Below are positions 1 through 64,000 of a DNA stretch of 64,000 bases, one piece after another. The notes below the pieces were generated by a model, which made no database searches, was not told the origin of the DNA, and was given only the letters and a program-made list of their open reading frames with translations. The position numbers were made by a program, and so were the translations under genes. The stretch is from the IMG/VR virus record IMGVR_UViG_2529292828_000009. One strand, 5' to 3'. Positions within the stretch are counted from its first letter, which is position 1. Each line of letters opens with the position of its first letter. Origin of the DNA: a virus. Taxonomy: Duplodnaviria > Heunggongvirae > Uroviricota > Caudoviricetes.

Positions 1-34
1 TAGCGGGCGCACAGGTCATTTACCGTCGCGTAAT

Positions 35-445
35 TCATGCATCTGCCTCAGCCAGCGCCGCTTTGATTTGCGCACTGCTCACCGATTCCCCCAGCGCCGC
101 ACTGACGGCTTTCACTTTGGGTTCTCCCCCTGCGGTAAAGTGCTCCGGGTTTGCCTTATCCAGACCGGCAATGGTCGCACGGATACGGGCGTTCAGATCG
201 CCCACACCCAGAACGTCCAGCCACCCAGCCTCAGCGAGCGTTTCTGCTGACGATGCAGATACCACAGACAGCACGCTGTCGGCACGAATGATCGCCAGTT
301 GTTCTTCGGTGACTTCCACGGTGTTTTCGCCACGAATAAAGGCGATTCCGGCGCGGCGGTAGACCGGACGAAGGCATTTAATAATCGCCGTGCAAATGAT
401 GCGAGAAGTGTCCAGCCGTTGTGAATTAAACGAAGTGCCTGACAT
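35..445 (-). CDS. Mu-like head-region protein following the major head gene (gp35-like), 136 aa
   Basis: Position immediately downstream of T in Mu gene order; no motif recognised. Confidence 0.4.
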   Translation of the reverse strand: MSGTSFNSQRLDTSRIICTAIIKCLRPVYRRAGIAFIRGENTVEVTEEQLAIIRADSVLSVVSASSAETLAEAGWLDVLGVGDLNARIRATIAGLDKANPEHFTAGGEPKVKAVSAALGESVSSAQIKAALAEADA

Positions 446-511
446 AACACATGCTCCTCCTTTTCCTTTAAATCAGGTTAAAAGGCGGTCTGAACCGCCT
501 TTTAATGACGG

Positions 512-1429
512 TTACAGGTAGTCAGCGACAACCAGTTGCAGCTTGCCCTTCATCTCGTTGGAGACGGTGGTATTGCCATCCGCGAACAGCTCACGGTTAA
601 GCAGTTGCTCTGCGGCTTTTTCCAGCCCGACCGGTACAACGATATGCGTCGGCTTCAGGCCCAGCTTCTTACCGCCATCACCTTCAAAAGATCGCATCAG
701 TTGCCAGCCCTTCCAGAGGTTATCCAGCGTCAGATCGCCTTTTACCGCGACAGCCATCTGCCAGAAGCCGTAACCGGCAGCACGGCGGGCGCTGGCACCA
801 AACAGGAACTCGTTATCCATAAAAACGTGGTCGTCATCGATACGGGTACGTGCGACCAGTTCCGGTTTGCGGCGCTCCTGGAAAATCAGCGGTTTGACTG
901 CGCGGGAGCAGTCCAGCAGATAGAACGGCAGACCGCTGAAGCTGTCCTGCTCAACGATGTTGGAGGTATTAACCGCGCTGCCCGTGCCGTCCACATTCGG
1001 ATATACCGGATGCTCCTTGTCGAAGAAGTTCTGACCGTCATAGCACGGCTGGGTAAAGCCATCTTTCAGAAGTTTAAAAATCAGCTCATCCGGCTGAACT
1101 GCCGCAGAACGGCCCATCTCCTGAAAAATCGGCGCATAAATACCCAGATTGTCATCCTCGAAGTCATCACGGGAAATACCCACGGTGCCTTCAAACGTTT
1201 TATTGGCGATGGAGTAGCCATGCGCTTCCATTTGCTGAATGGTTCGCTTACCCACCCATTCTTTCAGGGTCGGGAATTTACCCAGCCAGCCATAGGTATT
1301 ACTGCGGGTGGAAGAGTTCACCACCATTGCAATTTTGCTGTACTGCGACGGGGCGTCTTCAAGACCGCCCTGAAAATCCTTACGCCAGGAGGTCATCAGG
1401 GCTTTAATGGATGCCGGGGGGACAATCAT
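512..1429 (-). CDS. T: Mu major head subunit T
   Basis: 305 aa; position after I; 4-nt ATGA overlap with upstream gene. Confidence 0.8.
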   Translation of the reverse strand: MIVPPASIKALMTSWRKDFQGGLEDAPSQYSKIAMVVNSSTRSNTYGWLGKFPTLKEWVGKRTIQQMEAHGYSIANKTFEGTVGISRDDFEDDNLGIYAPIFQEMGRSAAVQPDELIFKLLKDGFTQPCYDGQNFFDKEHPVYPNVDGTGSAVNTSNIVEQDSFSGLPFYLLDCSRAVKPLIFQERRKPELVARTRIDDDHVFMDNEFLFGASARRAAGYGFWQMAVAVKGDLTLDNLWKGWQLMRSFEGDGGKKLGLKPTHIVVPVGLEKAAEQLLNRELFADGNTTVSNEMKGKLQLVVADYL

Positions 1430-2511
1430 TTTTCTTGTTCCTGTTTCATTTTCAGATACTCAGCCTCTGTAATGCCGAGCGCCTTCACTGCTGCCTGTTC
1501 ATCAGCAGACAGCACCGCCACCGCCGTTTTTTCCTGCGACGGGATTTTCGCTGTGGTGGTCTGCATGGCAGATAACGCAGCGATAGGCTGTTTTTTCTCA
1601 AGCTGTGCCGACAGTGCCGCCACGCCAATCTGACCGCCAAGCTGTTCCAGATAGGTACGTTCGCTTTTGAAAATGCGGCCTTCCTGTTCCGCCTTGTCCA
1701 GAACGGCGCTCAGGCTGGCTGTGGCGCTTTGTGCAGTCGCCTGTGCCAGTTCATCACGCAGGGCGTTGTAGCTTTCCACCGGGACGTATTTCGTCAGGTC
1801 AACGGCGGCTTTCTGTGCCTTTTCCAGTTCGGCAGACAACGCCGCCACTTTTCCGGCATCTGTTTCGAGCGCATCAAGCGCACTCAGGGCCGCGCTGGCC
1901 TGTTCATCGGTGATGTCTGCATTTTCGGGGACCGTCACCCCAAGACGCGCAAGCAGCTTGCGCAGCGTTTCATTCATGGGTTTGTTCTCCTGTTGAAGGA
2001 TGTCGGGAAGGTCTGCCGCCAGTGCGGTCAGCTTTTTCATGCCGGTGGCACCGGGGTCATTGGTCAGCGCAGCAAGGCGGATTTGCAGCACCGCACCGGT
2101 GGCGGTGTCATACGGAAAAACCGCAGAGAGATAACCAAATTCGCCGTCATCGATGCGCTGCTGTGCCGCCGCCGTCCAGCGTGGGTGGATAAATAATCCT
2201 TCACCTTCACGCCACTGCATTTCATCGGCGTTAAACCAGCCAGCCGCGACGAGTTGTTCCGGGGGTAATCCTTTGTCCTTACGTAGCTGGTTATGCTCGT
2301 AATCAATCAGCACGTCCTGGTTGAGCGCGCGAACGCCTTCAACCAGACGCCCGGCAATCTCACCGTCGATGAACCACCCCTGACCACCTGTCACATCAAA
2401 CGGACGACCATCACGGGCGCTGAAATGACCGGCAGGCAATAGCTGGCACCAGCCGTCATCGTCAATGGACAGCGCACTCAGTGCGGCAATGCCAATCGCG
2501 TGTTTTTTCAT
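1426..2511 (-). CDS. I: Mu I protein (head protease / scaffold)
   Basis: 361 aa; Ala/Glu-rich coiled C-terminal half typical of scaffold; position between G and T. Confidence 0.75.
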   Translation of the reverse strand: MKKHAIGIAALSALSIDDDGWCQLLPAGHFSARDGRPFDVTGGQGWFIDGEIAGRLVEGVRALNQDVLIDYEHNQLRKDKGLPPEQLVAAGWFNADEMQWREGEGLFIHPRWTAAAQQRIDDGEFGYLSAVFPYDTATGAVLQIRLAALTNDPGATGMKKLTALAADLPDILQQENKPMNETLRKLLARLGVTVPENADITDEQASAALSALDALETDAGKVAALSAELEKAQKAAVDLTKYVPVESYNALRDELAQATAQSATASLSAVLDKAEQEGRIFKSERTYLEQLGGQIGVAALSAQLEKKQPIAALSAMQTTTAKIPSQEKTAVAVLSADEQAAVKALGITEAEYLKMKQEQEK

Positions 2512-2707
2512 GTCCTGCTGCTCATCATGGTTTGTGAGCAGTCAGTTTGCGGGAGGTGCGGGAAAATCTGGGGTTATGCTATTTGAGTACTGGAGAAAGA
2601 AAGTGGAAGGAAGATAAAACGGGATTCATACACCGTTAAATACCGGTTTAAAAATCCCGTGGCGCGTTTTAAAAAATCTGTGCGGCTGATTTTATGTCTG
2701 ATTCCGT

Positions 2708-3178
2708 TTATTTCCTCAGAGCGGCGCTGACGCGTTTTCTGATGGCATCAAAAATTTCCTGTTCCCCGGTCTTATCCAGCCCCATATAAGGACGCGCAGG
2801 AACGCCTGCCGGGCGGGGTGCCATATCGGGTGTACCGCCCCACTGATGAATGGCAGCATAAATTTTTGGCGAACCAATCAGGGCATAATCCTGTCCATAA
2901 TCAGTGGTAATGCTGCGTGCCAGATCGCCATGCAGGGTAAGGATACTGCCCGGAACAAAACCATGATCCTGACGCCATGCCTGCCACGAATCGCTCCACG
3001 CTTCCCAGCCTTTCCCTGTATCCGGGTCTGCCTGCCGTTCAAATGCCTGTTCCGTGGATGACAGCAGCGCCGCAGCCATCACACGGGGAATGACGCGGTC
3101 ACGTGTGACGGTTCCCAGTTCATCCAGCGCAAGCTGAATACGTCGCACATCCACGGCAACGTTCATATCAAGACTCAC
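2708..3178 (-). CDS. G: Mu G protein (virion morphogenesis)
   Basis: 156 aa; position between F and I. Confidence 0.7.
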   Translation of the reverse strand: MSLDMNVAVDVRRIQLALDELGTVTRDRVIPRVMAAALLSSTEQAFERQADPDTGKGWEAWSDSWQAWRQDHGFVPGSILTLHGDLARSITTDYGQDYALIGSPKIYAAIHQWGGTPDMAPRPAGVPARPYMGLDKTGEQEIFDAIRKRVSAALRK

Positions 3179-4530
3179 TTATTCACCTCCACATGCCCCT
3201 CCAGTATGTCAATCATCCCGTCAGCAATCGCGGCTTCAAGCGACTGTGCAGATACGCGGCTGATACTGACCAGCACATCCGCCCGGTCATTCTGTTTGCT
3301 GACAGCCTGCGATGTTCTGACCACAACTTTTGCCGTGCCGTCGCGGGTTGCCACAACATACAGCAACTGGTGGTTCTCCCTGTCCCACAATACCGCCTGT
3401 GGTTTTGCCATCAGCGACGGCAGACGCTGTAAATCCTCCGGTTTCAGGGCGGCATCAGCAGTGGTCGCCAGACTTTTCCCGTTCATCACAAGCAGACGGG
3501 CTGGCATATTCCCGGTGCGCTGATATACGGCCTCCGCCACGGATCCCGTCATAAAACCCAGCGCACGGACCTCATGTCCGGCCCGGCGTGATTTCGCCAG
3601 ACGTTTAAGCCAGAGGGAAAAAGCAAGCTGACGCTCCCGGCTGTTATTCAGCGTCTGAACAACCTGCTCACGCAGCTGCGCGTCACGAACTTCCACCAGT
3701 TTTCGAATCAGTGCCTGATCCGTACCAAATGCCGCCGAACCGGGGTTATATGACCAGCCCACATCTGGCGTCATTTTTACCCGACCGTTGTCAAACGTGG
3801 TTGACGATGTGCGGAAAATCTCTCCGGTGCTTTCATCCGTACCGGCATCCACTTCGCGGGTATTCATGAATGACGCACCATAACTGATCTGTAGCCCCAG
3901 TTCTTTCATGCGGGCCGCAGACACCGCCCGGACGCGACAGCGGCAGTTCCAGCCATTGGGCGGGGAATGCGTCTGCCAGAAAATGTCATCATACCGGAAA
4001 ACCATATTGTGCAGCCGCGCATGTTCCGGGCGTGTTCTGCCATCCATAACGGCAACGTACTGCCAGTACGGGTACAAATCGGCGGTATTCATCATCTGCG
4101 CATAACGTCCTGCCCCATACGCCGTACGGGTATTGACGTTATAAATGGTTGCCAGACGACGCGGACTGCCCAGCTCGATTACCTTTGCGTTTCCGTCTGC
4201 ATCCACGATGATTTGTTTTCCCCACCATCCGAGTTTTTGCAGCCGGGGGGCCAGTGTGCGGGTAAATTCCTCACGGGTGATGCCTTCACTGACAGCCCGC
4301 TCCACTTCCTCACGGATTGTGGTCAGGACATCCATCCGGGTGGCTTTGGCAACGGTAAAGGCGCGGGCGTGCGCGTCTGCCAGTTGTTCGTACCAGTTCC
4401 AGGTGATGTTGTAGCCTTTGGCGCGGAAATACGCGACAGCCTCCTTTGGCGGGAGGCGTGCGGCATACGCCAGATCAATGGTCTGCTGCGGCATCCAGAC
4501 GCCCCCATATATCGGCAACAAAAATGGCAC
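3175..4530 (-). CDS. F: Mu F protein (head morphogenesis, F-like), start uncertain
   Basis: 451 aa ORF after portal gene; ORF start overlaps portal 3-prime end, true start may be the Met at ~4494. Confidence 0.7.
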   Translation of the reverse strand: MPFLLPIYGGVWMPQQTIDLAYAARLPPKEAVAYFRAKGYNITWNWYEQLADAHARAFTVAKATRMDVLTTIREEVERAVSEGITREEFTRTLAPRLQKLGWWGKQIIVDADGNAKVIELGSPRRLATIYNVNTRTAYGAGRYAQMMNTADLYPYWQYVAVMDGRTRPEHARLHNMVFRYDDIFWQTHSPPNGWNCRCRVRAVSAARMKELGLQISYGASFMNTREVDAGTDESTGEIFRTSSTTFDNGRVKMTPDVGWSYNPGSAAFGTDQALIRKLVEVRDAQLREQVVQTLNNSRERQLAFSLWLKRLAKSRRAGHEVRALGFMTGSVAEAVYQRTGNMPARLLVMNGKSLATTADAALKPEDLQRLPSLMAKPQAVLWDRENHQLLYVVATRDGTAKVVVRTSQAVSKQNDRADVLVSISRVSAQSLEAAIADGMIDILEGHVEVNK

Positions 4531-6013
4531 GGGTCAGCATGTCGATAAGTTCTGCATCATCCATCTGCGGATATAATGAAGCGGCTTTGTTCATGGCGGC
4601 TTCCGGGCCATCTTTCAGCACAGAAAAAATGACGGGTTTCAGCAGGGGATCAACCGAACGCTGCCAGTCTTCCGGTGAAACGCCCATCCGGTCGATATCA
4701 TCCTCCTGCGGGATATCATCAGCGGATAATGCGGCTTCTTTCTGCGGACCGTTATCCATGACGACCGGTTGAGCAGTAAACACGGCTTCATCACCGACCG
4801 GCTGTGGAATATGGAGTTTTTCCTGTATCCATGAGACCGGAATACGCATTCCCGCCGCCAGTTTCGGAATGGCGTCAGACAGTGCCGTAATATCACCCGC
4901 TTCACTGGTATCAAATACAATGCCCGGCAGGCGGTTAATATCAATGGTGCTGCCACTGTTCAGTGCCAGCAGGGGATAAATCAGATCACGGTTAATACTG
5001 CGGGCAAGCTGGCCCACATCCGCGTTACGGATTTCCCGGCGAACCTCATCATGCACTTCACCCAGCGACCGCGCGCCTTTATCGCCAGCCTCTGTGGTCA
5101 GGGTGCCGCCCAGAATAGCTTTTGAAATCGCTTTTTCTGCCCAGCCAATCATCGCCATAAAAGGGTCTGACTGACCATCTGCGGCGCTCTGAAAATCCAG
5201 CGTCATCCCCATCGGAATAATGCCACCGGCACGTCGCCCGATATCCATCACGGCCTGCATCAGCGTGGCTTTCTCGCGGTTCGTTGAGCCGGTCGGATAT
5301 TTACCGACGCGCATGGGGAGTCCGTAAATTTCCAGGAACTCTGCAAAATCACGCACGGAATAGTTTTTAAAAATAAAAGGCCAGATAAGCGTGCGCACAA
5401 GACCATTGGTGCCGACATACCCGGTGCGGGATTTGGCCCGGTGCATAAACCAGCCGAACGGTTGCAGCTCCAGCCCGTGATAAGACGCATCACGCAGGCG
5501 TAATTCGTTCAGATTGTCGGGGTTCGCGCAGAACAGCGCCGGATCGCGATGATGCAGCGCCACCGGCACGCGCATTTTCCCAAGCCACCCCCATTCAATC
5601 TCCTGCATGGAATAGCCCTTGAGAATGGCATCACCGGCATCAAACAGGGCATCTTCAAACCACGCCGCATCATGCAGATATTCATTCAGTATGTCAGCGT
5701 CTTTTTTCTCCTGTGTGCTGGCATCACGTGCCGGAGCGATGCGCCATTCCAGCGCCTGAATGGCAAGGCGGCGTTTGCTCAGTTCGGAAAAAAGGTGGGT
5801 GTCCTTTTCTTCCATATCAAAGGCCAGGTCAGCCTGTGCTGTCAGATCACCGCGTTCGGCATCACGCAGCATCTGCGCGGCCCGGTTCGGCGTCACACCA
5901 CTGGAAGGATGCTCCTGCGTACGCTTCATGACCATTGCCAGCTCATCGCTGCGGGTCTGCATTTCATCGTCAAAATCAAACGGCTGCCCGGAAATATCCA
6001 GAATACGGCCCAT
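4475..6013 (-). CDS. H: Mu portal protein H (gp29)
   Basis: 512 aa; directly downstream of terminase large subunit. Confidence 0.8.
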   Translation of the reverse strand: MGRILDISGQPFDFDDEMQTRSDELAMVMKRTQEHPSSGVTPNRAAQMLRDAERGDLTAQADLAFDMEEKDTHLFSELSKRRLAIQALEWRIAPARDASTQEKKDADILNEYLHDAAWFEDALFDAGDAILKGYSMQEIEWGWLGKMRVPVALHHRDPALFCANPDNLNELRLRDASYHGLELQPFGWFMHRAKSRTGYVGTNGLVRTLIWPFIFKNYSVRDFAEFLEIYGLPMRVGKYPTGSTNREKATLMQAVMDIGRRAGGIIPMGMTLDFQSAADGQSDPFMAMIGWAEKAISKAILGGTLTTEAGDKGARSLGEVHDEVRREIRNADVGQLARSINRDLIYPLLALNSGSTIDINRLPGIVFDTSEAGDITALSDAIPKLAAGMRIPVSWIQEKLHIPQPVGDEAVFTAQPVVMDNGPQKEAALSADDIPQEDDIDRMGVSPEDWQRSVDPLLKPVIFSVLKDGPEAAMNKAASLYPQMDDAELIDMLTRAIFVADIWGRLDAAADH

Positions 6014-7668
6014 TACCAGCCCCCTCGTTCAAACTGGTGATAATCATCAAAATCATCGTTATCAACACCATCACCACGGTGGCGTGGTGGCAGCGCCTGT
6101 ATGCTGTCCTCGTCGATAACAAAACCATTCATATAAGACGCCCTGACAGCCATACAGAGCGCCACGGCAAAGTCGCCATGTCGTCGGCCTTTACCGCCTT
6201 CGTCTTTTGTGCGCCCCTTATCAATCTGCGGAATACCTTTGTCCACCTTGATGTGGAGCAGGTCATCAAGTGTGGTCTGGTGCCGGGCAATCGTGATGTT
6301 CTGCGCTTCAAACTCGCCTTTCAGTTTGGGCATCCACTCCTGATACCAGGATGCGGTCAGATTCACACAGTCGATCATCTCCGGGCCATAAATCAGACGG
6401 GCGGCTTCTGCCAGATAACCGCCGTTACCGGTGGCATCAAATGCAGCGCCGGTAAAACGGGGCAAACGGGACAGAATGAATAAAAGGATTTGTCGCTGCT
6501 GGTCATAGGTCACATTACGCAGCTCCACGCGGAAACATTCGCGTTTGCGTAAGTCAGGCGTGATGGCAAGCGGCACAAACACCGTCAGGTCGCCACGGCG
6601 TGCAAAGTCTTCGCCCAGTACGTGTTTATTGAGCGGCGACAGCGCATCGAGCAACGGGAGCAGCTCCTGTTCACACCAGTCCTGAACGATGCCGTGGCGC
6701 ATTTGTGGTGTCAGCGATTCAAAATCGTCCGGGGCTTCAAAACGCAGAATCGGGATATCCCGCGCTGGCGTCATGGCGGCTTCAATCAACACGCGTGACA
6801 GATAAGCGCCCCCGGATTTTTTGGGAATGCAGCCGTATTCCTCGTCGGCACTCTCTTTATTCGGCGCATTCCGGTACAGGCCATCACGCCAGGCTTTTTC
6901 CGCTTCCGGCGACCACGGCTGATTCGTGACGTAACAGATACGTCGGTATAACCCGTCAGCGATGGCATCATCCAGCGTGATGCGGTGAACGCTGTAATCC
7001 TTGCGCCCCTCGCGCGCATCCTGAATGTACTGATTAAACAGATTATCGACGCCGTTATGTGTCGATATGATGCGCACGCTGGCACCCCACATGTTTAGTG
7101 CAAAGGCCGCTTTCAGCAGTTCGTCCAGGGCTTCATGGAATGCCGCCTCATCAATCACCACGTCCCCCTGCAATCCACGCAGGTTAGACGGGCGGCTTGA
7201 CAGAGCCTGTATCTTAAATCCGCTGTTCGGAAAGCGGATCATGTAGGTGAGGATTTCTTCTTTTTTGTCGCTGTCCCAGAAGGTCTGCTCCCAGACGTCA
7301 GCCTTTGCCAGTTGGTTAAAGGCACGGGCAAACAGGGCACAGGCGGCGATGTATTCCAGCGCCATTTCCTGACGGGAACCCACATAAAAGACGTTGCGAC
7401 CACCGCGACGCTTCGGCTTTGCGGCCGTCATGACATTGCGGCCCGCTTCAGCCCATGTCAGACCGGTACGACGGGATTTTTCAGCGATGCAAATCTGGCT
7501 TTCATCCTCAAACCAGCGCCGCTGATAGCCCAGAAAAACCGGTTCATTGCGGGGCTGTGCTTCCCCGATATCGGTCACGATATTCACGCCGAGCAGTCCG
7601 GCTTCCTCACGCAGGTTGATTTTGCGGGGGGCATGAAGGGCTTTAAGGTTGTTTTCTCTGGTGTTCAT
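6013..7668 (-). CDS. E: Mu terminase large subunit E (gp28)
   Basis: Contains VIDEAAFHE Walker-B-like terminase ATPase motif; likely start MNTRENN at 7668 (track ORF extends to 7755). Confidence 0.8.
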   Translation of the reverse strand: MNTRENNLKALHAPRKINLREEAGLLGVNIVTDIGEAQPRNEPVFLGYQRRWFEDESQICIAEKSRRTGLTWAEAGRNVMTAAKPKRRGGRNVFYVGSRQEMALEYIAACALFARAFNQLAKADVWEQTFWDSDKKEEILTYMIRFPNSGFKIQALSSRPSNLRGLQGDVVIDEAAFHEALDELLKAAFALNMWGASVRIISTHNGVDNLFNQYIQDAREGRKDYSVHRITLDDAIADGLYRRICYVTNQPWSPEAEKAWRDGLYRNAPNKESADEEYGCIPKKSGGAYLSRVLIEAAMTPARDIPILRFEAPDDFESLTPQMRHGIVQDWCEQELLPLLDALSPLNKHVLGEDFARRGDLTVFVPLAITPDLRKRECFRVELRNVTYDQQRQILLFILSRLPRFTGAAFDATGNGGYLAEAARLIYGPEMIDCVNLTASWYQEWMPKLKGEFEAQNITIARHQTTLDDLLHIKVDKGIPQIDKGRTKDEGGKGRRHGDFAVALCMAVRASYMNGFVIDEDSIQALPPRHRGDGVDNDDFDDYHQFERGGW

Positions 7669-7675
7669 AACCCTC

Positions 7676-8266
7676 TCATGCCTTACCCAGCAGTACATCA
7701 CGGATACGCTGCTCCAGCTCTTCGCTGATGCCATCCTGCCCGCGCAGTTCTTCACTCACGGCGTTTGCCGCTTCTTCTGCGAATGCCTGGCGGATTTCTT
7801 TCTCGCGCCGGTGGCTGGACATTGCCGTGGATTCCAGACGCTGTGCCGCCAGCATGGCATTTTTCAGCAGGTCAATATCCACGTCAGATTCCGGGGTTTC
7901 GATTTGCCGCATCATGGCCTTAAAAAGCTGGCTGCGGGCCATTTCCAGAATCAGCTTTGTGGTTTCTCCCATTGGCTTGTCGCCAAGTTCTGCGGTCAGT
8001 GCTGACGTCATTTCACGCATCTGTCGCAGGTTATGGCCTACCTGCTCGACGTTCGTCGCGTAACGGTTCAGACCGGAACGGGAGAGTTTCATCTCATCCG
8101 GCAGGCCAGCGTCTTCAATCAGTACGTTAATTTCTTCCAGAATGCGGGCCTGTGGGATCGCTTTATCACGCAGCATTTCATGCAGCGTTTTACGTACGTT
8201 TTCCGGCAGTAAATCCACTTTTGAAGCCCGGCCCCGTGTTTTCCTGTCCATCACGCCTCCTGTCAT
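7676..8266 (-). CDS. Mu gp27-like protein (putative small terminase / DNA-binding)
   Basis: 196 aa, basic N-terminus; position immediately upstream of terminase large subunit. Confidence 0.55.
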   Translation of the reverse strand: MTGGVMDRKTRGRASKVDLLPENVRKTLHEMLRDKAIPQARILEEINVLIEDAGLPDEMKLSRSGLNRYATNVEQVGHNLRQMREMTSALTAELGDKPMGETTKLILEMARSQLFKAMMRQIETPESDVDIDLLKNAMLAAQRLESTAMSSHRREKEIRQAFAEEAANAVSEELRGQDGISEELEQRIRDVLLGKA

Positions 8267-8553
8267 GCACGGGGACGAGGACGCTTGACACCGGCAACGC
8301 GGGCACGACCTTCTGCCACATCCTGACCTCGGGAGGTCAGCGTTACGACATAAAAGCCGCGCAGGTTTTCCACGGTGACCAGTTGCTGCTCTGCCAGCCA
8401 GTCAATCTGGCCGCGAACCACATCGCGGGAAACGTTGTGTCCGTATGCATCCAGACAGTCCTGAAGGATGGATTCGTTTGCTTCGTTATTGCAGTCCATC
8501 AGGGAACGCAGGATGACCAGACGACGGTCTTCGGTCAGAATATCGTTAATCAT
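8263..8553 (-). CDS. Mu-like hypothetical protein (gp26-like)
   Basis: 96 aa ORF, 4-nt overlap with flanking genes. Confidence 0.45.
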   Translation of the reverse strand: MINDILTEDRRLVILRSLMDCNNEANESILQDCLDAYGHNVSRDVVRGQIDWLAEQQLVTVENLRGFYVVTLTSRGQDVAEGRARVAGVKRPRPRA

Positions 8554-8867
8554 GAATTACTCCGGTTTACTGCGTTTTCAAGCAGCAGCTCCAGTTGATG
8601 GGAAAATGACTGCACCCGCTGGGACAGCACCCGGATATCGCCGGACAGCTCTGCAATTCGCAGGCGCATTTCGTGTACATCTTCTGTGCCAGGGATGCTG
8701 GCGTAGCGGGTTTCCATTTCGGTCATCCGGTTTTCAAGACGCTCCACACGCTCAGTGCTGGCAAAACTACGACGCATTGCCCAGACGGCCCCACCGGCCA
8801 CAACAGGCAACAGGTAAGGCCATAACGCTAAAACTGAAATCAAATCCATTATTCTGCTCCACGGCAC
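8550..8867 (-). CDS. Mu-like small membrane protein
   Basis: N-terminal hydrophobic helix (ISVLALWPYLLPVVAGGAVWA) then coiled region. Confidence 0.45.
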   Translation of the reverse strand: MPWSRIMDLISVLALWPYLLPVVAGGAVWAMRRSFASTERVERLENRMTEMETRYASIPGTEDVHEMRLRIAELSGDIRVLSQRVQSFSHQLELLLENAVNRSNS

Positions 8868-9043
8868 CAGTGGCAGTAGTTCGCCATCGGCTGCTGTCTC
8901 AGCACATCAGGCCGCAGCTCACGACCGCAACCGGCACACAATACAGGCGGGTCATACGCCGCCGGGCGGGGAATATCACGGGTATCCCCCTGCCAGAGTT
9001 CAGCGAGCAGCAGCGCCACCGCCCGGTTCTGGTCTTCGTTCAT
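8849..9043 (-). CDS. Zinc-finger protein, TraR/DksA-like
   Basis: CAGCG...21 aa...CHWC four-cysteine motif in 64 aa. Confidence 0.5.
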   Translation of the reverse strand: MNEDQNRAVALLLAELWQGDTRDIPRPAAYDPPVLCAGCGRELRPDVLRQQPMANYCHWCRGAE

Positions 9044-9341
9044 AAATTTCTTTCCTTCGGGTCTCCTGTTCCCGGACTGATGCCTTGTCGCGGTTGCACT
9101 GCCCGAGCGCCATCAACAGGTCAGCATTCCAGAGAAGGGATGCTCCCCACGTCAGGGGCTGTGGCATGGGCGGAACGGGCGTTGCTTCCGTCAGTTCTGC
9201 ATCAGTTTCGGGCAGGATCACCACCGATGGCACGGGTGCGTTTTTCGAGTTCCCGCAACCTGTCAGCAGCAACGGCAGGCACAGGACGAGTGCTGCAATT
9301 GTCACCGGTAATGGCGGGTGTAATTTTTTGTTTTGCATCAT
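9000..9341 (-). CDS. o-spanin-like outer-membrane lipoprotein (Rz1-like), embedded in the i-spanin gene
   Basis: MMQNKK...LLLTGC lipobox, Pro-rich mature part; start nested inside 9202-9588 in another frame. Confidence 0.5.
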   Translation of the reverse strand: MMQNKKLHPPLPVTIAALVLCLPLLLTGCGNSKNAPVPSVVILPETDAELTEATPVPPMPQPLTWGASLLWNADLLMALGQCNRDKASVREQETRRKEIYERRPEPGGGAAAR

Positions 9342-9588
9342 GATGTTCTGTCTCATCTGCCAGCCGCGCGGCACGATTTGCGGCACGGATAGCGGAAAAT
9401 ACCTGCATCGTCTGTTCCTGACCGTGTAACAACCATTCAGCCGTGTTGCGGGCCTGTTGCTCCGTCTGTAATTCACGGCGCAGCGTCTGGTTATCGTGGC
9501 GGGTGCTGTCCAGCCTGTGCCACAACACCCCGGACAGAACGGCGGCAAACACGGCTGCCAGCAGTAAACTTTTACTGGCGAAGGTCAT
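9202..9588 (-). CDS. i-spanin-like protein (Rz-like)
   Basis: N-terminal TM helix followed by charged coiled-coil; directly downstream of endolysin. Confidence 0.5.
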   Translation of the reverse strand: MTFASKSLLLAAVFAAVLSGVLWHRLDSTRHDNQTLRRELQTEQQARNTAEWLLHGQEQTMQVFSAIRAANRAARLADETEHHDAKQKITPAITGDNCSTRPVPAVAADRLRELEKRTRAIGGDPARN

Positions 9589-10090
9589 CCGCCCCCCTGA
9601 TATTCCAGATAGCCATTTCCACTTCGCGACGGTTCATCAGTCCTTTCCATTTATGGCCTGCGGCAAACACCCAGCGGGCCATCTGGTCACGCGCTCCGGC
9701 GTAATCACCGGCATTGAGTTTTTTCAGCAGCGTTGATTTACTGAATGCGGTAACACCGGTGTTGAAAATAAACGTTGCCAGCGCCGTTTTCTGATATGGC
9801 GTCAGCGGCACCCTGACAAGACGATCGATTGCCGCATAAACCGGTTTTAAATCACTGTCGAGGAGAGCCATACACTCCGCATGGCTGTAACGGCGCATTT
9901 CGATATCCGGCCCGGTATGCCCCACACAGACCGAAAGCACACCGCCAATATCGCGGTAAGGCATATAAGCGATATTTTCCAGGTGGATCAGAGACTGACG
10001 GGTCATTTCCTGATAACCACCCACACCGCCACCGGCAATCGTTACAGCCAGCAGTGTGGCTTTCAGTTTTTTTGGTATCCCCGCCATCAT
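9572..10090 (-). CDS. lys: Mu endolysin (lysozyme)
   Basis: 172 aa, T4-lysozyme-like fold signature with N-terminal signal-anchor. Confidence 0.8.
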   Translation of the reverse strand: MMAGIPKKLKATLLAVTIAGGGVGGYQEMTRQSLIHLENIAYMPYRDIGGVLSVCVGHTGPDIEMRRYSHAECMALLDSDLKPVYAAIDRLVRVPLTPYQKTALATFIFNTGVTAFSKSTLLKKLNAGDYAGARDQMARWVFAAGHKWKGLMNRREVEMAIWNIRGADDLRQ

Positions 10091-10181
10091 GCTTCCCTGA
10101 AAAAATGCTCTGATGGCAGTCTAAAAAATCAGGTGGCAGGTGCGGGATTATGGTGACAGGAAATAACCGGCAGGATGCCGG

Positions 10182-10604
10182 TTATTTTGGGCTTTCAGGT
10201 GAGAACAGATCAGGCTGATGACGTCGTGTATGCAGCTTTCTCTGGCGGGCAATAATCTGGTAGATCTGCGGCTGGGACAGGCGGGACTGGCGACGCAGTT
10301 CTTCCATGTTACGACCATTAAACTGGCAGTAAAGCAAATCGTCGCGTAACGCGGTCAGGATCGTATCGCCGCAGGGGATGTAAAACTGCCGTCCACCCAG
10401 AAAACAGGACAGGGCAACGGCCTGTTTACGGGCAAGTTCACGGGGATTGCTGACGTTCTGGCGTTTCAGTTCGTTTTCCAGAACATCAATCAGATCAACC
10501 ACCGAACGGGGCCAGCGTGATTCCAGTTCCGGGGCCGGGATGTTATCAATATGTCCGATTAACTGGCGAATTGCCGGATCGTGTTCAAATAAATCATGCT
10601 GCAT
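10182..10604 (-). CDS. C: Mu late transcription activator C (Mor/C family)
   Basis: 140 aa, homologous in pattern to the Mor ORF at 11583-11972 (C-terminal HTH, shared LxxLxxELxR and FNGRN motifs). Confidence 0.75.
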   Translation of the reverse strand: MQHDLFEHDPAIRQLIGHIDNIPAPELESRWPRSVVDLIDVLENELKRQNVSNPRELARKQAVALSCFLGGRQFYIPCGDTILTALRDDLLYCQFNGRNMEELRRQSRLSQPQIYQIIARQRKLHTRRHQPDLFSPESPK

Positions 10605-10939
10605 ATTTTCCCCCGGTTAACAGACAGAAAGATACACCACGGCACTGATGGTTATCAGAACCACAAGGGCAATCACTTTTATCGCACTCATCAGCGTGGA
10701 CGGCCCGAAACATTCATCACTGAATTTTCTGTACATGGTATTTTTCTCTGTAACGCCGGCAATGGTGGATAATTTCTGGCATATCAACGGACTGCCAGCC
10801 TTTCATGTAATAACTTCCGTGGGTGCCATCGTGCCCTGTGTAATCCATTGGCTTTGGTGGTGGGCCTCCGGCCTCCCGATGTAATACCTCCTGTCGTAAA
10901 CGTTCACGCCTGCCGAACTGAAAGGACGCATCCCACCCT

Positions 10940-11500
10940 TTACCCATGCAGAACCTCCCGACAGGCGCTGGCGAGCAGATCCAGACGGTTAAACCAGCCA
11001 TTCAGATATTTCCCCTGCGAGGCACTGGATTTGATAATCCCTGCGTAATAGCGGGAACGACGCAGGAAGCACTGCAACAGCAGCCAGTCAGTATCGGCAC
11101 GCAGAACGGCTGCGCGTGTGTTTTTACCGACGATGCCATCATCATCAACACCTGCTGCCGCCTGGAGGATCTGAATCGCGCGTTTAACCCCGTGCTGAAC
11201 GGCAGCATCAAAAACGAATAAGGAAACGCCATCAGGCCATTCGTTACACTTTGCCGCCAGCCAGTAATCACGCCAGTAGATCTGCGCCGCCTGCTCGCGG
11301 GTTAAATCCTTAATGCGGGTATCAGGTTTTCCGTCACCGTTAACATCGGTTTTGCCATCAATAACGCCGTCGCGACGGTCAGAAATACCGTATTTCGTTT
11401 CGCCGCCACGGTCGGCAGGATCATTAACATAGCCACCTTCAACATCAGGGCGTATAACGAAATTCAGCGAATGAAGGAATGCAGGGGAAAACTCAGGCAT
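10940..11500 (-). CDS. Peptidoglycan hydrolase-like protein (GH108-type N-terminus)
   Basis: EGGYVNDPADRGGETKYGI motif near N-terminus. Confidence 0.55.
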   Translation of the reverse strand: MPEFSPAFLHSLNFVIRPDVEGGYVNDPADRGGETKYGISDRRDGVIDGKTDVNGDGKPDTRIKDLTREQAAQIYWRDYWLAAKCNEWPDGVSLFVFDAAVQHGVKRAIQILQAAAGVDDDGIVGKNTRAAVLRADTDWLLLQCFLRRSRYYAGIIKSSASQGKYLNGWFNRLDLLASACREVLHG

Positions 11501-11582
11501 GTTGCCCTCCTGTCATGAACGTTTTATCGTCACAACAGAATATTGAGGGCGTAAAAAAAGCCGGATTAACCGGCTTTACTGT

Positions 11583-11972
11583 TTAAAACAAAGGGGGGGA
11601 ATACTGACGATACTTTATACGCCGCATTCGTCGGATGGCTTTATAGACTGTGTTAAATGTCACACCATGACGGATTGCCAGTTCGTGAACATTGCGACCG
11701 TTGAAATCATTCCAGATACGCAAATCCCGAATAAGCGAATCCAGAACCTGACCGCGTGGAATGTAGACCTGACCGCCGCCCAGATGCTTACAGATAGCCA
11801 CAACAATCTCCAGTGAATGGGCCGGGTCAACACCTAACCGGGACAATTCCCCGCGCAGTAAATCGTTCAGCTCCGCCAGCAGTGCCGGAAAGCGTGACGT
11901 ATCCTCTGCGGGATTGTCAAGATGTGCCAGGATGGTGTCATCCTGCAAATCACCAAATAAATCTTCCGTCAT
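11583..11972 (-). CDS. mor: Mu middle-operon activator Mor
   Basis: 129 aa; Mor/C family; position upstream of C. Confidence 0.8.
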   Translation of the reverse strand: MTEDLFGDLQDDTILAHLDNPAEDTSRFPALLAELNDLLRGELSRLGVDPAHSLEIVVAICKHLGGGQVYIPRGQVLDSLIRDLRIWNDFNGRNVHELAIRHGVTFNTVYKAIRRMRRIKYRQYSPPLF

Positions 11973-12520
11973 TGTGCCATCCTCCGTGTCTTTCTGGCAC
12001 GGGCATAAGCCGCCGTCATGGCATCATAGCCGCGCAGTTCACGCCCGGACGGACTGACTGGCAACGGAAGCCCGTGACGGGAAAAGGCTTCACGAATACA
12101 GCGGATATGCCACTGCTTGAGAGTTTCGAGAACAATCAACAGGGTGTCGCCATGACACCACGCCAGCGTGGAAACACCCTGTCCGCCATTACGTTTCGCC
12201 GTCAGGCGCTGAACATATTTATCCAGCGCCACATCACCGCCATCGGTAATAAAACCGTCTTCTGCCATCTGCTGCCAGACTTTGTATACCTTCTCGCGGG
12301 GCGTGACATGCCCCTTAAAGCGGCGACGTGGATGTTTATTCAGCTTCTTAAAGCCGCGTTCTTTCATGGCATCGAGCACCTGTTCCAGTTGCGTAACCGT
12401 CAGCTCGCGGCAACTGATTTTGCCCGTTTTCTGCATCAGAAAAGCGCGGTAAGTGTCGTCGTCGAGTTGTAGCTCCCGACGGGCGACATGGATTAATTTA
12501 ATCAGGGATGTGCGATTCAT
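11969..12520 (-). CDS. gemA: Mu GemA-like protein (gp16)
   Basis: 183 aa, 4-nt overlap with mor; position. Confidence 0.6.
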   Translation of the reverse strand: MNRTSLIKLIHVARRELQLDDDTYRAFLMQKTGKISCRELTVTQLEQVLDAMKERGFKKLNKHPRRRFKGHVTPREKVYKVWQQMAEDGFITDGGDVALDKYVQRLTAKRNGGQGVSTLAWCHGDTLLIVLETLKQWHIRCIREAFSRHGLPLPVSPSGRELRGYDAMTAAYARARKTRRMAQ

Positions 12521-12571
12521 GATCGTACCTCCGGAAAGAGGCGGTGCTGCAACACCGCCTGAATTTACACA

Positions 12572-13093
12572 TCAATCAGAGAGGATTTCAGTCATGCGGC
12601 CCTGTGCGGGAGTCATCCCTGTCATGACGTAAATCACATCACCAACACGGAACCACCGGAGCGGGCCGAATATTGTTGCGCTGAAATCCAGTCCCAGTGC
12701 GGGTAAGAGAGCGTCAGTACGGGCATAAGTGACCGGAATATTCCCCTGCCATATTTTCGCCAGCTCTTTTGACTGCTCCCGCAGATGTGCAGGAATGCGC
12801 GATGTTCTTGGCCTGCAACTGTTACCTGATGCGGAGCGTTGTACAGTCCACAACTCCGGCGAGAAAGGTCGCTCATTCCCCGGAAAATTCACGCCATGAA
12901 AATGACGCCCACCAATACCTGTGCTGAATACTGACCGGCAACCACAACCCAGAACCTTATCAAGATGGCGGGCTTCTTCGCGTAGTTTCAGGCAGTCCGC
13001 CATAAACTGGTCCCATGCCAGCAGTGCTGCGGGATTTGACGTTTTAAAAAACATCACGCCACCTCCTGCACCGCTGCGGGAGCCGGAGAACAA
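12572..13093 (-). CDS. Mu early-region hypothetical protein
   Basis: ORF in semi-essential early region; true start probably internal. Confidence 0.35.
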   Translation of the reverse strand: MFSGSRSGAGGGVMFFKTSNPAALLAWDQFMADCLKLREEARHLDKVLGCGCRSVFSTGIGGRHFHGVNFPGNERPFSPELWTVQRSASGNSCRPRTSRIPAHLREQSKELAKIWQGNIPVTYARTDALLPALGLDFSATIFGPLRWFRVGDVIYVMTGMTPAQGRMTEILSD

Positions 13094-13584
13094 TCAAGAA
13101 TGAGATAACGCAGTACATGGTCGGTGATATTCCAGGCGCTGGAACTGCAAATAAAACGCCCCAGCCGGATATCGATATAAGCCATCACAAAACGGGGCAT
13201 TCCCTGTTCGCACATTCTGTTATCCACCTCAGCAACAATGTGAACTGACTCACAGGTCAGCACGCCCGTCGCAAACTCTTTTGCCAGCGCGGGGATGGTA
13301 TTACCTTCCACCCAGGGTAATGAGCGACGCCAGTTGCACCACACCGCATCATCAACAGCAGGCTGCTCAGTTGCGTTTCGTCTTACAGGCGGCGTCGGAC
13401 GCGGGCGCGGAACGTCATAAAATCCGTTGCATTCGGTGAGCACTCCGGCATCAACCGCATCACGCAGGAAATACACCATTGACGAGGGCAGCATATTCAT
13501 TTTTTCAGCCAGAACTCCGCAGGTCAGGCGTCCGTAAGCCCGTAATAATGTGCTGACACCATTCAGAATTTTTGCATCAACCAT
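13054..13584 (-). CDS. Mu early-region hypothetical protein
   Basis: 176 aa ORF between gam and gemA. Confidence 0.35.
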   Translation of the reverse strand: MVDAKILNGVSTLLRAYGRLTCGVLAEKMNMLPSSMVYFLRDAVDAGVLTECNGFYDVPRPRPTPPVRRNATEQPAVDDAVWCNWRRSLPWVEGNTIPALAKEFATGVLTCESVHIVAEVDNRMCEQGMPRFVMAYIDIRLGRFICSSSAWNITDHVLRYLILDCSPAPAAVQEVA

Positions 13585-13682
13585 GTTTTATTCCTCAGTA
13601 ATCTGTTTCAGGCGCGAGCAATCCCCTGACGTATCGCGCCATAATTAAAAGAATGTGAATTAATTAAATATTAATGGTGGTA

Positions 13683-14207
13683 TTAAATACCGGCTTCCTG
13701 TTCAAATGGAATAATAGAAAAATCCTCAATGCCTGATTTAACTGTAATTCCGGCAACGCCTGCGACCGCTTTCGGTTCCAGTAAAATCGCTTCCTTGTTG
13801 ATTTCCTGCTTCGTGCGAATAAAGCGTTGCAGGCCAAGACGCTCCAGCGTTTCCATCACTGCATCCATACCACGAATACTTACTGATGGTGGACGGACCC
13901 GCCACGATACATCACCGGTGACAAGATTCGCCGTCTTCACTTTGCCGCCGTTCGTCAGTTCGTCGCGGTTCGCTTCACACCATCCCTGAACGCCTTTTGA
14001 AAGGGTTTCAATATCGGTTTTAATCGGTGTAATCCGGGCCGCAAATTTCTCCGTAATTTCCGCGATGGCATCATTCATTTCCGTTTCCAGACGTGATGCT
14101 TCGCGCTGTAAATCCCCGATGCGTTTAATATCGGTAATCACCGCATCGCGGTTTTGTGGCACATAAGCCGCTGCGGCACTTTTGATGCGTTTTGCTGGTT
14201 TAGCCAT
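13683..14207 (-). CDS. gam: Mu Gam host-nuclease inhibitor (DNA-end binding)
   Basis: 174 aa, N-terminal MAKPAKRIK...; length and position match Mu Gam. Confidence 0.8.
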   Translation of the reverse strand: MAKPAKRIKSAAAAYVPQNRDAVITDIKRIGDLQREASRLETEMNDAIAEITEKFAARITPIKTDIETLSKGVQGWCEANRDELTNGGKVKTANLVTGDVSWRVRPPSVSIRGMDAVMETLERLGLQRFIRTKQEINKEAILLEPKAVAGVAGITVKSGIEDFSIIPFEQEAGI

Positions 14208-14226
14208 AAATTAAAGCTCCTGTTAA

Positions 14227-14526
14227 TTAATATCCGCTGTATACAATGCTGGATACAGCACGATTGCTTAATTCCATCTTTCGGGCAATGACATGAATAT
14301 CCAGCCCTTCTTTATAAAGTTCACGACACAAATATTTGTCGTGTTCACTGATTCGGTATACACACAATGATATTCCGTGCCTTCTGGCATGTGCCCGGAG
14401 GGCGGTTGTGGCGACTTTCAGTTTTTCCGCCATTTCTTCAATGGTCATTTTCCCGACGTTGGCTTCGATAAATTCCCGGTCTTCGCGTGACCAGCGCTTA
14501 CGATTACACTTCATGTCAGTCACCAT
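14227..14526 (-). CDS. Mu early-region hypothetical protein
   Basis: 99 aa ORF. Confidence 0.35.
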   Translation of the reverse strand: MVTDMKCNRKRWSREDREFIEANVGKMTIEEMAEKLKVATTALRAHARRHGISLCVYRISEHDKYLCRELYKEGLDIHVIARKMELSNRAVSSIVYSGY

Positions 14527-14970
14527 TCAGTACAGCAGAGGCTCGCGCAGGGATGCCGGAATATGCCGCAGCGATAACTGAACCGCTTTCAGGGCAAGCG
14601 AGGAATAACAGCAGCGCGCCCAGCCTTTTGCCATTAACCGGTAATCGCGCCAGATACGCTGCCACATTTCACGAGATTTCGGGTCTGATGCGCAGATGTA
14701 TTCCCGGTCCATGACGTACTCCCATAAATCCACGTTGAACGCACCGCCAAATGCAATGGCGCGGGATATGCTTTCGCCGCAATAACGCGCACAGATGCTG
14801 TAATGGTCGAAAGTAATCAGGTAAGTCTTTTCACCACAATCATCAACTTTCCGGGCGCAAATAAACTCGCGTAATTCACCACCGTTGTTATTGCGTTCCT
14901 GAATTCGGATTAATGCCTGAATTTCATTTCGGATTTTGACATTCATTGTCAGCGTTCCTTTTAGTGACAT
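14527..14970 (-). CDS. Mu early-region hypothetical protein
   Basis: 147 aa ORF, Cys-rich. Confidence 0.35.
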   Translation of the reverse strand: MSLKGTLTMNVKIRNEIQALIRIQERNNNGGELREFICARKVDDCGEKTYLITFDHYSICARYCGESISRAIAFGGAFNVDLWEYVMDREYICASDPKSREMWQRIWRDYRLMAKGWARCCYSSLALKAVQLSLRHIPASLREPLLY

Positions 14971-15224
14971 GTTTTTTCAACAGCCATTTCAGTGACACTG
15001 CCACCTGTGATGACACCATCGTTTTTCAAAATCTCAATGGCTTCATGAGCTGACTCATTAATTATTTTCTGGCTTTTGTTAAGCACCAATAACGCCACCA
15101 GACCTGCAAGTGTAGCCTCATCCCCTTCCATTTCCACACTACCACCTACCGCAATACTGGTGCGCAAATGCCGTCCTTTAGTTCCAGATACTGTATTTTT
15201 AATTTCAATAATTACCTTTGCCAT
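14961..15224 (-). CDS. Mu early-region hypothetical protein
   Basis: 87 aa ORF. Confidence 0.35.
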   Translation of the reverse strand: MAKVIIEIKNTVSGTKGRHLRTSIAVGGSVEMEGDEATLAGLVALLVLNKSQKIINESAHEAIEILKNDGVITGGSVTEMAVEKTCH

Positions 15225-15235
15225 TTTGTTTCTCC

Positions 15236-15490
15236 TTATTGATTCTGAATAACTGCGCTGGCTTTTACCTTTGCGCCTTTTACCTGCTTAAAGAAAACCA
15301 CGCTGCACCACGGACAACATGCAAAGGAGTCCCATACTTCATTTTCTGGTGAGCATTGCGTCATAATTTGCTCTTTGCATTTGGGGCAATTAAATGCAGT
15401 CAGAGGCACATTGTTATTCTGTACCCGTTTAACCCATTCAATATATTTTTCAGCTTTAGTACACATCGTTATCTCCAGATAATCTGGCAA
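15236..15490 (-). CDS. Mu early-region Cys-rich small protein (zinc-ribbon-like)
   Basis: CPKC ... CCPWC motifs. Confidence 0.4.
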
Positions 15491-15696
15491 CCATTAAGAC
15501 GGGCCGTCCATACAGAACGGGCCACCCCGGACTTATGCTCCATAATTCTGACCGCGCTTTTTACCAGTTCCACCGGTGGGTAAGTGATTTCAAGAATCGG
15601 ACGCGCCACGCCGAGATATGATTCATTTACATGACTCCCGCGCGCCTGTAACCAGTTCTGCGCATCCGTTGCCATTTTTATATTTCGGGCCATCAT
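15469..15696 (-). CDS. kil: Kil-like small protein (first gene after B)
   Basis: 75 aa, position immediately downstream of B as for Mu kil. Confidence 0.4.
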
Positions 15697-15711
15697 AATT
15701 TCTTCTCCTTC

Positions 15712-16650
15712 TTAATTACGCAGCAGCGTTGAAATATCAACGTCCAGGTCTAATTCACGGAAAGCCTGACGCAGATAATCTTCGTTAACACGCTCACCTT
15801 TACCGTGAGCCGTCATGGCGGCAAGGCGAAGTGAATGATTCAGAATGCGAAGCGCACCTGGTTTCTGCGCAATCTGCTGTAATAACTCCAGTTCTTTTTC
15901 GCCGTTAATCTGCCAGGCATCCGCAATAGCTTTTACATCGGCTTTTTTGGTTTTATTAATTGCAGTACGCTTTGCAATACGGGAAAACAGACGGGCAAAT
16001 TCAACCGTTCTGTTACCCCCCGTCATATTTGAATAAACCCGGTGATTTCCCATCAGTACAAGGCCAATACGGGTTGATTCCTGTAACAGGCGGAGTTCTT
16101 CCAGAACTTCGGCACCAAGATGATCAGCTTCGTCGATGATAACCAGCCCCTGTGTACCTTCAAGGCGACGTCGCAGGGCGCGGGAGAGCGGCCCTTTACG
16201 GCGTGGTGCGTCATTCATTCCCAGCTCAAACGCCAGTTCAGTAAGACATTCCAAAACGCTAGCACAGGATGGCGTAATGGTGATCATCCAGACATTGTTA
16301 TTGGTGCGGCGATATTCACGGGCCGCTTCGGTTTTGCCCACACCAGGATTGCCACATACAACAGCAATACTTTCAGTCAGGCTGGCAAAACGCATACTTG
16401 TCCAGATTTGTTTTACCGTCTGCGTTTCCACAAAGCGGGGCGGTTCAGGTAGTTCTGCAACTGCATGATATTTTTCCAGCCAGCGTTGCAGCATTTGTGA
16501 AACACGCTCGTTATCCCCGTTGTACTTATCATTGATAAAACTACTGATAGTTCCGGTAGAAAGTCCGCTCTCAAGAGCAATTTGTTTAAAGGTGGTTTCT
16601 TCATTTTCTACAAGCGTGCGCAGTCCTGCGCGAATATCGGAAATATTCAT
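15712..16650 (-). CDS. B: Mu transposition ATPase MuB
   Basis: 312 aa; Walker A CGNPGVGKTEAA; N-terminal HTH. Confidence 0.9.
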   Translation of the reverse strand: MNISDIRAGLRTLVENEETTFKQIALESGLSTGTISSFINDKYNGDNERVSQMLQRWLEKYHAVAELPEPPRFVETQTVKQIWTSMRFASLTESIAVVCGNPGVGKTEAAREYRRTNNNVWMITITPSCASVLECLTELAFELGMNDAPRRKGPLSRALRRRLEGTQGLVIIDEADHLGAEVLEELRLLQESTRIGLVLMGNHRVYSNMTGGNRTVEFARLFSRIAKRTAINKTKKADVKAIADAWQINGEKELELLQQIAQKPGALRILNHSLRLAAMTAHGKGERVNEDYLRQAFRELDLDVDISTLLRN

Positions 16651-16688
16651 CTGAATAACCTCGTAATTAAATTTTGTTAAAACGTTAA

Positions 16689-18680
16689 TTAAATGACTTT
16701 TTTACGTCTGTTCTGTTCCAGAATATCCAGTGAATGATTCAGATATTCATCACGATCAGTTTCATATTCATCATCGGCTTCCTGGTATTTCACCTGCACC
16801 GTGTTACCGGAAGGCCGGAAAATACCAACAACCCTTGATTCTGGTGCTGCTGGTTCGGCTATCTGCGGCAGCAGTTCAGCAACTTCCAGCGCGTCCATTT
16901 GTTTCTGCGCCTTAATGGCTGCTTTAGTTGCAGATTTCAGTTGTTTCTGGCGGCGGCGATATTCACGGCCTGCCGCTGCATCATTAAATGCAACAGGTGC
17001 CAGACATTCCGCTTCACAGATAAACCGACCGTCCAGGGTGTAACAATAAACCGTGCTGTGTAGCTGCTGCGGATCAAACCTGACCACAACTTTTTTCACG
17101 CCGGCATTCATTAATGCCATGTTGTAATAAACGTTTTTTGCGCCTTTAAGGGAGCCGCCAACTTTAAGCGTAAACTCGCCTTTGCGTGAAACGTTCACCG
17201 CCTCGGCAGGCAGTAACAGCATCCGTTTTTGTTCTTCGGTTGGCTTACGCACAATCGTTCTGGCGTATTCACGCTCGAAAACATCATCAAACGAGAGTTT
17301 GCCCCCGCACATTTCTGTTTCACGGCCTGTTCTGGCATTGAACATCGCCACACCTTCGGCAAGGGTTTTCAGAAACAGCTCTGCATCAACAGCGCGGTCG
17401 CCATAGTTATCAGGTTTTGCCTGCGGATTTGGCCCCGTATATGCGCCAGCCAGTGCCGGATGCTTATCAACGTATTCCTCAAGCCCACCAACACCGAAAG
17501 CACGTTCAACAGGTTTTGCCTGGCCCCAGCCTTTACCAGCAACAACGCTTGTCCAGTGCATTTTCGCACCCATCAGTAAAAACAATCCCTTTGGATCGTC
17601 TTCTTTCACCTTAAAGCGGTAGCGATTGGGCGCGCCTCCCGTCAGCCATTTATTCGCAGCACCACGGGTGTTATCAATGGTGATGTGAAAATCCTCCGGG
17701 ATACCGTAGCGAGTCACAACATCCATGAACGAGAGGCGAATTGAATCAATGTTCTCGCTCACATCGCAGCGCCAGCCCAGAATTTTTCGGGTTTTCACAT
17801 CCTGCCAGAACCATGTTTTCGGGCGGATCACATCACCGTTAAACCAGCGTACAAAGACGTTATGCAGATAACCGTCGCCGTTGATCCACTGCATGGCGTC
17901 CAGGTGTTCCACAGTTCGCTGCTGTGCCGGTATCAGATGCATCAGTGCATGTTCACCTTCACGACAGGCAACAACCATTGCCTCGTCCAGTTGCTGAATC
18001 CGGCGAAAGGCCGTGGCACGGGAGGGAATACTCCAGCCATGCTCGCGGGCTGCCAGTTCCAGACGCTCATAACATTTGCGGAAGGCGGGTTTTTCCGGTC
18101 GCAGATAATCTGCGATCAGAAACTGCCAGGCATCCTCGTCAAATTCACTTTTGTGAACGTTGCGACGGGATGCACCACGTCCATCAACAAGCGCAGCCGC
18201 CCAGTCAGGCTTCGCAAACTTCTGTACCTGGTAATACTTGTCCCGCAAAGTGGATGCGCTGACCTGGTAATGCCCTGCAACGGTCGCAAAAGCCGTTTTT
18301 GTTGAAATCCCCTGGTTCAGCATTTCGTCTGCAGCCTGAACCGCAGGCAACCATTTTTCAGCAAGTCTGCGCTGGGAATCGCTGGCGTTATCCCATTTGC
18401 TCCACAGTGCCTCACGATCATAATCATGGGCTTCCAGCGTGGGGCGGGCGATTTCAAAATACCCCAGGCTTGTTTCAATCTCTCCTTGTCTCAGCAATAA
18501 CGCCGCTTTCGCTTCAACAGGTAAAGAGTTCGCATTGTATTCAATTGCTTTACCACCTTTGACACCTGCTCTAGTGCGGTTTTGCCATCCTTGCTTTTTA
18601 GCAACATAAATCACCCCAGCCGATGTTTTCGGCAAACCAGGAAGATTCGCACACTCTTTCGGTGATACCCAAAGTTCCAT
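16689..18680 (-). CDS. A: Mu transposase MuA (DDE)
   Basis: 663 aa from [15 protein letters not shown]...; recognised as MuA. Confidence 0.9.
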
Positions 18681-18681
18681 G

Positions 18682-18909
18682 TTATTCACCTGCTTGATAT
18701 CGGCTAGGCCAGATTACTTCCGGTTTAGTTTCTAAGGCGTTAGCAATAATCTGCTCACCCTTTGGCCAGTGTCGTTCTAGCGCATTAGCTAATGTAGTTG
18801 GCGCATAACCAAACTGCCGGGAAAGAGCTGATAAAGAGAGCTTTCTTTTCTTAAGTCCCGCAATCACATCCGCACGATGCCAATCACGGGCCTTTTCGTT
18901 GGAACACAT
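18682..18909 (-). CDS. ner: Mu Ner (negative regulator of early transcription)
   Basis: 75 aa [25 protein letters not shown]..., recognised as Mu Ner. Confidence 0.9.
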
Positions 18910-19078
18910 TTAAAAACCCTCCTAAGTTTTGTAATCTATAAAGTTAGCAATTTAACTAAGTGTAAAAACTTAGCTAGCTTGCTAAAAAGATAATTACTGA
19001 AAAGCTTTTTGTAAAGCTGCTTTTTGGTAAATTCCTTTGATTACTGATTAATGCATTGATAAATAAGGGGTTTAAATT
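18910..19078. promoter_or_regulatory. Mu operator region with divergent Pe / Pc promoters (O1-O3)
   Basis: AT-rich divergent intergenic region between ner (minus) and c (plus). Confidence 0.6.
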
Positions 19079-19669
19079 TTGAAAAGTAACTTTATAGAAA
19101 AGGGTGATACTGAAAAGTCAATTTGGTGTTCGCCGCAAGAAATTATGGCTGCTGATGGTATGCCTGGATCTGTTGCTGGTGTTCACTATCGAGCAAATGT
19201 TCAAGGCTGGACGAAGCGGAAAAAGGAAGGTGTCAAGGGGGGGAAAGCTGTTGAATACGATGTGATGTCGATGCCCACCAAAGAACGAGAGCAAGTTATT
19301 GCGCACTTGGGGTTATCCACCCCGGATACTGGTGCTCAAGCCAATGAGAAACAGGATTCTTCGGAACTGATAAACAAATTAACCACAACCTTAATCAATA
19401 TGATTGAAGAGCTGGAACCAGATGAAGCACGCAAGGCACTGAAACTTTTAAGTAAAGGGGGGTTGTTGGCGTTAATGCCTCTTGTATTTAATGAACAGAA
19501 ACTTTACAGCTTTATAGGATTTTCACAGCAAAGTATTCAGACGTTGATGATGCTAGATGCATTACCTGAAGAAAAACGCAAAGAGATTTTGTCAAAGTAT
19601 GGGATTCATGAACAGGAAAGTGTTGTAGTACCTTCACAGGAACCACAGGAGGTAAAAAAAGCCGTATAA
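19079..19669 (+). CDS. c: Mu repressor c
   Basis: 196 aa MKSNFIEKGDTEKSIWCSPQEIMAADGMPGS..., recognised as Mu Repc. Confidence 0.9.
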   Translation: MKSNFIEKGDTEKSIWCSPQEIMAADGMPGSVAGVHYRANVQGWTKRKKEGVKGGKAVEYDVMSMPTKEREQVIAHLGLSTPDTGAQANEKQDSSELINKLTTTLINMIEELEPDEARKALKLLSKGGLLALMPLVFNEQKLYSFIGFSQQSIQTLMMLDALPEEKRKEILSKYGIHEQESVVVPSQEPQEVKKAV

Positions 19670-20004
19670 CAACCATGAACCAGCTAAAACATACTTCACC
19701 TCACATAATCACACATGTAACATACCTAAACGGCATAAGCTGATTTGTGATATGAGTCATTTGGTGACAGCTTGGTTGTTATCGGTTTTGAACGTTTTTT
19801 GAAGCTGTTATTGAAATGATTTGCAGTGTTTTTGTTTTTCGTATTTTCAATGAAACAAAAGCAATTTTTTACTATCTTTCGCGTTTCATTGATTAACGAC
19901 TAAAATTTGCGCTACAGGCTTGCAAGCCCCACCAAATCTAATCCCATCAGATCCCGAATAATCCAATGTCCTCCCGGTTTTTTTCGTACTTCAAGTGAAT
20001 CAAT

Positions 20005-20118
20005 ACAGCCGTTATCTCTGACATAGCCGCGGATAGTAATCGTGCTATCCGCAGCCAAAGCGTGACTCACCGCCAGCCACAAAAAAGCGCACAGAAGATA
20101 AAAAGGTTTGTTTCTCAT
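20005..20118 (-). pseudogene. fimF: fimF 5-prime fragment (first ~38 codons) truncated by the Mu insertion
   Basis: ORF 19912-20121 translates MRNKPFYLLCAFLWLAVSHALAADSTITIRGYVRDNGC (FimF N-terminus) then runs into the Mu end. Confidence 0.85.
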
Positions 20119-20127
20119 CACGCCCCC

Positions 20128-22764
20128 TTAACGACATTCAGCTGATAGCTGGGTTAATAACTGCTGCTGACTCTCTGGTGGCAGTTGATAATTGGCGACA
20201 CAGTGAGCATTTTCCTCTTCTCCCCATTTCACCTGAACTTTTCCCGCTAAAGGCATTCCGCTGAGGTAAACCTGACCATTATCCGCAACAATGCCGCTAC
20301 TCTGGCTACTCTCTGATGTCACCATCGCCCCAAACGGCAGCGGCTTATTATTGTGGGTTAGCGTCATGAGCAGTTTTATCCCAACGCGCGCTTTAAACTC
20401 TGCTCGCACGATCGCCCCACGAGTGGGAACAACGTTAGCGACCGCGTTATCTAAATCGACGTTATCAGCCAGGGTATTGGTATCCAGCGCCACTCTATTT
20501 TCCCGATATTCAGTGGCATAAGGCAGCACGGCATAACCACGCCAGTCGGTACGCACCCCCGTCTGGTTTTCGACTTTTGCATCTTTTGCGCCAGGCGCTT
20601 TAACAAGCACCACTGTTTCGTTTAACGGCTGCCCCAGCGTTACGCCATTGGCATGAGCCAATACCCCACCGCTGACTCCGTAATAGAGCTGCTTAATATC
20701 ATCGCTATGGCTGTAACCGATATTGGCATTGCCGTAACCACCGCGATAATTCAGCGTGGCGTAGCCTGTACTTCCGCTATTACCATCACCTCCCCCGGCA
20801 TAGCCGGTTTGCACGCTATAGCTGAGGTTGTTGTCTTCCAGCAACGTACCGTATACACCAGCCAGATTGGTCATCCGACCGTTGAGATCGTGTGACATGC
20901 TGTAGCTGGCACTGGCATGTCGCCACTGAGATTTACTGTCAGAACGCAGCCAGTGGCTGAAAGGAATATTGACGTTAAGCGCTAACATCTGATCCCGTCC
21001 TTTTTGCCAGGCGTTTTTCGTCAGGCTATAGCTGAGCGTCCAGTTGATATCTTCGAATGCAGTATTTAAACCAGCCTGGAATTGCTCATCGACATTACTC
21101 GTTCCCCAATAAGTTTGATGGCTACCACTCAAATACAGTGTTGATGTGCGCCCGAGTTGCTGAGTAACGGTGAGCTGTAATTTCCCGCGTTTGTTATAAG
21201 CGAGGTTGTAATAGTCGGTGAATTTCGGCTTAACCTGAATAACTCCGTCCTGTGTTTCGATGTTGTAGCCATTCATTCGACTGTATGTTGTATCAGCGAA
21301 ATTAAAATATCCGCTGGTCGAATAACGGTAACCCACTAACTGAATATTCGTGCCTGACTCATTGAGCGATTTGTTATAGAGAAAACGCACCGATTGTCCG
21401 TCATGCTGACTGTCATCGGGAAGTGTGGAATTAGCCTGCGTCATATCCACAGACAGAGCGCCCAATGCCCCCATGTTTTTCCCGATACCGAAATTAAAAG
21501 CACGATAACGATCCGCCAGTTGCGTTCCACCATATATTGTCCAGCCAGCCGGAAGGCCGTGGAGTAATGTACTCTGGAAAAAGCGGGGTTTTTCCTGCTG
21601 CGCATTTCCACTACGGTATTCTCCTGCCGTAATGGAATAACGAGTATGCCCTTCACGTTGCAAAAGCGGGACTGACGAATAGGGTACGGTAAAAATCTGC
21701 GTGCTGCCGTCAGCCTCTTTGATCGTTACCTGCAAGTCACCACTATTACCTGCGGCATAGATATCGTTGATGGTAAAAGGCCCCGGTGGCACCGTACTAT
21801 TATAAATGTCATACCCATTTTGTTTAATAGTGACCTGTGCAGTACCACGAGCAATACCGTGGATCACCGGGGCAAATCCTCTTTGGCTATCGGGTAACAT
21901 ATTGTCATCTGAGGCCAATTGTGCGCCGCGAAAGTTAATACCATCGAAAATATCGCCCTGAGTATAACCATCACCCAGCGTCAGCCGGGAACGTAACGGT
22001 ATTATGTCTCGCTCAAGCCAGGTATTGATATGCTGCCATTTATTTTTGCTACCTGATGATCTGTCGCTACTGTTATAACTCCAGCTGGTATTGTCGCGTA
22101 AACGCCACGCACCAATATTTAACCCACTCTGTAGGTTTAAATATGCATAATGGTTGTTACCCCCAATCCGATTCTGTACACTATTTCCGCTGAAATTATA
22201 ATTGAGCAATCCGGCATTAATACCGGGATCCCATAACTCAGGAGGAATATAACCACGCGCGCGATTACTCATAAATGCCTGAGGGATCGTCAGGTTGAGT
22301 CGCTGCTGACCAACATCTAAATGCGCAGTAGCGTCATGGATCATGGAGGTTAATGGCACGCAGGCATCATCCGCCAGCAGATTCATACCGGAGACAGAAG
22401 CCGTATTCAGCCCCATACTGGCAAGTTGCGCGCGTGTCAGGCAGGGAACAATCCCTTGTTCGCTGTCGCCCGTATTAAATGTGACATCACGCGTTGCCAT
22501 ATAACCATTATTCAAATAGATATCGACACGATACGTCCCTGGCGGTAATTCTTGCCCATTTTCAAAACGCGATAAATCAGCCACAGCCTGGGGATCATCC
22601 GCTAAAAAGCGCGGATTAAAATAGAGTTCGGCAGATGACAAAGGTGTCTGTGCGGCAAAAGCACAGGCGACAAAGAGCCGGACAAAAAAACCAGCCAAAC
22701 GATGCTTACGAATATGCAAGCATTGTGTGTTTCGCTGGTAAAGTCTTAAATTCAGATATGACAT
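20128..22764 (-). CDS. fimD: Type 1 fimbrial usher FimD
   Basis: 878 aa, recognised FimD. Confidence 0.95.
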   Translation of the reverse strand: MSYLNLRLYQRNTQCLHIRKHRLAGFFVRLFVACAFAAQTPLSSAELYFNPRFLADDPQAVADLSRFENGQELPPGTYRVDIYLNNGYMATRDVTFNTGDSEQGIVPCLTRAQLASMGLNTASVSGMNLLADDACVPLTSMIHDATAHLDVGQQRLNLTIPQAFMSNRARGYIPPELWDPGINAGLLNYNFSGNSVQNRIGGNNHYAYLNLQSGLNIGAWRLRDNTSWSYNSSDRSSGSKNKWQHINTWLERDIIPLRSRLTLGDGYTQGDIFDGINFRGAQLASDDNMLPDSQRGFAPVIHGIARGTAQVTIKQNGYDIYNSTVPPGPFTINDIYAAGNSGDLQVTIKEADGSTQIFTVPYSSVPLLQREGHTRYSITAGEYRSGNAQQEKPRFFQSTLLHGLPAGWTIYGGTQLADRYRAFNFGIGKNMGALGALSVDMTQANSTLPDDSQHDGQSVRFLYNKSLNESGTNIQLVGYRYSTSGYFNFADTTYSRMNGYNIETQDGVIQVKPKFTDYYNLAYNKRGKLQLTVTQQLGRTSTLYLSGSHQTYWGTSNVDEQFQAGLNTAFEDINWTLSYSLTKNAWQKGRDQMLALNVNIPFSHWLRSDSKSQWRHASASYSMSHDLNGRMTNLAGVYGTLLEDNNLSYSVQTGYAGGGDGNSGSTGYATLNYRGGYGNANIGYSHSDDIKQLYYGVSGGVLAHANGVTLGQPLNETVVLVKAPGAKDAKVENQTGVRTDWRGYAVLPYATEYRENRVALDTNTLADNVDLDNAVANVVPTRGAIVRAEFKARVGIKLLMTLTHNNKPLPFGAMVTSESSQSSGIVADNGQVYLSGMPLAGKVQVKWGEEENAHCVANYQLPPESQQQLLTQLSAECR

Positions 22765-22830
22765 TATTCCTCCGGTTTAAAATCACCCGGCAGTCAATTC
22801 TTTTTATTCAGGCGAAAAATTCCCCCTGCG

Positions 22831-23556
22831 TTATTCCATTACGCCCGTCATTTTGGGGGTAAGTGCGCCATAATCATTTATTGTTCGGTAAGTAATATTG
22901 CTTCCCGCATCAGAAGGCAATTTAACCGTGCTTTCGCCCATTGGAGGCACCAAGGCATTTTCAAGAACCCGGGCTCCGGCATTCAACTCTGTTACCGTCA
23001 GGTAATAGGGTGTCGGGTTAATCAGCGTCAGAGAATTCGCGCTACGACGAAATCTTAATTTTTCTGCGGCCTGATCGGGTGGCAACGCTAATTTAGCCGG
23101 ACGATAGTACAGTTTAATGCGGCTGATAATTGCGAGCTGTAGCGTATTCTCAGTCAATTTTGATTTATCCATTGACGGAATCGCTTTAACGTTCATCCAG
23201 AATAAACTTTCCCGGTCCTGTGGCAATTGGTTATTTGTTGCATCAAGAATACGCAAGGTATTCTCTTTTTTTCCCTTCATCGCAAACAGAGGAGGCGTCA
23301 CGATAAAACGACCATCCTTTACACCATCGGCATTTTCCACCCATGATTGAATTAAATAGGTACTATTTTCATCATTATTTGTCACGGCAAGTTGCACTTG
23401 TTTTTGCCCTGCCGGATAAATTACGCGAGTCGCACCTAAGGCCACTCCCGCTTCAGCGCGTCCGGCAACCATCATTGCCATGAACATCAGGATACCTGCC
23501 AGCAAGCAGAATGTTATTTCCTGCGATTTCCTTACATTGACGTTTTTATTACTCAC
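22831..23556 (-). CDS. fimC: Type 1 fimbrial periplasmic chaperone FimC
   Basis: 241 aa, recognised FimC. Confidence 0.95.
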   Translation of the reverse strand: MSNKNVNVRKSQEITFCLLAGILMFMAMMVAGRAEAGVALGATRVIYPAGQKQVQLAVTNNDENSTYLIQSWVENADGVKDGRFIVTPPLFAMKGKKENTLRILDATNNQLPQDRESLFWMNVKAIPSMDKSKLTENTLQLAIISRIKLYYRPAKLALPPDQAAEKLRFRRSANSLTLINPTPYYLTVTELNAGARVLENALVPPMGESTVKLPSDAGSNITYRTINDYGALTPKMTGVME

Positions 23557-23592
23557 TGTCCTGTTCCTGTTATCACATTATCTGCTGAACAA

Positions 23593-24132
23593 TTACTGAT
23601 AGGTTAAAGAGAACCAGGCCTGGGCATTGGCGATGCCGCCAGTAACCCGACGCCCGGTAGCACGATATTTGGCGATGAAATGTAGCGAAGTAGAGCCTGA
23701 GTAAAGCCGTTTCCAGTTTGCTGGAGGACGATTAATCGGTACGAGGTTTCCTTCATCATCAAACAACGCTACGCCAATATTGGTGGCTATCCCTGGCCCC
23801 TCTCCCACGGAAAGCACATCCGGATTTTTACCATCCGCGACACCGTGAAACGCCACACCCACACGTTCACTCACCACCGTGCTACATTCCCGTAAATGAA
23901 TAACAAAAGGCACCGGTGCGCTATCTTCCCCTACCGCATGAAACCGGTTACTGCTGATTTGCCCCATATTGACCGTCATTTGTTTATCACCGGCTTCAAT
24001 CCGGCAAGTTTCCGCAATAATGACGCCCTGAAATTGCATATTTCCGCCGGGCAGCGTGGTATTCCATTTATTTCCGGCCAGAGCAAACATTGGCAGCAAC
24101 GACGCTAATAGAAATAATCTCTTCCTTTTCAT
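23593..24132 (-). CDS. fimI: Fimbrin-like protein FimI
   Basis: Start taken at [13 protein letters not shown] (179 aa); the track ORF is extended upstream. Confidence 0.9.
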
Positions 24133-24196
24133 CGTTATTTTTATCGCACAAGGGTGGGCATCCCTGCCCGTAATGACGTCCCTGAACCTGGGTAGG

Positions 24197-24745
24197 TTAT
24201 TGATACTGAACCTTGAAGGTCGCATCCGCATTAGCAGCACCCGGGGTTGCGGCACCGGTTGCAAAATAACGCGCCTGGAACGGAATGGTGTTGGTTCCGT
24301 TATTCAGGGTTGTTTCTGAACTAAATGTCGCACCGTCCAGCGCCAGCGCAGCACCCGTTCTGTCCAGGATCTGCACACCAACGTTTGTTGCGCTACCCGC
24401 AGCTGAACTCTGCAGAGCCAGAACGTTGGTATGACCCGCATCAATCGCCGTACCTAAAAAGGCAACAGCGGCTTTAGATGCAACATTGGTATCGCAATCA
24501 TTCAGCTGAATGTTAAAACCGACAGCAGAACTGGTCGCTCCTTCCTGTGCCAGCGATGCGGTACGAACCTGTCCTAACTGAACGGTTTGATCAACAGAGC
24601 CTGCATCAACTGCGCAAGCGGCGTTAACAACTTCCCCTTTAAAGTGAACGGTCCCACCATTTACCGTCGTGGCAGCGGCCAGAGCCGCTGTAGAACTGAG
24701 GGACAGAGCCGACAGAACAACGATTGCCAGAGTTTTAATTTTCAT
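24197..24745 (-). CDS. fimA: Type 1 fimbrial major subunit FimA
   Basis: 182 aa, recognised FimA. Confidence 0.95.
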
Positions 24746-24864
24746 GCTGCTTTCCTTTCAAAAAACTATTTCTAAATCGACATGGGCAGTCGTTCTGTAC
24801 ACTTTGTTTTGTCAACGAGTTTGACTGCCAACACTGCACAGTTTTCCCCCAAAAGATGAAACAT

Positions 24865-25178
24865 TTGGGGCCATTTTGACTCATAGAGGAAAGCATCGCG
24901 GACAAACTTTTTCAGTTTATTTGTTGGCTTAATATTCTATTGTTATCTTTATTTATAGATGTTTATATTGCATGAGGTGGTTTTTGGAGAGAAGAATGAG
25001 GAAGATGCGTCGAGCCACAGAAACGTTAGCTTTACATATAGCGGAGGTGATGTGAAATTAATTTATAAGAGAAATAATTTACATATCAAACATTTAGATG
25101 CTTTTTGTCGTTTTTTAATATTTTTATGCTTGAGAAAAAATACGTAACTTATTTATGATATGGACAGTTTGGCCCCAA
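24865..25178. mobile_element. fimS invertible phase-variation switch (314 bp) bounded by 9-bp inverted repeats
   Basis: TTGGGGCCA at 24865-24873 and its complement TGGCCCCAA at 25170-25178. Confidence 0.9.
25130..25159 (+). promoter_or_regulatory. Sigma70-like promoter inside fimS (TTGAGA-18 bp-TATGAT), pointing toward fimE and away from fimA
   Basis: Hexamers read directly at 25130-25135 and 25154-25159 on the plus strand. Confidence 0.55.
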
Positions 25179-25225
25179 TTGTCTTGTATTTATTTGTTTT
25201 TTAACTTTATTATCAATAAGTTAAA

Positions 25226-25822
25226 TCAAACCTCTTCTCTTTTTAATTTTTCGTTTATGAGATTATTTCTTTCCCATAATCCGGCAAAACGAGCAGCATT
25301 ACTGGCGGTATAACGCACAGTATGGCGAATATTTCGATGCCCGAGATAATCCTGAATTAAACGAGTATCTGCACCACGCTCCGCCAGTTCATAACCGCAA
25401 GCATGCCTTAACATATGAGGATGAGTCTGCGTTACGGTTCCAGCTTCAATACCGGCATCGCGAATAATGCGATAGGCCTGCTGGCGAGAAAGCCGACTCC
25501 CGCGGCGAGAAATAAATATAGCGTCAGTCCGGTCAGCGCCTTTCCAGTTAGCACGTTCCTGGGTCCATCGTTCCACGGCTTCACGCTCATCAAAACGTAA
25601 CGGGTGAACGGTAGAAAATCCGTTCTTCAGTCGGCGAATATTTATTCTACCTTCATTAAGGTCAAGGTCCTGATAATGCAGATCAAGCAGTTCACTAATA
25701 CGCATCCCATGCCGATATGCCAACAGAATAAGACAATAATCTCTGGCTCCCGTTGCCCCGTAACAAACCGCCTGCATCATGGCCTGAACTTCTTTACCGG
25801 TAAGATAACGACGTTTACTCAC
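25226..25822 (-). CDS. fimE: fim switch tyrosine recombinase FimE
   Basis: 198 aa, recognised FimE. Confidence 0.95.
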   Translation of the reverse strand: MSKRRYLTGKEVQAMMQAVCYGATGARDYCLILLAYRHGMRISELLDLHYQDLDLNEGRINIRRLKNGFSTVHPLRFDEREAVERWTQERANWKGADRTDAIFISRRGSRLSRQQAYRIIRDAGIEAGTVTQTHPHMLRHACGYELAERGADTRLIQDYLGHRNIRHTVRYTASNAARFAGLWERNNLINEKLKREEV

Positions 25823-26299
25823 AATAGTAGTACTCCTAACTGAGATATATTTGAATGAATACCTATAGGAAACCTCAATCGGTCAAAATTAGCCCAATAG
25901 ATAAAAAGATAACCACACACGGAGTGATGTGGCTATCAGTCAATTACATTAAATATCATACAAAAATAAAATATCACTGATGTGACAACATCTATTTTCA
26001 TTGATTTGATTCAATATAACAATAGATTGCAGTGGATTAACTTCCAGTTGCTTAAAAAATAAAGAAAAAAGTGCGGAAACAGGAGAATTTAAGTGATGTG
26101 TAAATTTATGAATGATTTTGTTTATTTATTTTGAAGAACATAAACCATTGTATTTTGTATGGATATGGTTAACTTAATGTTTATTATGAAAATTAATAAT
26201 CACACTTACAATAACATCAATTAATAAATGGTTAATCATTTTTGATATATCGTAAGAATAATGTAGTTTTTAACACCATCCCTGGTATCTCAACTATCT

Positions 26300-26902
26300 C
26301 TATAAAACAGCGTGACGCTGTCGTCCTCTGGCTCTATCCCAGATGCCGTAAAAACGCCCTGCATTGCTGGCGGTATACCAGACAGTATGACGAATATTGC
26401 GATGCCCAAGATAATCCTGGATAAGTCGCGTATCTATTCCCATATTCGCCAAAGCAAAACCACACGAATGGCGTAACATGTGCGGATGAATCTCCAGTGA
26501 CAACCCGGCATTACCACCGGAAGTCGAGATAATATGGTAAAACTGTTGCCGAGAAAGCGGATTTCCCTTACGAGATAAAAATACCCACTCGCTCTCAGCA
26601 TGCGGGTACGAAGTACGGATACTCAACCAGTTTTTTAAAGCCTGAACTTCTTTGTTCAATAGCGGATGCGTTGTTGAAAAGCCTTTTTTTAATCGATGGA
26701 TATATATACACTTTGCCTTAAGATCAATATCCGAAATCCTCAATCGACAAATTTCACTCGCCCGGAAACCATGAATAAAACAAAGCAAAGTCAGACAATA
26801 ATTACGTGCTGCATGAGGCCCGGTATTTGCTGCTTTAAGGAGTGATTCGATTTCACTATGGGTCAGGAAGTTCCTTTTTTTGTTATCAGCCTTATTCTTC
26901 AT
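26300..26902 (-). CDS. fimB: fim switch tyrosine recombinase FimB
   Basis: Start at MKNKADNKKRNFLTHSE (200 aa). Confidence 0.95.
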   Translation of the reverse strand: MKNKADNKKRNFLTHSEIESLLKAANTGPHAARNYCLTLLCFIHGFRASEICRLRISDIDLKAKCIYIHRLKKGFSTTHPLLNKEVQALKNWLSIRTSYPHAESEWVFLSRKGNPLSRQQFYHIISTSGGNAGLSLEIHPHMLRHSCGFALANMGIDTRLIQDYLGHRNIRHTVWYTASNAGRFYGIWDRARGRQRHAVL

Positions 26903-28357
26903 CGTTTTTCCCTTATAATTACAGACGCGCACTAGCTGTGCTGGGTTAGCAATAATCCAACATTTTTATCCTGATTATGTTTATAAAAGCGAACGTTTGC
27001 TTAATAACTAACGTAAGTGGACCAGTTCTTCTGAGTGAACTTAAATGGAGTAGCAACAGTTAATTATAATAACGTTGCCATACAAACGCCATGCTCTTGC
27101 ATGCTATGTACCTTTATATATTTATCAATCGGATACGAATCTAATAATAACCCTCATCATTAATGCAACTAATCTTATCTATATATCATGTGATATGTTC
27201 TGTAACAAGTAAAATCAACATAAAAAATTCAGCAAAATTTAATATTCGTTCAACTAGCCGTCTCACATATGACATTATTAGTCAACTCCATTTGCCACAA
27301 AATGGCTATTTCATGGAGCGCAGTAATTTCTTAGTGGCTATTATCATGCTAATTCTTAGGTCCCTAGCGATTATTCCTGGCTGATTCGTCAGCTTACGCC
27401 ATGAGATTGTTACATTCCTTTTTATCCTGGAGATATGGGGAACGCAGGAGATGATTTTTTCATCTACATTCGTTGGTAAATATAGCTTTGGTCACTACGA
27501 CTTAAACCTTCCTCAATCACAGCCATTCGCCGGGCGATACGGCAAACAAACTAAGTGAAACATCATCCTGAAAACACCAACATCAACAAGCCTCTCCAGA
27601 TCGACTTCAGAAGTGACCAGTTACAAGCCACAAACCAGGAAACATATTTCATGATGAGAATTATGCTCAGCCTGATGGCGGGTAAACACTGATTTTCACC
27701 ACGCTCACTGAGTTAGCTTGCAAATCTTTCCTTGTTTATACTTTAAATAAATTACTTATAAAACAGATAATTAAACAACAATCTTTGGTTTGTGAAGGCC
27801 TCCGCAAGTGTTCGTCTGGCTTCACATGGCATCTTCTTCTTAGAAAAATATCGACATATTTTGTGACACGAATTGCAAATCTGGTTTTGTTGTATGGATT
27901 GCGTGATTTTTGATCTGGTATAACAGGTATAAAGGTGCGCCAAGATAGTCAATGAGACAGGGCATCTCGCAATCTATGGCAAACATCACTTCAGTTCTTT
28001 CTCATCGGGTGATGAAAACGCACTTCAGTCTGAAAGGAATATGAAAATGAGATCAACAGACATTCTATTTTATGACTCTGGGTAAAATGGATTGAGTAAG
28101 TGATATAGCTTACGAACATTCAAATCAATTAAACATCAGAAGAGATTTTATACTCAGGTATTTAATCTGGATCTCTGTTTATTTAAATAATGTGAAAAGA
28201 GATTTTTCACAGGAGACCTTATACAAAAAAATATAAAATACAGCTACCGGTTGCCAAAGACACTATAAGCCTGGCAAAAAAATATTACACAACATAAATG
28301 CTAATTGTTTATGCGGGCTTTGTATTGCTTTCTGTATCCTACAAATGAGTGAAATTT
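26903..28357. promoter_or_regulatory. Long AT-rich divergent fimB / nanC regulatory intergenic region
   Basis: ~1.45 kb non-coding region between divergent fimB and nanC; known to carry NanR/NagC/IHF sites in K-12 (not individually mapped here). Confidence 0.6.
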
Positions 28358-29074
28358 ATGAAAAAGGCTAAAATACTTTCTGGCGTATTATTACTGTGCT
28401 TTTCGTCACCATTAATTTCTCAGGCTGCAACACTGGACGTACGTGGTGGATATCGTAGTGGAAGCCACGCCTATGAGACTCGACTCAAAGTCAGTGAGGG
28501 ATGGCAAAATGGATGGTGGGCAAGCATGGAAAGTAATACCTGGAATACCATTCATGATAATAAAAAGGAAAATGCCGCACTCAATGATGTTCAGGTTGAA
28601 GTTAATTACGCAATTAAACTTGATGATCAATGGACGGTGCGCCCGGGAATGTTAACGCATTTTAGCAGCAACGGCACACGCTACGGACCCTACGTAAAAC
28701 TGTCCTGGGACGCGACAAAAGATCTTAATTTTGGCATTCGCTATCGTTACGACTGGAAAGCTTACCGACAACAAGACTTATCCGGTGATATGTCTCGTGA
28801 TAACGTTCATCGTTGGGATGGATATGTCACTTACCATATTAATAGTGATTTCACCTTCGCATGGCAAACGACGCTATACAGCAAACAGAACGATTATCGC
28901 TATGCAAACCATAAGAAATGGGCGACGGAAAATGCATTTGTTCTACAATACCATATGACGCCCGATATTACGCCATACATAGAATATGACTACCTTGACC
29001 GTCAGGGTGTTTACAACGGCAGAGATAATTTATCGGAAAACAGTTATCGCATTGGTGTGTCATTTAAACTGTAG
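28358..29074 (+). CDS. nanC: N-acetylneuraminic acid outer-membrane channel NanC (KdgM family)
   Basis: Start at MKKAKILSGVLLL; 238 aa. Confidence 0.9.
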   Translation: MKKAKILSGVLLLCFSSPLISQAATLDVRGGYRSGSHAYETRLKVSEGWQNGWWASMESNTWNTIHDNKKENAALNDVQVEVNYAIKLDDQWTVRPGMLTHFSSNGTRYGPYVKLSWDATKDLNFGIRYRYDWKAYRQQDLSGDMSRDNVHRWDGYVTYHINSDFTFAWQTTLYSKQNDYRYANHKKWATENAFVLQYHMTPDITPYIEYDYLDRQGVYNGRDNLSENSYRIGVSFKL

Positions 29075-29093
29075 TAGACAGGAGACAGTCACA

Positions 29094-30200
29094 ATGAATA
29101 AAACAATAACGGCGCTTGCTATCATGATGGCTTCATTTGCCGCAAACGCGTCTGTATTACCGGAAACTCCTGTGCCATTTAAAAGTGGTACCGGAGCAAT
29201 TGATAACGACACTGTCTACATTGGTTTAGGTAGCGCAGGTACGGCATGGTACAAGCTGGATACACAGGCCAAAGATAAAAAATGGACAGCGTTAGCTGCA
29301 TTCCCTGGTGGACCAAGAGATCAAGCAACCTCGGCATTTATTGATGGCAATCTGTATGTGTTTGGCGGCATTGGCAAAAATAGCAAGGGCTTGACTCAGG
29401 TATTTAATGACGTACACAAATACAACCCCAAAACCAATAGTTGGGTTAAATTGATGTCGCATGCACCGATGGGCATGGCGGGTCATGTGACTTTTGTACA
29501 CAACGGCAAGGCTTATGTTACTGGCGGTGTTAACCAGAATATCTTCAATGGCTATTTTGAAGATCTCAACGAGGCTGGAAAAGATTCAGCAACTATAGAC
29601 AAGATCAATGCCCATTATTTTGACAAAAAAGCAGAAGATTATTTCTTCAATAAGTTTCTGTTGTCTTTTGATCCCTCAACACAGCAATGGAGTTACGCTG
29701 GCGAATCTCCCTGGTACGGAACGGCTGGTGCGGCGCTTGTGAATAAAGGTGATAAAACCTGGCTTATTAATGGCGAAGCCAAACCAGGATTGCGAACGGA
29801 TGCCGTATTTGAACTTGATTTCACCGGTAATAATTTAAAATGGAATAAGCTTGCTCCCGTCTCATCACCAGATGGCGTCGCTGGCGGTTTTGCGGGGATA
29901 AGCAATGATTCTCTTATATTTGCCGGAGGGGCCGGATTCAAAGGTTCACGAGAAAATTACCAGAACGGTAAGAACTATGCGCATGAAGGCCTAAAAAAAT
30001 CATATAGCACTGATATTCATCTTTGGCATAACGGGAAATGGGATAAATCGGGTGAATTATCGCAAGGTCGGGCCTACGGAGTATCATTGCCCTGGAATAA
30101 TAGTCTATTGATTATTGGCGGTGAAACTGCAGGCGGCAAAGCGGTGACGGATTCAGTTTTGATCTCTGTGAAGGATAATAAAGTCACAGTACAAAATTAA
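29094..30200 (+). CDS. nanM: N-acetylneuraminate mutarotase NanM (Kelch-repeat)
   Basis: Start at MNKTITALAIMMASFAANA; 368 aa. Confidence 0.9.
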   Translation: MNKTITALAIMMASFAANASVLPETPVPFKSGTGAIDNDTVYIGLGSAGTAWYKLDTQAKDKKWTALAAFPGGPRDQATSAFIDGNLYVFGGIGKNSKGLTQVFNDVHKYNPKTNSWVKLMSHAPMGMAGHVTFVHNGKAYVTGGVNQNIFNGYFEDLNEAGKDSATIDKINAHYFDKKAEDYFFNKFLLSFDPSTQQWSYAGESPWYGTAGAALVNKGDKTWLINGEAKPGLRTDAVFELDFTGNNLKWNKLAPVSSPDGVAGGFAGISNDSLIFAGGAGFKGSRENYQNGKNYAHEGLKKSYSTDIHLWHNGKWDKSGELSQGRAYGVSLPWNNSLLIIGGETAGGKAVTDSVLISVKDNKVTVQN

Positions 30201-30264
30201 CGCTTCAGGGCCCCGGTAAAGGGGCCTTGCTATCAATTTGTCATTTCAATTACGCGAAATTTAT

Positions 30265-31245
30265 ATGAACGCAATAATATCGCCCGATTATTACTATGTT
30301 CTTACCGTTGCTGGTCAGTCTAATGCCATGGCGTATGGCGAAGGACTGCCATTACCGGACAGGGAAGATGCGCCTCATCCCAGAATTAAACAATTAGCGA
30401 GATTTGCGCATACGCATCCCGGAGGCCCGTCATGTCACTTTAACGACATTATTCCACTGACTCACTGCCCACACGATGTTCAGGATATGCAGGGTTATCA
30501 CCATCCTCTGGCAACGAATCATCAAACACAGTACGGCACCGTTGGCCAGGCACTGCATATTGCACGGAAATTACTACCCTTTATTCCTGATAATGCAGGG
30601 GTTCTCATCGTTCCATGTTGCCGTGGCGGATCGGCTTTTACCGCGGGCAGCGAAGGGACATATTCAGAACGGCACGGAGCCAGCCATGATGCTTGTCGTT
30701 GGGGAACGGATACTCCGCTGTACCAGGATTTAGTCAGCAGAACGCGAGCCGCACTGGCAAAAAATCCGCAGAACAAATTCCTCGGCGTATGCTGGATGCA
30801 AGGCGAATTTGACTTAATGACCAGTGACTACGCGTCACACCCTCAACACTTTAATCATATGGTTGAAGCCTTTCGTAGGGATCTAAAACAATACCATTCT
30901 CAGCTTAATAATATTACTGACGCGCCGTGGTTTTGCGGCGATACCACCTGGTACTGGAAAGAAAATTTCCCGCATTCGTATGAAGCTATTTATGGCAATT
31001 ATCAAAATAATGTTTTAGCCAATATTATTTTCGTCGACTTCCAGCAACAAGGTGAAAGAGGACTGACGAACGCGCCTGATGAAGACCCGGACGATTTAAG
31101 CACGGGATATTACGGTTCAGCGTACCGGTCACCGGAGAACTGGACGACGGCACTGCGAAGCAGTCATTTCAGCACGGCAGCCCGTCGGGGGGTTATTTCT
31201 GACAGGTTTGTAGAAGCAATTTTGCAGTTTTGGCGTGAAAAGTGA
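30265..31245 (+). CDS. nanS: 9-O-acetyl-N-acetylneuraminate esterase NanS
   Basis: Start at MNAIISPDYYYVLTVAGQSNA; 326 aa. Confidence 0.9.
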   Translation: MNAIISPDYYYVLTVAGQSNAMAYGEGLPLPDREDAPHPRIKQLARFAHTHPGGPSCHFNDIIPLTHCPHDVQDMQGYHHPLATNHQTQYGTVGQALHIARKLLPFIPDNAGVLIVPCCRGGSAFTAGSEGTYSERHGASHDACRWGTDTPLYQDLVSRTRAALAKNPQNKFLGVCWMQGEFDLMTSDYASHPQHFNHMVEAFRRDLKQYHSQLNNITDAPWFCGDTTWYWKENFPHSYEAIYGNYQNNVLANIIFVDFQQQGERGLTNAPDEDPDDLSTGYYGSAYRSPENWTTALRSSHFSTAARRGVISDRFVEAILQFWREK

Positions 31246-31252
31246 GCGTTCA

Positions 31253-31903
31253 TTAATTTGATTTATTCGCATCCATCAACGCTTTTAACTCCTCCGGCGT
31301 AAAAGGTGGTTTGCGTCGGTGCAACATCGCATGGCAATTAGGACACACAGGAAGCAAATCATTAACTGGATCCAGCAGGTAATCCTCTTTAACGGCTGAA
31401 AGCGGCACCAGGTGATGCATATGGATAAAGCCCTCAGCGATATCGCCATAGATCTTCACCAGATCAACGCCGCATACGTTGCACTGGCATCCGTGATATT
31501 CGACTGCTTTCTCGCGAGCTTTTTTATCGCGTTCATAGCGGTTTACCGTCACCTTTATCGCCGCACCTTCAACGTAGGTCCCCTGCGACGGCAACTCATC
31601 CGGGAACAGAACATCGGCTATGGGAGCCGCAGCGGCTTTATCCTGATGAATATGAAATCCCTGATCTATAAGTAGTTTGACGCATTTAGATTTTATTCCG
31701 CCGGTGAAATCCGCAGGGGTAAATTGCGTCCCCGTCATCAATGTCGCTGCGATGCCAGCAATCGCCTTCGAGGGGTAACGTCGGCCATGATATTCAATTT
31801 CATACAACCGTGCAGGCTGGAACTGATGAGTTTCTCCCGCATCCCATAAATGAATAGCTTCGATGATATACCGCCGCGGAAGATGATCGGGGAGTTTATT
31901 CAT
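31253..31903 (-). CDS. HNH endonuclease with an unassigned ~110-aa N-terminal domain
   Basis: C-terminal CQCNVCG...HMHHLVPL...CPNCHAMLH HNH zinc-finger nuclease motif. Confidence 0.65.
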   Translation of the reverse strand: MNKLPDHLPRRYIIEAIHLWDAGETHQFQPARLYEIEYHGRRYPSKAIAGIAATLMTGTQFTPADFTGGIKSKCVKLLIDQGFHIHQDKAAAAPIADVLFPDELPSQGTYVEGAAIKVTVNRYERDKKAREKAVEYHGCQCNVCGVDLVKIYGDIAEGFIHMHHLVPLSAVKEDYLLDPVNDLLPVCPNCHAMLHRRKPPFTPEELKALMDANKSN

Positions 31904-32668
31904 AGAGAATGTCCTTATACGTTCTCAGAACAAGCAGCAAAAAAACAAATGAGATCAAAGTAATATATCTTCACTTGCAGGCTTGAACAGCAGAAAATTT
32001 GCGAGCATGATCGCAATTATTTCACTGCCAGGGATATCAATGGCTTCCAGTAAATCGCTACAGCAGGCAATTGCCAATATAAAAATCTGGCATAAGGGTG
32101 AACAGCGCGCACCGCATAAACCATTGTTATTGCTATACGTATTAGCGGGATACCTGAATGGACATCCACGCCTTTTCGATTATTGTAGTGGAACAGTCTA
32201 CGAGGATGCAGTTCGAAGTGAGTAAGTAAAGGTTGCTGGAAACGATCAATGCCGCCATACAATGATATTTGAGGATCAACAATGAGTAATAAAAACTACG
32301 AAAGTCACCGCAAAGCGATTGTTAGTAAAGGTATACCACCCGCTCTATTAAATAGGCTCACCAATTCGGATGTTCAGGTGATCAATACCTTCTTAACACG
32401 AGTGAGCAAACTGGAACTATCTCAACAAGAGAAAGACTGGATCATAAAAATCATCTCTATGGTTTAGAGAATTTCAGCCTTGTAGCCTTTCAAGGGTTTT
32501 GTGTGGGTACAAACATTATCGAATCGGGATATAGCCGCAGCTGTAGCTGTATCCACATCAGTAAGTTGATGTAGGTTGACTTAGGTTGAGCGAAAAATAG
32601 CGAAAAGCCTTGTGTGGCGCGGATTTCAGTCATAAAAAAACGTCCGTTGACGTCTATTGATGTTCCGA

Positions 32669-32704
32669 TGGTGCGAAGGTGCGAAGGTGCGAAGGCCGGA
32701 CTCG
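32669..32704. repeat. Degenerate copy of the leuX 3-prime end (distal att of the P4-like island), with triplicated TGCGAAGG
   Basis: GGTGCGAAGG TGCGAAGG TGCGAAGGCCGGACTCG matches tRNA-end sequence GAAGGCCGGACTCG. Confidence 0.6.
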
Positions 32705-33055
32705 CATATTCATTTAAATTGTTGTAAAAAATGGATTTTATTAATAATTAATTCAATTATGCCCCCTTTTGTGCCCCCTCCATTCGCTGTTCACATTTTG
32801 ATTTTTGTTGATTATTTATCCAAAAATTATCGAAGAAATAGTCAATCCAGTTAGGTTCCGTTAAACGGATCCAAACCGGGACTTGACTCAACAAAAAATA
32901 CTTTTTTTTCGCAAAACCATGCACACTATTCACTCTGCAACTTTTAATTTATATATCAATTGGTTATGTATTAACAGTTAGGTGAAGAGTGAACTGCTAT
33001 CTCTACATTCGTACGTTTCCAATAAGAAACCCGGCATCAGCCGGGTTAGTTGTAA

Positions 33056-35440
33056 TTATTTGATTGTTAGCTCATCACACTTGGGAAGCCAGTCTGCATT
33101 ACTTTCCTCTTTTAAAGTGAGGTTAGTCTGCATTCCCTGATTAGTTCGCCGCTTCTCATAATTTAGCCCGTATTCCTTCAGCATAACTGGTAGCCCTTTG
33201 CCAAACATTGTCAGGCTAAGGGTATTTTTAAAGCCATTAGCCTCCATGTATACGAGATAGGCATGGTAAAGGTACGTACGTGGCTGGCGCGGGACAATAT
33301 TGGCGTTCCCCATAAACATGCCGTTGGTGTCAGGTAATGCCTCAAGGTAGCCACAAAAATCAAATGCTGGATCAGCATCACGCTTGATGGTGAGAGCCTC
33401 ATCAGAATTCTGCTGCGACTGAAGCAATGTTCTGGCGCTCATCGGATCGCTGAAACGCTGCATGAGCTGACGAACAATCACAGCCAGTTCTCGTGCAATT
33501 TTATCTTTCAACTGCGGATCGCGTTCTTCCGGTGCTATCTGCTCAGGAAAATGCAGAATAACTCTCCTGCGGGACACACCACCACTGCGATCAGTGAAGC
33601 GCATAGGATTATTATTTACGGCCAAGATAACCGCCGGAATATGTGTTGAATAAGCATTCTGATATTTGGGGTCCACAGATACTGCATCGCCACCAGTTAT
33701 AGCCTTAAGCCCGGCGCCGTCGCCGCTCCACTTCTCCTGATCAGGCAGGCGAATAAGAGAAAAACCTATCAGAGCCGCACGTTCTCGCGGGGACTCCAGC
33801 GTTTCAATGGTCGCAGAGGTGGCGTTATCCTCTCCAGCAAGCATGGTCGCAATTTCAGCCAGAATACTTTTGCCACTTCCACCAGGGCCAGTCACTTCCA
33901 GAAAGAGCTGCCAGTCATAACGGTTCGCCAGCACCATAAATAACGCTGCAAGAATAATGTCGCGTTTTGCTGGCTTGTGTCCGGCGGCCCGGTCCAACCA
34001 ACGCCAGAATGCCGGGGCATGAGTTTCAAGCGTTTCCCCCTTTACCGGTGGCGTGAAATCGACTTCACACAGGGTACGCAGCCAGTTCTCTTTACAGTGC
34101 GGACTAAAAAGCCCTGTTCGCGTATCGAGAACGCCATTACGAAAACCAATCAGATGACGTGACGGATTTTGCTGCTGCGGAACAATTAACTTTAATGTTT
34201 CCACCAGTGAGGCAATTTTTCCTGAGGAAAACGGTGCCCCGAGGCGCTGGAAAAGGGCTGCGACATCTCGGGCAAAATCTGACTGAGAAATAACTTTCCA
34301 CGCTCCAGACTCGTAGCGGGATAAAAGCTGCCCGTTCGGATCAACCGCCAGTGCATCCCTGTAATGCTCCCGAACCCTCTGAGCTTTTTCGCTGACACTC
34401 ATCGCTGTGAATTCTGCTTCACTCATTGTGTCGAAAGGACTGGCGTTATGTGGCTTCAAAGCCTCAAGAATTGCCTTCCGGGTGGATTCCTCTCCGTATT
34501 GGGTAAGCGCATCATTCCAGTCACCAAAAACCGGTGGCAGCACAATGTCACACTGACTCGCTTTTGCAGCAGTTTCAGCCCTGTTCTGGCCTGAACCATT
34601 CAGATCGCGGTCCGCTGCAATAATTAACTGATATCCAGGATACTTATTATGGGCAACGCTGCTCAGAGAAAGAAAGTTGACCGACGAAAATGCCACCATG
34701 ACGGCTTCTCCTGTCAAATAATGAATGGTAAGCGCCGTGGCGTAACCTTCCGTAATCCAAATCCTTCTTACAGAACTCCCGCCCCCTTCTATCAGATGAT
34801 AGGCCTCCTTAACCTGACCTCCTTTAAGAAAACACTTGCTACCATTGCTACTGATAAGCTGAATATTCACCAGCTCCCCGTCAGCGTTATAGAGTGGGAC
34901 GATCAAATCACCGGGGCGGAACATCACACCACCGGCCTTATGAGCTGAAGTCAGCTCATGGCAAATATGCTCCGGGAAACCTTTATGTGTAAGATAAGTG
35001 TTTCCGGCAGATTCACGCGAGGCTTGCAGCAGTCGCGCGGCAAGTGCTGCCGCTGCATCTTTCCCGCTATCGGTATCGGCGGTTAACGTCCTGACCTCGG
35101 AATTAACTATAGACAGATCATGTGTCAGTCCATGTATCCTGTCAGCTGCTTCACTGATATCCACATTCAGTGCCCTGGTGACAAGCGCTAAACCATCCCC
35201 GGCTCCGCACTGATTGCAGAACCATGTTCCGCGTCCTTCCTGATCGTCGAAGCGAAAACGATCTTTACCGCCACAGACCGGGCAAGGCTGATGGCGATTT
35301 TTCAATATATTCACGCCCAGCGCTGGCAGAATCTGAGCCCAGTGACCGCGGGCAGCCTTCACGGCCTGACTGACTTTCATTCCTGACATGACGCAGTTCT
35401 CCCTCAGTGTAAAACCGGCTTTTTGATGTGACGGACGCAT
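33056..35440 (-). CDS. P4 alpha-like primase / helicase
   Basis: N-terminal zinc-binding CPVCGG...CNQCG, central Toprim-like region, C-terminal Walker A GPGGSGKS; true start probably at MSGMKVSQ. Confidence 0.8.
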
Positions 35441-35727
35441 AACTCATCCATTACGGCTATTCCGAGCTGGGAGAGTGCGGGACAGGACATTAGAGGGCCG
35501 TATTCCATCAGGTCTGAAAGCAGGGCGCAGGCGATTTCCATGCCTTTTGTTTGCCCGTGCTGTCGCAGATAAAATCCTTCAAGCTCACGGGCAATAGCGG
35601 TTTCAATTTCATCCAGAGTGAGCTGCAGATGGCGGTTTTGCTGATAGCAGGCACTCAACCAGGCGCAGGCTACCGCGCGGCGATACAACGCTACCCGAAG
35701 TGAAAGGGAAAGAGTGCGTGATTTCAT
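35404..35727 (-). CDS. P4-like hypothetical protein upstream of primase
   Basis: 107 aa ORF, position. Confidence 0.3.
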
Positions 35728-35987
35728 TGCACCACCTCCATGTTCATGAGGTCATCCTGGCAACGCTGTACCACGCCATCAAGCTGCTCTGTCATCAGAT
35801 AAATCAGGGAAACCAGTTGTTCACATTGAGCACTGGCAGGTTTTTCGTAGCAATCCTGAAGAACAGCCATTCCAGTGACAAACTCTCCCACGTTACGAAG
35901 ATGCTTCAGGCGGAGAATATCGTCATAAGAGATTGCGGCGTGATTCATTAGATCACCTCCCGGACAGGCAGGCGAGCAGCAAGACAA
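35724..35987 (-). CDS. P4-like hypothetical protein
   Basis: 87 aa ORF, position. Confidence 0.3.
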
Positions 35988-36139
35988 AGCACATACTCAT
36001 GGACCAGTGAAAGACGTGCATGATGCTCATTGCTGGCGATGATACGCAGCATACTGATACGTGGTTTACGTTCTGCACGACGAACGGCGGCAAAAACAAA
36101 TATAAATTGAGGATGTGACGGGGCGAGGATCGTAGCCAT

Positions 36140-36410
36140 AAGGGCAACCTCCAATAAGTAGCGGTAAATGCCACCACCGGAGTTCCTACGCTCATGGGTG
36201 GTGACCCGAACGGGGGTAGGAATACCGGCCTTATTGGAAACCGGCCAGCCCGAAGGCTGCCCCGCCCGGACCACCATTATCTGAAAGGGGCTAAGGTATA
36301 AGCACCGCAGCCCGAAAAATGGGTGTGCCTGAGCAACGACGTAAAAAAAGACGCACGGCGCGTCTGGTGTCGCCAATAAGTAACTCGGGTTCCTACGCCC
36401 GGCAGCCGAT
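36140..36410 (-). ncRNA. Candidate structured RNA / P4-type RNA immunity region (direct repeats flanking a complementary element)
   Basis: CCAATAAGTA...GTTCCTACGC at 36151-36191 and again at 36373-36400; complementary GGCCTTATTGG at 36227-36237; GC-rich, no convincing ORF. Confidence 0.35.
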
Positions 36411-36492
36411 TTTGCGGCAGCGGGAAAACTATACCTGGAAAAGATATCAGGACGCAAGCCAGAAAAAAGGAGATGAGACTGCAAAGCAAGTT

Positions 36493-36753
36493 TCACGCAT
36501 GGCCTCCTTGCTCGCGGGCAGCAATTCGCGCCGCCATCCATGCACTGACCTCCGACTGTACCCAGGCCACATTTTTTCCACCCAGGGATATCTGCTGCGG
36601 GAAGGCATCGCGGCTGATAAGGTCGTAGATGGTTGAACGGGATAGCCCGCAAAGGTGCATCACTTCAGGTAATCGTATGAAGCGCTCCTGCTGAGCCGGA
36701 ACCGGGAGCACCGGAGCAGCTGGTGCCGGGGTGGAAACGGAAATACTATTCAT
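36493..36753 (-). CDS. AlpA-family phage transcriptional regulator / excisionase-like
   Basis: [25 protein letters not shown]. Confidence 0.75.
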
Positions 36754-37299
36754 CTGGCTACCTCTCTAATATGTTTACAACAGTCCGGGCAATTCCATGC
36801 GGATTCAGGTAGCTCCTTATTATGTTTATATAAGCGGCTCGCGCATGCTTTATTTATTTTGTGTGAAATGTTGATTTCTCAAAAAATAAAACAGCTAAAA
36901 ACCGTATGAAACGAACAAAAACAAACAATTCCTTTATGGAATATAATAAGGAGCATCAATAATAAAAAAGTCTATTACACTAGGCAGGATCACAGCTCAA
37001 ATCTGAACCAGCCCATATCATTCAGGGCTTTACATCATAAGCACTAAGACAACACCTGATTAATAAAAGAGCCAAAAACGGCCAAAAATAAACAGCTCAC
37101 CATATGTATCAATAAATCCGATGATTAAAGAAATTAAATTACCATCTTACTTCCGCATGTATCCGAATGTGTTTAATGAACATCAGACAAATTCATTTTT
37201 ATGAATATTTTCCTGAAATGCAACTGAGTGCAGGGAGGTTGAATGTTCAATTATTAAACAGATATAAGACATCTTTTATTCTTTACATAGAATATGTAT

Positions 37300-37503
37300 T
37301 GAATACTGGTGAATATTGGTGAGGAGAAAAGATCCAGTAATAAACTGAAATAAATATCGCGACTTATATGAAAAAGAAATATATGTTTAATTTTATCTCT
37401 GTGAACAGTCATGAACAGTAGATGATCACTTTAATTAAAACACTACACCACTTAACCACATGTATTTACTATATTTTTATTGAAGTGAACAGTAGTGAAT
37501 AGT
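37300..37503. repeat. Clusters of tandem 9-10 bp repeats (GTGAACAGT / GTGAATAYTGG) upstream of the sid-like operon
   Basis: gtgaacagt at 37401-37409, atgaacagt 37411-37419, gtgaacagt 37485-37493, gtgaatagt 37495-37503; gaatactggt gaatattggt at 37301-37320. Confidence 0.5.
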
Positions 37504-37625
37504 ATGTATTAAAGGAAGCGTGTAGATCAGACATGACACCTTTCTCTGGCTAGCCAGAACAAGGTCATTGTTCAGTCACTGACACAATCCTCCTCGGTAG
37601 TGCGCTTGTATGGACCCCGGCACAA

Positions 37626-38411
37626 TTGACACAACAACAAAACACTACCGGAGCAGCCATGACAACTGTTAACCAGATCTCTGATGCAAACATTACCCCC
37701 ACCCTCCCGCCGAAAATTCGCGAAGCGGTGGAAAAAGTTAAGGCAGCAAAAGCTGTCTGGCAGGAAGAACGGCGAAAACAAACCGAAGCTGCTGCAATGA
37801 CTGAAACTATCCGTAAACGTCAGGAAGATACAAAAACGGAGACGCAGGCGCTTAATGATGAATGGCGAAACCTGTTTCGTGAGAATCAGGGGAATATGAC
37901 GCCACGAATGAAAAAACTGCGGGCAGAAATCGCCCTCGGACGCGAAACACTAGATGAGTTCGAAGATTTGCTGGCTGCTCAGGCTGCAGAAAATGAATTC
38001 CTGCCATGGAAAACTGCGGATGCTGCAAACCGCTACATCAGCGAACATAATCACCTGATTGAAACTCATGCAGTGTGGCTCTGGAATGAGTTTATGAAGG
38101 AACACGGCCAGAAACTTATTCAGATCCTTGGACTGCTGAAAATGACTCTGGGCCGAAGCGCATCTTCTGTTATCGGTGTAGTTCATACCGTAAACGACCC
38201 CGAAAGTGTGCTGAAGCAATTTATCAGCGAGCAACTCACCACTCCGGCACTGTTCTGTAACGTATCTTCAACGGATGATATTGCCCTGCCGGGGATCAGC
38301 ATTTATGCGGACGATAAAGCCATACAGGATGCCAGACAATCACCCAGCCCTGCAGCACGTTCCCGGATGCTTAAACAGCGTGACATGGCTAAAGGGGGCG
38401 AGAAGGAATGA
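37626..38411 (+). CDS. P4 Sid-like protein (putative external scaffold / capsid size determination)
   Basis: 261 aa coiled-coil-rich protein first in the psu-containing operon; assignment by position. Confidence 0.4.
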   Translation: MTQQQNTTGAAMTTVNQISDANITPTLPPKIREAVEKVKAAKAVWQEERRKQTEAAAMTETIRKRQEDTKTETQALNDEWRNLFRENQGNMTPRMKKLRAEIALGRETLDEFEDLLAAQAAENEFLPWKTADAANRYISEHNHLIETHAVWLWNEFMKEHGQKLIQILGLLKMTLGRSASSVIGVVHTVNDPESVLKQFISEQLTTPALFCNVSSTDDIALPGISIYADDKAIQDARQSPSPAARSRMLKQRDMAKGGEKE

Positions 38412-38962
38412 ATACCGGAACCATTACTCAGGAAGCTCTCAACGATTACCGCGCGGCAATAAAAAGCTGGCTGACACTACGTAATGTGCAAAGTACCAGC
38501 CAGCTTCGTCTGGCTGCTTTGCTGGATACTGAAGAAAAACCCGCAGCATATGCCAGCCAACTTGAGGATCTTCGTGAGCGTCTTGCACTCCTCGAATGGC
38601 AGATTAACTGTGCCGCCCGGGATGGTCTTTATGCTCACCAGATTGTGCTGGAAAGCTGTGTTACAAGCGCAACTGAAAACTTCATGAGCGAGCATGGTGA
38701 TGCACTCACTGACGCTCTGGCTCCTTTTCTTTGTGCACCATACGGGCTTGAGGCGGCAATGAAAATATTACGAACCGCTGTAGCCCGACAAACGGAAGTC
38801 CGTACTCCGGTAATTTCAGCAGCATATAAGAGCATTATCGACGAAACCGGATTAACGGTGGATGCATCAATGCGCGCTGATGCTTCAGCCAGTTTCACCC
38901 CGGCACAACATAAAGTTTTCCTGGCCCGCCTTAACCGACTTAATGAAAAAGGAGTGTGCTGA
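38408..38962 (+). CDS. P4 Psu-like protein (polarity suppression / capsid decoration)
   Basis: 184 aa; HGDALTDALAP and SFTPAQ motifs resemble P4 Psu as I recall it. Confidence 0.55.
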   Translation: MNTGTITQEALNDYRAAIKSWLTLRNVQSTSQLRLAALLDTEEKPAAYASQLEDLRERLALLEWQINCAARDGLYAHQIVLESCVTSATENFMSEHGDALTDALAPFLCAPYGLEAAMKILRTAVARQTEVRTPVISAAYKSIIDETGLTVDASMRADASASFTPAQHKVFLARLNRLNEKGVC

Positions 38963-38963
38963 T

Positions 38964-39236
38964 ATGGCCCTGAAGTGTCCTGAATGTGGCGCGGTCGCTC
39001 ACGCCAGAACCAGCGCCTATGAAGCTCCGTCGGTTAAACGCTCATGGTATCAGTGCCAGAATCTGGAATGTTCCTGCACATTTACCGCACTGGAAAGCGT
39101 GGATACGATAATTATGAAGCCTCGGTGCAATGAACAGGAATCAGACAAAGCAAAAATACCGGAAAAACAACAGCAAACTCTCAATCGCTATGGCTCCGCG
39201 TCAAAGCTGTCAAACCGTCAGCAAATTCCTGTCTGA
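38964..39236 (+). CDS. Ogr/Delta-family zinc-finger late transcription activator
   Basis: MALKCPECG...YQCQNLECSCTF; start at 38964 with AAAAAGGAG upstream. Confidence 0.75.
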   Translation: MALKCPECGAVAHARTSAYEAPSVKRSWYQCQNLECSCTFTALESVDTIIMKPRCNEQESDKAKIPEKQQQTLNRYGSASKLSNRQQIPV

Positions 39237-39842
39237 TTAGCAAAATACGACCACGAAGTCCCGGTCCAGTACCGGGATTTTTTACGCCTTTTCCCTGGCT
39301 GGCCTGAGAGCGTATGAGTGCATATCTATGGCGCATGAAAACGCATGAGTCTCATGCGCCATTTTTGACGCGAAAGCCCTTGTGTGGTGGCTTCTGAGAC
39401 GATTTACGGGGTGCATGAAAACCAGTCTGTTAAGCGAAGCTGGCAGGCGGGCGGGGCTGCTCGCGCTAAGGGAGAAAATAGCAAACTCAGCCGCGCAGGC
39501 GGTGACAATGATTGACGAGATACTGGCTGGCAGTTGCTGAAATCTCCGCAATGATTCAAGAACTGCAGTGTATCGATGCAGCACACGTAAACTGAGCGGC
39601 GCTACGGGTAATATTTATAGATTTGTCATCCTTAGTGAGCATGGTTCTCACTCTTGTAACCTCTACCTGTACAAGATATCGTAAGACCTCAGATCAAACA
39701 TGCACGTGTATTAAAGGTGGGCAAGCGTGGCGGGAAGATAATTGTGCGCACTGTAGTCAAAGATAGGGATTGTGATTACTTTTTCTTCCAGCCGTGGTGT
39801 AGTAAATTATTGGGAACAAACTCTTAATGACATCAATGGATA

Positions 39843-41141
39843 ATGATTATGACTACAAATCCGGACGGATACATCTCATTTTTAAAACCCGGTAGTAACG
39901 ACTGGAAAGCATTAGATAGTAAATCGTTTATTTATTGGCGAGACTACATAACGAATGAAAGTTTAGAAGAGTCAGGAGATTCTATTTCTCCAGCACAATC
40001 TCTTACTGATGGTGAAAAGAAGGAGTTGAAAGACAATCAGGCATATATAAACGAACTATTACTAAAATCATTACAATTCCCAAATCTTGCATTCTTCGCT
40101 GGGAGTGGTACTTCGCTTGGGGACGTTGGAGGACCAAGCATGTGGGATCTCTGGAAGTGTGCAATGTGGAGTGAATCTTCTATAAACGAGGATGGTCAAT
40201 TAAAACCTGATGCTCAAATTGTTTGTGATAAAGTAAAATATAAAGAGCGAGAGTATCCTAACATAGAACACTTTCTTTCTAATTGTGAAGCATATTTAGC
40301 ATTTCATGATGATGAAGAAGTGTTGAATTTTTTAAATAAAGTTAAAACAATTATTTTAGACAAATGTCGCTCATTTATTGATGATGGCAACTGTGATCTT
40401 TCAGCTTACATCAATTTATTACAAAAAATGGGGAGGAGGAGAGTCAGAGATCCTAGACTAAAAGTTTTCACAACTAACTATGATTTAGCCTTTGAAACAG
40501 CTGCTTCTGAATTAGGAATGATGGTAGTTGATGGTCTTTCATATACAGGAGTTCGCAGATTCGATGGTAAATATTTTAACTACGATGTTGTTAAAAGAGA
40601 TGAAAACGAGCATGAGTTTGTAGAGGGCGTATTCCAGTTATTTAAACTCCACGGTTCTGTAAGTTGGATAAGAAAGGATGGGCAAATATATGAATCCAGC
40701 CAACCAACAGCAACAAACGCATGTCTAATATATCCAGCGAAAGGTAAATATCAGCAAGCCTTTATTCAACCTCACTTAGAATTACTTTCAAGATTGTTAG
40801 ATTTCTTGAGAAAAAGAAATAACTGTTTAGTTATATCTGGATTTGGTTTCAATGATGACCATCTTTCTGAACCAATTTACTCAGCAATAAAATCCAATCC
40901 AAGCATGAGGTTGATTATAGTAGATTTCAAATGTGCAACTCATATTCGGAATAAAGGGGGGGACGGTTCTAGTAAATATTGGGATTTACTAAAACAACTC
41001 TCACTATCAGGTTATGACATTCACTTCATAAATGCATCTTTCAGTGATTTTGTTAAATTAGTTCCCAATCTTAAAGCATTAACCCCAGCAGAACAGTTGG
41101 CTAAGGTAATAAAACAAGTAGGAGTTAACAATCAATTATGA
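39843..41141 (+). CDS. SIR2-family (sirtuin-like NADase) protein, partner of HerA
   Basis: FFAGSGTS Rossmann loop, VFTTNYD, KLHGS motifs; 432 aa. Confidence 0.7.
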   Translation: MIMTTNPDGYISFLKPGSNDWKALDSKSFIYWRDYITNESLEESGDSISPAQSLTDGEKKELKDNQAYINELLLKSLQFPNLAFFAGSGTSLGDVGGPSMWDLWKCAMWSESSINEDGQLKPDAQIVCDKVKYKEREYPNIEHFLSNCEAYLAFHDDEEVLNFLNKVKTIILDKCRSFIDDGNCDLSAYINLLQKMGRRRVRDPRLKVFTTNYDLAFETAASELGMMVVDGLSYTGVRRFDGKYFNYDVVKRDENEHEFVEGVFQLFKLHGSVSWIRKDGQIYESSQPTATNACLIYPAKGKYQQAFIQPHLELLSRLLDFLRKRNNCLVISGFGFNDDHLSEPIYSAIKSNPSMRLIIVDFKCATHIRNKGGDGSSKYWDLLKQLSLSGYDIHFINASFSDFVKLVPNLKALTPAEQLAKVIKQVGVNNQL

Positions 41142-42859
41142 TTAATACAACACTACAGCTTGGTATTTTGAGGGGCGACCTTAAGGTTGGAGTAGTCTCA
41201 TCAATTTTTGCTCAAACAGTTAGAGCAAATTTAATCTATGCAGGGGAACTCAGCGGAACATATATAGAAGGTTGTAGATATGGAAAAGGAGAAGTTGGTG
41301 AAATATTATTAATAGAAGGACAACAATCTATTGTTCTTGGCCGTTTAATAGAGGTTAAATTACCAGAGCGAGATAGAGGTGAAATATCTGTCGGGTCTCA
41401 AGGAAACTTCAAAGTTGATGCTATCGGCATTATACAACTTCTTGGAACTATTGATCCTTCAAATTTTAGAATTGATTCAGGAATCAAATCATATCCTCGA
41501 TTAGGAGATCGAGTTTATTCTGCTCCCTTAGATTTTATTTCTTTAATACCAGAATTAATTAATAAAGGAATTAAAGATAACGAGGAAGAAAGAATAGGTA
41601 TTGTATTAGGCATTATATCTGGAGGGGCAACAAGTATAGTAACTGTTGAACCTGATAAACTCTTCGGTCGTCATTGTGCTATCTTAGGAGCTACAGGCGG
41701 TGGAAAAAGTTGGACAACTTCCAAGTTAATTGAAGAGTGTTCGAATTACGAAAACTCTAAAACTATAATAATTGATGCAACCAGTGAGTATAGATCGTTT
41801 AAATCTGATTATTGTTTACATTACCATTTAGGTGCCCCAATAAATAAAAACATAAATTCTTTAGAATTTAGAATTCCACCTACCGACTTTGTTGAGTCAG
41901 ACTTTATTGCCATGTTCGATCCTTCTGGAAAAGTACAGGGTCCTAAGCTAAAAGAAGCGATAAAAAGCCTTAGATTAGTAGCTTTAGAACCTAGAATAGC
42001 AACCGATGGTATTTTAAAAAAAATCAATCAACCTAAAACAGATTATCGACGCGCAATGAATACTGGAGACAACTCTAAACTTGTTGATAATCCATCACAA
42101 CCATTTGATATAACAAAACTTATAAAACAGATTGTACAAGAATGTTGTTACGATAATGGAGATAATACTTGGGGAAACGCTGCAACTCAAGACTTAAGCT
42201 ATTGCTCATCTTTGTTAACCAGAATTCAAGCAGTAACGTATGCCAACTCGTTAAGGTCTGTTTTTAATAGTAACGAGGATATATCCACACTAGGTGAAAT
42301 ATTAGAAACTTTTTTACAATCTGATAAACGAGTCCTAAGGTTATGCCTAAGTGATGTTAGCTATGAGTTTTATGCTAGAGAAATTTTAGCCAATGTAATC
42401 GGCAGAAAACTTTTAACTTTAGCTAGGCTTGAAAAATTCAGAACAAGACCGCTGTTAGTTATTGTTGATGAAGCCCATAACTTCCTTGGCAAACGGGTTG
42501 GTTCTGAAGATCATGCAATTAAACTTGACGCTTTTGAGATGATTGCAAAAGAAGGCAGGAAATATGGCCTTAATATATGCTTAACAACTCAAAGACCCAG
42601 AGATATCACTGAAGGTGTGCTTAGTCAAATTGGAACCTTATTGGTTCATCGCTTAACAAACGACCGAGATCGAGAAGTCGTTGAGCGTGCATGCGGTGAA
42701 ATTGATAAATCTGCAGCATCTTTTCTACCAAGTCTCAAACAAGGTGAAGTTGCTCTTGTAGGGGTTGACTTCCCTATTCCTATGACCATCCAGATAGATA
42801 AGCCAATATATCCACCAGAATCTGATTCTCCAGGCTATTGCAATATATGGAAAAAATAA
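41138..42859 (+). CDS. HerA-like FtsK/HerA-family ATPase
   Basis: Walker A AILGATGGGKSWT, Walker B LLVIVDEAHNF, TTQRP; 4-nt ATGA overlap with SIR2 gene. Confidence 0.8.
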   Translation: MINTTLQLGILRGDLKVGVVSSIFAQTVRANLIYAGELSGTYIEGCRYGKGEVGEILLIEGQQSIVLGRLIEVKLPERDRGEISVGSQGNFKVDAIGIIQLLGTIDPSNFRIDSGIKSYPRLGDRVYSAPLDFISLIPELINKGIKDNEEERIGIVLGIISGGATSIVTVEPDKLFGRHCAILGATGGGKSWTTSKLIEECSNYENSKTIIIDATSEYRSFKSDYCLHYHLGAPINKNINSLEFRIPPTDFVESDFIAMFDPSGKVQGPKLKEAIKSLRLVALEPRIATDGILKKINQPKTDYRRAMNTGDNSKLVDNPSQPFDITKLIKQIVQECCYDNGDNTWGNAATQDLSYCSSLLTRIQAVTYANSLRSVFNSNEDISTLGEILETFLQSDKRVLRLCLSDVSYEFYAREILANVIGRKLLTLARLEKFRTRPLLVIVDEAHNFLGKRVGSEDHAIKLDAFEMIAKEGRKYGLNICLTTQRPRDITEGVLSQIGTLLVHRLTNDRDREVVERACGEIDKSAASFLPSLKQGEVALVGVDFPIPMTIQIDKPIYPPESDSPGYCNIWKK

Positions 42860-42897
42860 TTAGTAGGGTCTTTGACCCTACTTTAAAATTTTTAAAG

Positions 42898-44169
42898 CTA
42901 GATAGTTTTTTTTGCAAAGTCGTAGGGGGTTATATATTCCTGAGTGTTAGCATCAAGATAATCGGCCCACCACTGAACCATTAAACGACGCTCATCCAAA
43001 TGCTCTGAAGTATGAATATAAGCAGCCCTAACGCTATTACGCTCAGAGTGGCTTAGCTGACGTTCTATCGCGTCATCACTCCACAACCCTGATTCGCCCA
43101 AAGCACCGCGCGCCATAGTTCTGAATCCATGCCCGCAAACTTCGGTTTTTGTGTCATACCCCATTGTGCGCAAAGCACTGTTAACCGTGTTTTCACTCAT
43201 AACTTTAGTTGCGTCATGATCTCCCGGAAACAGTAGCTCTTTATCACCACTAATCTGCTTAAGCTGCTCTAACAAAATCATCGCCTGCCGACTAAGCGGA
43301 ACGATATGCTCCTCTTTCATCTTCATCCCACGGTACGAGTAACGGACACCTTTAATTTCTTCTCGTTTTGCCGGTATACGCCAAAGAGATTTATCGAAGT
43401 CGAATTCATCCCAGCGAGCGAAACGCAACTCACTGGAACGCACAAAAGTTAGTAAGGAAAGCTCGACTGCAATCCGTGTCATTAAACGGCCACGATATGC
43501 AGCAAGACGTGCAAGAAACTCAGGGAAACGGTTAGAGGGTAAAGCTGGATAGTGTCGTGCTTTGGTTGTCGATAAAGCACCAGCCATATCACTGGCTGGG
43601 TTTGAGTCGATATAATCGTTCTGTACGGCATAACGCATAATAGCTGTAACACGCTGCTGAAGACGCTGCGCGACGTCATGCTTACCACTGGCATCAACTT
43701 TTTTAATCGGGGCTAACAGGTGGCTTGTTTTAAGCTGGCGGATATCGGACGATCCGATATGAGGGAAGATATAAAGCTCAAGATAGCGAAGAACGCGCGC
43801 TCTATGGTCTTCACTCCAGCGCTTGTTACTGGCATGCCATTCACGAGCGATCGTTTCGAAAGTATATGCCCCCGATTTCTCGGCCTGAGCCGCTTTCTGC
43901 TCGGCTTTTGGATCAATACCCTGCACTAATAATCTTTTAGCTTCATCACGTTTTGCCCTTGCCTGGGCAAGTGTCACAGTAGGCCAAACGCCAAAAGCGA
44001 GGCGATCCTCTTTTTTGTCTGAAGGGCGTCTGTATTTCATACGCCAGTATTTAGATCCCTTGGCCGAAACCTCAAGATACAAACCGCCACCATCGGCCAT
44101 TTTGTAGGTTTTGTCTTTTGGCTTTGCGGTCTCGACCAGTCTGGCGTTGAGCTTCATTTGGGGGCACAT
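42898..44169 (-). CDS. P4-family tyrosine integrase of the satellite island
   Basis: Homologous to the integrase at 62135-63385 (shared AVMRYAVQN, FVRSSELRFARW, VCGHGFR, RAAYIH); probable start MKLNARL at 44157. Confidence 0.85.
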   Translation of the reverse strand: MCPQMKLNARLVETAKPKDKTYKMADGGGLYLEVSAKGSKYWRMKYRRPSDKKEDRLAFGVWPTVTLAQARAKRDEAKRLLVQGIDPKAEQKAAQAEKSGAYTFETIAREWHASNKRWSEDHRARVLRYLELYIFPHIGSSDIRQLKTSHLLAPIKKVDASGKHDVAQRLQQRVTAIMRYAVQNDYIDSNPASDMAGALSTTKARHYPALPSNRFPEFLARLAAYRGRLMTRIAVELSLLTFVRSSELRFARWDEFDFDKSLWRIPAKREEIKGVRYSYRGMKMKEEHIVPLSRQAMILLEQLKQISGDKELLFPGDHDATKVMSENTVNSALRTMGYDTKTEVCGHGFRTMARGALGESGLWSDDAIERQLSHSERNSVRAAYIHTSEHLDERRLMVQWWADYLDANTQEYITPYDFAKKTI

Positions 44170-44320
44170 TTCTAATCGAAGTCAAGATGCCCCTAATTAT
44201 GCCCCCAATGGCATCCGGATTTCAACGGACAATCTCGGACGACTCCGGACATAAGAATCACTGTACTCATTGAATTATAAGGAACAATTGGACTTTCTCG
44301 GATGATCTTGGAAGTGCTAA

Positions 44321-44344
44321 TGGTGCCGAAGGCCGGACTCGAAC
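44321..44344. repeat. 24-bp direct repeat of the leuX 3-prime end (att junction between the two islands)
   Basis: TGGTGCCGAAGGCCGGACTCGAAC identical to 63575-63598. Confidence 0.85.
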
Positions 44345-44691
44345 ATCGCAACTATCCTTATGATCTTTAGTAATTAAAGCAATCTACATTGTCGATGATA
44401 CCATCATTGATACCATCAGACCCGATTGATGATAATCGAACAGTAATAAAATATGACTAAACAATTTATGCTTCAACATAAGATTGAATGCTTTGATCTA
44501 CCATTTTAATGCAGTGGAAAAATTTTTAACACAATACTTAAGAAAAATAATTTCATATAAAAACTACATTTCATTTCATATAGTTAACACACCAAAAACA
44601 ACTGTATATAAACCCAGTAAAAAATGGTAGAATCACTATTGTGTTCAATTGTTGAACATTTATAATACATTTGTCGGATAGGGGGGTGTTT

Positions 44692-45279
44692 ATGCAAAGG
44701 AACACATACAACAAAGTAGGTCTATACATCCTATCTTTAGCTATGCTTTTTGTTTTTATTATTATCCTGACTGCCAAAATCCCCTTTTGCTTCACTTCGG
44801 ATTGTAGCTTCATAGGTTTGAAGAGACTTGTATTAACAAATATTGTTCCTATTGTTTGCTTTGTATTTTTTCTATTTAGTATTTATTTTTATAATAGATT
44901 AAAAAACATAACAAAATACAATGGACAAGATAGCGTTAAAATAACATCATGTCAAAGCGAAAGCTATGAAAGTTTAACATTCTTAGCAACATACATTGTA
45001 CCTTTTATGGGGTTTAGTTTTGAAGACATGCAAAAGAATATAGCATATCTTTTGCTTGTAGTAGTAATAGGCATTATTTTTATTAAAACAGACAAGTATT
45101 ATGCGAATCCAACTTTAGCTCTGTTTGGCTTTAAACTATACAGGGTAAATATACTACACCCAGGAAGTGGAGAAACAAAAAATCTGATAGCTATTTCAAA
45201 TGATGTATTAAAAGTGGACGATAATGTTTATTATAGTTTCTTTGATGAATTTGTTTTTATAGCAAGGAAAAAAATATGA
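44692..45279 (+). CDS. Four-TM membrane protein, KwaA-like (Kiwa defence system component A)
   Basis: Four hydrophobic helices; ATG at 44692 after a G-rich RBS; 4-nt overlap with the downstream gene; call is by architecture only. Confidence 0.45.
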   Translation: MQRNTYNKVGLYILSLAMLFVFIIILTAKIPFCFTSDCSFIGLKRLVLTNIVPIVCFVFFLFSIYFYNRLKNITKYNGQDSVKITSCQSESYESLTFLATYIVPFMGFSFEDMQKNIAYLLLVVVIGIIFIKTDKYYANPTLALFGFKLYRVNILHPGSGETKNLIAISNDVLKVDDNVYYSFFDEFVFIARKKI

Positions 45280-46223
45280 CTACTCAGCAGTTAAAAGAAA
45301 AAATTTCAAAAATAATTGATAACTTTAGCGGAATCAGGGTTGTATTTACTACTACTGCTAATGAACTAAAGCTTTCCAGAATTGAAGGGAGTGCATTAAA
45401 TAGCATAGCTGAAGGGTTTATTGACAAAATCAAAGAAGACATTATAAATAATGAAGATCTCACCTCACCATTGCTGTCCAATTTTGATGATAGAAAAAAT
45501 GCCTTGTTTAAATTTGATTACGAACAATATCCTGAAGAATTTAACAAAATCACTCAGGCCATCGCTATCCCTCCTAACTCACAAGATTATTATAACCCTT
45601 TAAATAAATTCACAGATGTGAAAGGAATTATAATTTTAATAAGTGGAGATAACAAATGCCTGGCTCTTTATAAAAACAAAACTAACCTTGCAGTATTGAG
45701 AAATAGCAGAAAAATGTTTAATTTAGTCCCTGACCCTGATGGATACTTGAAACAACTCCCTAATGAGATATTACGGTTAGATTTCAATTATGATCTATTA
45801 TCAATTGGTGAGGATTTTTACATTAAAAATCACAAGACTCTTGAAACTCAAATGAAATTTCATCAAGTGATTGAAGCCCAGGCAGTTATTGCTTTAAATT
45901 CTTTACGGGATTCACTACTAATTGAAGACATATCAGGTTTAGAAAAGAGTTCGAGAGAAATTTCATTCGCTAGAAAGTTGGCAAAAATCTCCAAACATTC
46001 TCCTGTTTTGGGGAAAATAGATACTAAAACAATTATCGATTATGTATCCCAACATAAATATTTATCTGCAATACTTCAGATTAATGAAGCAGGAAATAAG
46101 TTATTAATTAAAACCAAGACATCACAGAAGCATTTCATTAAACTCATGAGCGATGATTATTTACAATCAGATCTAACTAAAATAATATACATGAGCATAG
46201 CAAAAGACAGATTAGATGAATAG
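45276..46223 (+). CDS. KwaB-like soluble protein (DUF4868-like, Kiwa component B)
   Basis: 315 aa, coupled to the upstream 4-TM protein; call by size and architecture. Confidence 0.45.
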   Translation: MTTQQLKEKISKIIDNFSGIRVVFTTTANELKLSRIEGSALNSIAEGFIDKIKEDIINNEDLTSPLLSNFDDRKNALFKFDYEQYPEEFNKITQAIAIPPNSQDYYNPLNKFTDVKGIIILISGDNKCLALYKNKTNLAVLRNSRKMFNLVPDPDGYLKQLPNEILRLDFNYDLLSIGEDFYIKNHKTLETQMKFHQVIEAQAVIALNSLRDSLLIEDISGLEKSSREISFARKLAKISKHSPVLGKIDTKTIIDYVSQHKYLSAILQINEAGNKLLIKTKTSQKHFIKLMSDDYLQSDLTKIIYMSIAKDRLDE

Positions 46224-46237
46224 AATTTTAAGTAGAA

Positions 46238-46278
46238 GTGACAAATATTATAAACCATTCTTGAAATATATTTGTCAC
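46238..46278. terminator. Bidirectional hairpin between convergent genes
   Basis: 11-bp perfect inverted repeat GTGACAAATAT (46238-46248) / ATATTTGTCAC (46268-46278). Confidence 0.5.
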
Positions 46279-46287
46279 TATTACTAA

Positions 46288-46959
46288 TCATTCGCGTGCT
46301 TGATTATTTATGCTGGATGTTCTAATTGTTGCCGAATGCCAATACCCACCACTATATGTTCTTGCTATAGTAATAAATCCAGTACAGGTAATTACTGTCA
46401 TTAAAATCAGGAAAATATAATAGAAATTAAGCGGAGCTTTCAAATCAAAAGGAGGTAACGAATACACCAGCAACCCTATCCATACAATAGTTATAAATAA
46501 ACTAATAATTTGGTTTATCTTAGATACTGATATTGGAGATGGACCAGTAAGTAAATGAACCGAAAACTCTTTTATTCCTTTCGGTTTTGCACGAGATAAC
46601 ACCACTTTATATAGTGGACCATTAATATTATCTTCTAACATATCGACATGTTTTTCCCAGTTTCCCTGCCAATATTTACTACCACGGTTAACACAGAGCC
46701 AACCGAATGAAAATACAATTCCCAGTGAACACAGTAATACGGATAAATCTGTCTTAGCTGTAGAAGAGGAAGTCTGTATAGCAACAAAACCAGCTAAAGT
46801 TGCCGCTATAAAAGTCCAGAAATAAGTTGCTCTTTTCCAGTAATGGTCTATCTCATATTTCCGTATATCTAAAGCCTGTAGCAGAGCATTCTTATTACAG
46901 TCTCTATCATTAAGAAAACGGCTACGATATTCCTCATCTGAAAATGGAGTAATTGGCAT
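46288..46959 (-). CDS. Orphan multi-TM membrane protein with a SLATT-like N-terminal arrangement
   Basis: Charged helix, then TM pair (YFWTFIAATLAGFVAI ... LSVLLCSLGIVFSFGWLCV), then two further C-terminal TM helices; no match recognised. Confidence 0.5.
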   Translation of the reverse strand: MPITPFSDEEYRSRFLNDRDCNKNALLQALDIRKYEIDHYWKRATYFWTFIAATLAGFVAIQTSSSTAKTDLSVLLCSLGIVFSFGWLCVNRGSKYWQGNWEKHVDMLEDNINGPLYKVVLSRAKPKGIKEFSVHLLTGPSPISVSKINQIISLFITIVWIGLLVYSLPPFDLKAPLNFYYIFLILMTVITCTGFITIARTYSGGYWHSATIRTSSINNQARE

Positions 46960-46985
46960 ATTGATTTACCTCTATTTATAATAGT

Positions 46986-47013
46986 AAAAGAGGGGTCCCC
47001 CCCCCTCTTTTTT
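46986..47013 (-). terminator. Rho-independent terminator at the 3-prime end of the RM gene
   Basis: AAAAGAGGGG (46986-46995) / CCCCTCTTTT (47002-47011) stem with flanking T-run. Confidence 0.55.
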
Positions 47014-50000
47014 AGTTATTTTTAAACAAAACCTTTACTATTCCATCTATATCCCTTAGGAAACTCTCGAAAGAGGATCTATTAGCCTTAGCTTCATGAG
47101 CCTTTTTTGAAAGTTCAGACAGCTCACGATGCTTTTTATTACCTTCATCATAAAGAGGAACATTAATTGGAGGTCTGATTTTAAAAGTTCTGCTATCACT
47201 GGACTTCAGAATGTACTCCCCAGTGATTGATGAGTTAAAAATAGCACAAATGTAATGTGCCTCATCCAGGGTAATAAATTTACCATCTTGCCTCTGAGAT
47301 ATACTCACAGCATGGTTCTGAAATAAAGGTCTCTTTTTGTCACCCCATGGAGTATCCATTTGACTCACAACTGCTGCTGCCCATTTAGTGTTATCACGAA
47401 AACAAACAAAATGATCACCATAAGTATATTCACCTACACGAGCCAATGCGTAAAATGCAGTAATATTGCTTTTACCTATGATTTTGTCATTGTATCGAGT
47501 CTGCGACTCTAATAACTGTTTATTATTAATGAAATAGTCAGCCAACATAGGGCTTTCTTTAACAAGCTCATCTACAGGTATCGGTTTACGACTCAATTCT
47601 CTATATGGAAAGGGTACGAAGAACTCAACATCTTTTACCCCAAAAGGTTCAATATTTGTTCCTTTAATCAGGGGGTATATATGCTTGGTTTCAGCAAAAA
47701 TCATTTGTTTTGCCACTTTATACTTAGACTTGCCACCCTGATAATTTTCAAAAATTGCAGTGTTGTTAGCTTTTTTTGTCTTAAATTTCCATAAGAATAA
47801 TTCTTGAGGGAAAAATTCAATCCCTTCCCTGCCATGATATTCGCAATATCCACTGATATTTCTGTAATCATTGAGTTTTTCGGAATCTGAAGCATATGTA
47901 AAGGCTGTATTGCTTACACTAACAGTGCCAGCGATCTCTTTACGGATAGAGAACTCATGCGAAATAGCATTAAAATGCGTATGCTGTGAGTAGCTATCAA
48001 GGCTTCTTCCGGTTTTATTTTTCGTCAAAAATGTTAAAGGTATCCCTTTTAAATAATCGACATTTTTTGACGAGAATAAATAAGTCGCAAACTTGATTGT
48101 AACAGGCTTGAATGGATGCCCGGATTCACTCCAGTCGTATACCTCTTGGAGATATAGTTTTTGGTTATCCCCAAAGTTAAACTCTCGAAATCCTTCATAT
48201 GTTTGCTGGAAAAGGATATTTTGAGGCATAAGGAATGCCAATATGCCATCTTTCTCTAACCAGTTTTCAGCAGATACATTAGAAATTAATGCACAAATGT
48301 TAAGGTTTATACCACCAGTAAGCCTATCACCAGAAAATAGGCTCCTACTTAAGCATAAGCCTTTAATTCGTTCTCGATATCCTGCAGGTAAATTTTTCCA
48401 GTCAATCCATGGTGGATTACCAACAACCATATTAAATTTGCCTAAGTTTGCAGTGGTCAAAAAATTAGTGACTATTCTAGCCCAAATTCCATTCCAGTCT
48501 CTTTCTTCTAGTTCGACAAACTTATCTGATAAAGTTTTTAATTTTTCATAAATGCTAGGAGAACTACTAATATCCCCACTTACTTCGATTAATTTTGCAA
48601 AAACACTATCACGATCTCGAAGTTTAATATATCGTTCAATATCAACAATTGCTTTTGAGAACTTATGAGAATCACTCAAAGCTTGAGTAGGCATCTCGAT
48701 ATAAATCGAGCCTTGCAAAGTATTTATTTCGTATCGCAAACAGTCAATGCCATCAATTATGACCTTTTCTGGAACATACGATGCGTCACCAAGATAAATT
48801 GGAATTTCAACTTCGCTACCTTCATCAAGCAAATGTGATATATTGATGAAATAGTTGATTCTTGCAGTTAAAGCTGCAAGAGGATTTAAATCAATACCTT
48901 TGACAGATGTTATGACATCTTTTAATTTAGCTTTGCTATCAGTATGAGTACGACTCAGAACTTTACCTATTAATGTAATTATAAAGGTTCCGCTACCACA
49001 ACATGGATCAATTGCAGTCCAGTTGTTCTTATTTACAACATGCTCTTCAGCAGAGGATATCAAATGCTCTGCAAGCCATTCAGGAGTGTAAAATTCTCCA
49101 AGAGAATGTCTTACTTTATCAGGAATAATGTTCATGTATAGATCTTTGAAAAGATCGTATACTTTTTCACCCTCTTTGAAAAGGTTTCCTTCCTCATATT
49201 CACTTAGTAATGAAAATATATTTTTAATACTAATGAATATATCATCTCCCCATTGTTCCTTAGTACAATACCAAGAGAAAAAGTCACCTTCCAGCAGGTT
49301 CAAAATCCCATACTTCCTGAAAATAGCACCTTCTTCTAATGTGTATAAATAGTTTCTCATTGATTCAGAGTTACTATTGATCATATCTGAAAAATTATAA
49401 TCATTTTCAAATACAAGTCCAGATAATGTTTTATAAGCTATTATTTTTACAATAATCGCATATGCAGTCTGGAGAGCATAAAGAACTTTATATTCATCAT
49501 CGTTAGTAAGTAACCTATGACCAGCAATATCTTCAAGTGATAACTTTCGTTCTAAAATTGCTGTTTGCTGAGATTTATCATCATGTGCAAGTCTAAATAG
49601 CTCCTTCCATTCGTTGAAGAGCATTTGAGAGCGGCCCGTCATGTTATTTTCAAGAGCCGAAAGAAGATTACCTATTAATTGAGTTGTTAAAGATGGAGAT
49701 CCATAGCAAAAATCATCAACGATGTTTTTTGGATGCAATGCCTTCTTATTCAAAAGAACTAAAAGCCCGCAAATTTTTTTAATTGCATTCTTATCAAGCG
49801 GTTGCAACTTTGATGTTAAAATGCCATCAGTATCACGAATAAGGTAATTAATACCGTCTGTTAGCACTCCAACATAGCGTTGATTCCCTTCTAACTTTAA
49901 AGAATCAAGGTAAGCCTGGATTTGAAGCACAGCCTTATTAATATCATTATCTTTTTTTAATTTCTCTCTATGCTTAAACTCTATTACTAAAGATCCAATA

Positions 50001-50290
50001 CGACTATCGATACGCCCCTTACTGTTGCTTCTGCCGGTCGTGTTGTATTTAATACCATCAATAAAAATTTCTTTTTCGGGACGGTAATCAATACCAATGA
50101 AATCTTTAATGAAAGGAATAAAAGCAAGGTCGAAACCAGAAACAACTTCTGCTTCATTTTTGGCTAAATATGAGGACTCATTAATTTTTTTAGATATAAT
50201 ATCAGCAGCTAAAAGAAAATCTGAGTCAGTAACAATCTTTTCTTGAGCTTTGAACTTAATTTTTTTTTGAATTTCTTCTAACACAGCCAT
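47012..50290 (-). CDS. Type IIG restriction-modification enzyme, MmeI-like (PD-ExK nuclease + N6-adenine methyltransferase + target recognition)
   Basis: N-terminal IDSRIGSLVIEFK (D...ExK), SAM motif DPCCGSGTF, catalytic VGNPPW; 1092 aa in one polypeptide. Confidence 0.65.
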   Translation of the reverse strand: MAVLEEIQKKIKFKAQEKIVTDSDFLLAADIISKKINESSYLAKNEAEVVSGFDLAFIPFIKDFIGIDYRPEKEIFIDGIKYNTTGRSNSKGRIDSRIGSLVIEFKHREKLKKDNDINKAVLQIQAYLDSLKLEGNQRYVGVLTDGINYLIRDTDGILTSKLQPLDKNAIKKICGLLVLLNKKALHPKNIVDDFCYGSPSLTTQLIGNLLSALENNMTGRSQMLFNEWKELFRLAHDDKSQQTAILERKLSLEDIAGHRLLTNDDEYKVLYALQTAYAIIVKIIAYKTLSGLVFENDYNFSDMINSNSESMRNYLYTLEEGAIFRKYGILNLLEGDFFSWYCTKEQWGDDIFISIKNIFSLLSEYEEGNLFKEGEKVYDLFKDLYMNIIPDKVRHSLGEFYTPEWLAEHLISSAEEHVVNKNNWTAIDPCCGSGTFIITLIGKVLSRTHTDSKAKLKDVITSVKGIDLNPLAALTARINYFINISHLLDEGSEVEIPIYLGDASYVPEKVIIDGIDCLRYEINTLQGSIYIEMPTQALSDSHKFSKAIVDIERYIKLRDRDSVFAKLIEVSGDISSSPSIYEKLKTLSDKFVELEERDWNGIWARIVTNFLTTANLGKFNMVVGNPPWIDWKNLPAGYRERIKGLCLSRSLFSGDRLTGGINLNICALISNVSAENWLEKDGILAFLMPQNILFQQTYEGFREFNFGDNQKLYLQEVYDWSESGHPFKPVTIKFATYLFSSKNVDYLKGIPLTFLTKNKTGRSLDSYSQHTHFNAISHEFSIRKEIAGTVSVSNTAFTYASDSEKLNDYRNISGYCEYHGREGIEFFPQELFLWKFKTKKANNTAIFENYQGGKSKYKVAKQMIFAETKHIYPLIKGTNIEPFGVKDVEFFVPFPYRELSRKPIPVDELVKESPMLADYFINNKQLLESQTRYNDKIIGKSNITAFYALARVGEYTYGDHFVCFRDNTKWAAAVVSQMDTPWGDKKRPLFQNHAVSISQRQDGKFITLDEAHYICAIFNSSITGEYILKSSDSRTFKIRPPINVPLYDEGNKKHRELSELSKKAHEAKANRSSFESFLRDIDGIVKVLFKNN

Positions 50291-50835
50291 CGTTACATCT
50301 CTATGTTACATAGCAAATTTCTTATAATTTTACCACATTTCAATAAATATTTCATCATGTTTGTTTGGTATTATCCATACACTTGAGAAAAGTTAATTTC
50401 ACAATTAAGCAAGGGCTAACTCTCCGAAGCTCCGCTTCTTATAGTTCCCCTTGATTTTCTTTCTTTCAGTCAGAAAATACAGACATTTCATCATGAAAAT
50501 TGATAATTTATTTTTAGTATTAAAGTATTATCTCACCTTATCGCCGAACCGATTTGAGATTTAGTGCAACTATAAGTATAGTTCCCCTGACAAATAGCTT
50601 TCTTATTTAAGTAACGGTTAAACGATAGGGCCTCACTACTGGTGCCAATCATGCCATACTCTCAAATGCTACCCCTGCAGACAGGGCTCTACTACCGTAA
50701 AGCTGGCATAAAGTATTATAGTTACCTCTCTTAAAAGGAATTTCTAACTCATGTACCAGATCTACATGAGTTCTACATCCCCCTGATGAACTTAGCAGTG
50801 ATAGCTAACCGATACTGAAGTGTACTGCTGAGTGA

Positions 50836-50887
50836 TTTGACAAATAGAAAATATTAAGCTATAACAGTTGTATCCTACAGGATACAA
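50836..50887 (+). promoter_or_regulatory. Sigma70-like promoter (TTGACA-17 bp-TATAAC) followed by a perfect palindromic operator
   Basis: TTGACA 50836-50841, TATAAC 50859-50864, palindrome GTTGTATCCTACAGGATACAAC 50866-50887. Confidence 0.55.
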
Positions 50888-50899
50888 CATGAGAGCATT

Positions 50900-51157
50900 A
50901 TGCCAGAAATAGATAGGCAGGGAGGTTTGGCTTTCTACATGTACTTTTTCGATACGGGAAAACATCATGTTCCTCATGTACATGTAAAATTTGGCGAATA
51001 TGAATTGGTTTTAAGTATAGCGGATGCCCAAGAACTCGCAGGATACTTACCCGATAAATGGAGAAATAAAGCAAGAAAACATGTATTAACAAATAAACAG
51101 AAACTTAAGAAAATGTGGGTTCTCGCCGTGAATGGAAAACAGCCAGGAACTATCTGA
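50900..51157 (+). CDS. DUF4160-family protein
   Basis: MPEIDRQGGLAFYMYFFDTGKHHVPHVHV N-terminal signature. Confidence 0.6.
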   Translation: MPEIDRQGGLAFYMYFFDTGKHHVPHVHVKFGEYELVLSIADAQELAGYLPDKWRNKARKHVLTNKQKLKKMWVLAVNGKQPGTI

Positions 51158-51170
51158 AGAGGAGAGATTT

Positions 51171-51671
51171 ATGAGCAGAATTATAGACTTAGATATTATT
51201 GATGATTTTACTTTGCAGTTAACCTATGAAAGTGGTTTGTCTGGAAAATTTAACTTCTTTAAATATCGTGATTGCGAAGTTTTTAATAATCCTAAAAAAT
51301 TCCAGAAATTTGCTTTGCTACCTACTGGTGATCTCGAATGGTTAGGGGGCGAACGAGTTACTTCCTTAGAACTGTTAGATAAACTTGTTAATATAAGCTC
51401 TACTGAAAAGAGTAATATTTCAGGCACCACCGACATACTCATGATGGCGTTTCAAGATGCTGTTCGTGAAAATAGACCACAGATTATTCAGGCAGCTTTG
51501 CGAGCTATGCTTGATAAGCATGGTGTAGCAAATGTTGCAAATATGACAAATGGAAGTAGAACAAGTATTTATAAGTCCCTAAGCGAAAATACTAATGTAT
51601 CTATGTCTACTGTTATTAACCTTGCTCATAGTGTTATGGAAATTGAGAAAAAAGAAAAAGAAATATATTAA
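51171..51671 (+). CDS. DUF2442-like domain fused to a C-terminal HTH (antidote-like) domain
   Basis: MSRIIDLDIIDDFTLQLTYESG start after an AGGAGAG RBS; C-terminal LRAMLDKHGVANVANMTNGSRTSIYKSL HTH. Confidence 0.5.
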   Translation: MSRIIDLDIIDDFTLQLTYESGLSGKFNFFKYRDCEVFNNPKKFQKFALLPTGDLEWLGGERVTSLELLDKLVNISSTEKSNISGTTDILMMAFQDAVRENRPQIIQAALRAMLDKHGVANVANMTNGSRTSIYKSLSENTNVSMSTVINLAHSVMEIEKKEKEIY

Positions 51672-52013
51672 TCCCCCATTTTAAGAACGAGGATTGTACA
51701 CCCACCTGATTCAATAGCATTCTCTTAATTCGTTTATATGCCCTTGTCCTCATGATAGAATTGAGTACAGAATAGCTTCTCCAAAAAGGAAAATAATGCG
51801 GATAATTATAGCATTTTTAATTTATTCCCTGCGAGTTAAATACCTTTACTATTATAAGATAAAAACCCAAGCATTAGCATAACTTCATTTCATACATCAC
51901 ATCCCCTCACATTTTCTTCATTACATGTTGACATGAAATAAATTTACTTATAATTATATAATATCAATAAGTAATATAGGGCATTTTAACACACACATAT
52001 AAAAGGAGTTTAT

Positions 52014-52418
52014 ATGGAAGATATAAAAAACAAAGAAGACATTTCACCATCTACAGAAGTCAGGCTCTTCACCCCCACCATGAAAAAAACTTCTAAAGTG
52101 CATCCCAACGAGCGGAGATTACACTGTGTCAGTGTCCGATTAAATAAAAAAGAGTTAGAGAAGATTGAAGAACTCAGGGGTCGTTACCGTAGGGGAGAAT
52201 GGCTGCGTATGGTGTCGTTAAGCAAACTTCCTCCATTGATCCCAGAGATAAACAAGGATGTCTGGATCATGTTGGGGGAAATATCGCAGAAACTTAATCG
52301 TCTGATAGTACATCTGGATTCTAAAACCAGTGACAGCCCTCTGACTAAGACAGAAGCTTATGCAGTCAAAAAACAACTTCATGAGCTTCGTTTAAGCCTG
52401 ATAACTTCTCGTCCATAA
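52014..52418 (+). CDS. MobC-like relaxosome accessory protein
   Basis: 134 aa basic protein immediately upstream of the relaxase; RRLHCVSVRLNKKELEKIEELR. Confidence 0.5.
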   Translation: MEDIKNKEDISPSTEVRLFTPTMKKTSKVHPNERRLHCVSVRLNKKELEKIEELRGRYRRGEWLRMVSLSKLPPLIPEINKDVWIMLGEISQKLNRLIVHLDSKTSDSPLTKTEAYAVKKQLHELRLSLITSRP

Positions 52419-52430
52419 AAATTTCTAATT

Positions 52431-53621
<1,191 letters not shown>

Positions 53622-53845
53622 ACAGCTAGTTGTAAACACCTTTCGTAACCTAACTCAATTGCTTAGTAATAAATTTGTGTTTAGTCAAGAAAATATTGAT
53701 CGTTATTACAGATCGATAATCTAGTTATGATAGACAATAACTATCAAGTAACAATCATCGATCGGTACAAGCAATTTTACTAAAGCGAGTCGGTCATCGA
53801 GAATCTCTGTAAACGCACCATTTAATCTGCAACCCTGGGGTTGAT

Positions 53846-54118
53846 ATGAAAGACGAAACAATAAAGTGCCCGTTCTGCTTTACACAAAGTCCTCATGGTG
53901 TGCGGATTTGCAAAGGGTGTCATGCAAAGGTTGCTTACGGTGAAAGCCCGCTCAGTGTGGCATTCCTGTTTCAATTCGTGGCATTTGGTCTCGCGTGGTT
54001 AGCATTTTCGTGGACCGACAGCACTCTTGTATCAGTCATTACGTTTTTCGTAAGCATCATTATTCTTATCTATAAAATCAAAAGAATGTATGCAGACAGA
54101 GTTGTTTTTATACGGTGA
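53846..54118 (+). CDS. Small membrane protein: N-terminal zinc ribbon + two TM helices
   Basis: CPFC...CKGC followed by two hydrophobic helices. Confidence 0.45.
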   Translation: MKDETIKCPFCFTQSPHGVRICKGCHAKVAYGESPLSVAFLFQFVAFGLAWLAFSWTDSTLVSVITFFVSIIILIYKIKRMYADRVVFIR

Positions 54119-54159
54119 AATTAATTTCACACAATCGCAAACATAAAATGAGAAAGTAA

Positions 54160-54546
54160 ATGAACCGATTTATAACGTCCTCTTTTTTTATTATTGTCTT
54201 CCTGCTTTCTGGCTGTTCAACATCAGGGAACCAGAACCTTAAAAACGAAACACCACAAAGCCTCCAGTCAAAGATCATTAAAAACAAAACAACTAAGACG
54301 GAATTACTCTCTAAGTTAGGTGAGCCTGATACAAGAACCACACTCGATGACGGAAATGAGCAGTGGAAATATTTCATGACTAACAATCAGTTCAGTGCAA
54401 CGACTTTCATTCCAGTTGTGGGGCTGTTTACTGGCGGTTCCCAAACTCAGTCTAAAACTCTTGAAATCGACTTCAAGGGAGAGACTGTAAGTAAATGGAC
54501 TTTTTCCTCTGACAATAACAACACCAAAACTGGAATTCTTAATTAA
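54160..54546 (+). CDS. Predicted lipoprotein
   Basis: Signal peptide with lipobox LLSGC. Confidence 0.5.
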   Translation: MNRFITSSFFIIVFLLSGCSTSGNQNLKNETPQSLQSKIIKNKTTKTELLSKLGEPDTRTTLDDGNEQWKYFMTNNQFSATTFIPVVGLFTGGSQTQSKTLEIDFKGETVSKWTFSSDNNNTKTGILN

Positions 54547-54553
54547 TTGTTTT

Positions 54554-54880
54554 TTGGATAAGAAAATGAAAATATACTCAATTATCACAGTTATCATTAC
54601 CACCTTCCTTCTAACCGCATGTAACAATGAACCATCGCAAGACGATATATACAATGTTTTCAAAAGTGTTGTAGATAGAACAAATACAAGTATGAAAGCT
54701 CTTGATTCAAGAGTTACAGAAAAAGATCTTTTAAGAATCGATTACGTGAAGAAAGTTAGTTGCACAGAAGAAGCAAACAATGTTTATAACTGCATTGTCG
54801 ATGCCTCTATTAGTAATATGAAACAAACAAAACCAGTAAAACTAATCAAATCTGATGGTGTCTGGAAAGAAGTTCAGTAG
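54554..54880 (+). CDS. Predicted lipoprotein
   Basis: Signal peptide with lipobox LLTAC. Confidence 0.5.
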   Translation: MDKKMKIYSIITVIITTFLLTACNNEPSQDDIYNVFKSVVDRTNTSMKALDSRVTEKDLLRIDYVKKVSCTEEANNVYNCIVDASISNMKQTKPVKLIKSDGVWKEVQ

Positions 54881-54930
54881 TAGCCTATATCAAGAAGTCT
54901 TTTAGCCCCTGCACAGGGGCTTTTTATTGC

Positions 54931-55365
54931 CTATAACCTGACGGTTCTTACGCGAACGTCATAGGTTAACTCTTTCTCAATTACTTTCATTTCATATTGT
55001 GCTTTGACAGTAGCAGAGATTTCTTCTGCTTTTTCTTGATTATTATCGATGTAATTAACAAGCGAGTTTAGCTCCCTGATAACAGCATCCTTATTGTTTA
55101 ATCTTTGTAGTAGATTGCTTGTAAGACTTTTGTATACCGAGCTAAACATAGTCATTATGTTATCAATATTACGATTGGATTTGGAATAAATCCTTTCAGG
55201 GTAGAAATACTTCAAATGGTATCCCACAAAAATTAAGTAAAGCTGGTATGAGAAACTTTTATCACCTGGCTGGTATCGTTTTGAGATATATTTATCGACG
55301 ATAATGATAAGTTGCTCTTCCAGAGTAAACTCTGGATAGATAATGTTTTTGTCCATAAAATGCAT
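54931..55365 (-). CDS. Hypothetical protein
   Basis: 144 aa ORF, AT-rich codon usage, no motif recognised. Confidence 0.35.
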   Translation of the reverse strand: MHFMDKNIIYPEFTLEEQLIIIVDKYISKRYQPGDKSFSYQLYLIFVGYHLKYFYPERIYSKSNRNIDNIMTMFSSVYKSLTSNLLQRLNNKDAVIRELNSLVNYIDNNQEKAEEISATVKAQYEMKVIEKELTYDVRVRTVRL

Positions 55366-55452
55366 CCTTGCATTAGTTAAATAGTCTTCCTGACCATATA
55401 TTTATATTTATCGCATTTATTAAACTTGTCAATAGGTGTAACCTATCAAATA

Positions 55453-55839
55453 TTATTTTTTATTAAATGGCCTATTCAACTGTTCCATAGTAAGACCGTG
55501 TCTATAAGCATTATACTGCCAATAGCTAAATTGCTCTTTGTATCTATTGTTCTGTTTTTTCAACATTTCGTTTTCGGCTTTAAGGTTTATTATTTGTTGT
55601 GCCGCAATAGTTAAGTTAGCTGGTTTCTTTAGACCAGATTTTTTCAAATTGGACAAACTTTTCTTTATTCTATATGCTTCAACAACTTCATCATGAGCAC
55701 TTAAAGATTGCCTTGTGATAGTTCTGTTTAGATTCTTATACACTGATTCACATAAATCACTCCATGTGATTTTACCGTCCCAAGTCAGTATAATGTGTTT
55801 AATTGCTTTTATTTCACTCCTGTTCAAATGTTTTGCCAT
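55453..55839 (-). CDS. Small basic protein downstream of the recombinase array (TnpC-like by size and position)
   Basis: 128 aa, 14 bp after the 624-aa recombinase gene. Confidence 0.4.
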   Translation of the reverse strand: MAKHLNRSEIKAIKHIILTWDGKITWSDLCESVYKNLNRTITRQSLSAHDEVVEAYRIKKSLSNLKKSGLKKPANLTIAAQQIINLKAENEMLKKQNNRYKEQFSYWQYNAYRHGLTMEQLNRPFNKK

Positions 55840-55853
55840 AAGTATCTCCTGTT

Positions 55854-57728
55854 TTAATTATTCAAAAGCTTATTAATTCTTTCCAAATTTTTTTCATGGT
55901 GTTGCAACCATTTGTCTGCACCATAATCACCATTTTCATAAGCGATCTGAGTTATTCTCTTTAATTGCATTACTTTCTCTCGGACAGATTGCAGTCTAAT
56001 TCTATCTACTGAGTTAATGTCCGGTGTTTCATTATCACATTCAATAAGATGATTAATTTTTGCACAAGGCTTGATTAAATAGTTATGTACACAGTAACCA
56101 AATTCAGTTAAGTGTATTGCACCTTGATTAAGGTTATCAAAATCAATTGTCAGTTCATTTGTGGGTATTGACTCCCTTTGACAGTAATTACTCCTATTCA
56201 ATTTAATAGCTTTGATTTTATCTAACATATCTTCTTCCGACACATGGTTATAAACTCTGTTCTGATTCGCATTGATACGACCAGACCATTTAGCTATATC
56301 CAGTTCAGACATTTCACCATAATGGGCTATTGTGTTTAAAAGGTGCCGTGGCTGGTGTGAGCGAATAAGTAGTGGTTTACCTTCATCATCATAATATCCA
56401 TATCGGGAAAATATATTTTTATAATTCATCTCATAGCTTTTTTTTCTTTGTATGTCACTGAAAAAGAAACTTTTAGTAGGCTTATAAAATGTGAAAATTG
56501 AAGTCATTCTTGATAAAGAAAATTGATCAGTATTGAGCAAGCATAAAGCATTACTAAATTTTATGGATTTTTCTTTATCATACCATGGAAAGTCTCTGCT
56601 AAAATTAGAACTAATAATTTCCCACAAATCACTCAATGAATAGTTGTAATCATTGTGGTTTAAGAAGCTTTTCCCACCATCCAAACTCGTTCTTTTAATT
56701 TTTAAAACACATGATTTATGATCAAATAAATGATATCCCAGTGCATGGCAAACTTGTACAACGGTCAATTTAGCTTTTTCATCAACTGTTGGGCAAAGCT
56801 CATGTCGGTAAAATTTATCCGGGTACTTTTCGCACCAGTGAGCAAGTGCTCTTGCATTTTGTGATAAGGAAAGTAATCTTCTAATCGCTTTCTTTGCAAC
56901 TGGTATCATAACCCGTGGAATCCATTTGATATTAGGGCCATACCCTTTTACCGAATAAAATCTCAAACCATATCTTTCGATACCCTTGCCATCTATTTGT
57001 GTAATCTCACAATCAGCAGGTAAGGCTAAAATTTCAGAAATTCTGCTCGGACAACAAAGTAGAAGTGCAAATACTGAACTGGTGAACTTATCCCTTGGAC
57101 TCAGTAACTCATCATTTTGAGAAAAAATATCAGCAATAGCGAGCAATGCTTCTTCATCTGGTAACTTATCGCTTCGGTGATAATCCTCAATCTCAGGAAG
57201 ATAATTGTTTTTGACTTTCTGTTTTACATGGTTTTTCCATGAGATATATCCTGACTTCACAAGATTATGTTCACACAGAAACTTTGATATTTTTTCAAGC
57301 TGTATTCCACATTTAGCCAAAACGTTACCTTCAAAATATTTACTCCCGATCTGCATTGCCTCATCGAAAACAACGGCTGTAACATTATAAATGAGACCAG
57401 TGTTCTGAACCTGCAAAAGGGCCTGTTCGAGACATCGCAAGGCCATCATAATAACCCCATAATTTTTCAATGGTTTCAATGTGTGTTGATATCTGATATA
57501 TGCTTTCGCAAAATTGATATAATCTTCGTGCATTGCATCAATGGAATCAAAGATTTTATTTCCAATCCCTATTTTTCTAAATGTGACATATCCTTTCCAG
57601 GCATACTGCTCCCAATCCTGAGTTTGGGTTAGTCCGGACAGTTGATAGCGACAAAATTTTATGAACTCATTATAATTTTCTTCTACAAGAATATGTTTTT
57701 TTGATTTGAACAAAATAATATTATTCAT
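55854..57728 (-). CDS. Tyrosine recombinase-like protein, third of three (624 aa)
   Basis: C-terminal SHQPRHLLNT ... NQNRVYNHV pattern; ATGA overlap with upstream gene. Confidence 0.5.
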   Translation of the reverse strand: MNNIILFKSKKHILVEENYNEFIKFCRYQLSGLTQTQDWEQYAWKGYVTFRKIGIGNKIFDSIDAMHEDYINFAKAYIRYQHTLKPLKNYGVIMMALRCLEQALLQVQNTGLIYNVTAVVFDEAMQIGSKYFEGNVLAKCGIQLEKISKFLCEHNLVKSGYISWKNHVKQKVKNNYLPEIEDYHRSDKLPDEEALLAIADIFSQNDELLSPRDKFTSSVFALLLCCPSRISEILALPADCEITQIDGKGIERYGLRFYSVKGYGPNIKWIPRVMIPVAKKAIRRLLSLSQNARALAHWCEKYPDKFYRHELCPTVDEKAKLTVVQVCHALGYHLFDHKSCVLKIKRTSLDGGKSFLNHNDYNYSLSDLWEIISSNFSRDFPWYDKEKSIKFSNALCLLNTDQFSLSRMTSIFTFYKPTKSFFFSDIQRKKSYEMNYKNIFSRYGYYDDEGKPLLIRSHQPRHLLNTIAHYGEMSELDIAKWSGRINANQNRVYNHVSEEDMLDKIKAIKLNRSNYCQRESIPTNELTIDFDNLNQGAIHLTEFGYCVHNYLIKPCAKINHLIECDNETPDINSVDRIRLQSVREKVMQLKRITQIAYENGDYGADKWLQHHEKNLERINKLLNN

Positions 57729-59029
57729 AGTTGATTCACCTCACTGCGATCAATCGGAATAAAAAACATACATTGATTGCAAGGAAATCCTGAATTCTGA
57801 CTCTGGCATCTACTTGAAGAAAAAAATTTGAAATGACTACTCTTTTTCGATTTGATTCCGTTCATAAAAATATCAGCGACAAATGACAATTGTTCTGAAA
57901 CAGCGGAATCAATCCTTTCAACACTGTCAGCATGATTTTTAATATAAATCCCCGCACTTGAAGTAGATGAATGATCCAATAATTCAGCTATAGTATTAAC
58001 ATTATGCCCATTCTTAGCCAGCATAGTTGCTATTGTATAACGAAGCCTACGAGGAGTAATATTTAGTATCGAACCGGTACGGTTGGATATTACATTCCCA
58101 TTATTAACAATACTTTTCAATGCTACATTAGCAATTGTAGGCTTCGCATATAATTTATTATATTCCAGAAGAATTGAACCTGTTATGGATAAATCTGAGA
58201 GTTTTTCCTCATTTAAGAAAATAGGAACTTCTCGTTTAGAATAATCATCAAGAGTTTTTCCAAGAGCTTGTTCAACAAGTTTCACTGATTGATTAGCTTG
58301 CAATTGAACAATTGATGCAACCTCTGATATTATTGCAAGTTCTCGATATCGTAGTTCTTTACCCCGTTGTTTTACTCGTGGCACTGAAATTACATATTCT
58401 ACTTTGCCATTATCTAAGTTCTTTTGAAGAAGGTCTTTATATTTCAACATAACTAACTGCTGAGGTCTTCTACCTGTAAGACTGATCAATAGTGATATTG
58501 CATAATGTGGCAGTGACAGTTCACCTTTTCTATATGCATGATTCATAGCCTTAATCAAAGAAGTATGTTCTTCTTTATTTAATGGTCCCTCTGTTGGATC
58601 ATCTTGAAGCACAGACTGACCAGATTTTTTTATTTTTAGGTCCAAATGCTTTAACAGTTCTACCGCACTTTCATCTATTCCCGGATATCCTAACTCAAAC
58701 CATTTAATCAAAAATGGTCGTAAAACGCGAAATGATGCTGGGGCTTTTGATAATTTCTTATTTTGATATTCAATTAGAACCTTATCATCAATATGAGTAG
58801 GAGATAGTTTACGGATAAGACTCTCCATATTTCTAACAATATTTTTCACATACAAATAGCTGTTGCTATTAAAATAATATTGTACTGTATATACAAACCC
58901 ACAAACCAAATTTTCGTTCATAGCATATATTAAGTTTGTAAGATTGATTCCGTTATTTTCAATCGAACTGACGACTTTATGTTCATGCAAAGACATTTTA
59001 TCAGATTTATTTTTAATTAAATTATTCAT
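57725..59029 (-). CDS. Tyrosine recombinase, second of three
   Basis: LTGRRPQQL ... RRLRYTIATMLAKNGHNVNTIAELLDHSSTSSAGIYIKN; start MNNLIKNK overlapping upstream stop by 8 nt. Confidence 0.6.
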   Translation of the reverse strand: MNNLIKNKSDKMSLHEHKVVSSIENNGINLTNLIYAMNENLVCGFVYTVQYYFNSNSYLYVKNIVRNMESLIRKLSPTHIDDKVLIEYQNKKLSKAPASFRVLRPFLIKWFELGYPGIDESAVELLKHLDLKIKKSGQSVLQDDPTEGPLNKEEHTSLIKAMNHAYRKGELSLPHYAISLLISLTGRRPQQLVMLKYKDLLQKNLDNGKVEYVISVPRVKQRGKELRYRELAIISEVASIVQLQANQSVKLVEQALGKTLDDYSKREVPIFLNEEKLSDLSITGSILLEYNKLYAKPTIANVALKSIVNNGNVISNRTGSILNITPRRLRYTIATMLAKNGHNVNTIAELLDHSSTSSAGIYIKNHADSVERIDSAVSEQLSFVADIFMNGIKSKKSSHFKFFSSSRCQSQNSGFPCNQCMFFIPIDRSEVNQL

Positions 59030-60224
59030 CAAATTCTCCTTTGAATAGTTGCTCTTGTTGTTCAAGTGCAGTTTTTTTCGATAGCTCATAAATATGCCTG
59101 CGATTATAAATCATTGAAGTTTCTGAACCCGGTCGCCATCCCATGAGATAAGAACGGATTTGTTGCTCTTTTTCATCGGATATGTCCTGATTCTTGTCTA
59201 TTGCTTTCGAAAACTCATAATTCCATGTATGTCTGAGTTTGTGACCTGTCAATCCCCCTAGAAGTGAGGAGGATTGACGAACAACACTCACCACTTTGTG
59301 ATATGAAGAAAATGAAATAGGTTGCCCTTGAGTTTTTCCTTCCTTATAAGTAATAAACAGGAAATCATGTTTGTTAGAATTTTTTATGTTTCTTCGATCA
59401 TTCAGAATATAATCTGAAATTTCAAACATGAGCTTTTTATCAGCAATTAATTTCCTCTCACAAGTTTTAACTAAAGGCTGATACACTCGCGGATCTGTTT
59501 TATCATTTGCTCTTCTTCTTATTGCAATTGTCGATTCTGCAAAATCTATATCACCAATTCGCAGATTCAAAAGTTCACCTGCTCTCAGGCCAAAGCAGTG
59601 TAATAGCAGGAATATTAGATTGTTTCTTTTTTGCACTTTTTCTGAAAAAGGATTTAATTTGCTACCCGGTGCAAGAATGCTAAACAAAGAATCCAATTGT
59701 TCATTATTTAAACTTTTTTCTATATCCATATTATATTTATCATTATTTCTCGGTTTCTTTCGTTTTATGTTGTTAATGAAATCTAAAATATATTTGAGAG
59801 TATCCTTCTGTCCTGTATGAGAAAGATGTATTTTGCACAGCCATTCCAGATAGTTAGCTATGGTTGTTATCCGAAAGTACTTAGTTGGTTTTTTGACATT
59901 TGAACTTCTAAAATTATCATTCTCGCCATCTCGAAAATTGAATGAAGTGAATTCGATCAAATCTTCAATTTCATGAGGAGCCAGAAATATCCTTTTCTGA
60001 ATTCTTTCATCAATATTGATCTCTTTCCTCATAAAGAATCGATATAACAATGAAATGCTACCGGCAATAACCTTCATTGTTGATATAGACTCTGACCGAT
60101 TCCTGACCTGTGTTGTTATATACAAGTTAGGATAATACAATGGTTCACCAGTATTTTTATTTACGATATGACAATATCTCTCACCATTTTCGAACATAAA
60201 AGAATCCACACAAATACTACGCAT
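59022..60224 (-). CDS. Tyrosine recombinase, first of three
   Basis: GLRAGELLNLRIGDID ... GHKLRHTWNYEFS ... MIY catalytic-domain pattern. Confidence 0.6.
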   Translation of the reverse strand: MRSICVDSFMFENGERYCHIVNKNTGEPLYYPNLYITTQVRNRSESISTMKVIAGSISLLYRFFMRKEINIDERIQKRIFLAPHEIEDLIEFTSFNFRDGENDNFRSSNVKKPTKYFRITTIANYLEWLCKIHLSHTGQKDTLKYILDFINNIKRKKPRNNDKYNMDIEKSLNNEQLDSLFSILAPGSKLNPFSEKVQKRNNLIFLLLHCFGLRAGELLNLRIGDIDFAESTIAIRRRANDKTDPRVYQPLVKTCERKLIADKKLMFEISDYILNDRRNIKNSNKHDFLFITYKEGKTQGQPISFSSYHKVVSVVRQSSSLLGGLTGHKLRHTWNYEFSKAIDKNQDISDEKEQQIRSYLMGWRPGSETSMIYNRRHIYELSKKTALEQQEQLFKGEFDE

Positions 60225-60519
60225 ATTTTCCTCCTAAACTTTACAAAAAGTATAATTCCAATATATTAATAATAAGCATTTCGTAGATTTACAAATTTAT
60301 TTGAATTGATTAAGCCATTTAGTTAAATTAAAACAGTGAGATAGATGTTTATTCCTGTCAAATTATCATCTGGTAGATCTAGTTATTATTATGTACACCT
60401 AATACCTCGAAAACTATCTCACTGCCTTGCTAATAAACGATCATAAAAATAATGTAAGTTATTCTGTAAAGTTTTAAGCAAAAATATACAGCCAAACTTT
60501 ACATTTTCATAAATATTTA

Positions 60520-60819
60520 TTAATCCAACAGATATAGAATTATCCGCTTCGCCAAGAGTTTCATTTCATCAGGGCATTTAATTAGCGAGAACCAGGTCTC
60601 GTAAACATATATCTGTTTGGAAGCATTAAGCTCAGAGATCGAGTCTAAAGGTTCTCTCAAATTTCCTACAAGGTACTGACTGAGCCAGTAAATTATTTCT
60701 TTATTAAACTCGTTATTGGGTAAGTCATAAATCACTTCTTGGTCAAAGATCTTGTAAAACCGATCTCCGCATAAATTGCACATATGGTTATCCTCACTCA
60801 CAAATTCTTCGATATTCAT
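60520..60819 (-). CDS. Hypothetical protein
   Basis: 99 aa ORF downstream of the AlpA-like gene. Confidence 0.35.
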   Translation of the reverse strand: MNIEEFVSEDNHMCNLCGDRFYKIFDQEVIYDLPNNEFNKEIIYWLSQYLVGNLREPLDSISELNASKQIYVYETWFSLIKCPDEMKLLAKRIILYLLD

Positions 60820-60840
60820 AAAAATCTCTCCCAGGTTTAA

Positions 60841-61047
60841 TTAAGCAACATTAATTCTGCTTGATTCGATAACTGATTGAATCCACTCGTCAACTTCACT
60901 CTCGACAAAAGCAACGGCACGAACACCGATCTTAACGGGGGCCGGAAACCGACCTTCACTGATCAGACGATAAATCCAGGCCTTGCCGAAACCAGTTCGT
61001 TTCAAGACTTCTGGTAAACGAATTAAGCTTTGATTAGTTGTACTCAT
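60841..61047 (-). CDS. AlpA-family regulator / excisionase-like
   Basis: LIRLPEVLKRTGFGKAWIYRLISEGRFPAPVKIG HTH. Confidence 0.7.
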   Translation of the reverse strand: MSTTNQSLIRLPEVLKRTGFGKAWIYRLISEGRFPAPVKIGVRAVAFVESEVDEWIQSVIESSRINVA

Positions 61048-61213
61048 TTGGCTGTCTCCTCCGCTTCCGTTACGAAGATATTAGCCACACAGATTCGTAT
61101 CTATGAAGGGAATGCTGATAACTGAAAAGTTAGATGAGGGAAGAATGAAAGGAAATTCCGGGGAAGAAAAATATTTACGCCCTCCCCTTGACAATTAACA
61201 TGATGATTTACAA

Positions 61214-62044
61214 CTAGAAAGATCCGAGTTCCGAAATCGGTATGTTGCGGAGATGGCTGTTTTTGCTGATAAAATATTCCAGACTACGGGTTGTTTCGCC
61301 ATTCAATGACTTCTCTGCAACAGGCCTGTCTGTATCTTTAATGTGATCTTCTCCTCTGATCTCATTTGTAAAGTCGGGATACAAGACACGAGACAAGACC
61401 ATATTTGAGATTTTTACTTTTTTAAACTTTGCCCAAATCAATAAATCCATCATTGGGATAATATTGTAATCGACAAGTTTTCTTATTTTTGCAAGTCCAA
61501 TTTTTTCTGTTTTCACTGGCTCAATTTCATATTCTTTTCTAAGATCTGGTAGCATCGTTTGTAAGGCTGTTATAATTTCTTCATCGCTGGACATTCCTAA
61601 ATCAAATGAAACATACATCTTGCTGCTATTTTGGTTAAGAAAAAAGTCCCTCATAGTTTTTGTAATTGGCTTCTTTTTCAACTCTTTTTTGAAATCGCCA
61701 TTTTCTTCAAAAAAATCCATGCTAAACATTATTAACTTGTTCTCTAATTTTTTTATATCACCAAAGCTAACCTGCGCAACATGTCTTTGGCCCTTGCCAA
61801 AATGACCATGATTATTATCTTGTATGCTTAAAATAGGATTACCTTCAAGGATAGACCTTAAATTTTGATTATCATCTTCCCAACCAAAATTTACACTGTC
61901 GAAAATCGCTTCTCTAAAGGCAAGCTCTGTATGCAGTTCTTTGATTGTAAGTGATTTTAACTGCTCATAGTTTTCGAGACTAAACCAGCTTTTTAATTCT
62001 TCATAAGGGCTTACTACTTTCATTAATCCCTCCACTGTATTCAA
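61214..62044 (-). CDS. Hypothetical protein adjacent to the integrase
   Basis: 276 aa ORF, no motif recognised. Confidence 0.4.
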   Translation of the reverse strand: MNTVEGLMKVVSPYEELKSWFSLENYEQLKSLTIKELHTELAFREAIFDSVNFGWEDDNQNLRSILEGNPILSIQDNNHGHFGKGQRHVAQVSFGDIKKLENKLIMFSMDFFEENGDFKKELKKKPITKTMRDFFLNQNSSKMYVSFDLGMSSDEEIITALQTMLPDLRKEYEIEPVKTEKIGLAKIRKLVDYNIIPMMDLLIWAKFKKVKISNMVLSRVLYPDFTNEIRGEDHIKDTDRPVAEKSLNGETTRSLEYFISKNSHLRNIPISELGSF

Positions 62045-62134
62045 AGCTTGAATGAGTTAACACTGCTTATTTGAATTAATTCTCCCTTAACAAGGTTGAT
62101 AAGGGAGAACGATTAATTAACTACTTATTCATAG

Positions 62135-63385
62135 TTAAGTCTTTTTAAAATCAAATGGTGAAACTTGTCGTATTCTAAGGAGGTCAAGGTAATCGGCCCA
62201 CCACTGCAACATAAGCTTTCTCTCATCAAGGTGCTGTGCTTTATGTATGTAGGCAGCACGAACTGAGTTCCGCTCCTGATGGCTCATTTGCCGTTCAACA
62301 GCATCTTTCGACCACAAGCCGGATTCAATCAAGGCACTACAAGCCATAGCCCTGAATCCATGTCCACAGACCTCCACGGTTGTGTCATAGCCCATAGCTC
62401 GCAAAGCTTTATTAACTGTGTTCTCGCTCATAGGTTTGCGGAAATTATGATCGCCAATAAATACGAGTTCATGGTCACCACTGATCTCTTTGATTTTCGT
62501 CAGCACAGCCAATGCCTGACAACTCAAAGGAACAAGATGTGGAGTTCGCATTTTCGAACCACGGTGCGAATGTTTGACCCCTGGCAATGGTTCGCGTTCT
62601 CCAGGGATAGTCCACATCGCATTTTCAAAGTCGATCTCCGACCATCTTGCGAATCTGAGTTCACTGGAACGAATGAAAATGAGCAATGTAAGCTTTACGG
62701 CTAACTTAGTGAGTTTTCTACCCTTGAAGCTATCTATTCGTTCTAAAAGTTCTGAGAATCGTTCGAATGGCAAAGCTGGCCTGTGGACTCTTTTAGCTAC
62801 CGCAATAGCTCCTGCCATCTCTTGAGCAGGGTTGTAATCTATCAGCCCGTTCTGGACAGCATATCGCATCACTGCCGTTGTTCTTTGCTGTAGGCGGGAA
62901 GCAACTTCCAGTCGCCCAGAAGCTTCAACAGCCTTGATAGGGGCAAGAAGATCTCTGGTATTAAGCTCGGATATTTTTCTTTTACCAATAGCAGTAAAGA
63001 GACCATCTTCCATGCTTTTTAGAACTCTCTCGCTATGGGAATCTGACCATTTCCTTTTACAAGCCTTATGCCAGTCCCTGGCAACAGATTCAAAAGTAAG
63101 AGCTTCGCTCTGCTCGATCTTGTCTGCCTTTTTCTTCTCGGAAGGGTCGATACCATCAGATACCAACTTTTTAGCCTCATCTCGTTTCCTGCGAGCTTCA
63201 CCAAGAGAGACCATTGGATAAACACCCAATGCTAAAACTTTCTGTTTGCCATCGAAACGGTATTGGAGTCGCCAGTATTTTGAACCATTGGGGTTGATCA
63301 GCAGGTGCATACCCTGCCCATCTGTGAGTTTGAAAGGTTTGTCGGAGGGCTTGGTAGTCCTAACTTTGATATCGGTGAGAGCCAT
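62135..63385 (-). CDS. P4-family tyrosine integrase adjacent to leuX
   Basis: 416 aa; homologous to the integrase at 42898-44169; lies directly 3-prime of tRNA-Leu. Confidence 0.9.
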   Translation of the reverse strand: MALTDIKVRTTKPSDKPFKLTDGQGMHLLINPNGSKYWRLQYRFDGKQKVLALGVYPMVSLGEARRKRDEAKKLVSDGIDPSEKKKADKIEQSEALTFESVARDWHKACKRKWSDSHSERVLKSMEDGLFTAIGKRKISELNTRDLLAPIKAVEASGRLEVASRLQQRTTAVMRYAVQNGLIDYNPAQEMAGAIAVAKRVHRPALPFERFSELLERIDSFKGRKLTKLAVKLTLLIFIRSSELRFARWSEIDFENAMWTIPGEREPLPGVKHSHRGSKMRTPHLVPLSCQALAVLTKIKEISGDHELVFIGDHNFRKPMSENTVNKALRAMGYDTTVEVCGHGFRAMACSALIESGLWSKDAVERQMSHQERNSVRAAYIHKAQHLDERKLMLQWWADYLDLLRIRQVSPFDFKKT

Positions 63386-63574
63386 CAGTTGATACCTCCA
63401 GTGTTGGTACCAAAATCAATCGAACCGGGAATACCATCAGTTATACCATCATCGGTTGGTATATGTTCAAGGAACTGAGTAGACGTGAACAGACTAAGCC
63501 AAGTTAGAAACCTGCTTAACTTACTGTTTTTATGGACTAAAGTAGACGTTAGTAGACTTAAAAAAAGCTTTGTA

Positions 63575-63659
63575 TGGTGCCGAAGGCCGGACTCGAACCG
63601 GCACGTATTTCTACGGTTGATTTTGAATCAACTGCGTCTACCGATTTCGCCACTTCGGC
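63575..63659 (-). tRNA. leuX: tRNA-Leu (leuX-type)
   Basis: Reverse complement reads GCCGAAGTGGCGAAATCGGTAGACGCAGTTGATTCAAAATCAACCGTAGAAATACGTGCCGGTTCGAGTCCGGCCTTCGGCACCA. Confidence 0.9.
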
Positions 63660-63854
63660 ACTGAAGAGGTATGCGGAAAACGTTGTGGATTATACCTGTC
63701 GCACGCCACCATGCAAGCGCCAGCTTGCTCGCACCTCGCTAAGTGCTGAAATTTTCAGCATTGCATACCGCGATGTGTAACCTTTGTCACACTCCAGGCA
63801 CCCCGCCCTGCCATGCTCTACACTTCCCAGACAACACCAGAGAAGGACCAAAAA

Positions 63855-64000
63855 ATGTCGATGATAAAAAGCTATGCCGCAAAAGAAGCGGGCGGCGAAC
63901 TGGAAGTTTATGAGTACGATCCCGGTGAGCTGAAGCCACAAGATGTTGAAGTACAGGTGGATTACTGCGGGATTTGTCATTCCGATCTGTCGATGATCGA
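63855..64000 (+). CDS. ahr: Zn-dependent aldehyde reductase Ahr/YjgB, 5-prime part only (runs off window)
   Basis: [48 protein letters not shown]. Confidence 0.8.

Follow-up and report, generated by a model that had tools for sequence, protein, structure and literature searches.

The locus analysed here raises the question of whether two closely spaced genes, preceded by a promoter and a palindrome (50836-51671), form an autoregulated toxin-antitoxin operon, and what such an operon would do for the DNA that carries it. All positions refer to the window, which is the whole 64-kb stretch of DNA that was analysed. An earlier note on this DNA had described a near-consensus promoter followed by a palindrome and then by two close genes, and all of these elements were found to be present. 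The palindrome was indeed a perfect 10-2-10 repeat, but its position had been given one base too low (50866-50887 instead of 50867-50888). The molecular mechanism that best explains the locus is an autoregulated type II toxin-antitoxin operon that belongs to the DhiT/DhiA family and lies on a mobilizable island, and we consider this highly probable. The features of the locus are as follows.

50837-50842, + strand: -35 hexamer TTGACA, read directly; perfect consensus, unchanged in the 8 other island copies
50860-50865, + strand: -10 hexamer TATAAC, read directly; 17-nt spacer from the -35 hexamer, without the conserved final T
50867-50888, no strand assigned: operator, a perfect 10-2-10 palindrome GTTGTATCCT-AC-AGGATACAAC; predicted binding site of a DhiA-like HTH dimer
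50891-50895, + strand: Shine-Dalgarno-like GAGAG, read directly; 4 nt ahead of the dhiT ATG
50900-51157, + strand: dhiT-like putative toxin gene, 85 aa, DUF4160; matches to PF13711 and NCBIfam toxin_DhiT
51159-51164, + strand: Shine-Dalgarno sequence GAGGAG of the antitoxin gene, read directly; 6 nt ahead of the ATG at 51171
51171-51671, + strand: dhiA-like putative antitoxin/repressor gene, 166 aa

Promoter, gene layout and encoded proteins

The promoter, TTGACA-17-TATAAC, spans 50837-50865. Counting both strands, approximately 1.2 matches to 11 of the 12 hexamer positions are expected per 19.3 kb, and the probability of finding one ≤60 nt upstream of a given ATG is approximately 0.002. Since the -10 hexamer is without the conserved final T, the promoter was left unlisted by a stock promoter scanner. 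The GC-TATA at this -10 hexamer resembles the tGC-TATAGT of relatives, and the distance from the -10 hexamer to the ATG (34 nt) is near the 29 nt of most relatives; AGAGG or GAGGG occurs in relatives at the place where the dhiT gene of the window has GAGAG. Transcription is predicted to start at approximately 50870-50874. A second promoter-like site, TTGAGA-17-TATAGT, was located further upstream (50554-50582). The sequence TTATAGTTCCC, recurring upstream approximately every 138 nt (50439, 50576, and 50716), was considered as a separate candidate and dropped, as aligning the three segments gave no real repeat unit.

The gap between the dhiT-like and dhiA-like genes is 13 nt, with GAGGAG inside. 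In the ORF listing, the second gene appeared in a longer, 179-aa form that starts from 51132 and overlaps the first gene. It is best read as the 166-aa form starting from 51171, because the homologues all align from residue 1 of this form and NCBI records use 166 aa.

The 85-aa protein matched Pfam DUF4160 (PF13711) with an E value of 2.4e-14 and 53.7 bits, passing the gathering threshold of 23, and the DUF4160 signature noticed earlier in the first gene was thereby confirmed. It also passed NCBIfam NF048015 (DhiT) with 107.7 bits (cut-off 100), positions 1-83 of 84 being aligned, and had 45% identity to Dickeya DhiT. Identical toxin sequences, labelled 'toxin DhiT' in NCBI, occur on more than 116 contigs of Klebsiella variicola and other Enterobacteriaceae. 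All residues that are invariant among the toxins (D18, H22, P25, H26, and H28) were present; the invariant Asp-His-His-His cluster suggests that the toxin may be a metal-dependent enzyme, possibly a nuclease. An AF2 model of the toxin had a pLDDT of 89.5, and no confident structural homologue of this model was found. Searches with the toxin gave no match among genomes of phage isolates and just two weak ones among plasmids.

The 166-aa protein aligned to positions 1-160 of the 160 positions in NCBIfam NF048016 (DhiA), with an E value of 1e-38, and had 44% identity to Dickeya DhiA over 165 aa, from which it differs by a one-residue deletion ahead of the recognition helix. Its score against the DhiA equivalog model, 133.3 bits, was below the cut-off of 200. 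It is classed here as a DhiA homologue, yet outside the equivalog threshold. With the toxin passing its model and the antitoxin aligned over the full length of its own, the pair is homologous to DhiT/DhiA, and the earlier view of the locus as a toxin-antitoxin-like module is upheld. Identical 166-aa proteins from Klebsiella, Salmonella, and Enterobacter are annotated as 'DNA-binding protein', 'HTH transcriptional regulator' or 'addiction module antitoxin'.

Domains delimited in the AF2 model of the antitoxin were an N-terminal beta, DUF2442-like domain (residues 1-77), a flexible linker (79-84), and a five-helix HigA-like HTH domain (86-165). The C-terminal domain matched PF21716 (E value 5.5e-5, 23.4 bits, cut-off 27) and TIGR02684 (1.2e-7, 31.8 bits, cut-off 53.7) below both cut-offs, and the HTH is related to the HigA/HI1420-type antidotes without being a family member by the curated thresholds. 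The antidote-type HTH proposed earlier for this terminus was thus detected, at subthreshold scores. For the N-terminus, which had been called DUF2442-like, the window antitoxin gave no match of its own to Pfam DUF2442 (PF10387) at E ≤0.1, but DUF2442 was matched in 9 of the 10 aligned full-length homologues (best E value 6.5e-10), and the top structural match of the antitoxin was the crystal structure 2AUW, which we take to be the structural representative of DUF2442. By transitive homology and modelled fold, the N-terminal domain is a divergent member of DUF2442. PDB sequence searches with the toxin and the antitoxin gave nothing significant.

The earlier note had held that fusion to a DNA-binding domain is unusual, and this did not stand. 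In an alignment of ten homologues, all ten matched both the DhiA and the PF21716 (HI1420) models, and the DUF2442-HTH fusion is therefore the family norm; it is the architecture of DhiA, as seen in the 171-aa Dickeya protein, and also that of 2AUW. As the pair is homologous to DhiT/DhiA and its fusion is normal, the system is not new, contrary to the earlier framing.

When 1.84 billion representative proteins were scanned exhaustively with HMMER, only 19 antitoxin matches were obtained, of which approximately 10 were full-length two-domain proteins of 160-175 aa (best identity, 47%). In an alignment-based scan that covered one genome per species, 68 loci were recovered, mostly from marine Gammaproteobacteria (Halomonas/Vreelandella, Marinomonas, Aliivibrio, Photobacterium, Rheinheimera, Shewanella, and Vibrio cholerae). 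In nearly all of the 68 loci, a gene for an 85-aa DhiT homologue immediately precedes the antitoxin gene, the gap being approximately 8-10 nt. In the closest relative (L093), the identities were 55% for the toxin and 47% for the antitoxin. The relatives were reached via the representatives search and the alignment-based scan; a single-sequence word-indexed search with the antitoxin gave near-identical copies only, and a single-sequence genome scan gave no relative. DNA and protein searches of a plasmid collection with the region and the antitoxin gave nothing, and nothing was obtained in a DNA search of complete E. coli genomes.

The palindrome and its placement relative to the promoter

The palindrome was present in a single copy in the 64-kb window, even when 3 mismatches were allowed, and in 0 of 100 shuffles. 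A family operator motif, TTGTMTCYT-N2-ARGAKACAA, was defined in this analysis and not taken from the literature. It was matched at ≥15 of 18 positions in the upstream regions of all 53 distinct relatives, with half-site and 10-2-10 spacing as in the window, and the window palindrome matched it at 18 of 18. The motif was specific, with 70 sites in 388 kb of relatives' loci, or approximately 1 per locus. When the rest of the 64-kb window was scanned with it, no site scored ≥15 of 18, and the core GTMTC-N6-GAKAC had one occurrence in the window. The consensus of the 53 distinct sequences was TTGTCTCTTTTAAGATACGG followed by tGC-TATAGT, and positions T1-T4, T6, C7, G14, A15, A17, and C18 of the motif were invariant or nearly so.

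The window half-site TTGTATCC recurs in the relatives from Enterobacterales, namely at Dickeya solani-type and D. zeae loci and in L093. Among the island copies, both promoter hexamers and the 8-2-8 core of the palindrome were invariant, and the only variable bases were the outer two of the left arm. The recognition helix, KSRTSxY[KR]SL, is conserved, as is the operator; no covariation was seen between helix residues and the GTATC/GTCTC half-sites, and identical helices occurred with all three operator variants. In Dickeya, TTGTATCCTttGGGATACAG, with half-sites as in the window, lies within a 100-bp promoter fragment, repression of which is approximately 50% with DhiA and stronger with the complex (PMC8198452). 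As the window palindrome matches a motif conserved upstream of every relative examined, the earlier suggestion of an autoregulatory operator is supported. We infer that the palindrome is the conserved repressor-binding site of the family, with DNA binding at the window copy predicted from this conservation.

Alternatively, the palindrome might act as RNA, forming a hairpin in the 5′ leader that makes the mRNA more stable or modulates toxin translation. The segment 50866-50905 folds into a 9-bp hairpin (-13 kcal/mol, z -3.7) located six nt ahead of GAGAG, and the upstream site at 50554-50582 could yield a long leader holding the whole palindrome. A transcript from the adjacent promoter, however, would begin inside the left arm, and in the relatives the motif lies upstream of the -10 hexamer and hence is not transcribed there. 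The central arm position is non-complementary (C opposite T) in 30 of the 53 relatives and, at the outer positions, no more than 11-16 of the 53 show complementarity, although specific bases are invariant; fixed bases together with non-complementary arm positions across sites point to recognition of a DNA sequence and not to an RNA stem. Rfam gave no match, its scan of 50200-52100, like that for tandem repeats, being empty or trivial. An RNA role is thus considered very improbable, and the palindrome is treated below as an operator.

The placement of the operator differs between the window and its relatives. In the relatives, the motif itself supplies both the spacer and the -35 region (TTGTCT or TTGTAT), an extended -10 hexamer comes 3 nt after the motif, and the end of the palindrome lies 23-40 nt, usually 38 nt, from the ATG. 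In the window and its near-identical copies, this distance is 12 nt (11 nt for the full 22-nt palindrome). In the island clade alone, the operator follows the -10 hexamer and covers the predicted transcription start, spanning about -6 to +17, and a consensus TTGACA serves as the -35 hexamer. It appears that in this clade the operator was relocated from the -35 region of the promoter to the transcription start, a change that appears undescribed. Both the family-wide definition of the operator and its relocation in the island clade are beyond the searchable literature. The sequence TTGACAAATAGAAAATATTA (50837-50856) was examined as a decayed ancestral operator, and this was not demonstrated: it matched the motif at 11 of 18 positions, a score reached by 0.7% of positions, and at 5 of the 10 invariant core positions, with several of the matches stemming from its being a -35 region.

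In the operon as we envisage it, TTGACA-17-TATAAC would drive transcription of both genes, beginning with the toxin gene. The 85-aa DUF4160 protein would act as a growth-inhibiting toxin, and the 166-aa protein would neutralise it by direct binding through the N-terminal DUF2442-like domain. The C-terminal HigA-like HTH, as a dimer, would bind the 10-2-10 palindrome over the transcription start and so repress the operon. By analogy with the Dickeya case, the toxin-antitoxin complex would repress more tightly than the antitoxin alone.

Island setting and biological role

The 3′ end of a tRNA-Leu(CAA) gene at 63574-63598 is repeated at 44320-44344. These repeats bound a 19.3-kb island with 33-34% GC, integrated at the tRNA-Leu gene of an enterobacterial host that has approximately 55% GC. 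The island genes comprise a P4-type integrase gene, genes for two further tyrosine recombinases and a 624-aa protein, MobC-like and MobA/VirD2 relaxase genes, and the dhiTA-like pair. The cargo comprises a type IIG restriction-modification system (2e-156), an 8xMP protein, and Kiwa (KwaA/KwaB), with SIR2-HerA located further left.

Eight other island copies were 94-99.5% identical to the window from the pair rightward (window approximately 50405-61000), and the cargo to the left differed. In one copy (L086), homology begins at 50405 and the cargo consists of a Schlafen/ATPase protein plus a methylase; in another (L090), a type I system replaces Kiwa. Since the pair is kept while the left cargo differs, it belongs to the island backbone and is located at the edge of a cargo-exchange hotspot.

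This position bears on the biological role, which is less certain than the molecular mechanism. The most likely role is retention of the island: upon island loss the labile antitoxin would be lost, and the pair would thereby act as an addiction module. The earlier note had also allowed for an abortive-infection role. The same molecular module would then serve as an anti-phage device of the defence cargo, with a phage depleting the antitoxin or shutting off the operon and the toxin then arresting the cell. The genes around it encode genuine defence systems (type IIG restriction-modification, KwaA/KwaB, and SIR2-HerA), DUF4160 is an effector domain in the Menshen anti-phage system, and homologues occur in prophages of Edwardsiella tarda (L082) and Bacteroides (Wilby 1). 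When PADLOC-DB 2.0 was searched, however, neither protein was matched at E ≤0.001, whereas the neighbours matched strongly, and where the cargo has been swapped, as in L086, the module is still found with the mobilisation and recombinase backbone. Moreover, many relatives are solitary pairs on the chromosome, surrounded by housekeeping genes, for example that of Dickeya in the hyc region. With no PADLOC model matching either protein and the module lying in the backbone and not in the defence cargo, the abortive-infection role is not directly supported by these data and is regarded as unlikely, and island retention is preferred.

The pair lies directly upstream of mobC and the relaxase gene in the same orientation, with no terminator detected between. 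This arrangement would also suit a pair that is not, or is no longer, a toxin-antitoxin system, with the 166-aa protein regulating the transcription of island functions and the 85-aa protein serving as a co-regulator or harmless partner. The score of the antitoxin below the DhiA cut-off is compatible with such a regulator, as is the report that a Thermus DUF4160/DUF2442 pair has no effect in E. coli (PMC12724237). Yet the sole operator-like site in the 64 kb is at the promoter of the pair itself. No second operator was found in the window, the mobC promoter included, and the repressor therefore seems to serve only the operon that encodes it. Moreover, the toxin retains every invariant residue, in a sequence found unchanged on the many contigs cited above, and three independent homologues were toxic and were rescued by their partners. 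The chance that the pair is solely such a regulator is judged to be slight, and the toxin-antitoxin reading is retained.

A broader reading joins these observations. It proposes that relocation of the operator uncoupled promoter strength from the operator sequence, leaving the palindrome free to become perfectly symmetrical; that the module, being at the fixed edge of a defence-cargo hotspot, may anchor the island or trigger abortive infection; and that the toxin may be a metal-dependent enzyme with a fold lacking a characterised relative. Taken as a whole, this reading is offered as a tentative possibility.

Significance and comparison with known systems

The pair is an ordinary, divergent copy of the already described DhiT/DhiA module, and its importance is modest. 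The assignment provides an experimentally grounded name for a gene pair widespread in islands of Klebsiella, Salmonella, and Enterobacter, the antitoxin of which has so far been annotated only as a generic DNA-binding protein. To the DhiTA literature it adds a testable operator, TTGTMTCYT-N2-ARGAKACAA, and the assignment of a predicted DNA-binding domain to DhiA. The two operator placements offer a natural comparison with the same repressor, and the module is located at the backbone/cargo boundary of a defence-carrying mobilizable island. A member native to E. coli-like hosts would also be a convenient model for finding the target of DUF4160 toxins.

NE0471 of Nitrosomonas europaea (PDB 2AUW, 2005), the function of which is uncharacterised, has approximately 10% identity to the window antitoxin without a match at the sequence level, and the likeness is in fold. 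As to the HigA/HI1420-type antidotes, their HTH matches residues approximately 94-155 of the window protein, and in both cases a dimeric HTH is predicted to act on a palindromic operator. The window HTH differs in being fused to a DUF2442 domain and in having a DUF4160 partner instead of a RelE/HigB-type toxin.

In the NsnC proteins of Menshen, DUF4160 is the toxic effector domain, with an unknown fold and no confident structural homologue (PMC12065111). There it is fused into a larger defence protein, whereas the window has a stand-alone 85-aa protein with a cognate antitoxin. A DhiTA pair from a Bacteroides prophage (Wilby 1) was toxic and rescued (bioRxiv 10.64898/2026.06.25.734096). On a Thermus thermophilus plasmid, a DUF4160/DUF2442 'persistence-enhancing module' raised plasmid persistence, and its second ORF was required to tolerate the first (PMC12724237). 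The Thermus module resembles the window pair in being a toxin-first DUF4160/DUF2442 pair on a mobile element; it differs in that its antitoxin is a 92-aa single-domain DUF2442 protein without an HTH, and no operator is known for it.

The DhiTA system was defined on a toxin-first DUF4160/DUF2442 pair of Dickeya dadantii 3937 (PMC8198452). In that study, DhiT inhibited growth of E. coli and Dickeya, the inhibition was abolished by DhiA co-expression, and a mini-F plasmid was not stabilised by the pair; the paper makes no mention of an operator or an HTH domain (PMC8198452). The Dickeya and window systems are alike in having an 85-aa DUF4160 toxin first, followed by a DUF2442-plus-HTH antitoxin of approximately 170 aa (171 aa in Dickeya), and they share the invariant toxin residues and identical operator half-sites, TTGTATCC...GGATACA. 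Besides the sequence differences given above, they are unlike in operator placement and genomic setting. The Dickeya operator constitutes the -35 region and spacer, whereas that of the window comes after the -10 hexamer and over the transcription start; and the Dickeya pair occupies a fixed chromosomal locus in the hyc region, whereas the window copy is carried on a mobilizable island.

Limits of the island and its neighbours

A 25-bp direct repeat (ATGGTGCCGAAGGCCGGACTCGAAC), which copies the 3′ end of the tRNA-Leu gene, was found at positions 44320-44344 and 63574-63598 and forms both boundaries of the 19.3-kb low-GC island carrying the dhiT/dhiA-like toxin-antitoxin pair. Homology to other copies of the island stops on the left at 44315-44327, the position of the repeat. 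The features at the right-hand end are as follows.

62135-63385, P4-type integrase of the island, adjoining tRNA-Leu
63575-63659, minus strand, tRNA-Leu(CAA)

Another island, spanning approximately 32690-44319, was observed in tandem with the 19.3-kb one. It looks like a P4-like satellite with a defence hotspot, and its features are listed below.

32690-32704, partial copy (15 bp) of the 25-bp att sequence
33056-35440, P4-like primase
37626-38411, Psu
39843-42859, SIR2-HerA defence pair
42898-44169, P4-type integrase of its own

The non-island portion of the window contains a fimbrial usher gene of the chaperone-usher type (20128-22764) as well as a Mu-type transposase (16689-18689), which matched DDE_2 at 2e-136.

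Exchangeable cargo and conserved backbone

The segment at 44345-50405, left of the dhiT promoter, is cargo that is swapped among islands elsewhere 96-99% identical, as indicated by comparison with two other copies of the island, L086 and L090. In the window it encodes Kiwa, 8xMP, and a type IIG restriction-modification system; L086 carries a Schlafen/AlbA_2-HATPase protein and an N6/N4 methylase, and in L090 Kiwa is replaced by a restriction-modification system of type I.

Between this cargo and the dhiT promoter lie approximately 430 nt of non-coding DNA (50405-50836), which are conserved as part of the backbone even in L086 with its different cargo. This stretch contains a promoter-like sequence, TTGAGA-17-TATAGT (50554-50582), and recurrences of the short motif TTATAGTTCCC; it gave no Rfam match, and a search of it for a convincing repeat unit found none.

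Two further parts of the backbone are listed here.

52431-53621, relaxase gene
55854-60224, minus strand, two neighbouring tyrosine recombinases (400 and 454 aa), then a 624-aa protein

Within the relaxase gene, Ala-Pro dipeptide repeats form one run at 53230-53334. Because the relaxase differs in length among island copies (383-409 aa), this run is probably a linker of variable length. Both tyrosine recombinases and the 624-aa protein, for which no Pfam match was obtained, are kept in every island copy, along with an AlpA-like gene observed in relatives, and constitute an uncharacterised recombination module besides the P4-type integrase.

The DhiTA pair in the window clade and in other loci

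Sequence comparison showed that the antitoxin of the window clade has one residue deleted at residues ~126-130 (window 51546-51560), in the turn directly before the recognition helix. The missing residue is a nearly invariant Lys, the clade having MTN-GSRTS where all other members have AGIKSRTS. This deletion and the relocated, perfectly symmetrical operator occur in the same clade.

Two homologous loci displayed damaged toxin genes: the DhiT homologue of Marinomonas sp. UCMA 3892 (L018, 2237-2491) has an in-frame stop, and that of Vreelandella boliviensis (L015, 2252-2492) is split by a frameshift. Since the antitoxin gene is intact in both, these are decaying toxins next to retained antitoxins.

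In Edwardsiella tarda (AFJJ01000028.1), a DhiTA homologue with a toxin 54% identical was found within a lambdoid prophage, where its neighbours are AntA, YbcO, DUF1367, and DnaB genes and its operator, TTGTCTCCT-at-GGGAGACAG, is in the standard position, comprising the -35 element and spacer. Prophages are therefore further carriers of the DhiTA family.

Follow-up and report, generated by a model that had tools for sequence, protein, structure and literature searches.

What do three small envelope genes do on a mobile element, downstream of its relaxase gene? The question is raised by a 64,000-nucleotide stretch of DNA (the window; IMG/VR virus record IMGVR_UViG_2529292828_000009, Caudoviricetes), in which a first-pass annotation had described such a trio and proposed that it serves entry or surface exclusion or, equally well, envelope-based phage resistance.

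Three envelope genes in the backbone of an integrative mobilizable element

The ORF positions bear out the description of three co-directional plus-strand genes at 53846-54880 (ORF1, ORF2 and ORF3, with positions as first placed), which are separated by gaps of 41 nt (ORF1-ORF2) and 19 nt (ORF2-ORF3). ORF1-3 are real genes under purifying selection: pairwise dN/dS ratios were 0.08-0.23 at informative divergence (dS of at least 0.15; 0.11-0.21 for ORF1), with values of 0.20 and 0.41, the latter for ORF1, in two near-identical pairs with the ETEC locus. The lipobox cysteines of ORF2 and ORF3 are likewise invariant or almost so among relatives. The convergent 144-aa gene behind the terminator was found at 43-96% identity in every ORF1 locus that retains sequence 3' of the cassette; locus L049 ends inside ORF1 and thus offers no downstream sequence for this comparison.

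Table 1. Features of the trio and of the element that carries it (positions in the window)
Feature	Position	Strand	Remarks
Distal att repeat	44320-44344	+	25-bp exact direct repeat; partner at 63574-63598, tRNA-Leu 3' end
MobC-like gene and MobA/VirD2 relaxase	52014-53621	+	mobilization module, 5' of the trio
Conserved non-coding block	53683-53805	+	about 110 bp; predicted OxyR/Dam switch and promoter of ORF1-3
Site A	53698-53714	+	GATCGTTATTACAGATC; two Dam sites 13 nt apart, overlapping putative OxyR half-site (7/10)
Site B	53730-53744	+	ATAGACAATAACTAT; putative OxyR half-site, 9/10 against ATAGnTnnnAnCTAT
Site C	53760-53775	+	GATCGGTACAAGCAAT; third Dam site within putative OxyR half-site (8/10), abuts predicted -35
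Predicted sigma-70 promoter	53776-53804	+	-35 TTTACT 53776-53781, 17-nt spacer, -10 GAGAAT 53799-53804
ORF1	53846-54118	+	90 aa; inner-membrane hairpin protein, N-terminal cytoplasmic zinc ribbon
ORF2	54160-54546	+	128-aa lipoprotein, predicted BamE/SmpA-OmlA fold; lipobox LLSGC, Cys19
ORF3	54566-54880	+	104-aa lipoprotein, orphan family; lipobox LLTAC
Intrinsic terminator	54904-54921	+	closes the ORF1-3 operon
Convergent gene	54931-55365	-	144 aa, no function assigned; co-inherited with ORF1-type cassette
P4-type integrase	62135-63385		
tRNA-Leu(CAA)	63575-63659		

The trio belongs to an integrative mobilizable element of 19.2 kb, located at tRNA-Leu. The MobA/VirD2 relaxase of this element (52431-53621; Pfam PF03432, E 5e-23) shares 41-47% identity with the relaxases of small mobilizable plasmids, pGNB2 among them. 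The cargo of the element is anti-phage defence, namely Kiwa and a type IIG restriction enzyme, and ORF1-3 sit in the conserved backbone, not in this variable part. The PIME core is made up of integrase, alpA, repA and trbJ/trbL. Neither repA nor trbJ/trbL was found among the scanned genes of the element (a scan that excluded small ORFs at 60.2-61.2 kb) or in the RefSeq annotation of related elements, and because these core genes were not seen, we do not file the element as a PIME. Homology to genes of K-12 CP4-57 was also not found. A small Salmonella "plasmid" among the database matches, OX345050.1, is a linear 3.6-kb contig with an ORF1 fragment and a relaxase 51% identical to that of the window; it probably derives from a related island and is not a genuine plasmid.

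A membrane hairpin and two lipoproteins, one with a predicted BamE fold

All three products carry envelope-targeting signals, which supports an envelope location. The features assigned to them earlier, a zinc ribbon with two transmembrane helices and the lipoboxes LLSGC and LLTAC, were confirmed. In ORF1, the motifs CPFC (residues 8-11) and CKGC (22-25) are followed by hydrophobic helices at about 35-55 and 60-76 and a basic C-terminal tail, leaving almost no periplasmic exposure. Against Pfam, ORF1 reached DZR at E 0.006, below the cut-off. Its family comprises 59 clusters, all named sources of which are Enterobacterales, and beyond the element family its relatives are on plasmids, including distant homologues (29-34% identity) on enterobacterial plasmids of 24-45 kb, with one weak partial phage match as the exception.

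The first-pass annotation had regarded none of the three proteins as recognisable by motif, which was wrong for ORF2. ORF2 matches PHROG 3135, a phage protein family of unknown function, over nearly its whole length (E 5.9e-24; residues 9-124 against 8-112 of 114), and its family extends to 1104 representative clusters, at least 90% of the relatives keeping the lipobox cysteine. Whereas ORF2 itself scored 14.7 bits against Pfam BamE (PF04355; cut-off 23.2), 74 of 87 relatives matched this profile at E ≤ 0.01, the best at 5.5e-10. The AF2 model of ORF2 (pLDDT 87) found BamE chains as its top PDB fold matches (probability 0.99, TM 0.57 over BamE length) and phage SmpA/OmlA lipoproteins as its top viral ones. 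As judged from this model, ORF2 is a lipoprotein with the BamE/SmpA-OmlA fold, and the serine at position +2 predicts outer-membrane sorting. It shares with BamE the lipoprotein nature and the two-helix/three-strand fold, but differs in its longer strands and in a conserved hydrophobic FIPxVGLF loop outside the coverage of the solved BamE chains. In the two E. coli chromosomes that we read, recN and smpB flank the housekeeping bamE; ORF2, with 13-22% identity to BamE and a location inside a mobile island, is not its orthologue. Homology to a housekeeping lipoprotein, which would have spoken against the original proposal, thus does not apply: ORF2 is a mobile paralogue of BamE.

Relatives of ORF2 occur in phages. 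With tblastn, seven phage genomes matched ORF2, and when viral contigs were scanned with a single phage homologue as the query, about 47 of 80 contigs carried the gene directly 3' of a cI-type repressor on the same strand, which is a lysogen-expressed slot. These phage relatives stand alone, in immunity regions free of conjugation genes; other relatives are found near TraG on Burkholderia F-type plasmids. A literature search on BamE-like prophage lipoproteins returned nothing relevant.

ORF3 could also start at a TTG at 54554 (108 aa), yet its homologues begin at the ATG at 54566. The SEPS sequence after the lipid cysteine is invariant, as are two further cysteines, a pair consistent with a periplasmic disulfide. 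ORF3 is restricted to this mobilizable-element family: searches of Pfam, NCBIfam, PDB, plasmids and phages gave no match, a PDB profile search with a diverse alignment gave only spurious matches to designed helical repeats, and the AF2 model (pLDDT 50) had no usable fold.

A predicted OxyR/Dam switch upstream of the trio

Between relaxase and ORF1 lies a 224-bp spacer that contains its own conserved regulatory block. GATC sites at 53698, 53711 and 53760 fall within 66 nt, and no other cluster of three within 70 nt occurs across the 64-kb window. The block was found in 37 of 40 related loci; in 34 of these the geometry is fixed, with a 1-nt shift in the other three, and across the 34 all three GATC sites and GATCGGTACAA in site C are invariant. 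The three putative OxyR half-sites have their centres 31 bp apart. Site B attains 10/10 in 12 of the 23 listed variants, and in two loci of another scan, with 9-10/10 in 18 of the 23 and 8/10 in the remainder; positions specified by the consensus are kept while its N positions drift freely. The block persists among loci whose relaxases are just about 50% identical, whereas conservation is lacking 5' of mobC.

The OxyR site GATCGTTTATATCGATC published for gtr (PMC7708049, Table 2), which is also present in the K-12 agn43 switch, agrees with site A at 13 of 17 positions and with many other family members at 16 of 17. Compared to the K-12 agn43 switch, the window block shows 25/32 identity, equalled by none of 500 shuffles, the comparators agn43, gtr and opvAB having been picked after the GATC cluster had been seen. 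Site C has counterparts in gtr (GATCGGTAACAACGATC) and in OBSD of opvAB (GATCGATATAACCAGT, at -56 to -42; PMC7708049, Table 2). The predicted promoter directly 3' of site C has weak hexamers, whose positions are kept in all variants (-35 TTTACT, TTGATA, TTGCTT or TTGCGT; -10 fitting nAnAAT). In loci of the DUF4755 type described below, the -35 region differs from that of the window block. Single-strand folding of the block was unremarkable (z = -1.35), so we read its inverted repeats as protein-binding sites, not as structured RNA; Rfam yielded only a spurious match inside the relaxase gene, at a Pro-Ala repeat.

From its sequence, the block looks like the phase-variation switches of gtr, opvAB and agn43. 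The likeness to opvAB, the Salmonella enterica OxyR/Dam phase-variable operon that controls O-antigen chain length, is one of architecture: both are horizontally acquired, AT-rich operons of small membrane proteins, in which half-sites of the consensus ATAG-N7-CTAT alternate with weaker, GATC-containing ones, the last of which abuts the -35. Half-site spacing is 32 bp in opvAB and 31 bp here, and OBSC and OBSD at -75 and -43 (PMC4856963) compare with sites B and C at about -74 and -43 of the predicted promoter. In contrast, opvAB has four half-sites and four GATC sites instead of three and three, and its unrelated products OpvA and OpvB reside in the inner membrane and shorten the O-antigen, whereas the present operon encodes outer-membrane-sorted lipoproteins and sits on a mobilizable element beside a relaxase. 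The gtrABC operon of P22-like phages and of Salmonella, and agn43 of E. coli, share with the locus a position on prophage or mobile DNA, gtr also a GATCGGTA... site resembling site C, but make glycosyltransferases and an autotransporter adhesin, respectively. The agn43 sites lie 3' of the transcription start, and OxyR is a repressor there. We infer that OxyR binds the half-sites and that ORF1-3 expression is bistable; another LysR-type regulator could instead act on the block through the T-N11-A box. Literature on an OxyR/Dam switch at a locus of this kind was sought, and nothing relevant turned up.

One filling of a cassette slot

The switch block is carried by 382 of 5426 E. coli genomes, and the genes behind it vary. 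First comes the gene for ORF1, for a membrane protein with DUF4755 or for one of 222 aa, and behind it ORF2-like lipoproteins, ORF3-like ones, both or neither; every partial combination of ORF1-3 was found in related elements, and the alleles fall into discrete types that are shuffled independently. Because the switch is conserved while the genes vary, the trio represents one filling of an envelope-cassette slot driven by the predicted switch. In E. coli A28, a DUF4755-lipoprotein pair is located about 5 kb from a disrupted relaxase and is preceded by a similar region, with a 10/10 half-site and clustered GATC. A literature search on DUF4755 brought up nothing relevant.

These data bear on the possibility that the trio consists of mobilization accessories, with ORF1 as a MobB-like relaxosome anchor, the lipoproteins adapting a helper secretion system and the block being the oriT. 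The genes do follow immediately 3' of the relaxase, the block has long inverted repeats and then an invariant stretch, as oriT sites do, and no conserved candidate oriT is seen 5' of mobC. However, the block agrees position by position with OxyR/Dam sites and, on inspection by eye, has no RP4-type ATCCTG nick motif, making it unlikely to be an oriT. Moreover, ORF1 types do not track relaxase types, and dS drops from 0.63 for the relaxase to 0-0.05 for ORF1-3, pointing to a recombination junction between them. Together with the variable cassette content, the A28 arrangement and the phage relatives of ORF2, this renders a role in mobilization highly improbable. The earlier statement that the trio follows the relaxase on the same strand is correct as to position; given the separate predicted switch and promoter, the recombination junction and the allele mismatch, the link is positional only. 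According to these data, the trio is neither a fixed three-part machine nor a relaxase accessory.

Candidate functions of the putatively switch-driven operon

Our best guess is that the trio serves as a switchable barrier against DNA arriving from phages or by conjugation. ORF1-3 would constitute one operon with its own promoter, governed by an OxyR/Dam epigenetic switch in which host OxyR would occupy alternative pairs of the three half-sites and Dam would methylate the GATC in whichever site stays free, so that carriers would split into heritable ON and OFF lineages. ON cells would make the inner-membrane zinc-ribbon hairpin protein and the two outer-membrane-sorted lipoproteins, three proteins that probably act independently of each other, and the altered envelope would hinder DNA delivery by phage infection, by conjugation or by both. 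We assign a probability of roughly 40% to this reading, that is, to an operon under an OxyR/Dam switch whose products hinder incoming DNA. As points in its favour we counted that the surface functions driven by known OxyR/Dam switches are horizontally acquired, together with the cI-adjacent ORF2 relatives, the Kiwa and type IIG cargo, the discrete, shuffled alleles, the exclusion-like pairing of an inner-membrane protein with outer-membrane lipoproteins, and the exclusion lipoproteins known from integrative mobilizable elements. Among the known switches, opvAB trades virulence for phage resistance (PMC4652898). Counted against it were the near-absent periplasmic exposure of ORF1, the placement of the genes in the backbone instead of the defence cargo, and the phase-variable design, since Sfx-type surface-exclusion factors are expressed constitutively (PMC11493245).

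The barrier function stays inferred, as none of the three proteins matched a known exclusion or defence family. Profile searches, which had been suggested at the outset, placed ORF2 in PHROG 3135, but assigned ORF1-3 to no exclusion or superinfection-exclusion family in Pfam, NCBIfam, PADLOC or PHROGs; against PADLOC 2.0 there was no match at E ≤ 0.1. Apart from ORF2 and PHROG 3135, NCBIfam and PHROGs gave weak matches at the level of signal peptides, and Pfam gave sub-threshold ones only. The TrbK profile (E 0.078) aligned with residues 7-27 and the TraV profile (E 0.017) with the N-terminus, in both cases the signal peptide, TraT did not match, and Cor (phrog_1119; E 0.035-0.13) had no aligned stretch.

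A narrower version would restrict the trio to conjugative entry or surface exclusion, keeping related elements or helper and competitor plasmids out of a cell in which the island already resides, in the manner of TraS/TraT, EexA/EexB, TrbK, MbeD or Sfx. An inner-membrane protein paired with an outer-membrane lipoprotein is the classic exclusion layout, and the systems that we compared, F TraS/TraT, R27 EexA/EexB, RP4 TrbK and IncC Sfx, have this arrangement or a single small lipoprotein near transfer genes, as the trio adjoins mobC and relaxase. In addition, integrative mobilizable elements carry the exclusion lipoprotein Sfx (PMC11493245) or homologues of TrbK, trbK being documented in PIMEs, and the confinement of ORF3 to this element family, the largely plasmid-borne relatives of ORF1 and the ORF2 relatives near TraG fit as well. 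The known systems nevertheless are part of a defined secretion system or directed at one, are constitutive, and show no sequence or profile similarity to ORF1-3, Sfx itself not being part of that comparison. Furthermore, ORF2 relatives populate phage immunity regions lacking conjugation genes, small mobilizable plasmids with related relaxases do without the trio, and keeping helpers out would also stop the element's own spread, so exclusion of conjugation only appears unlikely. Of the original proposal of an exclusion or phage-resistance unit, the envelope location, the mobile context and the general idea stand, the last with Sfx and trbK as precedent, whereas a match to a known family is lacking and the genes do not form an obligate unit.

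On the phage side, the closest known counterparts are Cor and Llp, small lysogen-made superinfection-exclusion lipoproteins that block later infections, and the cI-adjacent slot filled by ORF2 relatives, where lambda has rexAB; similarity of Cor to the trio is limited to the unaligned scores given above. Alternatively, the trio might be a phase-variable factor that serves the cell surface or fitness and has no bearing on DNA entry; prophage lipoproteins in lysogen-expressed slots include serum-resistance factors, Bor being one of them. Examples of such a factor would be adhesion or aggregation, resistance to serum, bile or envelope stress, antigenic variation, or modulation of BAM by a BamE mimic. 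Although agn43, the closest E. coli switch, drives an aggregation adhesin and ORF2 has the predicted BamE fold, the proteins are very small, possess no adhesin-like or enzymatic domain, show in ORF2 just the distant identity to BamE noted above, and are surrounded by anti-phage cargo. We regard such a factor as improbable. Finally, ORF1-3 might be orphan immunity genes against toxins that act on the envelope, for instance colicins, type VI effectors or those of contact-dependent inhibition. Small periplasm-facing lipoproteins with a small inner-membrane protein, discrete shuffled allele types and a mobile element would suit this, but a cognate toxin gene is not seen nearby, profile searches matched no immunity family, and the slot 3' of phage cI fits superinfection exclusion better, leaving immunity quite improbable.

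Implications

To our knowledge, the list of established OxyR/Dam phase-variable loci is essentially limited to E. coli agn43 and the Salmonella loci gtr and opvAB. If the switch operates as predicted, the loci described here, which sit on mobilizable defence islands, would form a further OxyR/Dam family, with carriers in about 7% of complete E. coli genomes and among many other Enterobacterales. The switch would then be the conserved part and the envelope genes the swapped ones, which would point to a general cassette system for surface variation at the population level, and the island probably alters the surface of just a fraction of its host's cells. In a further-reaching version, which we consider doubtful, a portable OxyR/Dam switch, fixed beside the relaxase in a widespread family of mobilizable islands with defence cargo, drives the bistable expression of interchangeable envelope cassettes that gate DNA entry. 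If true, most cells would be closed to phages and plasmids and a minority would be open, for example to a needed helper plasmid, a bet-hedging exclusion controlled by the hitch-hiking element. Three uncharacterised families of small envelope proteins, one of them a predicted BamE-fold lipoprotein common in prophage immunity regions, also gain a concrete and cheap experimental handle.

A three-gene envelope operon behind a relaxase

The first-pass annotation had proposed three co-directional envelope genes downstream of the relaxase, and ORF1, ORF2 and ORF3 were indeed found there on the plus strand, with the described lipoboxes present in ORF2 and ORF3. The genes are separated by gaps of 41 nt and then 19 nt. 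Pairwise dN/dS values ranged from 0.08 to 0.23 at informative divergence, and were 0.20 and 0.41 in two near-identical pairs with the locus of ETEC H10407 (L001), indicating that purifying selection is acting on all three genes. Lipoproteins with Asp at position +2 are retained, whereas other +2 residues direct sorting to the outer membrane; by this rule, the outer membrane is the predicted destination of ORF2 (+2 Ser) and ORF3 (+2 Asn). Judged from their sequences, the three products very probably reside in the envelope.

Features of the operon, its upstream block and the surrounding islands
Feature	Coordinates	Strand	Remarks
SIR2-like and HerA-like helicase genes	39843-42859		neighbouring island
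Kiwa (KwaA/KwaB)	44671-46223		
8xMP octameric membrane protein family member	46288-46959		
Type IIG restriction-methyltransferase	47012-50290		1092 aa
DUF4160 and HI1420-like antitoxin pair	50900-51671		
MobC-like gene	52014-52418		upstream of ORF1-3
MobA/VirD2 relaxase	52431-53621		upstream of ORF1-3; PF03432, E 5e-23
Site A	53698-53714		GATCGTTATTACAGATC; two Dam sites 13 nt apart
Site B	53730-53744		ATAGACAATAACTAT; 9/10 positions of OxyR half-site ATAGnTnnnAnCTAT
Site C	53760-53775		GATCGGTACAAGCAAT; third Dam site within 8/10 half-site
ORF1	53846-54118	+	90 aa
ORF2	54160-54546	+	128 aa; lipobox LLSGC
ORF3	54566-54880	+	104 aa; lipobox LLTAC; ATG start chosen after homologues
Intrinsic terminator	54904-54921		3' of ORF3
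Two overlapping tyrosine recombinase genes and adjoining 624-aa gene	55854-60224	-	

The operon belongs to a mobilizable defence island

A 25-bp direct repeat (44320-44344 and 63574-63598), the second copy of which falls within the 3' end of tRNA-Leu(CAA), delimits a 19.2-kb element. From the tRNA end, it comprises a P4-type integrase, a DUF6387 gene, a three-gene recombinase block, two small minus-strand genes and ORF1-3, followed by the relaxase, the MobC-like gene, the DUF4160/antitoxin-like pair, the type IIG restriction enzyme, the 8xMP protein and Kiwa. Some members of the element family lack the recombinase block, whose 624-aa protein, labelled DNA-binding protein in RefSeq, matched no family. 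Related elements in E. coli occupy ssrA or tRNA-Leu and carry different defence cargo, namely AAA plus phospholipase D, Abi plus TOPRIM, Hxs, or a nuclease plus UvrD helicase. The element is a compact integrative mobilizable element carrying defence genes; we did not assign it to the PIMEs, as the genes scanned included none of the PIME core. A second island lies to its left; it has an integrase of its own and a gene pair that may constitute a SIR2-HerA defence system. Because a third, partial copy of the tRNA-Leu repeat is found at 32690-32703 and a second P4-type integrase at 42898-44169, the islands appear to stand in tandem array at tRNA-Leu. The relaxase, 395-439 aa long in its relatives, contains a (Pro-Ala)n linker repeat (about 53240-53300), which is the probable cause of a spurious Rfam match to Afu_254 (53191-53351).

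ORF1-3 are one filling of a variable cassette slot

We compared 40 loci from species-representative genomes that encode a related relaxase, scoring the genes around it. In Enterobacterales, a small membrane protein gene follows the relaxase on the same strand, with the exception of one locus (L015). This protein is of the ORF1 type, of the DUF4755 type (one or two N-terminal helices) or a 222-aa protein, and the number of ORF2-type or ORF3-type lipoproteins that follow varies from none to two. Fillings include ORF1 alone or with ORF3, an ORF3-like gene alone, DUF4755 alone or with an ORF3-like or ORF2-like gene, and the 222-aa protein with an ORF2-like gene. Every partial combination was observed, leading us to reject ORF1-3 as an obligate three-part machine.

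The allele types are discrete and shuffled. In a group with relaxases about 50% identical, identity was about 80% for ORF1 (56-57% in two loci), about 72% for ORF2 and about 39% for ORF3, while in two close relatives with a relaxase identity of 75-76%, ORF1 was merely 40% identical. Against ETEC H10407, dS was 0-0.05 for ORF1-3 versus 0.63 for the relaxase; the backbone downstream of ORF1-3 is also nearly identical to that strain. Because the divergence of the relaxase and of ORF1-3 disagrees between relatives, a recombination junction is placed between 53621 and 53846. Given this junction and the shuffled alleles, we also discarded ORF1-3 as a partner of the relaxase; by sequence comparison, they represent one filling of a cassette slot.

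Three uncharacterised protein families

Profile searches of ORF1-3 against TraT, TrbK, Cor and PADLOC models gave no match, and the proteins are members of uncharacterised families. In ORF1, CPFC and CKGC motifs precede a pair of hydrophobic helices, and the tail is basic. According to the positive-inside rule, both termini would be cytoplasmic, leaving a periplasmic loop of about 4 residues. Its family forms 59 clusters, assigned to Enterobacterales in every source naming an organism. An Escherichia ruysiae homologue (L016, 9380-9652) has lost the first zinc-ribbon Cys (RFPFC) and is otherwise intact. Distant full-length homologues (29-34% identity) are found on enterobacterial plasmids of 24-45 kb, typed as non-mobilizable, next to small hypothetical genes and methylases; on the Citrobacter plasmid p56322CZ_1 (L006, ~5001-5273), the homologue sits among many small hypothetical genes that follow one another on the same strand, together with two DNA methylases.

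The view that none of the three proteins is recognisable by motif did not hold for ORF2, which PHROG 3135 aligns over its full length (E 6e-24, profile search) and which belongs to a BamE-type family. An exhaustive search yielded 1104 representative clusters, made up of small lipoproteins some 125 aa long, and 74 of 87 diverse relatives matched Pfam BamE, ORF2 itself scoring under the cut-off. The confident AlphaFold model (pLDDT 87) shows a BamE fold: the closest solved structure is BamE (probability 0.99, TM 0.42/0.57), and the top viral matches are phage SmpA/OmlA lipoproteins. The family conserves a hydrophobic FIPxVGLF loop, modelled with low confidence, that BamE lacks. We rejected ORF2 as the housekeeping bamE; it is a mobile paralogue.

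The lambdoid phages PhiR26_1 and S107 carry an ORF2 homologue (45-47% identity) on the same strand downstream of cI, directly after it in PhiR26_1 and behind two small genes in S107, the slot held by rexAB in lambda. In about 47 of 80 viral contigs with a phage homologue, a cI-type repressor lies directly upstream on the same strand, accompanied by a divergent Cro-like gene; in other contigs, the homologue neighbours KilA-N or antirepressor genes or precedes the tape measure. Since a second secreted-protein or lipoprotein gene often trails the homologue, directly 3' of it in several contigs (L101, L102, L105, L115, L119, L126), prophages too seem to have small arrays of envelope genes. On Burkholderia F-type plasmids, an ORF2 relative is located near a TraG-N gene. 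These positions thus suggest that ORF2 is a stand-alone gene expressed by mobile elements while resident in the host. The occurrence of ORF2 relatives in phages speaks against a role of the cassette purely in conjugative exclusion, which we regard as unlikely. For ORF2, we consider phages a somewhat likelier target than conjugation.

ORF3 is an orphan family of 311 clusters, Enterobacterales throughout among the named clusters listed. Its lipid Cys is followed by an invariant SEPS, and two additional Cys are invariant. A search for relatives on plasmids and phages found none, nor was support found for the NCBI name 'cell wall-binding protein'.

A predicted OxyR/Dam switch precedes the slot

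The sole non-coding DNA conserved across the element family is a block 5' of ORF1 (~53683-53805); the region upstream of mobC showed no such conservation. The three GATC sites of the block, lying within less than 70 nt, form a unique cluster in the 64-kb window. Across 33 distinct versions, hardly any change is seen in these sites or at the specified positions of the half-sites. The unspecified site B positions drift, and site B reaches 10/10 in 12 of 23 listed variants. In many family members, site A is 16/17 identical to the gtr OxyR site GATCGTTTATATCGATC (PMC7708049, Table 2), which is also present in the K-12 agn43 switch. The window block and the agn43 switch agree at 25 of 32 positions, a score reached by 0/500 shuffles and 0/500 random island segments; as agn43, gtr and opvAB were picked as comparators after the GATC cluster had been seen, these statistics are supportive rather than formal proof. 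The site centres are spaced 31 bp, and paired opvAB half-sites 32 bp (PMC4856963). Directly 3' of site C follows a predicted promoter (-35 TTTACT, 17 nt, -10 GAGAAT), a conserved pair with the variants TTGATA, TTGCTT and TTGCGT at -35 and nAnAAT at -10. Relative to it, sites B and C lie at about -74 and -43, like OBSC and OBSD of opvAB. This geometry is identical in 34 loci and shifted by 1 nt in three more, irrespective of the following gene. Among 5426 complete E. coli genomes, 382 have the switch, in each case on the chromosome and without annotation; it was not found in non-enterobacterial relatives or truncated contigs. At the level of sequence, the block shows the full anatomy of an OxyR/Dam switch, and we put the probability that it is one at about 0.7.

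In E. coli A28, an unrelated tRNA-Ser island (L051), which carries type IV pilus genes and whose MobQ relaxase is disrupted, also has a DUF4755 plus ORF2-like pair (12497-13379), downstream of a region (12200-12370) that is rich in GATC and contains an OxyR half-site scoring 10/10. It may represent a second, independent switch-plus-cassette locus.

The least probable alternative is that the cassette is a mobilization accessory and the block an oriT. The recombination junction separates the relaxase from ORF1, the cassette varies in content and does not co-vary with the relaxase, the switch-like A28 region with its clustered GATC sites is far from an intact relaxase, and the block fits OxyR/Dam sites position by position.

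A possible barrier to incoming DNA

In the proposed mechanism, OxyR would occupy alternative half-site pairs, A+B or B+C, and Dam would methylate the GATC sites of whichever site is unoccupied, giving rise to heritable ON and OFF lineages. OxyR on site C, beside the -35 element, would activate transcription, and the ORF1-3 products would alter the envelope and hinder incoming DNA. We propose this barrier role tentatively, at somewhat less than even odds, because known OxyR/Dam switches drive horizontally acquired surface functions, opvAB exchanging virulence for phage resistance (PMC4652898); because phage relatives of ORF2 occupy a lysogen-expressed immunity operon; because anti-phage systems fill the rest of the element; and because conjugative exclusion and phage receptor blocking usually rely on an inner-membrane protein paired with an outer-membrane lipoprotein, or on a lone small lipoprotein. 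Such factors are also known from integrative mobilizable elements (PMC11493245). That the switch instead controls a phase-variable factor for fitness or adhesion, or a modulator of BAM, seems unlikely, and orphan toxin immunity is more improbable still, as a cognate toxin is absent nearby and no immunity family was matched.

The regulatory block would join agn43, gtr and opvAB as a new member of their kind. In the searchable literature, we found no description of a conserved epigenetic switch beside the relaxase of a mobilizable island driving envelope cassettes. In this arrangement, mobilizable islands that carry defence genes would keep an epigenetic switch fixed next to their relaxase, and the envelope cassettes behind the switch would be interchangeable.

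Follow-up and report, generated by a model that had tools for sequence, protein, structure and literature searches.

A GInt-type ginABCD operon in a constant slot of a mobilizable defence island at leuX

Introduction

GInts, functionally defined in 2017 (Bardaji et al., PMC5385486), rank among the least understood integrative elements: their need for three recombinase-like proteins and their spread without transfer genes are unexplained. In Pseudomonas, excision as a circle and site-specific integration require all four gin products, and a synthetic minimal GInt works there (PMC5385486). Canonically, the gin operon lies at the 5′ end of the element and the cargo, often defence genes, comes after it (PMC5385486, PMC10121019); the variable DNA starts at the ginD stop codon, and distantly related GInts can share one target (PMC5385486). 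In Escherichia, 7.5 % of replicons reportedly contain GInts (PMC10214605), and E. coli GInts have been described as carrying defence genes (PMC10121019).

Tn554 (Staphylococcus), whose hosts are Firmicutes, has genes for products of 361 aa (tnpA), 630 aa (tnpB), and 125 aa (tnpC), with two recombinases among them. RIT elements encode three recombinases, each 315-410 aa long and possessing the catalytic tyrosine; terminal inverted repeats enclose them, and a fourth gene is lacking (PMC10214605). SE elements (strand-biased circularizing integrative elements; Idola et al. 2023, PMC10214605) are arranged as intA-tfp-intB-srap, where the second product, Tfp, is large and non-catalytic, and have imperfect terminal inverted repeats of 13-19 bp. 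Their proteins separate from GInt proteins in published networks, and they have been proposed to be hitchhikers in ICEs and IMEs (PMC10214605).

Results

Organization of the four-gene module

In the window (the whole 64,000-nucleotide stretch of DNA analysed), four minus-strand genes lie in one orientation between positions 55453 and 60224, with products of 400, 434, 624, and 128 aa:

59022-60224, minus strand: ginA, 400-aa tyrosine recombinase (Pfam and BLASTP)
57725-59029, minus strand: ginB, 434-aa tyrosine recombinase (Pfam, NCBIfam, and XerA alignment)
55854-57728, minus strand: ginC, 624-aa large tyrosine-recombinase-fold protein (family alignment, AF2 model, and BLASTP)
55453-55839, minus strand: ginD, 128-aa basic all-helical accessory protein (BLASTP and family alignment)

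The longest open reading frame of ginB spans 57725-59089 (454 aa). We adopted the ATG at 59029, which gives 434 aa, has the ribosome-binding site AAAGGAG, and is the start used by NCBI PGAP in orthologous records. With this start, ginA and ginB overlap by 8 nt; ginB and ginC overlap by 4 nt (ATGA), and the 14-nt gap between ginC and ginD contains AGGAG. A ribosome-binding site stands ahead of all four genes, that of ginA being AGGAGG. An earlier note on this DNA had described a co-oriented four-gene array with these overlaps, this gap, and a basic 128-aa protein at its end, and the reading frames, the ribosome-binding sites, and the calculated pI of the last product (9.96) bear it out.

The 13 related loci with the complete operon in sequence (L001-L003, L007-L012, L016-L019) have all four reading frames intact, and so do clades at 52 % and 42 % GinC identity. 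In MSHS 472 (L004), ginB is annotated in two pieces, and the Erwinia OLFS4 operon is spread over two contigs. Pairwise comparison with relatives gave dN/dS values of 0.04-0.3 for ginA, ginC, and ginD, with the exception of one near-identical pair (ginA versus L010, where dS is merely 0.004). Selection is most relaxed on ginB, at 0.2-0.7 (up to 0.72), and synonymous divergence forms a mosaic along the operon. The intact reading frames in relatives, together with purifying selection, establish these as real genes and exclude chance reading frames.

Three recombinase-fold proteins and a basic helical protein

GinA matched Pfam Phage_integrase (2.6e-13) and has the catalytic residues R214, H328-x-x-R331-H332, and Y373. 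GinB matched the same family (1.2e-10) and reached 315 bits against the NCBIfam model NF041502 ('site-specific integrase'), under its cutoff of 350. When its catalytic residues were mapped by alignment to XerA, box II read R327-x-x-R330-Y331, with an arginine at the usual histidine position; H353 and Y362 are present.

Profile searches of Pfam and NCBIfam gave no match for GinC. Alignment placed box I at PSR229ISE, followed by K261, H458-x-x-R461-H462, W481-S-G-R484, and Y493, with a C-terminal Cys/His cluster further on (C546, H548, C555, H560, C564). In family alignments (22 sequences for box I, HxxRH, and Y493; homologues at 23-100 % identity), R229, K261, R461, and Y493 are invariant and H458 is at least 90 % conserved. 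A Foldseek search of the PDB with the AlphaFold (AF2) model (pLDDT 69.6) returned tyrosine recombinases only, headed by XerH, Cre, and Tn1549 Int (E 2e-5, probability 1.0). The earlier note's view of three tyrosine-recombinase-like genes is therefore upheld by Pfam for the first two genes and by alignment and fold for the third; the catalytic residues of the 624-aa protein, whose absence would have spoken against that view, are present on alignment. Published accounts state that GinC is without the first catalytic arginine (PMC5385486) and without the RHRY motif (PMC10214605). Both statements conflict with the present alignment, where the catalytic set is kept, and its invariance invites re-examination of the published non-catalytic view of GinC.

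GinD has a long C-terminal helix and, in the family alignment, a conserved WQYNA motif; its single-sequence AF2 model is helical, at low confidence. In the Pfam search it had no match to DUF6262, the family to which TnpC is annotated.

The complete catalytic set of GinC also bears on the idea that the module is an inactive relic, left by an old GInt insertion and now decaying as a passive passenger of the island. The fast evolution of ginB (dN/dS up to 0.72), the arginine that replaces its box II histidine, and module ends that are undetectable would all suit such decay. However, the 13 loci and the 52 % and 42 % clades have intact reading frames, translational coupling is kept, purifying selection on ginA, ginC, and ginD is strong, and the GinC catalytic residues persist across homologues, which makes a relic highly improbable.

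Family identity of the operon

Full-length, one-to-one BLASTP comparisons with GInts located at ssb showed 43-44 % identity for GinA, 31-32 % for GinB, 38-40 % for GinC, and 44-46 % for GinD (in that order, 43/31/40/46 % for the GInt of pSD_88 and 44/32/38/44 % for that of Psychrobacter). Identities to the proteins of a P. aeruginosa plasmid were 27/22/24/29 %. Against P. stutzeri DSM4166, for which the GinA and GinC fragments were taken from the supplement of PMC5385486, GinA was 26 % identical (E 2e-17) and GinC was 37 % identical to GinC residues 481-540 (E 1e-8); the GinB fragment had no significant BLASTP match to the GinB of the window. The locus further shares with GInts the gene order, the gene sizes, and the tight coupling, with three recombinase-like genes followed by a small one, a large, poorly annotated GinC in third place, a small helical GinD, and associated defence or adaptive cargo. 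Judged from these sequence comparisons, the four genes form a ginABCD operon and belong to the GInt family (Bardaji 2017).

The ssb-type GInts are the sister clade (38-46 % identity in GinA, GinC, and GinD). They occur in Enterobacterales and other Gammaproteobacteria, pSD_88 being a Salmonella Dublin plasmid and the Psychrobacter copy chromosomal. They also carry defence cargo (Avs4 and AbiGi in pSD_88), and the distance from the ssb stop to the ginA start is 158 nt (L020) or 156 nt (L028), versus a 159-nt leader ahead of ginA here. They differ in their longer products (GinB 512-527 aa, GinC 677 aa, GinD 139 aa), in following the canonical layout, in which the element is inserted at the ssb 3′ end and cargo starts right behind ginD, and in having no AlpA, DUF6387, or relaxase backbone.

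Orthologues from IAI1 (WP_001059590.1/WP_001062149.1) and H10407 (WP_001059592.1/WP_001062150.1) are already in a published ginC-ginD list, and IAI1 is tabulated there with no SE element and one GInt (Idola 2023, PMC10214605). The suggestion that the module is of a type uncharacterised in E. coli does not survive, given the definition of GInts in 2017 and these catalogued orthologues: the module is of a known kind, the GInt, and what varies is its context.

Comparison with Tn554, RIT, and SE elements

The earlier note had likened the module to RIT elements and Tn554. At 624 and 128 aa, the last two products do resemble TnpB and TnpC (630 and 125 aa) in size, and Tn554 is likewise site-specific, uses tyrosine recombinases, and has a large recombinase followed by an accessory protein of ~125 aa. 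BLASTP with the Tn554 copy from pWBG14 detected similarity between TnpA and GinA (32 % identity over 136 aa, E 2.5e-11), and a low GinD-TnpC similarity has been reported by the GInt authors (PMC5385486). However, no specific similarity was found between TnpB and GinC (BLASTP E 0.024; hhalign probability 1 %) or between TnpC and GinD (BLASTP E 7.3; hhalign probability 5.7 %); what likeness there is comes from generic box motifs or coiled-coil alone. With three recombinase-like genes here against two, no TnpB or TnpC homology, and the negative DUF6262 search, membership of the Tn554 family was rejected. A RIT element was rejected on the product sizes here (400, 434, and 624 aa, plus a 128-aa fourth gene) and for want of conserved terminal inverted repeats. 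A Tn554 or RIT identity thus appears barely credible and, as far as sequence can tell, already largely refuted; the GInts are nearer.

SE elements come close in having four conserved genes (two recombinases, a large recombinase-fold protein, and a small protein) and in occurring in Gammaproteobacteria. Membership was rejected here too: the large protein is third and keeps its catalytic residues, and conserved terminal inverted repeats are absent.

The island at leuX

The module lies inside a leuX island, as previously proposed, between 25-nt leuX repeats. The host element and its backbone are as follows:

44320-63598, no strand: host mobilizable island, 19.25 kb, in leuX, between exact 25-nt direct repeats
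63575-63659: tRNA-Leu(CAA), leuX
62135-63385, minus strand: P4-type integrase (Pfam Arm-DNA-bind_3, Phage_int_M, Phage_integrase)
61214-62044, minus strand: DUF6387 gene (Pfam DUF6387, 4.7e-78)
60841-61047, minus strand: AlpA-family regulator or excisionase (Pfam Phage_AlpA, 5.7e-20)
60520-60819, minus strand: hyp99, 99-aa protein, backbone gene upstream of ginA
54931-55365, minus strand: hyp144, 144-aa protein, backbone gene downstream of ginD
between hyp144 and the relaxase, plus strand: three small backbone ORFs (90, 128, and 108 aa)
52431-53621, plus strand: MobA/VirD2 relaxase (Pfam Relaxase, 4.7e-23)
52014-52418, plus strand: 134-aa ORF upstream of the relaxase, without a Pfam family and 'MobC-like' from position alone

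The repeats, at 44320-44344 and 63574-63598, correspond to the tRNA 3′ end, and the IAI1 and AREA_C483 islands likewise end in equivalent leuX repeats. The integrase adjoins leuX here, as it does in L001, L003, L006, L007, and L010; in H10407 it is found at the far end of the same island body. An insertion in leuX bounded by such 25-nt repeats marks the work of the P4-type integrase, not that of gin. DUF6387, AlpA, and hyp99 are co-oriented with ginA and syntenic in every gin-bearing locus and in gin-less relatives, and the backbone block 52014-55365 is kept in all relatives, with or without gin.

In these respects the locus departs from a canonical GInt. The gin operon does not delimit the 5′ end of the island, since the P4 integrase, DUF6387, AlpA, and hyp99 lie between ginA and leuX, and they separate ginA from the island end in all relatives as well. 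[quoted passage not shown] The imperfect 10-17-nt direct repeats (attL/attR) of GInts were not found, and the repeats that bound the island derive from the tRNA. In addition, the island has its own relaxase, and its GinC keeps the box I arginine.

One could still read the segment from ~60383 through gin and hyp144, the relaxase, Kiwa, and the type IIG R-M genes to ~44345 as a single large GInt, inserted beside a small islet of P4 integrase, DUF6387, and AlpA. The canonical layout, with gin at the 5′ side and defence cargo following (PMC5385486, PMC10121019), and the variability of the cargo distal to ginD agree with this. It is nevertheless very unlikely, because the same 'cargo' order of hyp144, small ORFs, and relaxase occurs in gin-less relatives, the distal end is the 25-nt leuX repeat that serves as the integrase's att site, DUF6387-AlpA-hyp99 co-diverge with gin, and the H10407 integrase sits at the other end of the body.

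Fixed context and module boundaries

The complete E. coli genomes retrieved, with the island at leuX or beside ssrA, share the order DUF6387-AlpA-hyp99-ginABCD-hyp144...relaxase, and each of the 30 E. coli records listed has gin in this slot. Of the 13 species-representative loci, 12 show the same context, Pantoea and Erwinia at 38-46 % identity among them (the remaining one, L013, is a 1.5-kb fragment with part of ginC alone), as do GinC clades at 52, 45, and 42 % identity; the 38 % clade is a classical GInt downstream of ssb. Among the loci examined, the gin lineage was not found outside this island backbone. A neighbour-joining tree of GinC, drawn without support values, grouped the island-embedded proteins in one clade, sister to the ssb type, and DUF6387-AlpA-hyp99 co-diverge with gin down to Pantoea. 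This constant slot in a mobilizable island with P4 integrase, DUF6387, AlpA, and MobA relaxase seems to be undescribed for a gin lineage. It could reflect insertion-site specificity or simple inheritance.

Two relatives without gin (L005 and L006) have the same backbone, diverged, with 1.6-2.6 kb of unrelated DNA in the gin slot. Their hyp99 and AlpA proteins are 76-84 % identical to those of the window, closer than those of some gin-bearing islands. The module must therefore have been gained, lost, or swapped there at least once. Alignment with these two loci and intergenic comparison delimited the gin-specific DNA:

60225-60383, minus strand: leader upstream of ginA, 159 nt, present in gin-bearing elements alone (alignment with L005 and L006)
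55436-55452, minus strand: tail after the ginD stop (alignment and intergenic comparison)

The outer edge of the leader is a sharp boundary to backbone DNA common with the gin-less relatives; on the other side, gin-specific DNA stops just short of a conserved promoter-like box, TTGACA, that belongs to the next backbone gene. An empty site, in which the two module flanks are abutted, was found in none of 5,426 E. coli genomes. No direct or inverted terminal repeats at the module ends were above chance, and none covaried across five element types. The sole end-spanning inverted repeat (22 nt, 82 % complementarity) was equalled in 9 of 300 shuffles and is absent from relatives; the search for flanking inverted repeats that the earlier note suggested thus yielded none, conserved or above chance.

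The ~4.95-kb segment (about 55436-60383) might nonetheless be a nested, cargo-less GInt: a minimal transposon with one intergenic target in the island, on which it hitchhikes. Such an element would parallel the sister lineage that targets ssb of plasmids and chromosomes. Its boundaries are sharp against gin-less relatives, its left edge lies 159 nt from ginA, close to the canonical 156-158 nt, and its right edge all but coincides with the ginD stop, the point from which canonical GInts become variable (PMC5385486). The shared targets of distant GInts and the functional synthetic minimal GInt in Pseudomonas (PMC5385486), the hitchhiking proposed for SE elements in ICEs and IMEs (PMC10214605), and a divergent gin operon in the same slot of MSHS 472 are further points in its favour. 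Against it stand the empty-site search, the other DNA that gin-less relatives hold in the slot within diverged backbones, the lack of above-chance or covarying flanking repeats, a gin lineage never seen outside this backbone, and the apparent monophyly of the island-embedded clade. Fixed synteny, no empty site, and no terminal repeats together leave a nested transposon unsupported, and we consider it rather unlikely. The earlier note had named confinement of the module to one fixed context as a finding that would refute its second, nested mobile element, and such confinement was observed, in all 30 E. coli records and 12 of 13 loci, distant homologues among them. The alternative in that note, a multi-recombinase control circuit, met with neither support nor contradiction.

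In MSHS 472 the gin operon is 45 % identical, and the flanks are 82-93 % identical on one side. Recombination can explain both this pattern and the mosaic synonymous divergence; repeated site-specific insertion also could.

Proposed role of the operon

Family identity, fixed context, and purifying selection lead us to think that the gin operon is probably a fixed, vertically co-inherited part of the larger mobilizable island rather than a self-contained nested transposon. By homology with the Pseudomonas GInts, the module would catalyse multi-subunit tyrosine-recombinase strand exchange at specific sites. GinA and GinB are conventional tyrosine recombinases, GinC is a third, large protein of that fold with a complete catalytic residue set, and GinD, small, basic, and helical, would be the architectural or specificity factor. 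The island family comprises the P4-type integrase, DUF6387, AlpA, gin, the MobA relaxase, and variable anti-phage cargo, and integrates in leuX, as here, or beside ssrA. Since the leuX insertion is attributable to the P4-type integrase, gin may be a second, tRNA-independent site-specific recombination system for the island. This is its most likely role, though a speculative one; candidate functions are integration into an alternative target, for example a helper conjugative element, and processing of the excised circle.

A bolder and doubtful proposal is that a widespread family of mobilizable, tRNA/tmRNA-integrating defence islands has domesticated an entire ginABCD clade as its second recombination system, with GinC as a third active recombinase. 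After domestication, gin might attach the excised island to a helper conjugative element or to another site in the chromosome, or it might instead drive exchange of neighbouring modules. If true, these islands would be dual-integrase elements with two independent target specificities.

In Enterobacterales, islands of this kind commonly carry anti-phage systems. Here a gin lineage is permanently coupled to an island with its own tRNA-targeting integrase and relaxase, a natural setting in which recombination by gin and by the integrase could be told apart. The coupling also hints that GInt-type modules may spread to new hosts as residents of mobilizable elements.

Affinities and cargo of the host island

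On gene content, the sole basis of the comparison, EARL or ROD21-like islands are, of the types described so far, the one nearest to the host element (PMC6035254). They differ in integrating at Asn-tRNA rather than leuX or ssrA, and the three extra recombinases are not described for them (PMC6035254). They share the P4-like integrase, an AlpA-like excision factor with a gene of ~0.84 kb beside it, a MobA-family relaxase, tRNA-derived direct repeats, and the lack of a type IV secretion system. The cargo of the present island consists of Kiwa and a type IIG restriction system, and that of its relatives includes Hxs, Abi, CBASS-like, and TIR systems.

Gene content and coupling of the gin module

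Three coupled recombinase genes followed by a gene for a small basic protein were found on the minus strand, with open reading frames exactly at the positions proposed in an earlier note:

59022-60224, minus strand: ginA, 400 aa; AGGAGG ahead of the start; Pfam Phage_integrase, 2.6e-13
57725-59029, minus strand: ginB, 434 aa (longest ORF, 454 aa); Pfam Phage_integrase, 1.2e-10
55854-57728, minus strand: ginC, 624 aa
55453-55839, minus strand: ginD, 128 aa, basic, pI 9.96

The 434-aa start of ginB is preceded by AAAGGAG and is the one used in the PGAP annotation of orthologous records; given this start, ginA and ginB overlap by 8 nt. The ginB/ginC overlap is ATGA, and the 14-nt gap between ginC and ginD contains AGGAG. 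The GC content of the region (0.29-0.37) is as AT-rich as that of the remaining island. GinA showed a weak NCBIfam match to 'gamma-mobile-trio recombinase GmtY' (36 bits; cutoff, 340), ginC and ginD had no match in Pfam or NCBIfam, and the single-sequence model of GinD was of low confidence (pLDDT 61).

The module belongs to the GInt family

GInts are mobile islands defined by the ginABCD operon (Bardaji 2017, PMC5385486), and canonical members include ssb-targeting ones. When the Pseudomonas stutzeri DSM4166 fragments in the supplement of that paper were compared with the window proteins, the GinA fragment matched the ginA product (26% over 227 aa, E 2e-17) and GinC residues 481-540 matched the window GinC (37%, E 1e-8) in a stretch that includes the HxxRH and VYNH motifs; no significant match among the window proteins was obtained with the GinB fragment. 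A tblastn search with the window GinC recovered canonical GInts among plasmids, including S. Dublin pSD_88, which carries ssb, ginA (415 aa), ginB (512 aa), ginC (677 aa), and ginD (139 aa), followed by Avs4 and AbiGi. The same gin arrangement follows ssb on a Psychrobacter chromosome. The window GinA, GinB, GinC, and GinD aligned one-to-one and over their full length with these two sets (43-44%, 31-32%, 38-40%, and 44-46% identity, respectively), and at 27%, 22%, 24%, and 29% with a P. aeruginosa plasmid set.

Idola et al. 2023 (PMC10214605) list the orthologous genes of E. coli IAI1 and ETEC H10407 as ginC-ginD synteny blocks in their supplementary tables, with IAI1 scoring 1 for GInts and 0 for SE elements, and they report that 7.5% of Escherichia replicons carry GInts. 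E. coli GInts have also been described as defence carriers by Hochhauser et al. (PMC10121019). The direct homology to GInts and the published ginC-ginD listing show that the family is known and the module already catalogued, so the earlier note's impression of a type not characterised in E. coli does not hold. The window module is of a known kind in a variant context, and it is this context that is apparently undescribed.

The Tn554/RIT affiliation named in the earlier note was wrong. The proteins of a Tn554 copy, retrieved via erm(A) on the S. aureus plasmid pWBG14, were compared with the four Gin proteins using BLASTP and hhalign, and the sole significant pairing was TnpA with GinA (32% over 136 aa, E 2.5e-11). 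TnpB and GinC gave only BLASTP E values of 0.024 and 0.83, confined to box I and box II; an alignment of GinC to TnpB set HQPRH opposite HAFRH and RVYNH opposite RYAH. TnpC against GinD was not significant in BLASTP, and the hhalign probabilities of TnpB/TnpC against GinC/GinD were 1% and 5.7%. The architecture does not fit either: Tn554 has only two recombinases and the window module three, RIT elements lack a fourth gene and have terminal inverted repeats around their three recombinases of 315-410 aa, and in SE elements the large protein is second in order.

The best sigma-70-like match of the region (TTGACA-16-TATCAT, 11/12; 59893-59920, plus strand) lies inside ginA and faces outward from its 5' part, reminiscent of an outward-facing promoter described for a Pseudomonas GInt. 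The promoter and terminator scan as a whole was at chance level (30 found, 27.8 expected from shuffles).

GinC retains the recombinase catalytic pattern

An alignment of 22 GinC sequences (23-100% identity, including a Pseudomonas plasmid copy) revealed the invariant residues R229 (in PSRxSE), K261, R461-H462, W481-S-G-R484, and Y493, with H458 conserved in at least 90%. The AlphaFold model of GinC was of moderate confidence (pLDDT 69.6), with well-defined N-terminal and central parts and a poorly defined segment near Y493; its significant PDB matches were exclusively tyrosine recombinases (XerH, Cre, Tn1549 Int, XerA, IntI, and lambda Int). This likeness came from fold comparison only, as a sequence-profile search of the PDB with the GinC family gave zero matches. 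The invariant residues and the recombinase-only fold matches indicate that the 624-aa protein has the R-H-R-Y residues, whose absence the earlier note had named as refuting its reading. GinC has been said to be without the first arginine (PMC5385486) or without the RHRY motif (PMC10214605); the alignment of the window family disagrees with both. After the catalytic domain, GinC has a conserved Cys/His cluster (C546, H548, and C555; C-x-H-x6-C..., residues 546-564) that may bind zinc.

In box II of GinB, Arg replaces His (PRRLRY), and H353 and Y362 are kept. Of the four genes, ginB is under the weakest constraint: its dN/dS ranged from 0.2 to 0.7 (up to 0.72), compared with 0.04-0.3 for ginA, ginC, and ginD, one nearly identical pair excepted. 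In Rosenbergiella, the protein identity of GinB was 74% versus 86-97% for the other three Gin proteins.

By homology, the Gin proteins would be expected to perform site-specific recombination via a circular intermediate. The role we favour for them is a second integration or docking specificity, or the processing of the excised circle. The idea that one Gin protein is a MOB_M-type, recombinase-like relaxase (prompted by 10.64898/2026.01.13.699239) was not adopted, since a MobA/VirD2 relaxase is already encoded on the island.

The host island at leuX

The location of the multi-recombinase module inside a leuX island was borne out by the tRNA gene, the 25-nt repeats, and the ORFs. The 3'-terminal 25 nt of leuX (63574-63598) recur as an exact copy at 44320-44344 and as a degenerate copy at 32683-32707, which indicates two islands in tandem:

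63575-63659: leuX, tRNA-Leu(CAA)
44320-63598: island 1, gin-bearing, 19.25 kb
47012-50290: type IIG restriction-methyltransferase, 1092 aa, 2e-156
46288-46959: 8xMP membrane protein
44671-46223: Kiwa KwaA/KwaB, PADLOC 9e-77 and 2e-115
32683-44344: island 2, distal, with the exact leuX copy between the islands and the degenerate copy at its end
42898-44169: island 2, P4-type integrase
39843-42859: island 2, SIR2-HerA defence pair
33056-35440: island 2, P4 alpha-like primase-helicase

From leuX, island 1 encodes a P4-type integrase, DUF6387, AlpA, hyp99 (a 99-aa backbone gene), ginABCD, and hyp144 (a 144-aa backbone gene), all co-oriented, followed in convergent orientation by three small ORFs, the MobA/VirD2 relaxase, and an upstream 134-aa ORF that belongs to no Pfam family and is 'MobC-like' by position only. 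Beyond these genes lie the type IIG, 8xMP, and Kiwa genes, and this cargo (44671-50290) is anti-phage; relatives carry different systems at the same position (Hxs, Abi, PLD/AAA, CBASS-like, and TIR/caspase). Island 2 is probably a P4-like satellite. Gin-bearing islands are inserted into the chromosome by their P4-type integrase, not by gin, as the repeats derived from the tRNA and the position of the integrase beside the tRNA gene show. EARL/ROD21-like islands share with the window island a P4-like integrase, an AlpA-like excision factor with a ~0.84-kb gene, a MobA relaxase, and the lack of a type IV secretion system, but their integration site differs, and the likeness is one of gene content alone (PMC6035254).

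The relaxase gene (52431-53621) contains perfect tandem repeats of CCTGCT (53262-53332) that encode a (Pro-Ala)n linker; the length of this tract is likely to differ between copies.

The gin operon as a probable integral part of the island backbone

The gin region was present in 99 of 5,426 complete E. coli genomes, and the relaxase-to-AlpA block was kept in every copy examined, both in islands at leuX (AREA_C483 and IAI1) and in the one next to ssrA and ypjA (H10407). The H10407 island has its integrase at the opposite end of the body; compared with the rest, its integrase-att module is therefore inverted. This island (7480-26872 of locus L002) has the same body as window 44320-63598 with another integrase (33% identical), an ssrA site, and the opposite orientation relative to the integrase; on a circular map, the integrase-att module is swapped and inverted at the same position. 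An ssrA-derived direct repeat was sought at the far end of this island and not found.

Alignment with gin-less relatives placed one edge of the gin-specific DNA at ~60383, 159 nt upstream of ginA, and the other at ~55436, shortly after the ginD stop and adjoining the conserved promoter-like TTGACA box of hyp144, which leaves a segment of ~4.95 kb containing the operon and nothing else. These sharp boundaries, the ssb-like spacing ahead of ginA, and the existence of backbones without gin would suit the main rival explanation, that a cargo-less GInt specifically targets the 55436-60383 slot and hitchhikes on the island. Against such independent mobility, a synthetic junction of both flanks had no match spanning both in the 5,426 genomes. 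Local alignment of the two boundaries in direct and inverted orientation, compared with shuffles and then between same- and cross-element pairings, gave no terminal repeats above chance and no covariation across five divergent element types. Scanning GTDB species representatives gave 13 loci. In 12, Pantoea and Erwinia at 38-46% identity among them, the order DUF6387-AlpA-hyp99-ginABCD-hyp144...relaxase is kept; the remaining locus is a ginC fragment of 1.5 kb. GinC clades at 52%, 45%, and 42% identity share one island backbone, the clade at 38% is the classical ssb-type GInt, and in a neighbour-joining tree (without support values) the island-embedded clade stands apart from the ssb-type clade. 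We therefore consider the cargo-less GInt unlikely, and the nested transposon suggested in the earlier note is not supported.

The search for flanking inverted repeats yielded a single imperfect 22-nt pair (82% complementary; 55458-55479 and 60306-60327), of which one arm covers the ginD stop and the second sits 82-103 nt upstream of ginA. The pair is window-specific and probably due to chance, since 9 of 300 shuffles reached it and divergent relatives do not conserve it.

On the best-supported reading, this gin lineage entered a family of mobilizable defence islands in a single capture and has been kept there under selection as an integral component. In MSHS 472, a 45%-identical gin operon is bordered on the relaxase side by flanks of 82-93% identity, and synonymous divergence along the operon varied ~100-fold within single pairs, its sharp changes pointing to recombination breakpoints inside the operon. 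Together these provide some evidence of module exchange; homologous recombination among islands can account for both.

The slot in gin-less relatives

In the gin-less backbones of XJW9B277 (leuX) and Z217-2 (ssrA/ypjA), the hyp99 and hyp144 homologues are separated by 1.6-2.6 kb of other DNA. This equivalent of window 55436-60383 (11783-13387 in locus L006 and 13788-16318 in locus L005) encodes, on the opposite strand, a 188-aa winged-helix protein with weak RepL/Phage_rep_O/HTH_36 matches (E ~1e-3 to 8e-3), and alternative modules for maintenance or recombination may be accommodated in this slot. The hyp144 leader (55370-55440, with equivalents in loci L004, L023, L026, and L031) contains the conserved CTATTGACA...TATAAAT...GGTCAGGA(A/T)GAC...TGCAAGGATGCAT. 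Common to gin-bearing and gin-less islands and abutting the end of the gin-specific DNA, this motif is likely a promoter or operator.
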